Assembly (NCBI RefSeq): GCF_006345805.1
Contig: NC_043006.1
Span: 53,568,001 to 53,632,000 of the forward strand
Source of the DNA: Octopus sinensis
Lineage: Eukaryota
Reading direction: 5' to 3'
Length of the DNA: 64,000 bases
Below are positions 1 through 64,000 of this stretch, piece by piece (within the stretch, counting starts at the first letter, position 1; every line of letters starts with the position of its first letter). A model generated the notes under the pieces. That model saw nothing but the letters and a program-made list of their open reading frames with translations, had not been told where the DNA came from and made no database searches. The translations under genes and the position numbers were made by a program.

Positions 1-1009
1 ACTCGCCCTTTGATAGTGAGGGGCATAGATGTTCCACATATATATCTAGGTTCACATTACCTTGTGATTCTGGGACTACATTATCCAGTTTGTCCAACAT
101 TTCTTTTTAAGATGGCAAGATGTGATAGGAGAAGAATTGAATGCCTGTTCTAGCAGATGTGAGTGACCACATAGTGGCTCCATCGCTTGTACTTATAGGA
201 GGAAGAGATGTTGCTTTTTCCATTTCTTATTCCTAGGATTACTATCCTCATCCATCACCTACCTACTCCACTTACTCTTCTTGTGTCTTTTATCATCCAC
301 ACCCATCCATTTCTCTATCCTATCTTTCCCTGTTTCACCCTTACACCACTCCCTTCCACCACACATTTCCTGTCTCCATCTCAAACATCTCTTCACACCT
401 GCCTTTCTCATCTCATACTATTTGCACCTATTTACCAACTCACATCTCTTCCTCCTCTATGCTCCCTCCCACAGCAGTTAGTAGTGGTGGTGGTGGAAGT
501 GGCGCTACTTTTCCCTCCCAATTTTCTGCCTTCCTACTTCTATCTCACCTGCACCCTTCTTCAATCACTTCAGCCCCACCCACAAAGCCATCAAAATACC
601 ATCTTTCTCCAGATTTTCCAAATTCATTTGAACTTATTACATTTTTTTTTCCATCCCTGGTTTTCCTCATCTCACTGTTTTACTTTCTTCTCTTGTCACA
701 CCCTCACCTTTTCACCCATGTATCACACATTCTCATGCCTTTGTACTTATCTATCTGTCCTAACCCAAAATAAACCTTCTGAGCTATCACTCACATCTGT
801 ACCCCTACCCCCAAAGTTTCAACATCTCTCATTCATGCAGATCTATACCCTCCTATCTTATTCCCCTGCTTACAAACCGCTTCACCTATCCACCCTTAAT
901 CCCACTGCATCCATTCAGCTTCACGCCCTCAACTCTTTCTACACCATTTTCCCCCTCTGAGAACTCATGTTCAAAAAGTCTGCATGTTCCGAATTCATCT
1001 GGCAATGTC

Positions 1010-1019
1010 ATTACCATCG

Positions 1020-1050
<31 letters not shown>

Positions 1051-1062
1051 CACCACTACTAT

Positions 1063-1094
<32 letters not shown>

Positions 1095-1240
1095 TCACTA
1101 TCATCATCATCATCACCGTCATCATCACCATGACCATCATCACTACCATCACATCATCACCATCACCACCACTATGATCATCATCACCATCATCATCATC
1201 ACCCATTATCATTATTATCACTAATCATCACTCATCACAA
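1010..1240. repeat. Compound (TAC/CAC/CAT)n microsatellite
   Basis: Directly visible. Confidence 0.95.
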
Positions 1241-1697
1241 CAATAGTCATCAGATGGAGAGATAGCAAAACACATTCAAAACGATAATCATTATGCTATA
1301 CTAGCACAGGTTGGAAAGGTCTTCAAATTCATCTGTTAGCACAAATTCCTGCACAAATTCATTACAGTACTTCACAAAATAGCAGAGTACCACACTGTAC
1401 AGTACACTATCACACTACCATACTATAAGGGTCTGTAACCACACTAAATGGTGCAGTAGTACAGTATATGGTACAGTACTGCACTAAATGGTATAAATAG
1501 TACACTATGTACCAGACAAAACAGAGAAGTATCATATTAAATGATATACTGCATTATATTCTTCATGGTACTTAACTCCTTCTCTCTTGGATTCTGCTAA
1601 GATTGACCTTACCATTTACCTCTTCATGTTTGATAAATTCAGTACCAGTAATGTATTTAGGTATATCAATGATTCAATGTTAGACTTTAGTAGATAC

Positions 1698-1990
1698 CAG
1701 TTAATTATAATGGTAGGAGACAGATAAATACCACCAGTTAAGTATATATGCTACTTGACTGGGTACCTGCTTATTTCATACTATGCGGTTAATTATAATG
1801 GTAAACCAATCACACAGTGGGAAACAGATAGGTACCAACAGTCAAATATATGTGGTACTTATCCAGTATCTGCCTATTTCCTACTATGTGGTTAATAATA
1901 ATAGTAAACCAATCACACAGTAGAAGACAGTTAAGTACCACTAGTCAAGAATATATGGTACATTTGTAACACAGAGAGTAGGTACCGGTC
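1698..1990. repeat. Degenerate minisatellite, about 90-100-bp units, roughly 3 copies
   Basis: gttaattataatggta / aaaccaatcacacagt motifs recur at about 1700, 1788 and 1890. Confidence 0.6.
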
Positions 1991-2399
1991 AGTCCACTCT
2001 AAATATTTTTCATAGCACTTGAGCAAAGTTCTGTGCAATGAAATCCCACAGAACCATGTACTTGCAAAGAAAACTTCTTAAAAATGTAACCATGCCTGTT
2101 GAGACTATAATTATGTGGTCAGATGTTGCCTGTATATATGACAGCTTGTAAATATAACACATTTTTCTACAAAATTTCATCTTCAATAGCAAATTCTTCC
2201 TTTCTAATTCCCTAAACCTACATTCCATTCATTCTTATATTAGAGGAATTTAATCTCCGCAATATAAAACATCAAATTAACTCTCTTTAATTTCCAATTT
2301 TACATTCCACTATTGAGTTATTCACCTTTCTTATCTTAACTCTTCAGCTGTTATCTAGGCAGAGGTGTTCGAGTCAACCTAGATATTACCACATAGATA

Positions 2400-2710
2400 T
2401 TATTTGTACACATGTATCATTCACAAGTGCACATCACTTATATACACATTACTCACAAGTGTATATATCATTCACAATCACATCAGTCACAAATATATCT
2501 AACTCATAAACACAAATTGCTCACAAAATGATATCACTCATAAAACAATCATTCACAAATGCATATAATTCACAATTACATATCACTCATAATCACATCA
2601 ATCACAATTATGTAAACTCATAAACACATACTGCTCCCAAAATAATATCACTCATAAAGCAAAATCACTCACAAATGCATATTATTCACAATTGCAAATC
2701 ACATGTGACA
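2400..2710. repeat. Degenerate atcactcacaaa-type tandem repeat with a higher-order ~114-bp duplication
   Basis: The aactcataaacaca... block recurs at about 2501 and 2615. Confidence 0.6.
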
Positions 2711-3077
2711 CAAAAATATCACTGTCAGGTGCAAGCACATCTGTGAGGTTAGAAAGTTTGTTTCTTAGCTAAGTCATTTCAGTTTCCGTCCTACTGCATA
2801 GTAAGTGTCTCATACAATAAACTTATGCTGGTTAATGCCACGTGACGGAATTTGGTAGATGAAAACTGGAAGAAGATCACTGTGTACAGTAAATTAATTA
2901 TAATTTTGTAATATAGTTATTATTATTATTGAGTGAGAGAGCAGTGCATGCAATCAAAGTGACACTGGGGTAAAATATACGAAGCCCAGTATACCCATCA
3001 TGACTACCCATCTGATAAGGGTACACCAGGCACATGCATCACAGCCATATGTGCGCAACATGGGGAACTCATATCAA

Positions 3078-3117
<40 letters not shown>

Positions 3118-3289
3118 TATTATTATTATTATTATCATTATTATTAAGGTGGCAAGCTGGCCAAATCATTAGCAAACAGAACAAAATGCTTATGTTCTGA
3201 GTTTAAATTCCAGCAAGGACAACTTTGCCTTTCATCCTTTTGAGGTTGATAAAATATGTACCAGTTGAACACTGGGGTCAATGAAATTC

Positions 3290-4600
3290 TGTGTCAGCAT
3301 TTCTTCTGATTCCTTACATTCTGAGTTCATGAAGATGATGAACAAGTGCATACCAAGAAAAAAAACCTCCCTGAGATCTCAAGGCAAACCAGGGTTAATG
3401 CCCTTCTCAAGCCAGATGAAGATCCAGTGTATGCAAAGAACTTTCATTCAATCTCTCTACCATGTCACCCATACAAACTATTTAAGCATCTGATTCTTAA
3501 CAGGCTTGTCCCTGCTGTTGAACCAGCCATCATTCTTCAACAAGAATACTGAGGATGAGTTTCAGGAAAAGATTGATAATAGGAGCCACATTTGATGATC
3601 CATCTGCAACATGTGCTATGTACCACCACCTCTTCCTGGAGTAGCAAAAGACTTGACACTATCAGACCTCATAAGGGCCCTCCTTCTTTGTTGTCATGAA
3701 CAACAAGCAACACCATTAGTGATGACAACAGAATTGATTACCCACCAGGGAGTGTACTGGGCTCAATACAATATAACATCTACATTAATGACCAGCCAAT
3801 GAGCAAGCAAACTGAGCAGGGTATCTACCCTGACAATCTCTATGTAACATCCCAAGAGAGTACATTTGAAGCAGTTGTAAACAAACCTCATCTCAGCACT
3901 AGTTGAACTACTATAATTATTACAAATGTAACCACCAAGATGTCAGCCCTGTAAAGACTCAAGTCTATTCATTCATTTCAGGAATCAGAAAACCAATCTA
4001 CCATTTAAACATTAAATGGTTTAGAACACCACTGAAGCATTGTGCCTGTGCTGTCTACCTTGAGCCTGCATTGAATAACACCTACCATCTGATCACTGGT
4101 TGCATAAAACCCACTAACACTACACAACCGGCACCTCCTCAATGGCACAACCCAGCTGATATTAGATGGGAAGTGGCCAGTTAAGTCAAGATGACAAAGG
4201 CTATTGGTGATAAGCATCATCTCTTCCATACATCAATCTCCAATCTAATGACTGAAATTAAGAAGTTTTCTCAACCAGGGTCCAGCCTCTGACATCTTGA
4301 GAAGAAACCAGACACCAACTCTGGATAGAAAAGCCTAAGAACAATCCTCCTCCAATTGAGATGGGAATCCCCTCTGCTGAAAACTGCTCTCTTGGCTCAG
4401 AAGCACCATGGAGTCAGTGGAAGGAATACACTCAACGACCTGAGAACAAGAATGGAATGATCAAAAGTTCTTTGGTCAGGTGGGGCTACAAGATCAGCCC
4501 AATCGTATGTGAATGTGGAGAAGCAAACCATGTGATGGAACAGATTTCAATAAAAATGCAAAGAACTGTGTAAAGAAATGTTATATAAATGTTATACTTC
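3290..4600 (+). mobile_element. Decayed non-LTR retrotransposon RT (not RTE-type)
   Basis: VNALLKPDEDP..AKNFHSISL.CHPYKLFKHLILNRL, a frameshifted QGSVL...NIY.NDQP, and ITGCIKPT. Confidence 0.75.
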
Positions 4601-5182
4601 AAAGAATCAAAAGAAGCGAGACATGTTTCTATAACCTGTTTAGGAGGTCAGTAACTCCAGATAATTACTGACTCAGATCATAACAAACTGTCCAACCTAT
4701 GCCAGTATGGAAAATAAACTTTAAATGACAATGATTATGATAACGGGGTTGAAGTGGTGATGAACAGGATGATTGTTTATCAATTATGACTGATGAAGCC
4801 TATGATCATAGATATTCCAGCCATAACCATCCCTCAAGAGGCACAGTGTGCATAGAACAACATTACCCAATATGGTTGGATGTTAGTTGCTGTTATTTCT
4901 TGCAGATTAAATGACCTTACAAAAAATCTCTAATTAACTTGTTTTGAATTAGTCAAAAGAAAGATGGTTCGTACCCATAATTGCAGATTGATGGAAAACA
5001 TTAATGCATTTAAGGTTCATTTGAGGATTGTAGTTGTGGGGCATAAGGACTTGGGAAAGTGTTCTGTGCAGGATTGAGGAAGTTAGACATAGTGAGGATG
5101 TAAGCTGAGGAGAGGCAGGTGGGTTAGAAAAGCCAGAGTTGAGAGGATATGCAGCTAACTAAATAAGAGGTGAAGCTATAAG

Positions 5183-5460
5183 TTATAGCAGTTGGAGAGG
5201 TAGCAAGGAATAAAACACATACGTCAGTGATTTAGGCTTTGATGTGTTACCAAGTGAATCATAAGCAATCAGTAGAAGAGCTTTCTTTTGGATGTTTTCT
5301 ATTCTGTTTGTGTATGTACATGCATGTGCAACTGTCTCACATGCAGATGGACAGTACTCCAATATAGGCCTAAGTTTGCATAACCTTAGCTTCTGTACAT
5401 GTTCAACTAACAAACGCCTAGTCTTAGTAGCAACAGCACTGATCATGGAGGGCATCAGAT
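5183..5460 (-). mobile_element. CR1/L2-type LINE C-terminal remnant
   Basis: RPILEYC...RIENIQKKALLLI motif. Confidence 0.65.
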
Positions 5461-6398
5461 AAGGTATTTACCTGACAGTCCATCACTATTTAAAAAATAT
5501 TGAAACAATTCTAAATTAAAAGTGATAGACACAGAGACATAGCATGGGTTTTTACCACCTTGCATAGTAGCTAAATTGACTGTCACTTTCCTAAAACATA
5601 ACATACCTTTGACTACAGCATATACCCATATATAAAGTGGCCACTCTGTATGATCCACACATCTTGCACACCCCACATTATGCCATTAGATAGCTGGGGT
5701 AGTGTGTGTACATACACCATGATACAAATGCAATATCCTTTTCTGCTCTAGGCACAAAGCCCAAAATTTGTGGGGTGGGGGCCAGTCAATTAGATCGACC
5801 CAGTACACAGCTGGTACTTGATTTATTGACCTTGAAAGGATGAAAGGCAAAGTAGACCGCAGCTGAATTTGAACTCAGAACGTTCAGACAGAAGAAATAC
5901 TACTAAGCATTTCACCCGGCATGCTAACGCTTCTGCTAGCTTGCTTGTCTTAATACAAATGCAATATTGTATCAAGAGGCACTCAGCACTGAAACACTGC
6001 TGGCCACTATATTTACCACTCAACATAGCCAAACACTTCACTCAACACAGCCAAAGAAATTCACTTAACACAGCCAACCACTTCTTATATGATTTTAATG
6101 CTACAACCACCTAATATCCACACTAAAATGCTTTAAATAGAACAACATGCATTTACACATACACAGACAACCATACATATATACATATGACCACACACAC
6201 ACAAACACACACACACACACACACACACATAGCTATACACATAAATACCAGCACACACACACAAAAATTCACTTAATTTCCCTCCTCCTCGCTCCTTTTA
6301 TTCCTTTATTTTCATCATCATCCCTGCCTCTCTCTCACATATTGAATCTTATATAAACTGCAGACAGTTGATCGTTGTTAACCTGTTTTTATTTTCAG

Positions 6399-6512
6399 GT
6401 TTGTTCTGTATAATCGGTCTGATTCTCTACCCAGCCGGGTGGGGCACAGAGAGGGTGAAGAAAATCTGTGGAGATTTGGCAAGTCCTTACAACATTGATA
6501 ACTGCAGCTTAG
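6399..6512 (+). CDS. LHFPL2: LHFPL2-like tetraspan membrane protein, penultimate coding exon ([39 protein letters not shown])
   Basis: ttttcag|GT acceptor and AG|gtaagt donor; 114 nt, phase 1 to phase 1; the [11 protein letters not shown]...PY....CSLG motif is characteristic of LHFPL proteins. Confidence 0.93.
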
Positions 6513-6679
6513 GTAAGTCTTGTGGATTGGAATGAGTTTCTTTCACATGAAAACCATATAGTGCATGCGTGTGTGTGTATGTGTGTCTGTGTGTGTGTGT
6601 CTGTGTATGTAAATGTGTAAGTGTGTGCACATGCACGTGTGTATGTGTTTGTGCACATGTGCGTATTGTTGTTGTTAGC

Positions 6680-6732
6680 ATGGTGGTAGTGGTGATGGTG
6701 GTGGTGGTGGTGGTGGTGGTGGTGTGGTGGTG

Positions 6733-6767
<35 letters not shown>

Positions 6768-6905
6768 GGTAATGGTGGTGGTGGTGGTGGTGGTGGTAGT
6801 GGTGGTAGTGGTGGTGGTGGTGGTAGTGGTGGTAGTGGTGGTGGTGGTGGTGGTGGTAGTGGTGGTGGTGGTGGTGGTGGTGTGGTGGTGGTGGTGGTGG
6901 TGGTA
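6680..6905. repeat. (GTG)n/(GTGGTC)n compound microsatellite
   Basis: Directly visible. Confidence 0.95.
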
Positions 6906-7000
6906 ATGGAATGGCAGAGATATTTAGAGTGGTGAACTACGCAACATGCTGTAATTAGTTAACATCTCTTTATATTCTGTCTGTGTGTCTGGCTCTCTGC

Positions 7001-7054
<54 letters not shown>

Positions 7055-7805
7055 GTCTATGTATGTATGTGTGTAATGATGTATATATGTCCATATCAGT
7101 GGTGCAGATATTACTGTCATTATTCTTATTAAGAAGTTTGCAAACATGCGGTTTGAGGTTCAGTCCCACAGCACAGCATCTTGGGCAAATGTTTTCTGCT
7201 ACAGCCCCAAGTCTTTGTGAATAAATTTAGTAGACAGAAACTGAAAAGAAGCTCATGATATACCTGCGTGTGTGTGTGTGTGTATATGTGTTTGTATGTG
7301 TTAGTGTGTGTTAGTGTATTAGTATGAGACCACAAGTGATTTATTTCAGAAAGACAGAGACAGACAAGTAGAAAGACAGGGAGCTGTGTGTGTGAGAGAG
7401 AGAGAGAAAGAGGAAGGAAGGAAGGAAAGAAGGACGGACAGATGACGTCACTGCCATCACCACCATCATCATCATCATCATTATACATTCACTTCACAAG
7501 TGCGTCACTTCTTATTCAGCATTATTATCCTTGCAGGTGTGATCAAGGGACCATGTTTTGCTCATACATTTCATTTACACATGGTTTCTATACACGTCAT
7601 CAAAACTGATGGAGGGTTCTTTCACAACTTCCAATTTCACATTTTATGATCCTGCACAATAAAAATTCCTAAACTTCTTATATGTAACGATTCCATACCA
7701 TAATTTTAACCTTTAGCATTTGAATTATTCTGCCAAATGTAAAGCTTATTTATTCATACTGTTTTGAAATCAAGTATTCTTTCATAGCTTTAAGATTTCA
7801 ATGAT

Positions 7806-8195
7806 GCAGGAGTGGCTGTGTGGTAAGTAGCTTGCTTACCAACCACAGGGTTCCAGGTTCAGTCCTACTGCTTGGCACCTTGCCTCAGGCCATCCATATA
7901 GCTTCAGGCCAACCAATAGCCTTGTGAGTGGATTTGGCAGGCAGAAACTGAAAGAACCCATCATATATATATATGTATATATGTGTATATATTTGTGTGT
8001 CTGTGTTTGTCCCCCCCAACATTGCTTGACAACCAATGCTGGTGCATTTACATCCCTGTAACTTAGTGGTTCCACAAAAGAGACTGATAGAATAAGAAAT
8101 AGGCTTACAATGAATAAGTCATGGGGTCGATTTGCTCAACTAAAGGCGGTGCTCCAGCATGGCCACAGTCAAATGATGTAAACAAGTAAAAGAAT
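7806..8195 (+). mobile_element. Abundant SINE family A (gtggctgtgtggtaag...ccttgggcaagtgtc)
   Basis: tRNA-like head, internal AT microsatellite, conserved 3' tail; many copies in the window. Confidence 0.85.
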
Positions 8196-8303
8196 ACAAG
8201 AATGCTACTGCCTATATTTAGAATGACATTGTAGGATAGGTGTGAGTGGCTAGCTCTGGCCAGATTGAATATAAAACACAAGGCATTTTTGGGCCATTTC
8301 TGG

Positions 8304-8646
8304 CAAATCGACCCCAGGACTTATCTTTGTAAGCCTAGTACTTATTCTATCAGTCTCTTTTGCCGAACCGCTAAGTTACAGGGACGTAAACACACCAGCA
8401 TCAGTTGTCAAGTGATGTTGGCGGGGGCAAACACAGACACACAAACATATACACACACACATACTTATATATATACATATATACGACGGGCTTCTTTCAG
8501 TTTCCGTCTACCAAATCCACTCACAAGGCTTTGGTTGGCCTGAGGCTATAGTTGAAGACACTTGCCCAAGGTGCCATGCAGTGGGACTGAACTCGGAACC
8601 ATGTGGTTGGTAAGCAAGCTTCTTACCACACAGCCTCTCCTACGCC
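8304..8646 (-). mobile_element. SINE family A, inverted copy
   Basis: Reverse complement of 7806-8195. Confidence 0.85.
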
Positions 8647-8710
8647 TGTTTATTTGTAATTACTGTATCTTCTCTTTGTCACTCTCTCTCTCTCTCTTTC
8701 TATCTTGCAG

Positions 8711-8853
8711 GTTGGGCTTTATATCTCAATATTGTCAGCATTTGCTTCATCTTCATCTGTTCCACGCTGTCCATCCAGGCCAACCACTCCATGAATCGAC
8801 AAAAAGTTCAAGAGGATATTCTCACTGGAAAGAGTCTCATCTGTATTGCATAA
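8711..8853 (+). CDS. LHFPL2: LHFPL2-like, last coding exon (GWALYLNIVSICFIFICSTLSIQANHSMNRQKVQEDILTGKSLICIA*)
   Basis: ttgcag|GT acceptor in phase with the previous exon; TAA at 8851-8853; C-terminus matches the LHFPL2 pattern GWA.Y....FIC...S.QA.....KVQE.I..GK.LIC. The first coding exon was not found in the window. Confidence 0.92.
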
Positions 8854-9832
8854 ACATTTCCATGTGCATACATTACATGCACATGCACGCACGCATGCTC
8901 ACACACACACACACACACACACTTATACACATGTATGTGTTTTACTACATACATATACATGGACATACATTAATACATACAAGCACACATTTGCCTAAAT
9001 ACACACCTTAAATACATACAAACAATACACATATGCATGTCCATACACAAACATGCATGCACAAACACACTCACACACACACAAACTCCCACAAGAATAA
9101 CACAAATCTGTATGTTTTGTGTGATACCTACAACAAACATTAACAAACACATTGGCTACAGTCTTTAACATTATAATAATAATAATAACAATAATAATAA
9201 TACTTTCCACAATAATTACATATATATATATTTTTTTGTTATTTGCCTCAATGGATGAGGGACAAGACACGATACTAAAAAAATTCAGAACAATGGAAAT
9301 TTTACATCAAAAGTTGGGAACAGATAACAATCCTACAGACATATAAAAAAATAAAATCAAATAATGTATACAAATATATATGCAATTGTTGGGTGTCACT
9401 CTTGCTGCTGTAGTGGTCAGCATTTATCACTGATCTTTGTCCTTAAATGCGATAGAATTGCGGTGTTGAATCCTGACCAGTCCTTGATGTTATTGAACTA
9501 AGATTCCTTTTTGTCTGCCTCCTCCTCCTCCTCCTCTTTCAGCTGTGCTCTAGAGAATATGTGACATATATACATATATATATATATTATTCATTAACAT
9601 GAATAGTGCTGATAGTGACTTTGAAGGTCTAGCCTGCAAAGCCATCATATCGGGCTGTCCAATGATGGTTTATCAGGCTGAAACTTCAAAATTAATGTTA
9701 ATGCTATTCTTGTTAAAGAATAATAAATATGTGTTTTACAAAATGTATTGAGTGGTGCTTCAGTTTAATGCAAAATTGTTTTTATTATAACTCAACATAA
9801 AAACAAACATTAATTTACATACATACATATAT

Positions 9833-9881
<49 letters not shown>

Positions 9882-12377
9882 ATGGTTTGTGTATACATGA
9901 TTAAATGCTTTAACAGTTACCATATGAAATATGTGTGTGTATGACAGACACCAAAGGTCAGTCGGCAAACCCCTCAATGTTTGGAGTACTCTGACAAGTC
10001 AGAACTGCAATACACAAACTGGACTTCCTCCTCATAGTAAAAATCCCACCTTTTTCACTATAGTTCTGTAATAGTAATAATAAAATTAAAATTTTGAAAA
10101 GGCATGGTTGATGAGATTTGTGTAGGGAGGAGCTATTTGCATTCTGATGTTCATTGTTTCTGATAAAGGCAAGTTAGTTGGTACCTCTCAGTTAAGCAGA
10201 AAAGCTTAAATAGGAAGTGTTTAGTGAAAGCAAATCCAAAAATGCGGTGCAGACTCTAGCAAGATGACTATGCTGTTAATAATAATAATAATAATATAAT
10301 AATAATAATAATAATATAATAACAATTGTTATTATTGTTTCCATTTCACTTCTCAGAGCTCTTCAATTCACTTGCTCTGGCTAATTCTTCAAGACCAGAC
10401 AACAACCTGTTGTTAAGGATCTCACGGGGTCTCTTTCCACACAATACTTAACATCCAAGTACCAATTTCAAAATCTTCACTGTCCTCAGTAAAGCAGTTT
10501 CCTGAACATGTTCTACCCTCATGTCAATCCCAATTTCTCCAACAATTTTCTCAAATCTGGTTGTTAATGTTCCCAGTGCCCCTACAACTACTGTAATGAT
10601 ACTTACTTTCTTCATCATCATTACGATTATTGTTATTATTATTATTATTATTATTATATTATTATTATTATTTCTGATTTTGATACAAGGTCAGCAATTT
10701 TGAGGGTGGGGTTTAGTCATTTCCTTCAATACCACTATTTGACTGGTACTTTATCTTATCAGCCCCAGATGGAATAATTAATTAACAAAACTATGATCCC
10801 ACCAATTATCATCTGGAACCTTAAGAACAATTACAAAAAAATTTTTGAAAATCTTGATCATAATCTGGGATTAGATGCAGTGCAGGACACCTGTTTACTA
10901 GTTTCAATAAGACTTATCTAAAAGTCCTCAGTGCAAAATAAGAAGAGCTATGAAGGGCAGGAATTTTTTTTTTTATACAGGCGGTATAAAATGCTCCATG
11001 GCTTAAAAGGATCTATAATAAAACTGGGCACAACATCAGTACCATATAGCAACAGAATAATGATAATAATAATAATATTAATAGTTTCTGGTTAGTAATT
11101 TTGAATGGGTATAGTTAGTTGATTCCATCAACCCCAATTCTAGACTGGTGCTTTCTAATATAGGCACATGACAAAAATTTATGGGAACGGAATGCAGTTA
11201 ACTGAATCACCTTGGTTTCAGAAGCACCAAAGCAAAGTTGATTTTGCTGGGATTTGAAGTCAGAAGATAATTAATTGATGTAAAACATTTTAATCTGCTT
11301 TTCTGCCTATTCTGCTACTAAACCAAACTTGTAAAATAAACAACTTAGATAAGTTTTAAAATAGAGGCTTGTTTTTATAATATTTTTATATCAAGATGTA
11401 ATTTTTTAATCCATTTTTTTCTCTTTTTATAATGTTTTGGAAGAGAGTGGGGAAGTCCATTTAAGTTTTAAACTATTTTTTTTTTACCTCTTCAAGTCTT
11501 TAAGCCTCCACATTGTATCTAAAGAGATTAAAATCTGTTCTACTTATTACGCTCCATGTATGTAAGTGCGTGTGCACATGTGATGTACACATATTCTCAG
11601 CCACAAATAAACTTACTTGTTTGTTAAAATAGTTCATCATCATCATCATCATCATCATCACCTCATCATCATCAGCCACTAAAGCAGCAGATTACATTAA
11701 AAGTGTAACTTGCTACAACTGCAGCTGCAACACTCCCACCACCACTACCATCATTACTGTTACTGCAGCAGAAGAAAGTAAAAATGTTGTTGTATGGTTG
11801 TTATTAGCTCTTATGTTTCTTTTTAAAAGCAACAATTGCAACACCAACATCATCATCATCATCGTCATCATTCTGCCACTGTTGATTTATAATAACCGCA
11901 AAATGAACGAGATTTGCACACAGACAGAAAGTCTGCTGCAATATATAATGCTACCACACCGTTAAACCCCAACCCTGTCCATTATCCCCAGCCATCATCA
12001 TCATAACCATCATCATAATCATCATCATAATCATCAACATCATCGACACCAGCATCTTCAAAATAGAATTTTTCAGAAGTTAACTTATTTACTTTGAAGG
12101 TAAAACAAACAACAAACAAAAAAAAATCTTTTAAATCTCTCAAAACTTCCACATATTGCTTTAATATCTGGTTGAGGATTAACATACCAACACGGTTTCT
12201 TATGCATACAATTGTACATCCCTTGGTTACACATGCAGATATATATGTGTGTCTGTACTTACTTATTCAGCCAAAGGAACAGAATGACAAACATACATGC
12301 ATAATTTTAAATACACATACACACTTGTGTACATTCAAACATTCATACATACACACAGACACATTTATAATATATAT

Positions 12378-12441
<64 letters not shown>

Positions 12442-12605
12442 TATATAATATGTATATATAAGAATATATACATACATATATTCATACACACACACACATA
12501 TATGGATATATACATACTTATATATATATATAAAATAACAAAGGTGACTAGATGCAATATAAAACCAAAAAGGAAAATACAATTGTCACTAATAGTATAT
12601 ATATA

Positions 12606-12979
12606 TGAGTGGCTGTATGGTAAGTGGCTTGCTTACGAACCACATGGTTCTGGGTTCAGTTCCACTGCGTGGCACCTTGAGTAAGTGTCTTCTACTATAG
12701 CCTTGTGACAGGATTTGGTAGACGGAAACTGAAAGAAGCCCATCGTATATATGTATATATATATGTGTGTGTGTGTGTTTGCGTGTCTGTGTTTGTCCCC
12801 CCCAACATTGCTTGACAACCAATGCTGGTGTGTTTACGTCCCCGTAACTTAGCGGTTTGGCAAAAGAGACCGATAGAATAAGTACTAGGCTTACAAGCTA
12901 TAAATCCTGGGGTCGATTTGCTCGACTAAAGGAGATGCTCCAGCATGGCCACAGTCAAATGACTGAAACAAGTAAAAGA

Positions 12980-12980
<1 letters not shown>
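12606..12980 (+). mobile_element. SINE family A
   Basis: Same head and tail sequence. Confidence 0.85.
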
Positions 12981-13040
<60 letters not shown>

Positions 13041-13042
13041 CG

Positions 13043-13075
<33 letters not shown>

Positions 13076-13364
13076 GTACACATCTGTGAATTCAGATTAT
13101 ATCTCAAGCCAATGGATAAGTCTCTATGTGGTCACTTGGCTTGCTAGAAATAGCAGCCAAATCTTTCTTAAATTACATTCTGCTGCCTCAAAAGTGGAAT
13201 GACACATTGGATAATATGATCCCAGATACACTGTATCTGAAAACAAAACAGTCTGTTCCATGAAAGTTGATGCTGAGCTAAACAGTAAGAACATATATAT
13301 ATCTGAACACAAAATGCACACACAGGGACATCCCAAAAGTAAATATTGTGATGAGTCACATGTT

Positions 13365-14150
13365 TTGCAATATTTTGGTAACTTATTTGCTTTACAACAA
13401 AAGCAGCCTAACATTCAAAGTTGAAGCCATTGTGTTGCACTGCCTGAAACCACCTTTTTACCCGTTCTTTGATCCCATGCCAGTACCAGTTCTTATCCTT
13501 CAAAGCGAAGAACTTCACTGAAGCTCCTACCTCCTCTTGATTGATGAAGCATCATAAGCATAGTAAGTGAGCCATGGATTACAGCAAATAATAATCCAAA
13601 GGAGCTAGGGCCGGACTGTATGCTGGGTATGGTATCAGTTTGATCCCTCAAGTTCCTGGAGTTTATTCCAGGTCGTTCAAGTTGTATGAGGTCATGTGTT
13701 GTCTTGCCATGGAAGAGTTCACTTTCTGCTAACCAATGTGAGATATTTTTACCACAAAATGACATAAATCCAAGAGATGCAAAGCTCACCTGATAGTCCC
13801 TTATTGTGACTTGGAGCATGGCCTTGGAAGCTGCAGATTTAGGCCTACCTGGCCATACCTGATCATCAACGTTTTTGCAAACCAAGTGAAATTTTTTGAA
13901 CTAGCTGGTTACTTTATTGTGAATAACTATGCCATCACATATTGCACCACAAATGTTTTTGATTGCTTCTGCAGCATTATGGTCTGGCTTGAACTCGTAA
14001 AGCATAAGTTCCAGAATTAGACTATGTTGCATGTTTATCTGTGCCGCTTTCAAATCACATACAGAGTGAAGCAATGCACAATATGTCAACACATCAACTA
14101 CCATGGTACTACCAACCTCAGCAGCTATCTTCTACAGCATGGAACTGCTT
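13365..14150 (-). mobile_element. Decayed mariner transposase N-terminal part
   Basis: LMLYEFKPDHNAAEAIKNIC and DDQVWPGRP correspond to the mariner HTH and SGRP region. Confidence 0.75.
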
Positions 14151-14165
14151 CAGTCACATGATATA

Positions 14166-14425
14166 ATAATAAATAAATGTACCCTTTTAAAGCCTAGCCA
14201 GGCTCATGGGCCCGGTTTTCTGGTTTCTATGGTGTATGTGCTTCCCAGCTGGATGGAACATCAGTCCATCGCAGCGTTACTCATTTTTGCCAGCTGAGTG
14301 GACTGGAGCAATGTGAAATGAAGTGTTTTGCTCAAGAACACAACGCGTCGCCCAGTCCAGGAATTGAAACCACAATCATACGATCATGGTGCTGACGCCC
14401 TAATCACTAAGCCACGCACCTCCAC
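14166..14425 (-). mobile_element. tRNA-derived SINE with 13-bp target-site duplication
   Basis: GTCACATGATATA at 14153-14165 and 14426-14438; same family as 60776-61035. Confidence 0.85.
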
Positions 14426-15524
14426 GTCACATGATATACATGCTGCAAATTAGCACATATGCAAACATTGCAAAACTTGACTCACCTCAATAGATACCAT
14501 TGTTTTTGAAAGATTTCTCCTTTCTTTAGATATTTTCCTGAAGACGTTTTCTTCCAGCTGCTCTGCCAAAGTAGCCAATCTGATAGAGATACCACACAGA
14601 AGTGGTCTGGCTCTTTTGGAGTTGCTCTGCAACATCAGCTGCCTCATTGCAGGGATCCATGTGACAACAGCTCAAAGAACCTGTCAAAGGGTCCCAGTTT
14701 CTGCTGATACTTTTCTTTTACTGGAGGAATTGTACAATCATTCAGTTGACCGTGGAAAGAGGTATCCCAGGATTTTGTGTAATCTTACACTAGTTAAGTC
14801 CACCCTTAGCTTGACTCATGATACACCTTTGAAAATCAGATAACTATTTTGATTCTGGTGCTTGCGGTTTGGCTAGTTGTTATAAACAATTAATATACTA
14901 TAACCTGAAATGAAAACTAATAATACATTAAAAGGTTTGAAGCATCATGTAGTGTCTGCTCAGATACCACAGTTTAATGAGGAGAGTCTATTTATTTTTG
15001 AGATGCCAGTGTACATGTAAAAATACACATGCACATACTCACATACATACAATAATGACCTTGGAAAGCGAGACAATAATTCCTTACTGACTTACACTTC
15101 ACCATATTCTCATCTGTCTCTCTTTTATGGTAATTTCGAGTAATTTGTTTTTCTTTCCACATTTTATAAACTCATTCTGCTTTGTTTCTTACAGAAATAA
15201 AAATAAATATGAATAAATAAAAATAAAGATGAAATAAAAATAAATAAATAAATATTAATTTGTCTCTCTTCTAAATATACTTATCTATTTTCTCTATTGT
15301 TCTCTTTATTGCCTGTTTATGTCCAAGCAAAACAAAATTTAGAAAATATTTTACCAGGTATGCTATATTAAAAATACCTTATCTCTCTCTCCCCCTCTAA
15401 AAGTTTTATTCACTATGCTGGTATATCATATTAAAGATATATGTTCCCTGCAAATCACTTATACAGTACAGGTACAGTGTATCAATGAAGGCACACCTGT
15501 CTTCTAGAAGCCATTGTATTGATG

Positions 15525-15913
15525 ACTAGCAGTATCGCCCGGCGTTGCTCAGGTTTGTAAGGGAAATAACTATAAAGCATTTTTAGAGAGTTATAGCCAA
15601 AAAATAGCAAAAAAACAGAAAAAAAATGATGGTAAATTTTTTTTTGAGAGTAAAAAAAGGTTGAGTTGCGTCCCCTAGACAGTCTGTGGTTTATTTTTTT
15701 TGATTCTCGACCCCATGTCGAATTTATCGATTTTTTTCAGAACTGGGGGAACTTTTCAAAATTTTCGCTGCGTTAGTTTTGAATTATGACATTGGGCTAT
15801 GTGTGTGTCAAGTTTCATCAGAATCGGTTGAAAGCCGTGGTCAGAGTGAGGGTTCGAGAAAACAGACACACAGAAACACGCACAGACAAACTGCCGTTTA
15901 TATAGAGAGAGAT
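15525..15913 (+). mobile_element. Non-autonomous Helitron-like (Lep1/HINE-type) element
   Basis: ACTAGCAGTATCGCCCGGCGTTGCTC start; aagtttcatcagaatcgg...acagac microsatellite...tttatatagagagat end. Confidence 0.6.
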
Positions 15914-16269
15914 AATGCAGATACACAATATCAAAAACAGCTAACTGGTCTCCTTTAAAACATTTTGATGACAGCACAGATACATCTTATGACAGATAGC
16001 CCCCCACCTGCTCTGTCTTCTCTAAACCATATTATTGACAGTACAAATGCATCACATTTGAAATAGAGCATTGTTCATACCGATAATATCCTCTACTCGC
16101 AGTCCAAAACGAAAGTATGCTGGGGATATTGTTTGATAGACTGGAGAATTATCATATTGCTTGGAAACAGATAGATATTGGCACCAAGGAAGGGCATCTA
16201 CCTGTAGAAACTCGGCTCCAACATAGTCTCATCCAGCTCAAGCAAGCATGGAAAATTGTAAATTAAAAT

Positions 16270-17150
16270 TATGATTATGTATATACATGTATATATATAT
16301 ATATGTGTGTGTGTGTGTATGGAAAATCGGTGTGTTTGTTTGTGGTGTTGTTAGCTAACTCCTCCGACATCGTTTTATTGATTTTGATGAAACCTGACAC
16401 ATAAGTAGAACTCATGTCTGGAAACCTCGTGAAATACTTAGATTGTTGAAAAGATCAATAATACGGCCCCTAGAAGGGACCTTTATATCTACCGTATATA
16501 GCTATTTTTTTTCAACACCCAAGGGAAATAACCCATACCACAGACAGATTTTAGTGAAGCGATCAATATTTAATTCTCACGATCAGCCGACCTAATTCTT
16601 CATTTCACTAATCACAGTTTTGAACTGCTAAACATTATTATTGCACTTCCTTGATTTGAATCTTAAACCTTAAAGACTTCGTTCATACATTTCTATATAT
16701 ACATACTTTTTTGAATGCCTATTACTTCGATAATTCTGCATTTTTACAATTACATTTTTTCCATGACAGTAGATAAATCTTTTTATTCCACAACGTATTT
16801 GTAGTGGCTTCATGCAGGCATAGCGTAGATTCGATCCTCGACTGCCAAATTTCACTTAACACTTCAACAGCGCTTTTCTCAAGGTAAAACAATAGATTTT
16901 CTGTGAATGACAGTTGTCACACATTTCCCAGATGCCTTCGCTAAGCAGAATAACGTCTTCGCCTCTCGCCAACCTCCGAAAACATCTCTCAACAATCTCT
17001 CCCTCCTCCAGCTGACAGTTTTTTGTACATTTTCGTGATGGAAAATACACCTTTTGTGGCAGTTATAATGAAATTGGTTTCTTATATCAGAGTAATAAGG
17101 CGTTTCAATAGAACATCTTTACCCCCGGAAATTACCGGGTCCGCCAGCTA

Positions 17151-17152
<2 letters not shown>
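16270..17152 (-). mobile_element. Non-autonomous Helitron-like element
   Basis: ACTAGCTGGCGGACCCGG start on -; ...aaatcaataaaacgatgtcggagg...acaaacaaac end. Confidence 0.5.
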
Positions 17153-17235
<83 letters not shown>

Positions 17236-17338
17236 TACAAGTTGAGAACACAGATACAGATTTAGTGGTAAGACGGTTAGACGTCTATTTTTAGTATACA
17301 AGAGATCCATATAGTGATCTCTCATATTTTTTTTTATG

Positions 17339-17740
17339 TTAGCAGTATCACCAGGCGTTGCTCGGGTTTGTTTCGACCGTTTAGAATTGGAATTTTTGAA
17401 AAGTAAAAATTTTGCATTATGTAGTTTGTTATTCTCTTTAAGTGAATATTTTTCTGATTGAAATACACTGAAAAATGGCGACACGGCAGTAAAAAAATCG
17501 TAAAAAATAGGCATTTCCATAGAAAAAAAGCACGTTTTTTATGTAAATAATTTTTGGTGTTAACATGGTCCGATCTGAATTTTTTCTTCTTCAGAAGGAA
17601 GAGCAAGCCTTCTTCTATCATACTCTCAATTTTAGCTAACTTGCGCCGCAGGGTTGAGCAGGAGATAGTGTTAGTTGAAGAGTACCAAACCTGCCATACA
17701 CAGACAACTTCAGCTTTATATACATGCATATATATATATA
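17339..17740 (+). mobile_element. Non-autonomous Helitron-like element
   Basis: TAGCAGTATCACCAGGCGTTGCTCGGGTTTG start, shared with the 15525 copy. Confidence 0.55.
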
Positions 17741-17744
17741 TAAA

Positions 17745-17960
17745 GATAATGAGGTGGTGCAAGAGAGACTGCGCCGGTATGGTCATGTGTTACGAGTGGA
17801 TGAGGACAGCTGTGTGAGGAAGTGCCACTACCTAACTGGAAGGAATCTGTGAAAGAAGTAGACCCAGGAAGACACGAGATGAGGTGGTGAAGCATGACCT
17901 GGTGGCACGTAAAATGCATCATCCAAATGTGGTCGATGCCAGTGTCCACTGTCTCCCATG
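17745..17960 (+). mobile_element. RTE LINE 3' fragment
   Basis: gtggtgcaagagagactgcgccggtatggtcatgtg...agacccaggaagac, similar to the other RTE copies. Confidence 0.7.
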
Positions 17961-18051
17961 CCGGTGGTCCATAATAAGCAAGATGTGGTGTTGAATAGGA
18001 GATGGGGGCAAAATTAGTAATTTTTCAATTTCTCGTTATTTTCTCCATATC

Positions 18052-19001
18052 TGTTTGAGACTAATGATAAATCTCTAAACGAGATATAAACAGTAACTGC
18101 TCTATAACGTAAGGGGCATCAGCCATCTGAATGTGGCTAGGGACAGGGCAGGGTGGTGGGGGTGTTACTGATGCATTTAGCCCCAGGAGATCATCAACGT
18201 CACCAGGAGGGCTGACACCATCTCGGTGTCCTCTAGCCTGCAAAGGGAGATCATTCCCCGAAGAAGCGGATGCTACATACGGACCAGGTTTCAAGGTATT
18301 TGCCTATTATCAACGCATGGTAAGCACCGCTCCTCGACGAATAACTCTCTGTACAGGCTATATATTTAAGGATTTCACAGTAAACACATTTACTGATGTA
18401 GAAAATCCGTTCGAAAGCAATAATAAATCTCTAAACGAGATATAAACAGTAACTGCTCTATAACATAAGGGGCATCAGCCATCTGAATGTGGCTAGGGAC
18501 AGGGCAGGGCGGTGGGGGTGTTACTGGTCAGCCCTCCTGGTGACGTTGATGATCGCCTGGGGCTAAATGCATCAGTAACACCCCCACCGCCCTGCCCTGT
18601 CCCTAGCCACATTCAGATGGCTGATGCCCCTTATGTTATAGAGCAGTTACTGTTTATATCTCGTTTAGAGATTTATTATTGCTTTCGAACGGATTTTCTA
18701 CATCAGTAAATGTGTTTACTGTGAAATCCTTAAATATATAGCCTGTACAGAGAGTTATTCGTCGAGGAGCGGTGCTTACCACGCGTTGATAATAGGCAAA
18801 TACCTTGAAACCTGATCCGTATGTAGCATCCGCTTCTTCGGGGAATGATCTCCCTTTGCAGGCTAGAGGACACCGAGATGGTGTCAGCCCTCCTGGTGAC
18901 GTTGATGATCGCCTGGGGCTAAATGCATCAGTAACACCCCCACCACCCTGCCCTGTCCCTAGCCACATTCAGATGGCTGATGCCCCTTATGTTTGAGACT
19001 A
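18052..19001. mobile_element. Fold-back insertion: 421-bp near-perfect inverted repeat built from a 356-bp unit, flanked by a direct repeat
   Basis: Arms 18106-18526 and 18573-18993 (about 4 mismatches seen); TGTTTGAGACTA at 18052-18063 and 18990-19001. Confidence 0.8.
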
Positions 19002-20866
19002 TTACATTTCAAGTATTGCATCATCTTTGCAAGTGAAAATTGGTCAGCATAGTTGTTGTCTTCTTCTTCTTCCAATCAGGACTCACGTCATTAGCCACAA
19101 AGAACAATCTCTAATTCGAGCCTACTCTAAGCTACTAAGAATGCGTGCGGCAACTTGAAGATCCACCCACCACACGCGATAGACTGACGGTTGCACGGGC
19201 GCGAAAGCTATGTTGTTATTCTCATTCCGTAAACGGTGGCTTTTAACGGGTGGAGAGATGAACCATCCTGGGTTACAGAGGATTCGCAATCTAGACTAGG
19301 GTCTGAAAGTTTTACCACACCATAGTGGGTTACACCATGGTTGCTCTGCTTTGTGGCAGAAATATGAAGAAAGAGTGAGAGAAAGTTGTGGTGAAAGAGT
19401 ACAGCGGGATTTCTGGCCTTGTGTCAAAATTTTAAATCAATGTGGTAATATAGGGAATTGTAAAGCGGCGAGCTGGCAGAAACGTTAACACGCTGGGCGA
19501 AATGCTTAGCAGTATTTCGACTGCCGCTACGTTCTGAATTCAAATTCCCCCGAGGTCGACTTTGCCGTTCATCCTTTCGGGGTCGATTAAATAAGTACCA
19601 GTTACGAACTAGGGTCGATCTAATCGACTTAATCCCTTTGTTTATCCCCTCTATGTCTAGCCCCTTTGGCTGTTGGGAAGAACACCTTAAAAACACATTT
19701 TAATTGCCTAAAGCATTCGTTCTACAAGACCGTTTAACTGCGGATGGTCGTGAAGCGTTTTGTAAAAAATGCTGCCAATTTTCAGTAACAAAGAAGAGAT
19801 TATTGACACACAATCCATTTTGTCTTCTCCATCACGTAACACTGACTGATCAGTCTTTCTCTTATTCTTTATACAGATCGGAAGAGGAGTCTTTTTTTGT
19901 TTTGGGGGATTTTTTTACTAGCAGTTGTGTATTTCTCCAATAGGTATGAGAGTTTCAACAAGCCTCTCGATCCAGTATCACATTATACCAGGAAATCTAT
20001 ACTACATTGGCATTTCGTCAGTTACGGCGACGAGGGTTCCAGTTGATCTGATCAACGGAACGGCCTGCTCGTGAAATTAACGTGCAAGTGGCTGAACATT
20101 TCACAAACAGTTCTCAGAGAGATTCAGCGTGGCACAATATGACATGGCTGGCCCTTTGAAATACTACTCGTTTTTACCAGCTAAGTGGACTGCAGCAACG
20201 TAAAATAAAGTGCCTTGCTCAAGGACACACGCTCCCTTATGATCGTGAGCTGAATATTCTAGCCACTTACCTACCCACGTGCCATCACTATGGAAACCTG
20301 GAAATCTAACAAACCCCGAAATATACGTGTTCTCCCTGGCGTCTTATATTCGATGTAGTTCATATTGTGTACATCCAAAAATGCAGCACCTCGTGAACGT
20401 GGTGAAAATGTGAATGGCAGACTGGCTTTACTTGCTCGAAAATTTTCTGTTGTGGGTTTACATTCGTAATAAAGACGACCCTGATCTATTATCAAATCGC
20501 CAACATGCTAATATTTTTCTCGATCAAGAAAACATTATGGCAATTAGGGACTTAACCCCGTCAAGAGATACTCCAGATAATGGGTTTTTCTGTGTTGTTT
20601 TTTTTTTTTTTTCGAGAATTTATTAATATTCCCGAAAAACTCGCTGAATTGTTAACCATTATTCCTAATGAAACAGCTAGATAGCAACCTGATCAAACAT
20701 TATAAACTAACGAGCTCCCAACGAACTCTGTGTTACGTTTTACATGTATTGAAAGATTTCTCGAAAGATGTGATTACACGTAAATATTTTGTATTGTATT
20801 AGATATTATATTATTACGTTTGAATATAGTGAAATGTTGAGATGTTCTAATAATATTCTATGGATG

Positions 20867-20919
<53 letters not shown>

Positions 20920-23121
20920 TGTGTGAGAGGTAAGAAAGTATTAGTTTTATCTTTATATCCAGCTGAACGTGGATGTCTCGTTAGAACGCTGAAGACAGCG
21001 ATATTAACATTGTGATGTCCTCTCATATAGATACAGGGTGCATAAAAGCACAAGGTGCCATTTTGGTGTGTGATCTACAAGGGAGATTACCATAGGACTT
21101 ACTTAGCATTGTAAATGTACTTTTTCAAAATTCTTACTATTTTAATAATAGGAAAACCATATTTCTTTTATGTCTTAGTAATTAATAATAAAACAATGAA
21201 TAAACAATATAATAATTAAAATAAGCACGTAGATCAGCCAACCAAGTAAATTTGCTCACGTAGACCACAAAACAAAGTAGCACTAACACAAAGTAAAGTC
21301 CCTTTAAATTGTACATCACTCACCAAAGTGGCACCAAGCACAAACATATAGCAGACGAGAATCCTCAATTATGGACGCTGGAACAACTAGTTCACATGGT
21401 TTCAGTCTGAACTTCCTCAGATGCAAGTGCCTGGTGACAGCCTACCAGCAAAATCTCGCTGCCTTGATTTATAGAATTTCAGTCACTAATACCACAAATA
21501 GCAAGAAGGCTTATTAAAAAAATAATTAATAGCAACGGAAGTAGTATTAGTATCAAAATGCAATCTTTATATCCAATTTAAGTTAGATTTCTTAGAATGC
21601 CAAATACTGCAGTCACATGATCTAGCAGTTCTGGTACCCACAACAGATGATTCTCATTTGCAATGACATATCTGTGGTTCTATGCATTGAGCGCCTATAC
21701 CAGAGGATCTCTTCAGGATAATACCTAGTTCTTACAAGACCTCAACGTTAAGTTGGATATTAAGATACTGGTTCCGTTGCTAATAATATTTTTAAAATTT
21801 TATGGAAATAATGTATTATAACATTAGAAATCCAAGAGATTCTTCAATTTTTGCCTGCCAATGCTACTGTAAATACACTTATAAACTACTATCACTGCAG
21901 TCTTCCGATAGACATCAGTTGAGCTTTTTGCCCAATAAAGCCTGATTAAATTGAATTTTATTTTGGGATAATCAGACTTCAGAAAATATCAAAGTTCTAG
22001 GCAGAATGAAAGGACATTGAAGCATGCATTCAGACCCTGCGGAGCAGCGGTGCTAGAGCTGAAGTTAATGAATTTGTTCTAGTGTTTATGTCTTGTTTGA
22101 ATTAAAGTGTTAGGTGGTCAGCAGGAGTTGAAATGCTGACACGCTGCAACGGCGCATGGCCCTATATCTGACCTGAGTTTTAATATAGGAGAGATAACAA
22201 GTGTACGATAAAGAATTTTCTCTGAAGATTGCATTTTCAGGATGATCTATATGGTCTTTACCCTATCTTAATATTCAAACACTTCAGTTAAAAAAAAAAC
22301 AGCATTACATTAGAAATTGTGCAATTCATAGTTCTCTATAAGCTTCCAACAATCTATAGTTTTCAAAATAACCATGGAATTTCCGTAAGTACTGCTAGCT
22401 TCAATTATGCAACTTTATTTTTAGAAAGGCATGTCAAAACACCATCCCACCCCACTTAAACTGTCAGCCTCATGCCAACAAATTTAAGATGTGGAGGTAT
22501 TTCATTCATTTGCCTATGTGGTCACTTGAGCTCCTAGAAACAGCAACCAAATCTATTTTAAATCACATTTTTTGTAAACAAGGACCATAGAATGTGGTCT
22601 TAGGTACACTCAGACTGGAACAAGGACAAGGTGCCTGGTGACAGCCTACCAGTTATGGTTGGAATTCCATTAACATAGATCTGTCTGAACAATATGCTGA
22701 CAACTGTCTCATTCTTGCCACATCTTACAACAGATGAAAAACCAACAATTGCACTGTATTATTAGCTTCCCATTCTGACAGGGGGACCAATCGAGCTTAG
22801 TCTAACCTACTGACAAGTTGTCTATCCAGTTGCATAGGAAAGAGTGGGGTGTCATACGTTAAGCCACTCAAAAGGTTAAGATGCTTAATGTGTTTGGAGT
22901 TTATGTGGTGTGGAATTTGATGGTTCTGAGTTTACCCAGTGTGGTTTTAGTGTGTGTGAAAGAGAGAGGTAGGGTTGTTTGTATGTTGCATATTGCTTTC
23001 AGATTTTCATGTGGTCATTCAATTGCCTTCAAATGGTTGTGGTATAGTTTTTGTGTGATAAGAAGTGGTTATGGCCTTTCACTGTGTGAAGTATTATGGT
23101 TAATATTTTCAACAACTGTAA

Positions 23122-23510
23122 GGCAGTGAGCTGGCAGAATCCTAAGCATTCCAGTCAAAATGCTTAGCAGTATTTCGTCTGCCGCTACGTTCTGAGTTCA
23201 ACTTTGCCTTTCATCTTTTCGGGGTTGATTAAATAAGTACCAGTTACGCACTGGGGTCGATATAATCGACTTAATCCGTTTGTCTGTCTTCTCTGTGTTT
23301 AGCCCCTTGTGGGTAGTAAAGAAATGGGTATTTCGTCTGCCGTTACATTGTGAGTTCAAATTCCGCTGAGGTCAACTTGCCTTTCATCCTTTCGGGGTCG
23401 ATAAAGTAAGTACCAGTTACACCCTAGGGTCGTTGTAATCGACTTAATCCCTTTATCTGTCCTTGTTTGTCCACTATGTTTAGCCCCTTGTGGGTAGTAA
23501 AGAAATAGGT
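23122..23510 (+). mobile_element. SINE family B (ggcgagctggcagaa head) with internal tandem duplication of about 160 bp
   Basis: The gtatttcgtctg...gccccttgtgggtagtaaagaaa module is repeated; related copies at about 5730-5945(-), 19466-19670, 24490-24670(-), 41745-41910(-), 53105-53305(-), 54346-54520. Confidence 0.75.
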
Positions 23511-23526
23511 ATTTCACTTATCTTTA

Positions 23527-23870
23527 ACTTGTTTCAGTCATTAGACTGCAGCCATGCTGGGGCACTGCCTTGAATTTTTTTTAATCAACCCCAGTACTTT
23601 TTTTTAAGCCTAGAACTTATTCTGTCAATCTCTTGCTGAACTGCTAAGTTATAAGGATGCAAACACCCCAACATCGGTTGTCAATCAGTGGTGAGGGGAC
23701 AAACAAAGATATATAAACGCTTCTTTCAGTTTCTGTCAACCAAATCCACTCACAAGGTTTTGGTCAGCCAGAGGCTATAGTGAAAACACTTGCCTAAGGT
23801 GCCTCACAGTGAGACTGAACCCAGAACCATGTGTTTGGGAAGCAAGCTTATCACACAGCGACACCTGCAC
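23527..23870 (-). mobile_element. SINE family A
   Basis: Reverse-complement similarity. Confidence 0.75.
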
Positions 23871-26800
23871 CTATCTTTACATTCTGAGTTCAACTTTGCC
23901 TGTTTGGGATAAATAAAACAGGTACCAGTTTATCACTGGAGTCAATGTAAATCGATTTACCCCACCCGAAATTGCTGGCCTTGTGCCAAAATTTAAAATC
24001 AATAATTTCAACAATTGTTTAGGCACAGTCATGCCTGTGTGGTAAAAAATTTACTTCCCAAGTACATGGTTTCAAGTTCAGTCCCACTGTGTGGCACGTT
24101 GGGCAAATGCCTTCTATATAACACCAGGCCAACCCCAAGCTTCGTTAGTGGATTTGGTAATGGAAATTGAGAAAGAAAAAAAACTATCACATATGAGCAC
24201 ATGTGTGGCAATGTCACTATCATGCAAGTGATATCCTTCATTTCCAATCAACCATGAAAAAAAAAAAAAAAACATCAGGACAAGGGAAAAATACTTGGAA
24301 ACAAGTGAGAGTTGGTGACAGGCAGGGCATCCTGCTGCAGAAAATCCATCTCAGCAAATTCCATCCAACCCATGTCAGCATGGAAAAGCAGACATTAAAA
24401 TTGTTAATAAGGTCTAAGTTATGCACTTTTAGTGCTTCGTGTAAATTTTATTAATATCAGTTTCAAATTTTGGTACAAGGTCAGTAAGTCTGGAGAGTGG
24501 GGTAGGTCAATTACATCAACCCTTGTGCTAAACTGGTGCTTATTTTATCAAGGCCCAAAAAGACAAAAGGCAAAGTCGACCTCAGCAAAATTTGAACTCA
24601 AAACACAAAGACAGACGAAATGCTGCTAAGTCATTTTGCCCAGCATGCTAATCATTCTGTCAGCTCACTGCTTCACGTAAACTGTAATATTGGTTTCTCT
24701 TATGCAATTGTCTGTGGCAAATCAGGGAACACTTAGGATAAGTTACAGATATTGATCTTTGAAGCATCCAAGACAAGTTTAAAAGCTTTAGCTTAGGTCA
24801 TGTAATGGTTTAGCTTAGGTCATGTAATGGTTTTGTTATATGTCATCATAACAAATGTAACAACATACATGACAAACTAAGACTGCATTAGCATGTGTAT
24901 GATGGAATGTTAACAAGAATGAAAAAAAAAAAAAAAGAGAAAGATTTTTTAGAATTTTATTTACATATTTTACATAAATAAATGTTCACATTAACGAAAC
25001 AGAAGCCACAACAGTGAACCAGCAAGGTAAGGTTCACTATAAAAACGACACCTCCCTTGTCTCCAAAGACAGGATTATTTAAACCACCTCAGAACTTCAA
25101 CTATTTTTAAGACAAGGAAATATAGTATAACAAAGACACACACATGCAAATTATAAACCAAGTTCATTATGTTAATGTGCGTGTGGCTGTATGAGAAACA
25201 GAGAGAGAGAGAGGAGAGTCATTGAGAAGAACAGTGACAGACCTTATTGCCTATAGATTATGCAATGAAGTTTTCAAACCACAAATGAGAATGTCCACCT
25301 CTTACAATCTGACTAAATTTAAAAGCTGCTTCAGAAAGCAGCATATTTAAAGATATATGTCAGAATATTTTAAAATGAAATTTTAAAATAGGAGTAAAAA
25401 AAAAACACGCACACACAATAGTTTCAAGACATATACAATTGTGAAAATATACAAATAATAGCCAGGTGAAATATAGTTGTAAAAACATGAGGAATAACTA
25501 AGTGATATAATGGTGATGGTCATCATTGTTAAATGAGGGAGTTGTGGCAATAGAATATTTTATAATTAGAAATAGGACACAATATTTAGGTATTGTGTGT
25601 ACTCCATGGTTTTTTTGCATAACTTTGAAACCATCCTCATCAATGTAGTGATGTTAAGGTGCTAAGAGTATTGAACCACAAGGTAAGGAGTTCAAACCTT
25701 GTTGCTACTACACAAACCATCATGTTGTGCTGCAATGAGCAAGGTACGTAACTCTGCTTAGCCCAGATTATTTGACTGATATAAAACGGGTTCTACCATT
25801 TATGATTTAGGGGTCAAGAGGATGTAAAAATAATTATAATTGCTCCCAAGACCAAGGTATACATAGAAAGAGAGTGGGGGAAATTATCTAAGATACATAT
25901 ATGTATAGTACTCTATGCACGATGTAGAGTCAATTTGTGAAAAGCTGATGATTCAAGTCACCACTTTTCAGTTTCACATCTTGTGATTCTTAACACAACA
26001 AACTAATAAGTAACAAAGTGAATAATCAGCTCCAAGTGTGTATATACATATGAAAATGGATAGTGGTTGTACAGTAACTCTCATGAAATGAAAATTGCAG
26101 AATACTTTTTCATTCTCATCCCAGTAATATTTCATTTGGTATAAACCAGCTGAGCCCATCTTCAAACCTAATCCCATTCAGTAGTCCATAAAAATCTGGA
26201 CTGCATCCTTTGGGGGGGGGGGGGGAACTGCATCCATAGCATAAAAGTATCATCTAGACATGGCCCTATGGTTGGTCTTTCTATTAAAAAAAAAATAATA
26301 ATATTTGGAATTAATTGGTAATTTTTAACTGTCGAGATGTGAAAATTGCATGAAGAGATCAACACATTGGCTCTCAAGCCTCGTTTTATATCCAAAGATC
26401 TCAATATATTTTAATTTCAATATGAGCGCCACATTTTTGCACTATACGTGTGAGGTAGGGGAAGACACAGACAGTGGGTTTTTTTTTCACCCATGAGCCA
26501 CCGGTAGATCGTTCAGAACCTTCTGTTTTGCAAATTAAAATTTTACTAACTTAGTGTGATGTGGAGGAGAAAAAATTATAAAATATAGGAAACAATGTTC
26601 TAGTGTACCATAATCATATCACCCAAGTGATCAGTGTGCCAGCCCAAAAGGATCACAGAAAAAAAAATAACAAAACGCAACAAAATTTTCATAGCTCATG
26701 TGAGAGCCAACAGGTTATTAAAAAAAACCCCACCATTTTTCATAAAACCATTAAAATAAAAATCAGTAAATCAAATGCACCTTGGTTGAAATTTCATTCT

Positions 26801-29800
26801 TCACACCTACATCAAGCTTTGTTAATCATCAGTATTTTATAAAAGGACTGCAATGTAATTGCTTTTTCAAGTACTCACCACAGAAGTGGTGCAAGAGGGT
26901 TTGTGAGTAAATCTGCAAATGGTCTCAAGAAGCAGCTCTTAATTTCTGGGAGAAAGAAGTAATTAAATACAGTTCCAAGTGGATCTGGTCAAGGAAGAAT
27001 AGAAGAGAATTTCAAAAGGCATAATTCACCAAAGAGTCAACTGGCATCTTCATATAAACTGTTTGCAACACCAATGTTTGGATCTGGGGCACCCTAACCA
27101 TCTGGAGGGCTACATTGATACAGAAAGTCAAAGGGTATCCTGGAGTATCGACCTGAATGTGACTTATCCCTCTACAATGTAAAGGATTAAGGGTCAAAAC
27201 ACTCGCATGGGGTCTCTGAAGACTTTCTGCTGTTTAGTTCACCGTAATGTTCAACTCAGTGTGAATCATAAACAGGCTAATTAATCAACTGTAAATAGCT
27301 TCTCCAAATAACCAGGGAGTTATTCTCTAGATAAACTGAAGCTAGTAGCAACCATTAGCTGAAGTCAACCTAAACCATGCAGATCTTTGTTTTAAGGGTA
27401 TCCCAACCTTCTACTTAGCATTTCATAAATATGGCTACTTCTAGCAAGTTAGAAGTTCCTTTCTTGCTTCAACTGAAACTATATGATATTTAGCCCAGGG
27501 ACAGTCCTGATTGAGCAAACTTATGGACAAAGATGTTCTAGCAATGAACAACCCATCTTTTTGTATATGAGGGGGCTACACTACTTACTGCGTATTTACT
27601 TTTCTAAAATGATATGGTAGGATTCAAGTGATATTTAATTGTTTTTAACTAGTTGAGCACCCAAACAAAGGTTCCATCTTTAGTTCAGCTAAGGCCAGAT
27701 AACTAGGAGTGTCTTTTTAAGAAATACCACTATGTTTTCAACACACTCACCACATAAACTTGGTCCAATTATTTGTTAACTATTTTACCCACTACAAAAC
27801 ATTCACACTTGCAGACGTAATTAGAGTTATTTGCAATAATATGTGTGTGTGTGTTTTTATATAATACACCTCTCCACCATTTCATGCCCATTTTACTACT
27901 TTTGCTTCAGTGAAAAAGCTTTGTAAGTTTAAATATTTGCACTTAGCTAAAACAGTCAGAATTCTTCAGTATTACTGTTGCTAGTTAATACAAGCCTTGA
28001 GTTGTGATACAATGGCTGACAAAGAGGGGTTTCTAAACAGTTATTGCTGGTATAACAGCTAGATCTCCACAACAGGTACTGTAGTTTATAAATGAAGACC
28101 ACACACTGAACTTCCATATTTCAGAGATGGCATGTCCATAATAAATACAGTTGGCTATGGTTACAAATCAGAGCAAATCAGTAATTTGTTTCAACAACAC
28201 AATGGCTATAGCCAGGATTGAAATCGGAACCATATGAATCAATAATAGTTGAACATCTTAACCCCACAACCTCACTAATCCTTAATGACAGATGAGAGAA
28301 AAATAAAATTAGAATTACATTAAAACTCCAACAGCTGGTTTAAAAATTTTAATCACTGACCCCACCCCCACCCTTCCCTTCTTTAAAAGCTATTTTCACA
28401 ATATATGAAGTCAATGATTCTGTAATTTAAACATGCATGCATTCTGATCAACTATATTTTGCAACAAATTGCTCATTATCTAAAAATAAAAAACAAGATG
28501 GTAGATTCCATAATTATAATTTACAAAACTGAAATTAGATGCACAAAAATATTTCTTGAAGATAAACATTTTCACTAAGGTATATTAGGTTGCTGCCCTC
28601 TAGCTGCTGTGACTAAAAAGACAGTCTTGTACCAAGAAACAAGTATAGGACAAGACACACCTCAAACTTTAACAAGTTTGATGGCACACTGACAAAGCAG
28701 CCTTACTGCAGTTGGTAGTAGTAAAAGGACTCTGAAAGAGACATGTATTACTTTGACTTGAATTGAACATCTTAGTACTTAAGTAACAGTACGCATTTGA
28801 CATGGACCAGAAAAAAAAAAGCATCTTTCTAGTGCACCAGACCACACCAAAGTTTAAATCCATCTAAGCCTAATTGCTTTCATTTGATACAAGGTCAATA
28901 ACATAAGTACCATTAATATTCTATTAAGAATAAACCTTAAACAGAAACTGATGTTAACAAATATTTAATGTAATTATATCATATGTGATAACTACATAAA
29001 ATTTTACTTTATTCCTTACAATATAACTGTGTGTTCATAAATTCTTACTTTATTCCTAACCAATATATTAAAGATGTAATCCCACTGCATGTCTACAGGT
29101 TAAAGTAATCAAGTACTACAAGTGTGTAGATTTAGATCTTAGTTTGACACTATATATACATATAATTAAGACTTGACACAAAAAGTTAGTTAAGAGACTA
29201 AGTAACTCAATCATATGGCAAAATTTAACAACCGAGAAAAGCCTTCTCATTCTTACACAAATGCAAAAATGACACTCCACCCCAAAGTAAACTTGCATTA
29301 ATTGAACAACCTACTTAAAATTTAAGTAATTGAGTATTTCACAGACATTTGTAACCCTCAGGCAGAATCTGCATGGTACTGTAAATGACAAGATCAGGCT
29401 TCTGATTCATGAATACCATGCATCCAACAGACTGCCAATCTCAAGATTTTGACCAACCACAGCCATGCAGTGGGATTGAACCTGGAAACATTGTGATTGC
29501 AAAGCGAACTTCAAAATCAAACTGATATATATCATCATCATCATACCCCTCAGGCTGGACATAAATTATGTGTATAAAAATATACATGTCCTGAGTGACA
29601 ACAGAGTGGAACCTACAAAAGGCAGAATATGTGACGTATGCATGTTGTGGAACACAAAGTTACAAATTATTTAAACAATATAAAGACCTAAATTGTCAAT
29701 ATATCAATGTAAACAATTGCAAATGCAACAAACTCACCCCATTTGATAGTTTTTTTAGTGATTAGATGAGAAATATAACAGCTCTAGTATGGGCCACAAT

Positions 29801-30330
29801 TAGGGAAATTTAGTTGAAGAACACAGTATCTATCAACCAACTTAAGCATTTTAGCATTTCATTCTATTACAGAAGTATGTAAAACAAAATTGAGACAAGC
29901 AAGGATTATAAGTGAAAGGTGCATCTAAATGACTTATGTATTAACTGACTGCTCAAATTTGTTCGTTATGTTAACAATGAATAGAAAATGAAGATGGAAA
30001 GAGAGAGAGAGAGAGAGAGAGACAGATGTACTTTGAAGTGTTGCACCAAACTATATCAACATCAAGAAGATACAAAAGTTTATGCTTGAACCAATACTGA
30101 AATCAAAAATACTTGATGATTAACACAAGGAGGATGGCAGCTAGAGTCATTTAACTAAACCCCAGGTATTACTTTTCGGTGAGGCATTAAATGGACACAC
30201 ATTTGGCACTGATGGAATTGGAAAGAATTTTAACTTTCAAGAAGTTGAAGGAAAAAAAAAAAATTGTTAAAACCTGCAAAAGAAATGGAGGATGAGGTAG
30301 GATGAAGACAGAGAGGAAAACAGTAACAGA

Positions 30331-30549
30331 CTATGTCACTAACTCTGTCTCCATTCTCATACTATTACTATCGTCATGGAAACCTGGCATGGGTTTCAAG
30401 AGTTCATCATTTGACTTCTCGTCGTACATTTGATTGGATTCGGTGTCTGTGTTCTGCATAGGAGGAATATTCTCACTGTCTTGATTGTCATCCCAGTCAA
30501 TCTTGAACCGGGTCACCCTTGGACATGTTGCCAAAATATTACGTTGTAA
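30331..30549 (-). CDS. ASF1: ASF1 coding exon 4 (LQRNILATCPRVTRFKIDWDD...METELVT*)
   Basis: ttctag|TTA acceptor; RNILA..PRVTRF.I.W motif; TAG at 30331-30333; spliced CDS is 621 nt = 206 aa. Confidence 0.96.
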   Translation of the reverse strand, partial: LQRNILATCPRVTRFKIDWDDNQDSENIPPMQNTDTESNQMYDEKSNDELLKPMPGFHDDSNSMRMETELVT

Positions 30550-31925
30550 CTAGAAGAGGAAAAGAGGAAGAAAAAAAAAATGGAATAAATAAAACTTTGC
30601 AACAGTAAATATATTAAAACTTCAGGATGATAATACTACACCACCCTGCTCTACCTAGTTGAAAACAAATGATATAAACCCATAATTAGTGTCAAAAAAT
30701 GCATTTGTACCCTACTGTATCAAATGACACATACACACGTGACCGGCTTCTGTCAGTTTCTTTTCACCCAAAGTTTTGGTTGACTCAACACTATAATAGA
30801 AGACACATGCCCAAAGTACCATGCAATGGGACTGAACCTAGGACCATGTAGTTGGAAAGCAAACTTCTTACTACACAACCACATCTGTTTAAGTTAGCTT
30901 TGCACCCACATGGTCTTGGGTCTCTGGTCATACAGCACAGCACTGACCAAGTATTGTAGCTACAGCTTGACCAATGACTTTTGAGTGGAATGCACTCTTC
31001 CCCCACTAGTGTGGTCCCTGTTGGTTTTTCCAGGCCGAGGAAGATGCAATCAGCTCTCTCCAACGGGGTACCTGTGTAAACAGCTTGACCAATACTATAT
31101 AGAAGCTTTGTCATATGCGTTTGTGTAAAGATGGATCCCTTTATGTCAAAGGGATTTGATTACTATTTGATTACTAGTGCCTGATGGCCCAGCCTCAAGA
31201 GAAATAAAAATATATACCAACATTAGAAACAAACATACATGTAGTGAAATTACCATGCAAGCTTCCTCAATATCTATAAAGCTGAAATGCGAAAAAGTTG
31301 CTTGATTTCTTGGTTATTTGTCTCACTTTGGGATGGTAACGGTTTAAGGGGTGGTAGATGGGGTTGGATTGGCACCAAAATTCACACTGGGAGGTGTGGG
31401 GGGGGGGTAAAATAAGGTGAGCAATGGTGTGAGGAGGGTTGCAAGTCGCTCGGGGCTACCGTTTGTTTGCCATGGTGAGGAATATGGGAAAAATTGAGTT
31501 TTAAAGAAGATAAAAACGAAAAAAGAAAAAGAAGGCAATAAAAAGAACCAGGCAAAGAAGACGAACAAAAGATGAAAGGGAAATGGAGACAACACGCACA
31601 GAACACCACCACCAAAACCCAAGTGAAGCACAGGTCAAAATAGCTAGTCTGTTAGAAATAACAGCTAAATCTCTCTCAAATTATGTCGTGTCACTAAAAC
31701 TCTTAAAGTTAGTGCCCCAGCATAGCCACAGTGCAATCACGGAAACCAGTCAATATGTCAACCATGAGAGAAATATCTCGATGAGTGATGAGAGAGGTTG
31801 ACCATCCAATTCACTTAGCCACTCAATTTTCATACCAATACAGAAATAAATTATTTTATATCATTTTCAACAGAAAACAAATACATGTCACATTACAAAA
31901 AAATAAATGTACATAATAAACCAAC

Positions 31926-32102
31926 CTTATCATAGACTGGCATGTCTGGAGGTGTTTCTTTCAGCTCAGGATCGCTGTATTCATTATTAACATAGTAACC
32001 AACCCGGATAAATTCCTTACTTTTGTATGAACAGGTCAGCAACACAACAGTTACACCAACTGCATCAGCTATTGGAATTTTACTAGTGTCTGGTGGCCCA
32101 GC
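31926..32102 (-). CDS. ASF1: ASF1 coding exon 3 (AGPPDTSKIPIADAVGVTVVLLTCSYKSKEFIRVGYYVNNEYSDPELKETPPDMPVYDK)
   Basis: Read manually (no ATG, so absent from the ORF track); ctctttag|GCT acceptor, AAG|gttggt donor; 177 nt; GVTVVLLTCSY...EFIRVGYYV motif. Confidence 0.97.
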
Positions 32103-34182
32103 CTAAAGAGAAATAAAAAATATATACAAACATTAGAAACAAACAAACACGTAGTGAAATTACCATGCAAGCTTAAACTGTTAGAAATAGCTAAATCTCT
32201 GTCACTTTTTGTAGCTCAGCACCCACCTTTACCATTATCATTTAACGACCGTTTTCCATGCTAGCATGGGTTGGGCGGTTTGACCGGGGTCTGGGAAGCC
32301 AGGAAGCTGCACCAGGCTCCAGTCTAATTTGGCAGTGTTTCTACAGCTTGATGCCCTTCCTGGTGCCAACCACTCCATGAGTGTAGTGGGTGTTTTTTAC
32401 ATGTCACCAACACAGAAGCCAGTCAAGGTGGTGCTGGCATCGGCCACGTTCAGATGGTGCTTTTTACATGCCACCGGCACGAGTATCACAACTACAATTT
32501 CCATTTGATTTTCATTTTGATGTACTTGACTCAATAGGTATCCTCAAGCATAGCAGGTCACCCTATGATCCAAGATTTTTTGAATGGGCTGGGGCTGGTT
32601 ATGCAAAACTGGTGTAGGATACAGCTGTGAACTCACATTATTTGTCAGGTCTTCGCAGTCACAGTATATTTCCAGAGGTCTCAGTCTTTCGTCATTGCCT
32701 CTGAGAAGCCTAACATTCAAAGGTCATGCTTGACCACCTCATCCCATGTCTTCCTGTGTCTGCCTCTACTCCAGATTCCTTCAACTGTTTGGGAGTGGCA
32801 CTTCTTCACACCTCTCTCCTCATCCATCCATAGTACATGACCATACCAGAGTGAACGTCTCTCTTGCACGCTACATCCTATGCTTCTTATGTCCAACATT
32901 TCTCCAGGGCACTTACACTGTCGTCTGTGCACACTGACCTTATACATCCAATGGATCATGCTAGCTTCATTTCTTTCGAGCCTACGCATGTCCCCCACAG
33001 TCATGGCCCATGTTTCACTGCAGTGAAGCATGGCAGTTCGCATACATGCATTGTACAATCTACCTTTCACTCTGAGCGAGAGGCCCTTTTCACCAGTAGG
33101 GGTAGAAGCTTTCTAAACTTTGCCCAGGCTATTCTTATTCTAGTGGTAACACTGAGCATCCACCCCCACTACTAACTTGGTCACCTAGGTAGCAGAAGCT
33201 ATCAACTACTTCTAGTTTCTCCCTGCTGGAGTGTGATGGAATCTGTTTTGTTTATTGCTCCTGTGCATCTACCACACACGAAAGCTATCTTCTCAGTTAA
33301 TCTTCCTTTGATGTTGCTGCACCTCTTATGTGTCCATAGCTTACACTGGGTACATCTTATAGAGTTTTTACCTACACCTTTTCTATAGATCGAGAGTGTG
33401 TGTGTTGTGTTCACCTTCCTACTTACTAGAACTTTGGTCTTTGCTACATTGATTCTAAGGCCTTTTGATTCTAAACTTTGCTTCCAGACCAGAAATTTCT
33501 TCTCTAGTTCTGGTAGTGATTCTGCTATGAGGGCCAGGTCATCAGAGGAGCTCCCAGGGGCAACCTGCCCTGAATTCCTGTTATTGCCTAGAGGACTATG
33601 ATAAATAAAAGGGGACTGAGGGCTGAACCTTGGTGGACCCCTACTTCTACCAGGAATTCTTCATTATACTCATTGCCAATCCTAACCTCACTAACGGCCT
33701 CTCTGTATAGAGCCTGTACAGCCCTTATTAACCATTCGTCAATCCCCAGTTTCCGCATCACCCACCAGATAAGAGATCGGGGGACCTTGTCAAAGACTTT
33801 CTCCAAGTCAATGAAAGCTAAGTATAGGGGTTTATCTTTAATTACGTATTTCTCCTGCAGTTGTCAAACCATGAATATGGCATCAGTGGTGCTTCTACTC
33901 GGCACAAAACCGAACTGCATCTCATCTAAGCAGACTCTCTCCCTAATGAGATGGGCTATGACCCTCACCGTGACCTTCATCAACTGATCCAGCAGTTTGA
34001 TACCCTTGTAGTTATTTCTATCCAGAGCATCACCTTTACCCTTGTAGCAGTTGACTATGGTGCTGCTACGCCAGTCATTGGGTATGACTCCATCATGAAC
34101 TACCTGTTCTATATTTAAGAGATGAGGAATTATGTACATTATTTACATTTGACAGATATTTGTCCTCATCTTGTTTGTTGTT

Positions 34183-34228
34183 AACACAACGTTTTGGCTG
34201 ATATACTCTCCAGCTTTCTTCAGATGTC
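34183..34228 (-). ncRNA. Minimal type I hammerhead motif, degenerate (GAAA changed to AAAA)
   Basis: gacat-CTGAAGA-aagctg(10 nt)cagcc-AAAAC-GTT/gtgtt on the - strand. Confidence 0.5.
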
Positions 34229-34489
34229 TTGGGAAAATTTCGAACCTGGGTTCTCATTCCTAAGGTATTTCTCAATGTTATTATTATTATTGTTCAGGTC
34301 ACTGCTTGGAATCAAACTCAGAATCTTGGGGTTAGTAGCCCGCGCTCTTAACCACTACGCCATATGCCTATGGGTTAAGAGCACGGCTACTAACCCTAAG
34401 ATTGAGAGTTCGATTCAAAGCAGTGACCTGAACAAAAATAACATAAAAAAACCCTTAGGAATGAGAACCCAGGTTCGAAATTTCCCCAA

Positions 34490-34535
34490 GACACCTGAAG
34501 GAGGCTGGAGGGTATATCAGCCGAAACGTTGTGTT
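34490..34535 (+). ncRNA. Minimal type I hammerhead ribozyme motif (variant core)
   Basis: gacac-CTGAAGGA-GGCTG(10 nt)CAGCC-GAAAC-GTT/gtgtt; palindromic ACGT stem III. Confidence 0.6.
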
Positions 34536-37500
34536 AACAACAAACAATATGAGGACAAATATCCATCGAATGTGTGACTAGGCCATAGTTCACATCACTG
34601 GATGTTTTAAGTATCTCAGCAGCGATTCCTGATGGGCTGGGGGCTTTTCCTGGCTTCATACTCTTAATTGCTTTATCTACCAGGGAGTTGTCTATTCGGA
34701 TAGCTGGTCCCTCTACTGGGTCAACATTTGGCAGGTTCTCCTCCCATTCATTCTCCATTTACAGCAGTCTTTCAAAATGGCTTCTCCAAGCCTCTTCCGT
34801 GACATCACAAAAAAAAAAAAATAAATAAATAGAAAAATGATAAACTAATTTTGAAAAGTAGTTTATCTATATTGTGCCTCTTTATGTGGATTAGTACCCC
34901 TTTCATTGATTTTCTTTTTTCTTTTCAATGAAAATTACTGCAAAGACAACATCTATAACAAAATTATACTTGACTTGGTGCAATAGCTCATGTTTCTGCT
35001 CACTGAAAATAACTTTATTTTAAAATTATTCCCGTCTTCAAAAGTATTAACGAATGTAAAAAGGTTTGTACTCAGACAGAATGCAATGCAATATTATTAG
35101 AGATGTACTTGCATAGCAAGTGACCTGACCTGAGATCGTGTGCTAAAACAAAAACAATTGCAGCGTGGAAGGTAAACCGTTAGATTCACTTAAACATTTA
35201 AATTTAATTTGTCAAAACATTTTCGTCACTTTGAGACCGCGACCTGTTGACAAAAATTCTGTGCTGCATGTCAGCACGCTGCAAATGTAATATTAAATAA
35301 CATTAAAATACTGTTTCCTAAAAAAAAAAAAACCTCAAACCCAATGAGTATACTGGGTGAAAGGTCGTAATACTGAACCACGAGTTCTTACACTGTGTAA
35401 TAAGAGCAAGTTCAAGCTATGAAACCAGCAAACTAATGTTTAAGATACGAGGGGCAAAAAAAAAGCAAATGAGAAATGAATTAAAACGAAATATAATACA
35501 AGGGAGATAATTATGTAAAACTATATTCTGATTTATCCCCCTTCGACATGAACACGCTGGGGAATTTTTCAGCGTTTTAGTCATAAAAACCTGTCACAAT
35601 GAAAATGTATCGCACTTAGTGCGGCGAAAACACCGACTCCCAAATAATGTTTAAGTTAAAAGTTTGTGTGCTTTTGAATGGCTAAAATAAATCTTCCACG
35701 CTGCAAATTGTTTCAACACAATCTCGGATCAAATTACTTGCCAGATAAATACATCCCTGGGTTTCCAAAAGGCTAATGGATACTATTTTCACTATCGCTA
35801 AATATCCGTAACAAACGGATTTGTTACACACACGACCTTAAATAAAAAGACTGTGTTAAACAATATAGTTACTGATACACGATTATCACAACTAGAATAC
35901 ATCATCAGTATATTTTAACGAATCCTGAGACAAAACAAAGTTTATCTAAGAAGGCTGATCTCAGGAATTTAAATCTCATGGAGATGACAAAGGACTGGGA
36001 TATCTGGCGATATGTGGTACTCAAGAAAACCTACCCCCATGTCAGTAAAACTGAAGTTCTGAAAGCAAAATGTCTGATACAAAATTGCGACCCCCTCCCC
36101 GCTTAATTTCCTCATCAAATCTTCCCCTCACCCCTCTTCTCTACCACTGATTTATCACTCATTTGCCAAATGCTATTTTCTGCAAATGACGGCAGAGCTA
36201 TCATTCTCACTACTGCAAACCATTTCAGTAGAGTTCCATCCTTCGTTATTAAACTGTCCCTCTTCACTCAACATTGATTATTCCATTCTTCTGAGCAACC
36301 AAATAATCTCTCCTCCCTTGAACCACTTCCTATTGATTTGCTTATATCACCACACATCTCTCACTTTCTCCTTATGCACTACATGTATCTCTTTTCACAC
36401 TTTTGCAACCTACCCACACATCATCTCTTTCTCTTTGTCCCACTGCTCTTCACTCCTCCTAGTAGATGCCAACCACCATCTACTCCCCAACTCTTCTTCA
36501 CTCCTATATCCCTCCCAATCTAGTCCTCATTTACTGAAACTGAAAGAAATCTGTCCATCCAACAACACATCTACTCTACCTAAACTTGTTCATCAGTCAG
36601 TATATTCCCACCCCAACCCCATTTTTTAACATCTCTCATTGCTACCTCTATCCAGCCACCCTTCTTGTTATGCCCAACCAGGGCTCACCCTGACACCCCA
36701 TTACCATTATCTGTATTTCTCTTTCCGGCCCCACACCAATTACTCCCATCCACTCTGGTATAATTTGAGCAGCTATGCATCTTTTCTATAGCAAGAAACC
36801 TAGTCTGTCCCCTTCCTTCATACACTAACCTTTCATCACTTAATACAAAGCTACCTCCTTCTGTAATGTAGCCTCCATTCAGTTAATAGGAATCCTTATC
36901 TTGCAAGCTACATGGTATCATTAATGTTAAGCTACAGCATTTAACGTCCCTTTCTCATGCTGGCATGAGTTGGGCAGTTTGACAGGAACTGGCAAGCCAG
37001 AGAGCTGCACCAAGTACCAGATGTTTGCTTTGGTATGGTTTCTACAACTGGATGCCCTTCCTAATACCAACCATCCACTTTACAGAGTGTAGTAGGTACT
37101 TTTTATGTGGTGCCACCATGGGGAATTAAATATACATACACACACACACACACAGGCCACCACCAAAGAACTTATGAGCTGTCATACTGATGATGTCTAC
37201 TGAGGAAGAAACATGTGTCCATAACTTAAGTGGTTAGCATTAAAAGGAACATCCAGCCATAGAAACCAAAGCAGACTTTGAAACAGATGCAGTCCTGACC
37301 TGTTGGATTCTGTCAAATCATTCAACACATGCCAGCATGGAAGATAGAGTTTGAAGATGATTATTATATGTATACATAAATCATTATCACAACTCATTAG
37401 CATTTAAACTGGTCATATATGCCCCAAATATTCTACCCGTTTTAATATTCAAACTGGCCAGATCCAGCCTCTCACATGTATCATACAATGTCATTCTAAA

Positions 37501-37747
37501 AATAAACAATCACATCATTGAAATCCCAAGACCAAAAGATATTGTATGATTAATTCAAAACAATATGGATAAATAAGTATTACATATGACAGAGAAATCT
37601 GAATGCTAAAGAGCTAATAACTAGCAAAAAAAAAAAAAAACTGCCTGAAAGGATATTTTTCAACAAATACTTATATTGCTTATAATTCACATAAAACAAG
37701 TTTTTAAAATCAAACCTGATTGGGGACCTGACCTATCATCAAGAGTA

Positions 37748-37961
37748 TTAACCCTTTTGTTACCGTATTTCTGCTGAGATGTTTTGTGTTTCTTTCAATT
37801 AATTTTGAATGTACCAAATAATTTAGTTATCAGTAAGCTAGTGTTAGGAACATAAATTGTGACTAAGGTTTGGGAGATTTTAATTCAGAACTTTTGAAAA
37901 CAAGACATTTGTACTACAGAGCCAGAGACGGTTTCAGCCAGGTTGGTATTGAAAGGGTTAA
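37748..37961. mobile_element. piggyBac-type MITE
   Basis: TTAA-CCCTTT...AAAGGG-TTAA termini. Confidence 0.75.
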
Positions 37962-38639
37962 ATGTATTACAATCCCGTCATTTTTTTTAAAGACTGTATT
38001 GCCCAATTTGCCCTCATTTTTAAGATGGTACTGTATGATATAAGGGAGATTTGGTTGCAGATGTTATACTGACCAAGACATGTGGTCAAGCCTTGAAACA
38101 GACATTTTGTTAGCAGCACTAGACAAATGCATTATATACTGTCAACCACATTCATAAAAAAAAATCCATCCTCCAAATTCACAAATATGTTTACATTATC
38201 ATCATCATCATTTAACATTCATTTTCCATGCTGGCAGGGGTTAGATGGCTTGACTGGAAGCTGGTAAGCTGGGGAGCTGCACCAAGTTCCAATCTGATTT
38301 GGCATAGTTTCTACAGCTGGATGCCCTTCCCAATGCCAACCATTGCAAGAGTGTAGCGGGTGTTTTTTATGTGCCAGTTACATAACAGAGGCATCGGCTA
38401 CAATTACAATCTCACTTGGCTTGATAGGTCTTCTCAAGCACAATATATTGCCAAAAGTCTCAGTCACTTATCACTGCCTCTGTAAGGCTCAAAGTTCAAT
38501 GGGTGCTTTTTACATGGCAGTTATGCCACTACTTCAATTTCACTTGGTTTAGCACAATATCCAAAATTTGCTAATAATTGCCCAGTTAAGCCTGACGCAA
38601 AGATTCTTATAAAAGGAGAAAAAAGCGAGAGAGTCAAAG

Positions 38640-39000
38640 AGCAAGTTATTCTTTTATTTGTTTGTCATTTGGTTGCAACCATGCCGGAACACTGCCTTGA
38701 AATGTTTTTGTCGAACAATTCAACTCCAGGACTTATTTTTAAGCCTAGTACTTATACTATTGGTCTCTTTGCCAAACCACTAAGTTACAGGGACATAAAT
38801 ACACCAACACTGGTTGTCAAGCAATGATGGGGGAAGAAACACAGACATAGTTATATATATATATAAGACAGGCTTCTTTCAGTTTCTACCAACCAAATCC
38901 ATTCACAAAGCTTTGATCAACCTGAGACTATAGAAGACATGCAGTGGGACTGAATCTGGAATCATGGTTGGGAAGCAAGCTTCTTACCACACAGCCACGG
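38640..39000 (-). mobile_element. SINE family A
   Basis: Reverse-complement similarity. Confidence 0.75.
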
Positions 39001-39871
39001 CAATTAGTAAACCCTTTCTAAATTACAAGGATCCACCAGATTAATGCTCAATTTTGGATTCTATAAGGTTAAGTAGATGGCACATAGCACACTGGATAAG
39101 TTGATTTATTGAAGTTAACTTCCTTTGTTAGAGAAACTGCTGTCAACATTTGATGCTAGGGAATCAGTTTTCAGTTTTACAGTAAAAACTACACCACCTT
39201 GTAAAACCAGACTTGACTAACCTACAAATTCCAAATCCAACATTTCAGTAGTGTTCATACTTGAGATAGTACCGTTACACAAAAGCACACTAGACCACAC
39301 TCAAAAGACAAGGATTCACTCAATAACACACTGCATCTTTTCACTACCCATCGTTAACTGCAACAGCAGCAACTCAATACTCTCCTCATTCATCATCATC
39401 ATTTAACGTCCGCTTTCCATGCTGGCATGGGTTGGACAGTTTGGCTGAGGATTGATTATCCCGAAGGCTGCACCAGGCTCAATCTGATCTGGCCAAGTTT
39501 CTACAGCTGGATGCCCTTCCTAATGCCAACCACTCCGAGAGTGTAGTGGGTGCTTTTACATGCCACCAGCACAAGGGCCAGTCAGGTGGTTCTGGCAACG
39601 ACCATGCTCAAAAGGTGTTTTTCACATGCTACCTGCACGGGAGCCAGTACGGTGGCAATGGCAATGAAGACGCTCGAATATTTTCATACACTACTGTGTC
39701 TGTCATACACAATCTTCTATAAAAACGTTCGGTTATGGGCAAGTATTAACTTACTTAGAAACAGGAGAAGACTGATGACAGAAAGGACATCAGGGTGTAG
39801 AAAATCTAACATAATATTCTGGCCAATTCATACAAGCATGGAAAAGTGGATATTGAAATGATACTGTTTTA

Positions 39872-39909
<38 letters not shown>

Positions 39910-40112
39910 TACACAGGAATACCTCAATTTAAAACAAACTGGCTCTGTCTAAACAAAGTGAAAAGAGGTGAATTTTCATAAAAATGATGTTATAAACAAC
40001 AATTATGTTCTCAACTGCAACTATAGCTATGGCCATTCCAAATATGCTAAATGTTGTTAGATCATAAATTTTCCAGTTATTTTGTCATTGAGTATGATTA
40101 TGTCATCAAAAG

Positions 40113-40478
40113 GCGCAGAAGTGGCTGTGTGGTAAGTAGCTTGCTTACCAATTACATGGTTCTGGGTTCAGTCCCACTGCGTGGCACCTTGGGCAAGTGT
40201 CTTCTACTATAGCCCTGGGCCTAGCCTTGTGAGTGGATTTGGTAGACAGAAACTGAAAGAAGCCCGTTGTATATATGTGTGTGTGTGTGTGTTTGTCCCC
40301 CCCCCCCAACATCACTTGACAATCGAGGCTGGTGTGTTTATGTCCCCATATCTTAGCGGTTTGGCAAAAGAGACCAATAGAATAAGTACTAGGCTTATAA
40401 AGAATAAGGACTGGGGTCGATTTGCTCAACTAAAAGTGGTGCTCTAGCATGGCCACAGTCAAATGACAAACAAAAGAG
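40113..40478 (+). mobile_element. SINE family A
   Basis: Same head and tail sequence. Confidence 0.85.
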
Positions 40479-40885
40479 TTATATTTTATTATGGCCTACT
40501 TTTTCCATGCTTGCATATCTATTGTTGAAACATCAGTGTTACAAATCTTTCATTTTACAATTAAATTGTTGATAATTTAAATGTTTCATTAAAAAGTAGA
40601 TAAAATGGATATCATATGAGGGTGTACATACACACACAAGATATCTGTTCCTGTCACTTTATGTTAGTTTCTTATCCCTCAATTCTGTACCCTGCCTTAT
40701 TGAGGGGTTTTGTCTTGCAGATACTTGCAATGCTACAGCAAGAAGCTATAATTCATCACAGATTATTAACATTCACACAGATACACACAAAACACATTTT
40801 AACATCCACTTTTCCAGGCATGCATGAGGCAGATTGTACTTCCTGTCACCAATCCTCACCTGTTTCCAATCAATGTAACATTTCA

Positions 40886-41256
40886 GGCGTAGGAGAGGCT
40901 GTGTGGTAAGTAGTTTGCTTATGAACCACATGGTTCCGGGTTCAGCCCCACTGCATGGCACCTTGGGCAAGTGTCTTCTACTATAGCCTTGGGCCGACCA
41001 AAGCCATGTGAGTGGATTTGGTAGACGGAAACTGAAAGAAGCCCATTGTATATATGTGTGTGTCTGTGTTTGTTCCCCCAACATCGCTTGACAACCGATA
41101 CTGGTGTGTTTACGTCTCTGTAACTTAGCGGTTTGGCAAAAGTGCCCGATAGAATAAGTACTAGGCTTCCATAGAATAAGTCCTGGGGTCGATTTGCTCA
41201 ACTAAAGGCAGTGCTCCAGCATGGCCACAGTCAAATGACTGAAACGAGTAAAAGAG
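40886..41256 (+). mobile_element. SINE family A
   Basis: Same head and tail sequence. Confidence 0.85.
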
Positions 41257-41929
41257 TTGGATAGGTTGCAATAAATTAGAAAGAAACAGTGCCACTCATT
41301 TACAATTTTCACCCAATATTAAGGAATGGAAACACAAACACACACACAAAGAGTGAGAGAGACAATAGGCATCATTCAGTTTCCATTTACCAAATCACCT
41401 CACAAGAATTTGATCAGTCCAGAACTATAATAGATGCCCAGGGTGCCACACAGTGAAACTGAACTTAAAACCATCATTTAACGTCTGCTTTCCATGCTGG
41501 TATGGGTTAGATGGTTTGACTGAAACTGGTAAGCTGCACCAAGTTCCAGTTTGATTTGGCATGGTTTTTACAGCTGGATGCCTTTTCTAACACCAACCAC
41601 TCCAACAGTGTAATGGGTGCCACCAACAGAGGTACCACTTACGTGACACTGACACTGGCCACAAATGCAATTCCACTTGGCTTGGCAAGTCTTCTTCATC
41701 ACAACATATTCATTTCTACTCAAGGCACAAGTCCCGAAATCTTTGGGGAGTGGGCCAGTCAACTAGATCGACCCCAGTATGCAACTGGTACTTAATTTAT
41801 CAACCCCATAAGGATGAAAGGCAAAGTCAACCTCAGCGGAATTTGAACTCAGAACATAAAGACAGACAAAATTATGCGTTTCGCCCAGCGTAATAACGTT
41901 TCTGCCAGCTCAACATATTGCCAAAGGTT

Positions 41930-42320
41930 TCAGTCATTTGTCATCACCTCCTTCAGGCCCAATGTTCAAAGATCAGGCTTCACCACCTCGCTCCATGTCT
42001 TCCTGAGTGTACCTCTACAGTTTGAGATGGCACTAATTTACACAGCTGTCCTTGTCCATATGCATCACATGACCATACCAGCAGTTGTCTCTCTTGCACA
42101 CCACATCTGATACCTCTTATGCCCAGCTTTTCATTCAAGATGCTTACACTATTGAACATGCACACTGTCATTGCACATCCAGCAAAGCATACTAGCTTCA
42201 TTTCTTTCAAGCCTACATATGTCCTCAGCAGTTACAGCCCATGTTTCACTGTTGTGTAGCATGCCTGTTCATACACAGGCATCGTACAGTCTGCGTTTCA
42301 TTCTGGAAACAAGCTTCTTA
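41930..42320 (-). mobile_element. RTE LINE C-terminal fragment
   Basis: LNEKLGIRGIRCGVQERQL frame; similar to 43670-44026. Confidence 0.75.
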
Positions 42321-43634
42321 ACTTCAGTGCCATGCCTGCACCCTATGTATGTATGTTTATTCTTGCATATGTATGTGACAGAGAGAGGGGTGGAGTGGAT
42401 GAGTATATCTGTGTTTCCTTGTCTTGACATTGCATGAGAGTCGTAAATGATTGTCACTGTCATACGAGCAGTGTCGTTCATTTCTAATATTCTGTAAATG
42501 CATGTCTGCTCAAGGGGAAATATTACCTTGCTTGAAAATAGGTGAAGACTGGCAACAAGAAGGATATCTGGCCAAAGAGTATCTGCCTCAATAAACTGTA
42601 CAACCCATGCAAGCATGGAAAAAGGAACATTACATCATGATGATGGTGACACACGCACTCAAGCACAAATGTGTTTGCATCTCCTTGTCTTGATATTGTA
42701 TGATAGTAGTAAATGAGTGTCATCATCATTGCAAGCTTTCACGAAAACATGTCTGGCTATGAGATAAAAAAATACATTGCTTGACAACAGATGAGGGTTA
42801 GTAACAAGCAAGAAGGGCATGAATCCATAGAAAATCATCTCCAACAAATTCCATCTGACCCAAGCAAGTAGATGTTAAACTGATGAGAGATAAATATATA
42901 CATACACAATGGGCTTCTTTCAGTTTCTATCTACTAAATCTACTCACAAGGCTTAGATCAGCTAACAGCGGCCAGGGAAGACATTTGCCCAAAATACCAC
43001 ACAGTTGGGAAGCAAACTTCTTGATTACAAACTCATGCTTGCATCTAAGGTGAATTATAACACACACACACACACAACAGAAGTATGTCATAGGCATAGC
43101 TGTATTTGCATCACTATTTGGTTTTGGGTTCAATCCCAGTAACAGGAATTGATAAATACTAAGAATTCCATCATGTGTTTATGTGTATCTGTGCCTTCAC
43201 TGTTTAAATATTTGAGCAATGCATTAAAACAAAGTTACCATCTATGCCAATGTCTGTGAACCTTCTGCCATAAAAAATAGGTTTGGCCACTGAACTGTTT
43301 AAAGGTCAAGTTGAAATAATAACTAACATGGAAACAAAGTGAGGAAGGGCATCCAGTCATATTAAAAAAACTATCTCTAAGTTTTGTCTGATCCAAGCCA
43401 ACACAAAAAAAAAAAGTGGAGGTTAAAACGATACTTGCCCATACTTGCTTGGGCCAGACAGAGTTTATTGAAGATTTTGCTAATGTTGGATGCCTTTCCT
43501 GTCACTAACCTTCACTTGTTTTTCAAGCAAGGCAAATATTTCTCGTTGGCAATGAAAACAGTAGAATGTAAAGAATATTTTATGTAAAGTAAAAAGAATG
43601 TCAAGATCATTTATGATTAAAAATACTTATTATA

Positions 43635-44520
43635 ATCGTTTCTGAATCCCTTTCACTCGCATTATACTCATGCACACCATTACTTGTATAAATGATTGCC
43701 AATTCAAAAGCATTCGTAGATGGACTTTTCCACTCAAGATTGTAAGTGCCTTGAGAGAAAAGTTGGACCTAAGAAGCATCAGATGTGGTGTGCAAGAGAG
43801 GCGTCTACGCTGGTATGGACACATAGTAAGAATGGATGAAGATAGTTGTGTGAAAAAGAGCCACACCCTGGCGGTTGAGGGAACCTGTGGAAGAGGCAGA
43901 CCCAGGAAAACCTGGGACGAGGTGGTGAAGAACGACCTTCGCTCTTTAGGTCTCACCGAGGAAATGACCAGAGACCGAGACCTTTGGAAGTATGCTGTGT
44001 GCAAGAAGACCCGGCTGGACAAGTGAGCCCATAACCCATAGCCCCCACCTGGGACGTAGTCAGTCCACCTATGCATACCTTCCTTCTTGGGTCACATAAC
44101 TCTACTTGTGAAGACCTGTTGAGGCAAGTGAAAATGGACAAAATGGACAAAATCAAAAGCAAATTCGGTGAACATTAATGGAATTTGTAGTTTTGTGGTA
44201 CCAGTGCCGGTGGCACATACGAAAACCATCCAAACGTGGCCGTAGCCAGTACCGCATTGACTGGCCTCCGTGCCGGTGGCACGTAAAAAACACCATCCGA
44301 GCGTAGCCATTCGCCAGCCTCGTCTGGCATTTGTGTCGGTGGCACATAAAAATCACCCACTACACTCTCGGAGTGGTTGGCGTTAGGAAGGGCATCCAGC
44401 TGTAGAAACACTGCCAGATCTGACTGGCCTGGTGCAGCCTTCAGGCTTCCCAGACCCCAGTTGAACCGTCCAACCCATACTAGCATGGAAAGCAGACGTT
44501 AAACGATGATGATGATGATG
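43635..44520 (+). mobile_element. 5'-truncated RTE LINE 3' end
   Basis: RRLRWYGHIVRMDED...GRGRPRKTWDEVV...DRDLW; 3' UTR tandem units; (GAT)n tail. Confidence 0.9.
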
Positions 44521-45734
44521 ATTTCTTTTTGAAAAACAAGTCTATTGTTGATTGCTGAGAAGCTTTTTTTTTTTTTGCTTTCTACAAATTTCTCAGTAAC
44601 ATGCAAGAACATTGATCATGGTAGAAGAAACTTTTGCACTTCGTTCAAAATTTGGATCTTGTGCTTCAAAAAACTCCTAAACCCAAGTCCTTGTAAAGTG
44701 AGGTATGACTGAATATAGCACAAGGATAAAGTAAGAAAAAATATGCACATGCATATTTGTGTGAATACTAGGACATCTGGGCTGATAGCTATCTATGGTA
44801 GTTATTGTCTGATACTGCATATCACATGCATCACAGTGATGTCTTCAAATCAACAATGAAGTAATCACATCCTGGCAAGTTAAGATCTACCCTAATCAAA
44901 ACCAAGCTACAAGCATTTCTCCACCAAAAAAATACTTAGAAACAAGGAGGAACCAATGATACTTGGACATTACACTGAATTAACTATTTGAATATATGAC
45001 ATTAAAAATATCATACTCAACATCAGATGTATTTTGGAGACTGTACCACAATGGAAAATGAAGACCACTCAACTACACTGATATTATTAGCAGAAGAACA
45101 TCAAACTGAGAGTCTACCAAAGCTAATGGTAGACACATTCCTAGCATAACATAATGAAGTGCACCTCAGCTTGTAGATGACTTGCATGTATATGTGTGAA
45201 ACAAGAGAACCAGATCAAATATATAAAGAGTATTGCAATTCAAGTTACTTTGAAGAGTTCAGCAGCTAGTCTGAAGAGAAACCTTAGTCCTTGAGATGCA
45301 GCTTTTGGCTATGAGACTTCCTGACCCTCAGGAGGCAGCTTATAAATGGTACATTTTCATCACACATATCTCACCATGTCCTACAAATACACACACATAC
45401 CTAATGGCTAGATTTAGGTACAGGATCACAATCCCTATCAATTTTCCCAGTACAAGCATCATCATCATCATTTAACATCCGCTTTTCATGCTAGCATGGG
45501 TTGGACGATTTTGACTGAGGGCTGGCGAACCGGATGGCTGCACTAGGCTCCAATCTTGATCTGGCAGAGTTTCTACAGCTGGATGTCCTTCCTAATGCCA
45601 ACCACTCCGAGAGTGTAGTGGGTGCTTTTTACGTGCCACCGTATTATTAGGGATAATATAATACTGCTAACAGCATACAACAGATGTGAGCAAATTACAT
45701 ACAAGAGAATACAGAAAAAGAAAATAAGTCTTAC

Positions 45735-45850
45735 TTGAAACACAAACATGTGTCGTCCACCAGGAACAGGTCCAACAAGAACTGAATCGAGCACTTGGTC
45801 ATAGTCCATGCTTTCTGCAGAGCCAACATAGATGATTTTCCACTCAAGAT
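45735..45850 (-). CDS. ASF1: ASF1 coding exon 2 ([39 protein letters not shown])
   Basis: ttag|AT acceptor, CAA|gtaag donor; 116 nt; canonical ASF1 core. Confidence 0.97.
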
Positions 45851-46229
45851 CTAATAAACATAACAAAACAATAGATGAAAAACTAAGATAAATTCATCAG
45901 AATTATTGACCCTGAAATGATAAAAAAATGAAGTTGACCACAAAAGGCTTAACTATATATCACAAAGTACAATATGTTTCTGATTGAAAAACAAAGTCAG
46001 AAATTTTGAAGCAAGTAGTTGGTCAAAACTATCAACTCAAGTATTTTACTGCTTCTTATCAATTCCACAAGGATTAGTTGACTTTGCACTGCTAGGAGTC
46101 ATATCGCTGTACACTAACGTCGTGAATAATTGAACAAGTGAAGCACAACTACAAGGTAAGACATTTGTTTTTTGGGGATTCAGTGATGGTTTGTTGCTTG
46201 TGTTTATTTTTGTCAAACAAGAAATCTCC

Positions 46230-46915
46230 ACTGAGTTCCATGCATTTGTCTGCCTGTAGTTGTGTTTAAAGTCTCACTTAGCAGTGAGAAGTGAGTTTTG
46301 GGGGAATACCCCTCCTAAAATTGTGCTTATTTTTTTTACCATTTTTTGCTGAAATTGTTGTGTGACCGTTTTGTGCCCTTACCAAGAGGATTACCGAGTT
46401 GTCCAGAATAACTTGCTGTGTTTTTTTCAACTGCTTCTTGTCTTCTTTCTTCCTGCTTGCATTTGTGTTTTTTTTTTTATTTGGTGAACTTTTACAAAAA
46501 AAAAAATGGCAAAAAAGACAAACACTGCATTGGAGTGGGAGATTGTCCCACCCAAACAGTGGATGAAAGACTTTGGAGAGGATGCTGGTGTTAAGGACTT
46601 ATTCGAAGTTGCTCGACACCATCGCCCTCTTTCAAAAGACTCAAATTGAAAAAGAGATAGCAGAGTATTTGCCAACTATTAAATTCATCTTCAGGGGGGT
46701 CAAATATGCAATGGTTGCAAGTTGGCACCTCTGAGGAGACTCACAAATTTGGAAGCCAGCCTTTAGAGGGCAAAAAGATTTTGTTTCTTCCCACACATGG
46801 TGGGAGAAAGTTGACAAGAGCTTGGGTCTGCGGGTTGCCTCCCGGGAGATAGAACCTGAGTGGATAGAGGACACTATCCGCCAGGGTCTGGGTGACAGTG
46901 GATCCAAACTGCTTC
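46230..46915 (+). mobile_element. Probable L1/Tx1-like 5' UTR plus ORF1 remnant
   Basis: Stop-interrupted frame LRTYSKLLDTIALFQKTQIEKEIAEYLPTIKFIFRGVKYAMV...LRVASREIEPEWI; family assignment from memory only. Confidence 0.4.
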
Positions 46916-46949
46916 TATCTATGTAATGTCTTTATGGCAAATTTGATGA

Positions 46950-47290
46950 AATAAAGAAGCTTGCTTCCCAACCACATGGTTCTGGGTTCAGTCCCACTGT
47001 GTGGAGCTTGGGCAAGTGTCTTCTACTATAACCTCAGATCGACCAAAGCCTTGTCAGTGAATTTAGTAGACAGAAACTGAAAGAAGCCCATCATATATGT
47101 GTGTCTTTGTTAGTGCTTGTCCCCCACCACTGCTTGACAACCAGTGTCAGTGTGTTTACGTTCCTGTAACTTAACAGTTCAGCAAGAGATCAAGAGAATA
47201 GGCATCAGGCTTTAAAATAAAAACATACCAGGTCTGATTCATTTGACAAAAAATTCAAAGCAATGACCTGGCATGGCTGCAGTCTTAATG
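46950..47290 (+). mobile_element. SINE family A, 5'-truncated
   Basis: Same body sequence. Confidence 0.75.
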
Positions 47291-47423
47291 ACAAACAATA
47301 TAAAAAATACAAATCTCTCTCTCTTTTTCTTGTTTCTTCCTTATTCCATTTTTGGTACTTAATGTAAAAAAGGTAAAGTATATATGGCCGTATCTGTGGT
47401 AACTGAAAGACAATGCAATATTA

Positions 47424-47800
47424 GTTGCTGGCAGAAACGTTAGCATACTGGGTGAAATGCTTAGTGGTATTTTGTCTGTCGTTACGTTCTGAGTTCAAAT
47501 TCCACCGAGGTCGACTTTGCCTTTCATCCTTTTGGGGTCAATTAAGTAAGCACCAGTTACGCACTGGGGTCGATATAATCGACTTAATCCGGTTGTCCTT
47601 TCTCTGTTTAGCCCCTTGTGGGTAGTAAAGAAATAGGTATTTCGTCTGTCTTTACCTTCTGAGTTCAAATTCTGCTGAGGTTGATTTTGCCTTTCATCCT
47701 TTCGGAGTCGATAAATTAAGTACCAGTTGCATACTGGGGTCGATCTAATTGACTGATCCCTTCCCCTAAAATTTCGAGCCTTGTGCCTAGAGTAGAAAAG
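47424..47800 (+). mobile_element. SINE family B with internal duplication
   Basis: Same architecture as 23122-23510. Confidence 0.75.
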
Positions 47801-49830
47801 AATATTTGTTGCTGGCTAAAGTATTTTCCCTATGTGAAATATTTCCATAACTTCACATAAAAGAAGGCCATCACATTCAGCCAACAAAGGGCACTATAAG
47901 GTTTATTTGAGCTGCTAGATATAGCAAAAAAAAAAAAAAAAACTTCCATCAAATCATACCTTATCTTAAGAAATGGAATATACAATGATTAATATAATTC
48001 CTAATATATTTCTGAAAATAAGACAGGGTGATTGCAGCAAGAATGTTCAGGGTTTTTTTTTTATATATATAGGTCTTCTGGATCAGAGTTGATTCCAAGA
48101 ATTAAGTGACTCCTTTAGCAGAGTTCCCACTAGTTACCAATATTCACACAAGACCTTCTCCAGTTCTCATTTTACCAAAGTCTTTCCCTTCATTTATGCA
48201 AAATGATATCTCACACTCGTCTTAGATTACAATAGTTATGGGCATGTTCCTTCTTCTCTGACATCATATATTTTTCACATATACACCCAAAATACAGCAT
48301 TAGTTTTTATCATGGTTTTTTTAAGACCAAATGATGAGGTTTGATATTTCAGAAGTCACACAAGATACCTTTCTTCAGTCATCTCCAACACAGTTAACTC
48401 CAGCATTAAGATACTTCACACTACAATCAGGATAAAAGCTATGTATGTTCACAGCATTTAGATTTATACTAGGTGAGATTATCATTCACTGAAGAGAGGA
48501 GAATGGTTTTTCTGTTTCACTTTTTAGGAGATAGGTTTATGTAAGATTATTGGTGTATCAGAAAGCTAACTGGGATAGGTATGCGATGAAGAAGAAAAAA
48601 AATGACAAAATACGAATCAACACTCTCCCGCAAAATTTGAGGCCTTAGTGCCTGTGTTAGATTATTATGAGGCTTCTATACACCCGGGAAACAATTGTGG
48701 ACAGGTTTTGGTTATATTGGATCTCCTTAGCGAAGCACAGGCTATACTGTACTGTATTTCAGTAAATTCAATCAGGTACATCGTCTTTAATTATAACAAC
48801 GGTTCCATGACGAAGAAATAATTTAAATAGACTTCTGGCATAATTTACTGAAAAAAAATTGTAATCTTTGAAGCTAATACTTCAGATATAAGGTGTATTG
48901 TTTGAAAAGTGTTGTTTCTAAACAAATCTGTAAAACCACGTACCGAAATTTTTGTGAGTATAACAGTTCGGCCTTAGTAAAGATTTTAGAATTCGATTAT
49001 ACATATACGCTGTCATGGTAACAAGATTCTTTCATAAAATTATTTCTAGTAGTTACTTTTTCAGTCATTCATACTTTAACTTAACTGGTGCAATTTTTGT
49101 GGAATAAGACGTCCCAAACATTCAAAGTATGACCATGGAAAAAAAAAAAGTTAAGAAACTGGCCACATACTTTAAATAACTTGGTCGACACAACTAACTC
49201 AGAAATCCTCACCAATAACATTTTTTTTTCTTTTATTGCAGAGACTTAGTATAAAAAAGTCAAATGAAATAACTTTCTATACCTTTTAAGAGTTTCTCAT
49301 AAGAGAAAAAAAAAAGCATTATAAGAAAAAAATCACGACAAACTAGGTATAAAAGTGCGCGACGTTATATATACATATAAGAGCAAGCTAAAAAAAAATT
49401 CCTTTCCCATAGAAGTTAAATAGGCTTGTGATTTGAAAACTACTTAAAAGCTATATTTAATTTAAATACATATAGTTAGTTACTCCTAATTTTAAAATAC
49501 TAATGAAGTTTATAAGTATTTTCTCGGAGGAAATATAACAATTTCAGACTGAAAGAAAGAAGTTTCATTATACACCAAATTATATTTAATCAGTTGAGAA
49601 CATCATACATTTAAAGACGGATATTAAATAGAATATAGAATAAACTGTCATGGAAAAAAAAAATCAAACTTTAAGTTTCTTTTAAAATAACACCTCTCCT
49701 TGTTTGTTTCGCTTTAAAAAAATCGATTTCAGGTAAAGTGGAACTCAATACGAATAGATTGAACTTCGATAATTTCGCTGAACAAAGAGATTTGTAAAGG
49801 ATGAAGAAGAAATAGTAATTCCATTCTCAC

Positions 49831-49939
49831 CTTCTGGCAAGTCTTCCAAACACTCAAACGTGATTTCGAATTGGAACGGATTCAAAAAAGGTGAAGGATT
49901 ATCTAGGACGACCACATTGCTAATGTTAACTTTGGCCAT
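49831..49939 (-). CDS. ASF1: Histone chaperone ASF1, coding exon 1 (MAKVNISNVVVLDNPSPFLNPFQFEITFECLEDLPE)
   Basis: ATG at 49939; G|gtgag donor; 109 nt; canonical ASF1 N-terminus. Confidence 0.97.
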
Positions 49940-50099
49940 GATGAATTTGTGGTGAGACTGGAGCAATTAGAAACCTCGCCGACACAATGGTGGTGAGAAA
50001 GAAAGGAAGAAAAAAAAGGCAATAATATTCGATAGACTATATTTACATAAAGACTTGGTGGAGAGGAAAATAACTCTTCAACTCTGTAAAATAGGGGGG

Positions 50100-50290
50100 A
50101 ATGCGCCGCTTTGAAGAAAATGGCGCGAAAAGATGATCCAAAGCTTCTCCCCCTCCTCCTCTTCTCACTAGAAGAAGGAAAGAACAAGACGAAAAGCAAA
50201 ACATCCTAAGTGATATGTGTATATATAAACTGTTGTTTCATTGGCTGATAGTACTAGAAGTGAAACTAAAATTCATTCTGATTGGATGGT
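50100..50290 (-). promoter_or_regulatory. ASF1 proximal promoter / 5' region with E2F site, CHR-like TTTGAA and two CCAAT boxes
   Basis: TTTCGCGC on - at 50123-50130; TTTGAA at 50110-50115; CCAAT on - at 50240-50244 and 50281-50285; 170-350 bp upstream of the ATG. Confidence 0.6.
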
Positions 50291-50799
50291 AGTTTTGCCA
50301 CTGTGTTAAGAAGAAATATAAAAATTTTACTAATTGTTTCAAATTTTGGCACAAGACCAGTAATTTTCGAGGGAGAGGGCTAGCCGACTATATAGATCCC
50401 AGTACTTGACTGGGACTTTATTTTTGTCAACACAGAAAGTATAAGAGATACAGTTGACCTCGACGGTACATCAACTCAGAATGTAAATGAGCCGGGAGAA
50501 ATGCTACTAAGTATTTCATCCGAGGTGCTTAATATTTTTTAAACATATGCAAAGTGATAAAAAATTTTTACTGGGAGGTGTACGGGTGCTTATTGACTCT
50601 ATACTTTACTAGTCCTTAATTCTATCGAGCCAAGAAAAATGAATGATAAAGTCATCTTTGGTGAGGTTTGAACTGAGAATGGGAAGGGACATAATTTAAA
50701 TACCCCTAGGCATTTTTGATGATAATAATAATTCATGAAAGAGCATAAAACCTGTTTTTTGTGTGTGTGGTGGAAGATGGTTGAAATTGTGTGTGTATT

Positions 50800-51210
50800 A
50801 TTGACGTCATAGAACGCCTGCCGTGATTACAGATGTGGGTTCGAGTCCCAAATGGAGCCTTCGACTTTTTCTATCCAAAATGTCTTTTAAACCCAATATT
50901 TTACACGTTACTTTTTATAGTTTTTCTGCTTCAAAATCCAACATTCCAAACAAGAATTATATGTATATCGGCTGATCCAGATGACTGGAGTTTCTCCGGC
51001 GTCCGGTCGGTTCATCGGACAGACTAAACTGGATCAGTTACATACGGACAGGTGCACACGCGCTCACACATATACATAGGTATGTTGGTAGTGCGTGTAC
51101 GTGTTAGGATACCATGTCAATTTCCGCTGTGTCAGCACCATTGGAAGTTGACAAGTTACTATGTATCAACTTCCGCTTCGTCGTCATCACCGGAAGTTGA
51201 TATAGTGGAC
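50800..51210. promoter_or_regulatory. CpG-rich putative second/divergent promoter region
   Basis: CRE palindrome TGACGTCA at 50802-50809; ETS-type GGAAG sites in inverted arrangement at 51164-51202; locally raised CpG content. Confidence 0.4.
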
Positions 51211-52400
51211 TTGGTTGTTGTTGCTTTTTAAATACATTCTCCTTTCCTACGCTAACGTTTGGAAATCGTTCCGAGTAACTTCATTGCATTTATAAACGTA
51301 TTTTGCCCCCCAAAAAACAACCAGATCCAATTGTAAAGGTGTTTCTATCACTATTATGATATTAATTTGCTTGTGCCGTCTCTTGAACATAAATTGAAGT
51401 TCGTTGTTGGATTTAAAAGTGACAGCAAACCACACTACAAACCACATCAGTTTCATATCTCTTTCAGGTTGGTTATTCATGCTTCCTTTCTATATATCTT
51501 TATATTCTTGTGTAATCGAAGTAGGTGTTGCCTCCCAATTTTTTTCTTTCGTAGTTCTCTTTCTGTGGATGTTTTCAGTACTAACACCTAACAAAATGGT
51601 TTTCCAAACAAGAACACCTGTGAGATCATAACACCTGTTAGAAATAACAGTCAAATCACCCTCAAACGAGTCCCTACGGTCTTTAAAAAGAAAAACAGCC
51701 CATTGTATAATGAACCCATACTGTCTTAAACTAATACACCGAAGGGCATGATTAGGAGATATTATGTTGCTCGCCTCCACCCGACGAGAACAGAGAGCTG
51801 CCCTTGGACTAAACTAGAGATATATTCTGTATTATATATTTGTTATACAGATAGATAGCATAAGCCAGTGAATGGGCCCCTACGCAATTACATGATCTTA
51901 CAACCAAATCACCCCCAGGTCTTTAAAAGGAAGAGCTTTTTCAATAATGTGGATTGTCAAGGTGGGAAAACGTTTGGTCATATATCTGTTGGATCAGGGC
52001 TGACCCGGAACTAACTATAACAATAACAACACTAGCAACAACAAAATAGACTATCATAAATTAAAATGCAACCCAGAAAAGCTTTATTTCGAAGGTGTAA
52101 CCAGTGAACCATATTCTTACCTTTTATATCATATTTACATAATTATTTCTTGGTCGAGAATTTCCTTTGCAACTTCTGTTCATTATGCTGCTTCGTTTTT
52201 CTTTTGATATGTTTTATCGCTTTAAAATTTTAATAAATCCTCAAAAGAAAAAAATACGCTTCATTAGTATTTCTGTTTTCCTATCATTGAGTACTAAGCT
52301 ATACATTTTGCTGGGAGTGTGTGAACTCCTTCCAGTACATGATTGGTACTTTATCTCCCACCCCTAGGAATATGAAAACTAAAGTCGATACCGTTGGGAT

Positions 52401-52686
52401 TTGAGTAACAGAAAACACAGGAGGATTAAATCAACATATTCCCCTCTCAGATTCACACACTAATTGCAGCGGTCCTTCAGTTTTTCCAAGCTCTGTAAAC
52501 AAACTCGGAAGGTTGGGCTTCCAACCAGGCCTTTCGCGACACCCTTAAAGCCAGGAACATTTCAGCACCCCCTCGCATATATATATATATACACGGCTTG
52601 GAAAAACTGAAGGACCGCTGCAATTAGAGTGTGAATCTGATAGGGGAATATGTTGATTTAATCCTCCTGTATTTTCTGTTACTCAA
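52401..52686. repeat. Fold-back repeat with about 90-bp arms
   Basis: 52401-52489 and 52595-52686 are near-perfect reverse complements. Confidence 0.8.
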
Positions 52687-53553
52687 AGCCAAGAACTCTA
52701 CAGCACCCCTCGTGTGTGTGTGTGTGTATGTGTATATATATATATACATAGTCACACACGGGATACATATCTCTTACCTTATGATATTCCATTTAAGTTT
52801 CCATTTGACGTGCCATTGAAAATACCGTGAACCAGTGAAAACCTCTCTCCAACCTCGTTACTGTAACCCCTCCCCTATCAGACATTCAATGACACTACAA
52901 ATGCTTTGCAGGTAGCTCTCCCCTCTGTAACAGCAAATTGAGGATTTCCTTTCACTGGACAGAGTTACAAAGTTGAGGGGAAGAATACACTTAATTCTTT
53001 TGATGCTGGGATGCATGAAAAATAAAACCAACTTTGGCAGAATTTGAACTTAGGATGTATAGGAATACTGGATCTTTTCAATCTGCTGTTGATTCTCTTC
53101 TACTCTTAGGCACAAGGTCCGAAATTATGGGGGAGGGGGCAGTCGATTAGATCGTCCCCAGTACGCAACTGGTACTTAATTTATCAATCCCGAAAGGATG
53201 AAAGGCAAAGTCGACCTCGCTGGAATTTGAACTCAGAACCTTAAGACAGACGAAATACTGCTAAGCATTTCGCCCGGCGTGCTAACATTTCTGCCGGCTC
53301 GCCTTTACGCTGTATTAATTCTGCCAATCCACTGCTTTTTCAGATGAATGAATGAATCATTTTTTTTTTTAATGAGAGGGAATTCTCTTGTCGAATGAGA
53401 GAAAAAAATTCATGTTGCATATTAATTAGTCTATCTTTTTACTAAATATTGTTTTTTTTTTTTTTTCTAATTCTATTATGTATGCAAATTCTGGGAAAAC
53501 AGTTTTTCTATATACCTACAGCTGTTCATACTTGGACACATCATTAGTGTTGT

Positions 53554-53945
53554 ATGTGGAGGCGCAATGGCCCAGTGGTTAGGGCAGCGGACTCGCGGTC
53601 ATAGGATCGCGGTTTCGATTCCCAGACCGGGCGTTGTGAGTGTTTATTGAGCGAAAACACCTAAAAGCTCCACGAGGCTCTGGCAGGGGATGGTGGTGAT
53701 CCCTGCTGTACTCTTTCACCACAACTTTCTCTCACTCTTACTTCCTGTTTCTGTTGTACCTGTATTTTAAGGGGCCGGTCTTGTCACTCTCTGTGTCACG
53801 CTGAATATCCCCGAGAACTACGTTAAGGGTGCACGTGTCTGTGGAGTGCTCAGCCACTTACACGTTAATTTCACGAGCAGGCTGTTCCGTTGATTCGAAT
53901 CAACCGGAACCCTCATCGTCGTAACCGACGGAGTGCTTCCAATCC
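53554..53945 (+). mobile_element. Full-length tRNA-derived SINE (second head type)
   Basis: A box TGGCCCAGTGG, B box GTTTCGATTCC; partial inverted copies at about 19350-19410 and 19990-20165. Confidence 0.85.
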
Positions 53946-53959
53946 CAGTGTTGTATCCT

Positions 53960-54180
53960 GCAGTTACCTAGTGATTTTGGTCTTGCAACATTCACTCTTA
54001 TCCAAGGAACCCAAACCTCAGCTTCTGTCCAAAGAACATTCATCTCAGCTCACCAGTCACCTGTTGTTAGCCACCATCTCTGCAATATCCATGTCCTTGA
54101 TTGCTCTTCTCCTGCTTACATCAATAATTTTATCATTGAGTCCATCTAATTTTGGGTGCACATCTTTCCCATCTCTTCGC
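53960..54180 (-). mobile_element. Old RTE-like RT C-terminal remnant
   Basis: - frame RRDGKDVHPKLDGLNDKIIDV...DMDIAEMVANNR*. Confidence 0.4.
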
Positions 54181-54519
54181 TAGCCCTGGTGCTATCTTTT
54201 TCCTTATGAGTTTCGTAGCTGAATTTTGTTTTTCCTTTTGCAGATGTGTCTTGTGTTATCAGTTCTCCCCATTCCCACTTTTTCAGCTGCAATTACACTA
54301 TTCATATTTGTATTTGATGATACCTGATCATTTCATTTATATATAAGGCGAGCTGGCAGAATCATTATCATGCTGAGCAAAATGATCAGCAGCATTTGGT
54401 CCATCTTTACTTTGCGAGTTCAAATTCTGCCAAGGTCAACTTTACCTTTCATCTTTTCAGGGTTAATGTTATCAACTTAACCTTTCCCCCAGAATAGCTG
54501 GCCTTGTGCCAAAATTTGA

Positions 54520-54559
<40 letters not shown>

Positions 54560-57500
54560 GCATACATTATTAGGATTGTATTATGAAGCCACTGAACATA
54601 TTGGCACTTATAAAATACACCCTCACCCAGGCAACCCAACTGAGGCTGATTAAATCTCAGCCTGTCTCCTCATAGCTTTCTCCTGACCCTACCAGTTTAC
54701 TCTTTTTAACCAGAGCTGCCTAGATGCCTTCTTTGTTGCTTCTACATTGTTCTTGAAGGTTCTTCTGCTCACTCTTGTAATGTTATCCTTGAGTCTGTTT
54801 GTCTGAGGTGCACATCCTCCTGACTTCTCGAACACCCCTATAGGTGCCTTTTCCTCTTGCTTGGGTAATCCTAGTTACAGAATCTAAACTCTAGATAAAC
54901 AAATACCTATTGTCATCAGACATGGAGGAATACTCTTGAGACTTCAGCATTCAAATTAGTTTATCAAATTTAATGCTTAATTATTATTTTGTAACTTTGA
55001 GATTTTGATTATGGGATTGTTTACTTTTAATTTGACATTTTAGGGTAAGTGTAAGAGACTATTTTGCCAGTTTAAGCTTAAAACAAAGAGAACATTTTGG
55101 CCAGATATGACCAGTTTAAATGCTAAATTGGTTAAGTCATTTTTAATTTCCCATATGTTAAAAAATAAAATACATTTAACATATTAGAATATATTTCTTA
55201 TATGTGTATATATTTTTTGTGTATATCTCTGACAGCTGATGTAATTACAGAACAGCTGAATAGCTTTGACCTGCTTATGTTGATTTTAGTGTGGGGAAAA
55301 AGTTGCTCTTAATTTTTCACAGTAGTCACATAACCAATATACTCATTAATTTCATTTAGCTTATTACCAACCCACATCTTCTCAGACTAATGGGATTGAC
55401 ATCCTTCCCAAAATTCTGCACCAAAGGGAGTGGATATTCTCTAGTCAGAATGCTTGCAAGAGTAAAATCTGCTAGAGACAAGTGGTAATGTTATAGTGTA
55501 GCACTTGAATATGAAGATTTCTTTGTTTTGCTTTTCTTTTGTTTGTTTTTTCTTGTGAGAATGGACTGGCGTAGATGGTAAGTCAAAGTCAAGCTAAATG
55601 CTTTGTAAAATTTACTTTGATTTATTGCTGTTTTGAGTTCACTTCATGTTAGAGTTACTCTTGCCATTCATCCTTCCACAATTGAAAGCATAACCCTAAT
55701 AATATACTTTAGAATAATTCAAAGAACTTAGAATTTGTGTAAAGTTAAACAATAATTTTTTTTTTTTTTTGCTATTAGGACAGTGAAGATTATTAAAATA
55801 ATTAGGAGTCAGCTTGCTGTTACCTCAAGGTGGTGGTTAGTTTTGTTAAAAACAGTAGCTAAATCTTCCCCAAAATTCAACTGTTCTATCCTAGATGCTT
55901 TGTGTAAACATGTGGAATGTCTTTGCTCATAGCCCCAGGTCAGTCACCTTAAATGGGGCTGACCTGAGGCTAAACAATAACATCAAACCTGATAACAAAA
56001 TATCATGGGGCAATTTAATAGGGACATACAGCATTTTTCACTCTGGATCAGCCCTGATGAAGCAAGCTTATGAACAAGGACATTTCAGCCATGACCATCC
56101 TGTCATTTTTCCAAGATGATAGATTGTGATTATAAAAATATCTGGCACCTATTTCTAGCAAACCAAGTGTCCACAAAAAGACACTTGTTGGTTTATTCAT
56201 ATTTGGTAAGAGCAGGGAGTTGGCAGGCTTTTTAGCACTATGAACATTGGTTTGTGGAATTTAGTTAGATCATTTTATGTTCTGTATTGAACCCTACCCT
56301 TCTCCCCAAATTTGTGCCCTTATTTCTGTCATAAGTGAATATTTTATTGATAGAAGAACAAAAGGAGGAATTTTATTGATTCCATCATTGTTTTAATGTC
56401 CTTTTTTTCCATACTTGCATGGGTCAGACAGAATTCTTTGAAGTAGATTTTCTACAGTCAGATGTTCTTCCTATCACCAACCCTCACCTGTTTATAAGGT
56501 AATTTTTTCACATGGCTGAATATGATTTCACAGAAGATTGAAGCAAAGGACACCACTTGTATCATGGTTGTTCTCATTTACAACAATCACATGATCTCAA
56601 GTCAACGAGATACCAACATGTATGTACATATACATATGTGCACATGACTGGCTACTTTCAGTTTCTGTCTGCCAAACCCACTGACATGGTTTTGCTCAGC
56701 TCACTACAGTAAAAAACACTTACCCAAGGTACCACACAGTAGGACTGAACCCAGAAGCAAGCTTCTTAACCACTCGGTCACATTTGCACTTTGACTTTGA
56801 AAATACATTGGTTGATTTTTTTTTAACTCTACAAGTTGCCCATGATACAGCAGATCTATGATTAAAGGCACTATTTCCATTATTTTCCTCATTTTTTTTT
56901 TCAAACATATTGTGTCTGAGACTACATTATCTAATATGTCTTTTCTTTTAAAGATGCTAGTTGTGAAATTAAGCTACTATTTCTAGTGGGTCAAGATGTC
57001 CTATTGAGGTTCCAACTTTATATTGGTGGCTTGTTGGATGTCTTCCAAAAGGCACTTGAAAGAACAAAGAATAAGTGATGGAATTGGTTTTCATTAGAAC
57101 ATTTGAACATTGTCTTCCCAAGAGAATATCAACAACAATAAATTGATGATGGATTGAATATAATCAATGATTAAAAGTTCTACTAATAACTGGTGGTAGT
57201 TAGTAGAAGTAGTAGTAGTTGTTCATTGTCCTTACCACATCTGTGCTTTCCACAAACCCCATATTACACATTTTGCTCTATCCTTCTACCTCATAACCAC
57301 AATTCTCTGGAGTTCCACCTCTCCCTCCACAGGCATCATCAACCTGCTAGACATAGCAACCTGATCTATCTGAAATTGTATCCTAGTGTCTTAAGTAAGG
57401 AAAAGACATATTAGTCTTATATACTCCTGAAAAAAAACAGGATGGCCATGGGTAGAATGCCTTTGAGCATATGTCACTGCCATGTCAGAACTAAACAACA

Positions 57501-58391
57501 ACAACATCATTGTTTTAACATGCACTTTTCCATGTTTGGATAACTTTGATAGAGTCCATTGAGGCAGATTTTCTACAGTCAAATGCCCTCCTTGCCACCA
57601 AAACTTACTCGTTTCCAAGCAAGGTAATATTTTCTTATGGCCAGACATGATTCCACAGAATATTGGAAAGGAATGACATTCACTTACAGCAATCGTGCAA
57701 TGTCAAGACAAAGATATACAAACACACTCTCTCTCTCTCTCACACACATACACATACACACACACAATAATTGGAGAGATAAGTAATAGCCTAACCATCA
57801 CCTCAGCAGCACTTCATACAGGAACCTGGCTTGCAGTATTCAAATAGTATAAAGGTTACATTTTTTAATTAACCAAAGAATGATTTGTTATACTTTGGTT
57901 AATTATTAAAGGAACATTTTTGCTGCCAATCCAAGGCAATGTATATCAAATAGGTATGTTATAGCCCTCACAAAATGAAAATCAATTATTTTGATTAAGG
58001 AAAAGACAAGCCAAATCAATGTTTCATATATTTCATTGAATGAAGACCATTTTTCTTCATATTACATGCAATTTTATGCATAAGTTGTATACCTCTGTCT
58101 ACTAAATCTGCCGAGAAGGCTTTGGTTAGATTAGGGTCATAGTAGATGACACTTGCCCAAGGTGCAACACAATGTCTGTTTCAGCCATGAGCACTGGACT
58201 TCTTCCCTTTCTAAATCATCATCACCATTTTAACGTCCCCTTATTTTCATGTTTACATGGTCAGATGGAATTCGTTGAGGCAGATTCTCTATAGCCAGAT
58301 GCCCTTCCTGTTACCAATTCTTACCTGTTTTCAAGTAAAGTAATATTTCTCCATGATGAAGGTGGCGAGCTGCCAAAATTGTTATCATAGG

Positions 58392-58766
58392 CACTGGAGT
58401 GGCTGTGTGGTAAGTAGCTTGCTTACCAACCACATGGTTCTGGGTTCATTCCCACTGCGTGGCACCTTCAGCAAGTGTCTTCTGCTATAGCATCAGGCCG
58501 ACCAAAGCCTTGTGAGTGGATTTGGTAGACGGAAACTGAAAGAAGCCCATCGTATATATGTATATATATGTTTGTGTTTGTACCCCCAACATCGCTTGAC
58601 AACCGATGGTGGCGTGTTTACGTCCCTGTAACTTAGCGGTTCAGCAAAAGAGACCAATAGAATAAGTACTAGGCTTCCAAAGAATAAGTCCTGGGGTCGA
58701 TTTGCTCGACTAAAGGCGATGCTCCAGCATGGCCGCAGTCAGATGACTGAAACAAGTAAAAGAGAG
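58392..58766 (+). mobile_element. SINE family A
   Basis: Same head and tail sequence. Confidence 0.85.
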
Positions 58767-59379
58767 TATGCCAGGCAAAATGCTTTGTAGCATTTCATCT
58801 GTTTTCATATTCTGAGTTCAAATTCCACCAAGGTCAACCTTGCCCTTCATCCCTTCAGAGTCAATCAAGTAAGTACCAGTTGAACACTGGGGTCAATGTC
58901 ACTAACTACCCCCCCCCCGAAATTACTGGCCTTGTGCCAAAATTTGAAACCAATATTTCTCCCAGACTAGACATCTTTATCAGAGAAGATTGGAAACAAA
59001 GAACACCACTCTGCAAGATGGTGACACTCATTTGTAGCTATCACAATATCAAAGCAAGGCTAAAGTAACATGCATATATACATACAAGCAAAACGCCCCT
59101 CCCTGCTCCGTCCAGTGGACAGTGCTGAATCATATCTGCTGAATAAAAAGCAATCAGTGTTTTCTTTTCGTTAAAAAATAATTAAGCATGCCTTTATTTC
59201 AATAAAATTTTTGGTTTTGTTAAACAAAGTTAAGGCAAAAAAAAAAAAATTCTTGAGAAACAAAATAGTCTTTCCTTCCTTCATGCCATATTTGAAGAAA
59301 ATATCTCTCTTGCATCTTACTTTTTTGGTCTCTTAAATATACTGCATTTTGTGGCATTATTTCAAGCCAGCCAGCTTTT

Positions 59380-59593
59380 TTTGTGCAAACTGCACATGCA
59401 TTTTTCTCGCGTACGCGTAGTATCGATCACAACAGCTGATGTACTTGCGCTTACAAATGCCCGTTCCCGTGGCTTTATCGATGTAGATACTGTCAGTATC
59501 TACACATCAAATTTGAGCGCAATCGGATGGAGGATGCCCGAGATCCTAGAAGACACACACATAGATAGACAGAACAGATTTTATATAATAGAT
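59380..59593 (+). mobile_element. Helitron-like 3' portion
   Basis: aaatttgagcgcaatcgg...acacacatagatagacag...ttttatataatagat end. Confidence 0.5.
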
Positions 59594-59942
59594 GTGATAG
59601 ACAAAGTAACAGCAGAAATTTTGCATTATTACTCAGCTCATTATACTAGACGTAGCAGTAGCAGTTTTGTATATAGGTGCAATGAGAATGATTCATTTGA
59701 AGCATAGATATTGAGTGACATTTTACAAAATGTCAGTGGAAAATAATGCCTGTATTTCTCAATTTGATACATAAAACCATTTGATTCACTGATTAGTGTT
59801 ATTTATTACTTTCCATTAGTAATGTATATGAGAGAGGGGAGAGTTGTTGTTCATTTGTTTGCAAAAGAACGCTGAAATATCTAGATTTTATATGAAATGC
59901 GCAAGTACATTTTGTGTTTTGTCTGATTTGTGTATATATGTA

Positions 59943-59974
<32 letters not shown>

Positions 59975-60184
59975 CCACCAAGTAAGTTAGGGGTTATGAA
60001 TCCAACTCGCTAAGGAATGGTATTTATCCAATATACTGTTGGTATAGTACCCAAATTCTTAATACATAAATGTTTTTAATTGCAATGCAATTAACTTATT
60101 GTATTAAACGGGTGAAGGTAAAGAAATATTTTACCATGCAAACAAGAAAATGGAGAAACAATTTAGTGATATATATATATATAT

Positions 60185-60775
60185 CATCATCATCATCATC
60201 ATCGTTTAGCATCTGCTTTCCATGCTGGCATGGGTTGGACGGTGCAACTGGGGTCTGGGAAGCCAGAAGGCTGCACCAGGCCCAGTCTGATCTGGCAATG
60301 TTTCTACGGCTGGATGCCCTTCCTAACGCCAACCACTCTATGAGTGTAGTGGGTGCTTTTTACGTGCCACCGGCACAGATGCCAGACGAGGCTGGCAAAC
60401 GGCCACGGTCGGATGGTGCTTTTTACATGCCACCAGCACGGAGGCCAGGCGAGGTTGGCAACAGCCACGATCGGATCGTGCTTTTTACGTGCCACCAGCA
60501 CGGAAGCCAGTCGGGGCGGCGCTGGCAATGGCTACGTTCAGATGGTTCTCTTATGTGCCACCAGCACTGGTATCACAGCTACAATTTCCATTCATGTTGA
60601 TCGATTTTGATTTTCACTTGCCTCAACAGGTCTTCACAAGTAGGGTTTTGTGTCCCAAGAAGGAAAGGTATGCATAAGTGGACTGAGGCCATGGGTTATG
60701 GTCTCACTTGTCCTGCCGGGTCTTCTCACGCACAGCATACTTCCAAAGGTCTCGGTCTCTAGTCATTTCCTCGGT
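60185..60775 (-). mobile_element. RTE LINE 3' UTR copy
   Basis: Reverse complement of the 43.9-44.5 kb UTR, with (CAT)n tail. Confidence 0.85.
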
Positions 60776-61035
60776 GGTGGAGGTGCGTGGCTTAGTGGTT
60801 AGGGTGTCAGCATCATGGTCGTAAGATTGTGGTTTCGATTCCTGGACCAGGCGACTCGTGTTCTTGAGCAAAACACTTCATTTCACGTTGCTCCAGTTCA
60901 CTCAGCTGGCAAATATGAGTAATGCTGCGATGGACTGGCATCCTGTCCAGCTGGGGAATACATACGCCATAGAAACCAGGAAACTGGGCCCATGAGCCTG
61001 GCTTGGCTTTAAAAGGGCACATTTATTTATTATTA
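60776..61035 (+). mobile_element. tRNA-derived SINE (gtggaggtgcgtggcttagtggttagg head)
   Basis: A box TGGCTTAGTGG, B box GTTTCGATTCC, central ttgagcaaaacactt domain, (TTA)n tail. Confidence 0.85.
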
Positions 61036-61240
61036 TTATATATATATATAATATGAGAGGTTTAGTTCACTGGTGATCTAAACGAATAGGTACGCTGAGT
61101 AGGTGCTATAATTGGTCATCTGTTAGGGAGCCATATTTGGCTTCTGTGTTAGCAGGTACACAGAGGAAAAGGACATCAATACCAAGGCAGAACAAGTATC
61201 TCAAGTCATAATAATTTAATCAGGATAAGGTTAGTTTGAA

Positions 61241-61316
61241 GTCTTACAGCTGTTTCTGGGATATCTCAAGTGATAGGCTATCATGTCTGTACACTGGGTA
61301 TTCCGTCATCAGAGAC
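61241..61316 (-). ncRNA. Type I hammerhead ribozyme motif (inverted copy)
   Basis: Reverse complement carries the same intact CTGATGA, GAAAC and GTA core and the same stem I. Confidence 0.72.
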
Positions 61317-61971
61317 AAAGTGAGTATGTATGAAAGTTCTAGACAGAGAAATTCACAGTTTATAAGGAATAAAATAGAAGAATAAAGAGTAAAAGTAGAT
61401 ATAAGAATACAGACAGGATAATATAAGTTCATATTGCATCTTTTCCCAGAGGGTATGGAGGTTGGTCTGTACTTCTGTGAAGATATAGGTCCTTATGTTT
61501 AATCCCAGGTAAATCCAGGCAGAATTTTGAATGATGCATTCAGGTTGAAGTGGTTAGAAAGGAGAAAGAGAGAAAAGACAGAAATGGGATAGGTGCAAGA
61601 ATGAGATTGACAGTAAAGTAAAATCTTTTTTCTCCTCTTTCATTTATCCACTCACTCACAACCCACTCCTGTCTATCTGATGTCTGTCTTTCTCACTCTA
61701 TATACCCACACAGACCATTTGTAAACTAGCTAACCACTTCAACATGAATGCATCATTCAAAATTCTGTCTGGATTTACCTGAGGTTAAGCATCAGGACTT
61801 ATATCTTCACGGAAGTATGGACCAACCTCCAAACCCTCTGAGAAAAGATGAAATGTGAACTTATATTATCCTGTCCGTATTCTTATATCTACTTTTACTT
61901 TTTATTCTTCTATTTTATTCCTTATAAACTATGAATTTCCCTGTCTAGAACTTTTCATACTTATTCACTTT

Positions 61972-62047
61972 GTCTCTGATGACGGAATACCCAGTGTACA
62001 GACATGCTAGCCTGTCATTTGGAATATCCCAGAAACAGCTGTAAGAC
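61972..62047 (+). ncRNA. Type I hammerhead ribozyme motif
   Basis: gtct-CTGATGA-[cggaata...tatccca]-GAAAC-agct-GTA/agac; stem I gtct/agac; predicted cleavage after A62043. Confidence 0.72.
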
Positions 62048-62556
62048 TTCAAATTAACCTTACCCTAATTAAATTATTATTAATGACTTGAGATACTTGT
62101 TCTGCCTTGGTTTTGATGTCCCTTTCCTCTAATGTGTACCTGTTAACACAGAAGCCAAATATGGATCCCTAACAGATGACCAATTATATTATTAATTAAA
62201 TTATTAATAATGACTTGAGATACTCGTTCTGCCTTGATTTTGATGTCTTTTTCCTCACATCATTTTACATGTTTTTCCATGCTAGCCTGGGATGAACAGC
62301 AAGTTATCTGAAGCAGGATTTTACCGCTAAATACTTTTCCTGTTGCTGATCCTTGCTTGTTTTGCAACTATGGGAATTTCTTATTCCACAGGTTTTCAAA
62401 AATATTGTGTAGCCAGACGTAATATCACTGTTTTACAGTTAAGCTGTGGGATGTCACCATTCATACATATTTACAAGCATGCACACACAACACACAAACA
62501 CACATCCATGATGGCTGCAATTCAATTTTGAACAATGTCACTGCTTATTCATTCCC

Positions 62557-62785
62557 TTAACCCTTTCGTTATCAACCCAGCCAAAACCAGATCTGGCTCT
62601 GTAGTACAAATGTCTTTTTTTCATAAGTTTTGCATCAAAATATACCACCAAACCTTAGTCGCAATTTATATTCCTATTACTAGCTTAATGATAACTAAGT
62701 TATTTTACTAAATTCTTCATTATATTTAAAATAATTGAAAGAAACACGGAGCATCTCAAAATAAATACAGTAACGAAAAGGTTAA
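62557..62785. mobile_element. piggyBac-type MITE, same family in opposite orientation
   Basis: TTAA-CCCTTT...AAAAGG-TTAA; reverse complement of 37748-37961. Confidence 0.75.
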
Positions 62786-63338
62786 ACATAAGCAGCATGA
62801 ATAAGGCTTTTCAATCTTGCTAGGGACCAACAGTCCTTTGCACAGATGTGGTAACAATGCACGCCTTTTGTAGCAAGTGTTCAGACAGCTTACAACCCAT
62901 GCTTATACATGCCTTCATTTCATCATGCAATTTTTCATTTAATGTTTAGCCTTTTTGACTATGGCCGGCCATAATACAAAACACATAACAGACGATAAAA
63001 ATCAAGCAATACCTATGGTGGAAACTTTTTAAAGTGAGGACATATCTTATACAGGGCCAGTCCCATTCTCCAAACAATGTATGTATTTGCCCCCAAAAGA
63101 AGAACTAGTCTGTATCATTGGATGCAAATGAAATGAATTAATTTACCCTTTGACAGTTTTTCTTTTTCAACCTGCCGATTGTTCAATGGAAGCCACGCTC
63201 CTTACTAAGCAGGCTTGGTAGGGTTGCTGGTTTAGTCTCTGATGGCCCAACACCATGTGACAGGTTGTACTGCGTTACATGTTATCAGTAGCACTAAGAG
63301 TGACCTGACTTACACACATAAACATACACACACACATG

Positions 63339-63375
<37 letters not shown>

Positions 63376-63390
63376 CATCATCATCATCAT

Positions 63391-63441
<51 letters not shown>

Positions 63442-63442
63442 T

Positions 63443-64000
63443 ACAAGGGGGTACCCAAAAATAACCGGAAACATTCTCTGGGAGACAAGCCTGTTGTAGT
63501 TCAGGCTTCTGCCACTTATTGTGACCCTCAGGCATCAGTTTGCCGACTGCTGGTGGCATGTGGAGTCATACTGCCACGTGATGTCTTTGTTTTGCAGTGC
63601 TTCTCTCTTGTTCATCAATTTTTGTGATGGCTAAAATGAAAGGAACAGCATGCTTCTGTGAAATTCTGTTTTCAGCTGGGGAAAACTGTGGTCAAAACTG
63701 TTGCCATGCTTCAAACAGCGTACAAGGACACTGCCATGAGCAGAACACAAGTTTATGAGTCGTTTCCATGCTTTAGGAATAATCACTTGTCATTTGAAGA
63801 CCAACCTTGTTCAGGACAACCATCAACCTCTTGAACAAATGAAAACATGAAAAGTCATGACCTGATCTTGAAGGACCATTGCCAAACAATTGACAAACTT
63901 GTTGATATGACTGGTGTGTCCTAGAGCTCCAGCCAATGAATTTTGAGTGAGGAATTGTGAATGAAAAGTGTTGCAGCAAAATTTGTGCCTGCTTGCTCAC
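63443..64000 (+). mobile_element. Mariner transposon 5' end with pseudogenised transposase; runs off the window
   Basis: EQHASVKFCFQLGKT...AYKDTAMSRTQVYE.F..F......EDQPCSGQPST*...ILSEEL*MKSVAAKFVP. Confidence 0.9.

What the first reader, a model, noticed from the sequence alone, without database searches (positions are those of the whole stretch)
18052..19001. TSD-flanked fold-back insertion built from a circularly permuted 356-bp unit
Seen: the left half is about 1.3 tandem copies of a 356-bp unit (taaatctctaaacgag at 18068 and 18424). At 18527 the sequence switches strand and runs about 1.3 units back, giving 421-bp arms (18106-18526 / 18573-18993) with about 4 mismatches. The 46-bp spacer is itself the inverted continuation of the unit. 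TGTTTGAGACTA flanks both ends. The unit is more GC/CpG-rich than the background and contains several small hairpins (gacacc/ggtgtc, agcca/tggct, atctc/gagat, ggga/tccc). Inference: both halves overshoot one unit length, implying a circular or multimeric template of retrozyme/viroid-like size, copied with a template switch and integrated recently. I found no canonical hammerhead core in the unit on either strand, so any processing element would be of another type. Any transcript would form a long dsRNA hairpin.
Basis: partly seen in the sequence, partly recalled or inferred. Interest (0 to 1): 0.7.

Follow-up and report, generated by a model that had tools for sequence, protein, structure and literature searches.

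The report
Young fold-back retro-insertion in an octopus genome
A 926-bp piece of DNA made of a 356-bp repeat copied 1.3 times forwards and 1.3 times backwards was inserted recently next to the octopus ASF1 gene. Its shape matches the known insertion signature of Penelope-like retrotransposons, not a new kind of circular RNA replicon.

Summary
Bases 18064-18989 (926 bp) are a true insertion. The orthologous Octopus vulgaris locus is about 96% identical along the whole alignable stretch (window 17258-59889). It lacks the insertion and carries TGTTTGAGACTA once, so the 12-bp target-site duplication is real.

The insert is 463 nt of a 356-bp unit (u1 to u356 to u107), joined bluntly to 463 nt of the same unit on the other strand (u153 back to u47). 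No hammerhead, HDV-like or other Rfam ribozyme is present on either strand.

The architecture is the published signature of Penelope-like element (PLE) insertions:
- a partial tandem;
- an adjacent head-to-head inverted copy;
- a 42-46-nt extension at one end only;
- a short duplication of an AT-rich target.

Best reading (confidence about 0.55): a non-coding, ribozyme-less, retrozyme-like element was copied from a multimeric RNA by reverse transcription primed from both cut target strands.

One variant (u91) is T in the first lap and C in the second lap of both halves. This favours a linear multimer with unequal monomers over a rolling monomeric circle.

I found no other copy and no sequence link to a PLE, because no octopus genome could be searched by DNA. 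I rate it a new member of a known kind, of moderate interest.

The parts
18052..18063 (.). Left copy of the 12-bp target-site duplication, TGTTTGAGACTA.
   Evidence: Identical to 18990-19001. It is present once at the orthologous empty site of O. vulgaris, L003 40336-40347.
18064..18526 (-). Left half, 463 nt: unit u1-356 (18064-18419, first lap), then u1-107 (18420-18526, second lap). The inferred RNA sense is the minus strand. The plus strand would be the cDNA primed from the top-strand nick.
   Evidence: for the coordinates. The orientation is inferred from target-primed geometry (3' ends outwards) and from the strand asymmetry of RNA folding.
18064..18109 (-). One-sided extension ('tail', 42-46 nt; u1-46) with no partner in the right arm. 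It contains the ATCTC/GAGAT stem-loop. It lies between the two inferred reverse-transcription start sites.
   Evidence: The right half ends at u47, or u43 if the 4-nt TGTT overlap is counted. It is compared with the 30-40-bp PLE tail (PMC8557442, PMC3846280, PMC11167929).
18527..18572 (+). Central 46-nt spacer: the reverse complement of u153-108. Under the model it is the stretch by which the right-hand cDNA ran further than the left-hand one.
   Evidence: The joint 18526|18527 has no microhomology.
18527..18989 (+). Right half, 463 nt: reverse complement of u153-1 (18527-18679, second lap), then of u356-47 (18680-18989, first lap). The inferred RNA sense is the plus strand.
18990..19001 (.). 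Right copy of the target-site duplication. Its first 4 nt (TGTT) also match the unit (u46-43), giving 4 nt of primer-template microhomology.
18735..18871 (+). 137-nt segment of the unit (u301-165) that folds into a long imperfect hairpin, shown here in the right half. The same segment lies at 18228-18364 on the minus strand.
   Evidence: Folding energy is -58.1 kcal/mol with z = -6.2 on this strand, against -42.2 and z = -3.0 on the complement.
18358..18368 (.). TATA-like motif CTATATATTTA inside the unit, readable in both directions.
   Evidence: Read directly from the sequence. Promoter function was not tested. A comparable bidirectional TATA is described in PLE pseudo-LTRs (PMC3846280).

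Best explanation
This is a young insertion of a short, non-coding, non-autonomous retroelement with a 356-nt unit. It is of the kind mobilised by Penelope-like elements (PLEs): retrozyme-like in size and tandem habit, but without a hammerhead.

Inferred mechanism:
1. A multimeric transcript of a tandem array was the template.
2. The element's endonuclease cut both strands of an AT-rich target 12 bp apart.
3. Each free 3'-OH primed reverse transcription at one of two internal start sites 42-46 nt apart on the RNA. The top strand started at u1. The bottom strand started at u47, with 4 nt (TGTT) of pairing to the target.
4. Both cDNAs ran about 1.3 units (463 nt each), probably on the same RNA with one enzyme 46 nt behind the other.
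5. The leading cDNA stopped at u153 and the trailing one at u107. The two 3' ends were joined bluntly and each strand was completed on the other.

This yields two head-to-head copies, a 46-nt central spacer, a one-sided 42-46-nt tail and a 12-bp duplication.

Shown: the insertion, the TSD, the geometry, the absence of ribozymes and ORFs, and the young age. Inferred: the enzyme family, the RNA template, the same-RNA leader and trailer, and the order of steps.

No host function is implied. Any read-through transcript would fold into a hairpin of about 417 bp.
For: Insertion and target:
- An empty site with a single TGTTTGAGACTA lies in O. vulgaris.
- The target is AT-rich: 32.5% G+C within +-60 nt. 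The top-strand nick falls in A|TT, the motif preferred by the anole PLE (PMC11167929).

Architecture against the published PLE signature:
- A partial tandem of 1.3 units is present in each half.
- The inverted copy is head-to-head, with both 3' ends outwards.
- An extension is present at one end only, 42-46 nt.
- The published signature is partial tandems, an adjacent inverted 5'-truncated copy, a 30-40-bp tail at one end and TSDs of 8-10 bp (PMC8557442, PMC3846280).
- In vitro a PLE protein cleaves and extends both strands and starts at two adjacent internal RNA sites whose distance is the tail (PMC11167929).

Geometry of the two halves:
- Newly made DNA is 463-464 nt on the left and 463-467 nt on the right. 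The start offset (42-47 nt, 46 if TGTT is the primer) equals the end offset (exactly 46). My estimate is that this equality arises by chance in about 2% of cases for uniformly placed ends.
- The central joint is blunt, as in end-to-end template jumps.

Template:
- u91 is T in the first lap and C in the second lap of both halves. This fits both cDNAs copying the same two unequal monomers.

RNA strand:
- Circular MFE has z = -4.5 on the proposed sense strand and -2.3 on the other. For the 137-nt hairpin segment the values are -6.2 and -3.0.

Non-coding nature:
- ORF translations have no Pfam family and no homologue among 5.8 billion proteins.

Plausibility in this genus:
- O. vulgaris has 31 PLE families with 336 insertions at <=2% divergence (PMC13282606).
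- Non-autonomous PLE derivatives are known (PMC7229834, PMC8557442, bioRxiv 10.64898/2026.07.22.740005).
Against: - No sequence similarity to any PLE could be tested, so the link is architectural only.
- Canonical PLE pseudo-LTRs and all retrozymes carry a hammerhead, and none is here. Naiad and Chlamys PLEs also lack one, but Naiads are described as old remnants in cephalopods (PMC8557442).
- The tail (42-46 nt) is somewhat longer than the published 30-40 bp.
- Equal lengths of the two cDNAs are not a general property of PLE insertions. In Adineta vaga the inverted copy is much shorter (PMC3846280).
- The bottom-strand nick is not at ATT.
- Only this one copy was seen. It is absent from 64 kb of window and about 117 kb of three related loci.
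- LINEs (RTE, CR1, Dong-R4, L1-Tx1) are more abundant and also recently active in octopus. An RTE-like fragment lies just to the left of the site.
Confidence: 0.55

Rival explanations
1. LINE-mediated retrocopy with twin priming. A transcript of a 356-bp satellite was reverse-transcribed in trans by an octopus LINE (RTE, CR1, Dong-R4 or L1-Tx1). The second target strand primed internally on the same RNA, which gave the inversion.
For: - A variable-length TSD of 12 bp, 4 nt of microhomology at the right junction and two outward 3' ends fit target-primed reverse transcription in general.
- LINEs are the most active retroelements in O. vulgaris.
- LINE fragments are common in the window.
Against: - There is no poly(A) or microsatellite tail at either end.
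- The unit has no similarity to the LINE fragments in the window.
- Twin priming places the second primer at an arbitrary internal site. It does not predict two starts 42-46 nt apart or cDNAs of equal length.
- Extension of both strands has been reported for a PLE and, according to that paper, not for R2 or L1 (PMC11167929).
Confidence: 0.18
2. DNA-level capture. A fragment or extrachromosomal circle of a satellite array that already carried a fold-back inversion was captured at a staggered double-strand break. The break was then filled in, which gave the 12-bp duplication.
For: - The central joint is blunt and microhomologies at the outer junctions are short, which fits end joining.
- The monomers differ (u91, perhaps u3 and u46), as in genomic arrays.
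- Fold-back inversions with short spacers are common products of break repair (established knowledge).
Against: - Breaks repaired with captured DNA do not normally give a clean 12-bp duplication.
- Both outer ends have the polarity expected of cDNA attached to target 3'-OH ends.
- The equality of the 46-nt loop and the 42-46-nt overhang would be a coincidence.
Confidence: 0.12
3. A roughly 356-nt circular RNA (retrozyme- or viroid-like) was copied by rolling-circle reverse transcription with a strand switch, and it is processed by an unknown element.
For: - Both halves exceed one unit.
- The unit is within the 170-400-nt range of animal retrozyme circles (PMC7229834).
- The RNA is highly self-paired on one strand.
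Against: - No known ribozyme occurs on either strand.
- u91 differs between laps in both halves. That needs unequal monomers, or later arm-to-arm gene conversion.
- A linear multimer explains everything that a circle explains.
Confidence: 0.08
4. A DNA transposon with long terminal inverted repeats (Foldback- or MULE-like), a DIRS-type element, or an assembly artefact.
For: The arms are long and nearly perfect inverted repeats. Long-read assemblies can contain palindromic chimeras.
Against: - The termini are not inverted copies of each other: the left end is ATGATAAATC..., the right end is ...CCCCTTA, and the left has 42-46 extra nt.
- DIRS elements make no TSD, and this insertion has one.
- An artefact would not be flanked by a precise 12-bp duplication of a site that is intact in the sister species. 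It would also not show 3 arm mismatches.
Confidence: 0.05

Closest known systems
Insertion architecture of endonuclease-positive Penelope-like elements (Penelope/Poseidon, Neptune, Naiad, Chlamys) and their non-autonomous derivatives such as Chlamys-N and MRC1
   Same: Partial tandem copies. An adjacent inverted copy in head-to-head orientation. An extension of tens of nt at one end only. A short TSD of variable length in an AT-rich target. A TATA-like motif in the repeated part. No poly(A).
   Different: The unit is only 356 bp and has no ORF. No hammerhead is present, unlike canonical animal PLEs. The tail is 42-46 nt and not 30-40 bp. The two inverted halves are equal in length. No sequence relation to a PLE has been shown.
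Animal non-LTR retrozymes (short tandem repeats with type I hammerheads, expressed as circRNAs; PMC7229834; proposed PLE derivatives, bioRxiv 10.64898/2026.07.22.740005)
   Same: Monomer size (150-450 bp). Tandem organisation. G+C below 50%. A TSD longer than 4 bp. A strongly self-paired RNA.
   Different: The defining hammerhead is absent on both strands. Circular RNA has not been tested. The fold-back arrangement is not described for retrozymes in the papers I read.
L1 twin-priming inversions
   Same: Two target strands prime on one RNA. The result is an inverted 5' part, a TSD and junction microhomology.
   Different: There is no A-tail. The two priming sites are adjacent (42-46 nt apart), not far apart. 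Both halves cover the same repeated sequence.

Membership tests
PLE-type insertion (non-autonomous PLE derivative) | Partial tandem copies forming pseudo-LTR-like direct repeats | tested here: met
   Each half holds 1.3 units. Direct repeats have a period of 356 bp.
PLE-type insertion (non-autonomous PLE derivative) | Adjacent inverted, 5'-truncated copy in head-to-head orientation | tested here: met
   The arms are 417-426 nt long and 99% complementary. Both ends have 3'-end polarity facing outwards.
PLE-type insertion (non-autonomous PLE derivative) | [quoted passage not shown] | tested here: met
   The left end alone carries 42-46 extra nt, u1-46. This is slightly longer than the published range.
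PLE-type insertion (non-autonomous PLE derivative) | Short TSD of variable length | tested here: met
   The TSD is 12 bp and is proven by the empty site in O. vulgaris.
PLE-type insertion (non-autonomous PLE derivative) | Sequence similarity of the 3' part to an autonomous PLE of the same genome | not testable with these tools
   No octopus genome or repeat library can be searched by DNA here. The unit is absent from the window and from loci L001-L003.
PLE-type insertion (non-autonomous PLE derivative) | Hammerhead motif in the repeated part (canonical clades; absent in Naiad and Chlamys) | tested here: not met
   No Rfam hammerhead reaches E<=10. There is no CUGANGA core, and no full descriptor match even with one core mismatch.
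Animal non-LTR retrozyme | Type I hammerhead ribozyme in each monomer | tested here: not met
Animal non-LTR retrozyme | Short tandem monomers of 150-450 bp with low G+C | tested here: met
   The monomer is 356 bp with 46% G+C.
Animal non-LTR retrozyme | Expressed as monomeric circular RNA | not testable with these tools
   No transcript data are available here.
L1-type twin priming | 3' poly(A) or LINE-type tail next to the TSD | tested here: not met
   The ends read ...CCCCTTA|TGTT and ACTA|ATGATAAA, with no A-run or microsatellite.
DIRS retrotransposons | Integration without a TSD; an internal complementary region | tested here: not met
   A 12-bp TSD is present.
TIR / Foldback DNA transposons | The two termini are inverted copies of each other | tested here: not met
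   The left terminus has 42-46 nt with no counterpart at the right terminus.
HDV-like or other small self-cleaving ribozyme at the unit boundary | Nested double-pseudoknot fold, or an Rfam ribozyme match | tested here: not met
   My own descriptor gave 0 hits on either strand, and 5-8% of shuffles give at least 1 hit. Rfam gave no match.

The most novel reading that the evidence does not exclude
The 356-nt unit is the DNA copy of a small, highly structured circular RNA that multiplies or is processed without any known self-cleaving ribozyme. It would be a ribozyme-less, retrozyme- or viroid-like agent of cephalopods, captured by a host reverse transcriptase.

A more modest novel reading is also open. 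The locus may be a 'fossil' showing that the two reverse transcriptases of a PLE dimer travel on one RNA 46 nt apart, which would explain both the tail and the inverted joint.
Probability: 0.07. Interest if true: 0.8.

Novelty: new member of a known kind. Interest (0 to 1): 0.4.

Why it matters
The mechanism of PLE integration is still largely unknown. The only in vitro study reports cleavage and extension of both strands and two adjacent start sites.

This insertion is very young: the arms are 0.72% diverged and the empty site is intact in the sister species. It therefore preserves every junction at single-base resolution:
- two starts 42-46 nt apart;
- two ends exactly 46 nt apart;
- equal cDNA lengths;
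- a blunt central joint;
- a lap-specific variant.

If other copies repeat this pattern, it would be genomic evidence for how PLE-type enzymes make tails and inverted repeats. It would also show that short tandem elements without hammerheads can be mobilised in animals.

For the host it is most likely neutral. It lies about 11 kb downstream of ASF1 and could yield a long dsRNA hairpin if transcribed.

Tried and rejected
Searches for other copies, all negative:
- Exact look-ups of unit ORFs.
- Homologue searches with the 104-aa forward ORF and the 86-aa reverse ORF.
- Exact DNA patterns in viral, metagenome and prokaryote collections.

Locating the organism and the empty site:
- Pfam on large window ORFs gave nothing. 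The ORF at 208-960 is not on record.
- The ASF1 route worked.
- The Argonauta locus L001 shares only exons and repeats with the window.
- The O. bimaculoides locus L002 stops 2.3 kb short of the site.
- The O. sinensis record could not be fetched.

Ribozymes, all negative:
- Rfam at the gathering threshold and at E<=10. The only hits were microRNA models matching the long hairpin, which is an artefact.
- My own hammerhead descriptor and HDV-like descriptor.
- A candidate 7-bp pairing, GUCAGCC/GGCUGAU, starting at the inferred RNA 5' end did not extend to an HDV-like fold.

Mechanisms rejected:
- Simple snap-back. The self-copy would run into target DNA after u47, but the left half continues with u46-u1. 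There is also no terminal pairing at the joint.
- SL-RNA, 5S or snRNA gene repeat: no Rfam match.
- Coding fragment: no Pfam family.
- DIRS, TIR transposon and assembly artefact: see the rivals.

The second large fold-back, at 61107-62188, has matching inverted termini and looks like a TIR element. It is not the same kind of insertion.

Full report
**Observation.**
- The repeat finder gives direct repeats with a 356-bp period in both halves. It gives inverted arms 18101-18526 / 18573-18998 at 99% complementarity with 46 nt between them.
- BLAST of 18064-18419 against the window maps four pieces: u1-356 at 18064-18419, u1-107 at 18420-18526, the reverse of u1-153 at 18679-18527, and the reverse of u43-356 at 18993-18680. 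Nothing else in the 64 kb matches.
- TGTTTGAGACTA flanks the insert at 18052-18063 and 18990-19001.
- The unit has 46% G+C and CpG observed/expected 0.69. The rest of the window has 37.7% and 0.37.

**Where the window comes from, and the empty site.**
- The window is eukaryotic: it is rich in microsatellites and has no tRNA or Rfam gene.
- It carries the four coding exons of the histone chaperone ASF1 on the minus strand.
- The spliced protein is identical to the ASF1 of Octopus vulgaris, O. bimaculoides and O. sinensis.
- The O. bimaculoides locus (L002) is 84-89% identical in non-coding DNA and ends 2.3 kb short of the site.
- The O. vulgaris locus (L003, OX597822.1) is about 96% identical and colinear over window 17258-59889. 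The window therefore comes from a close relative, probably O. sinensis. That is an inference, because the O. sinensis record could not be fetched.
- In O. vulgaris, window 17258-18063 aligns to L003 41142-40336 and window 18990-20886 aligns to L003 40347-38440. The two flanks overlap by exactly one TGTTTGAGACTA.
- The 926 bp are therefore a true insertion with a 12-bp target-site duplication, made after the split from O. vulgaris.
- The arms differ at 3 of 417 sites (0.72%), against about 4% between the species. If the arms evolve freely, the insertion is roughly one-sixth as old as the split.

**Anatomy at single-base resolution.**
- The left half is u1-356 plus u1-107, which is 463 nt.
- The joint 18526|18527 is blunt. 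The forward unit would continue with A and the reverse unit would be preceded by T, and neither is seen.
- The right half is the reverse of u153-1 plus the reverse of u356-47, which is 463 nt. It is followed by TGTT, which belongs both to the unit (u46-43) and to the target.
- The left half therefore starts 42-46 nt further out than the right half, and the right half runs exactly 46 nt further in.
- Six sites vary among the copies.
  - u91 is T in both outer copies and C in both inner copies.
  - u3 and u46 differ between the left outer copy and the inner copies.
  - u125, u221 and u254 differ between the two outer copies.
  - The two inner copies are identical over 107 nt.

**What the unit is not.**
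- No Rfam family reaches its threshold.
- At E<=10 the only hits over the hairpin are microRNA models, an artefact of any long hairpin, plus weak snoRNA models. No hammerhead, HDV, twister, pistol, hatchet or hairpin ribozyme appears.
- There is no CUGANGA box on either strand. With one core mismatch allowed, there is still no hammerhead with helices.
- My HDV-like descriptor finds nothing.
- The ORFs in the unit (104 aa forward; 86 aa reverse in tandem context) have no Pfam family. They also have no relative among 5.8 billion proteins.
- The unit is therefore non-coding.
- It does fold well. As a circle the reverse strand has z = -4.5 and the forward strand -2.3.
- A 137-nt segment folds into a long imperfect hairpin at -58.1 kcal/mol (z = -6.2) on the reverse strand. 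The complement gives -42.2 (z = -3.0). This points to the reverse strand as the RNA strand.

**What it resembles.** Papers on Penelope-like elements describe this architecture.
- Insertions are 5'-truncated and form partial tandems (pseudo-LTRs).
[quoted passage not shown] - In Adineta vaga such inserts have TSDs of 8-10 bp, a 31-bp tail on one inverted pseudo-LTR and a bidirectional TATA. Pseudo-LTRs alone can mobilise unrelated DNA in trans (PMC3846280).
[quoted passage not shown] It prefers AT-rich DNA (ATT). It starts reverse transcription at two adjacent internal RNA sites whose distance is the tail, and it is predicted to be a dimer. The proposed template is an RNA of several tandem copies (PMC11167929).
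- Naiad and Chlamys PLEs lack hammerheads, and non-autonomous Chlamys elements make multicopy head-to-tail insertions.
- Animal non-LTR retrozymes are tandem repeats of 150-450 bp with TSDs longer than 4 bp (PMC7229834). They have been proposed to be PLE derivatives.
- O. vulgaris has 31 PLE families with 336 insertions at <=2% divergence (PMC13282606).

**Proposed mechanism (inferred).**
1. Both outer junctions have the polarity of cDNA attached to a target 3'-OH, so the RNA is the reverse strand. This agrees with the folding asymmetry.
2. The top-strand end ...GACTA-3' (nick in A|TT) primed at u1.
3. The bottom-strand end primed at u47 after pairing 4 nt (ACAA with UGUU).
4. Both cDNAs are 463 nt long. 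The 46-nt shift between their starts reappears exactly between their ends.
5. This is what one expects if both enzymes copied the same RNA, one 46 nt behind the other, until the leader stopped at u153.
6. The two 3' ends were then joined without homology, as in end-to-end template jumps, and each strand was completed on the other.
7. The same model explains u91. Both cDNAs first copied the 3'-most monomer (T) and then the next one (C).

For uniformly placed ends, I estimate that the equality of lengths would arise by chance in about 2% of cases. It is not a general feature of PLE inserts, so the lockstep step is the weakest part of the model.

**Rivals.**
- LINE twin priming shares the target-primed logic. 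However, there is no A-tail or microsatellite tail and no similarity to the LINE fragments in the window. It also gives no reason for adjacent start sites.
- Capture of a satellite fold-back fragment at a break does not predict a clean 12-bp duplication or the 46/46 symmetry.
- A rolling circular RNA is not excluded. It is disfavoured by u91 and by the lack of any ribozyme.
- A TIR or Foldback transposon, a DIRS element and an assembly artefact are contradicted by the unequal termini, the TSD, the intact empty site and the arm mismatches.

**Limits.**
- I could not search any octopus genome by DNA. Copy number, the source array and any similarity to a PLE (or a LINE) tail are therefore unknown.
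- Filing the element under PLE-mobilised elements rests on architecture and on published biochemistry, not on homology.
- The defining hammerhead of retrozymes was tested and is absent. The element is retrozyme-like, not a retrozyme.

**Verdict.** The finding is real and well preserved. It is most likely a new, ribozyme-less member of the non-autonomous elements mobilised by Penelope-like retrotransposons. It is of moderate interest, mainly as a clean record of the integration mechanism.

Noticed in passing
window 30343-49939 (minus strand): ASF1 histone-chaperone gene, with four coding exons at 49939-49832, 45851-45732, 32102-31923 and 30546-30343. The spliced product is identical to the ASF1 of three Octopus species. 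The focal insertion lies about 11 kb downstream of the stop codon.
   Followed up: yes
window 61107-62256: A second large fold-back. The arms are about 450 nt at 92-96% complementarity with a 172-nt spacer. Both termini match as inverted copies (TATAATTGGTCATCTG...), and a TA duplication is possible. An extra 64-nt partial copy lies at 62193-62256. It looks like a long-TIR Tc1/mariner-type non-autonomous element, not a PLE-type insert.
   Followed up: partly
window 35728-37231 versus L003 23686|23687: A 1504-bp segment is present in the window and absent from O. vulgaris. Only a GG microhomology marks the junction, and the segment contains old repeats. It is more likely a deletion in O. vulgaris than an insertion here.
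   Followed up: partly
window 42410-44520 versus L003 18494-15419: This stretch is not colinear between the two species. It contains an RTE-like LINE tail ORF (43670-44026), which suggests recent LINE turnover near ASF1.
   Followed up: no
window 17740-17980; also 32717-33070 (-), 43670-44026 (+), 60353-60517: A C-terminal fragment of a LINE reverse-transcriptase ORF (RLRWYGHV...GRPRKTW motif) lies just left of the focal site, and related fragments lie elsewhere in the window. A 62-bp tandem array at 60353-60517 resembles part of this region.
   Followed up: partly
window 19460-19680, 47427-47617, 53141-53308 and others; L001: There are multiple copies of a SINE that I recognise from memory as the tRNA-derived cephalopod type. 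Related copies occur in the Argonauta hians ASF1 locus, so the family predates the split between Octopus and Argonauta.
   Followed up: no
O. sinensis record GCA_006345805.1: The gene model carrying the ASF1 protein spans about 250 kb and contains another gene (claudin-like) inside it. It is probably a merged or mis-joined annotation.
   Followed up: no
window 7808-8641, 34145-34573, 52397-52690: Three further inverted-repeat pairs, with arms of 75-150 nt at 85-94% complementarity. The pair at 34145-34573 looks like two SINE-like copies in inverted orientation.
   Followed up: no
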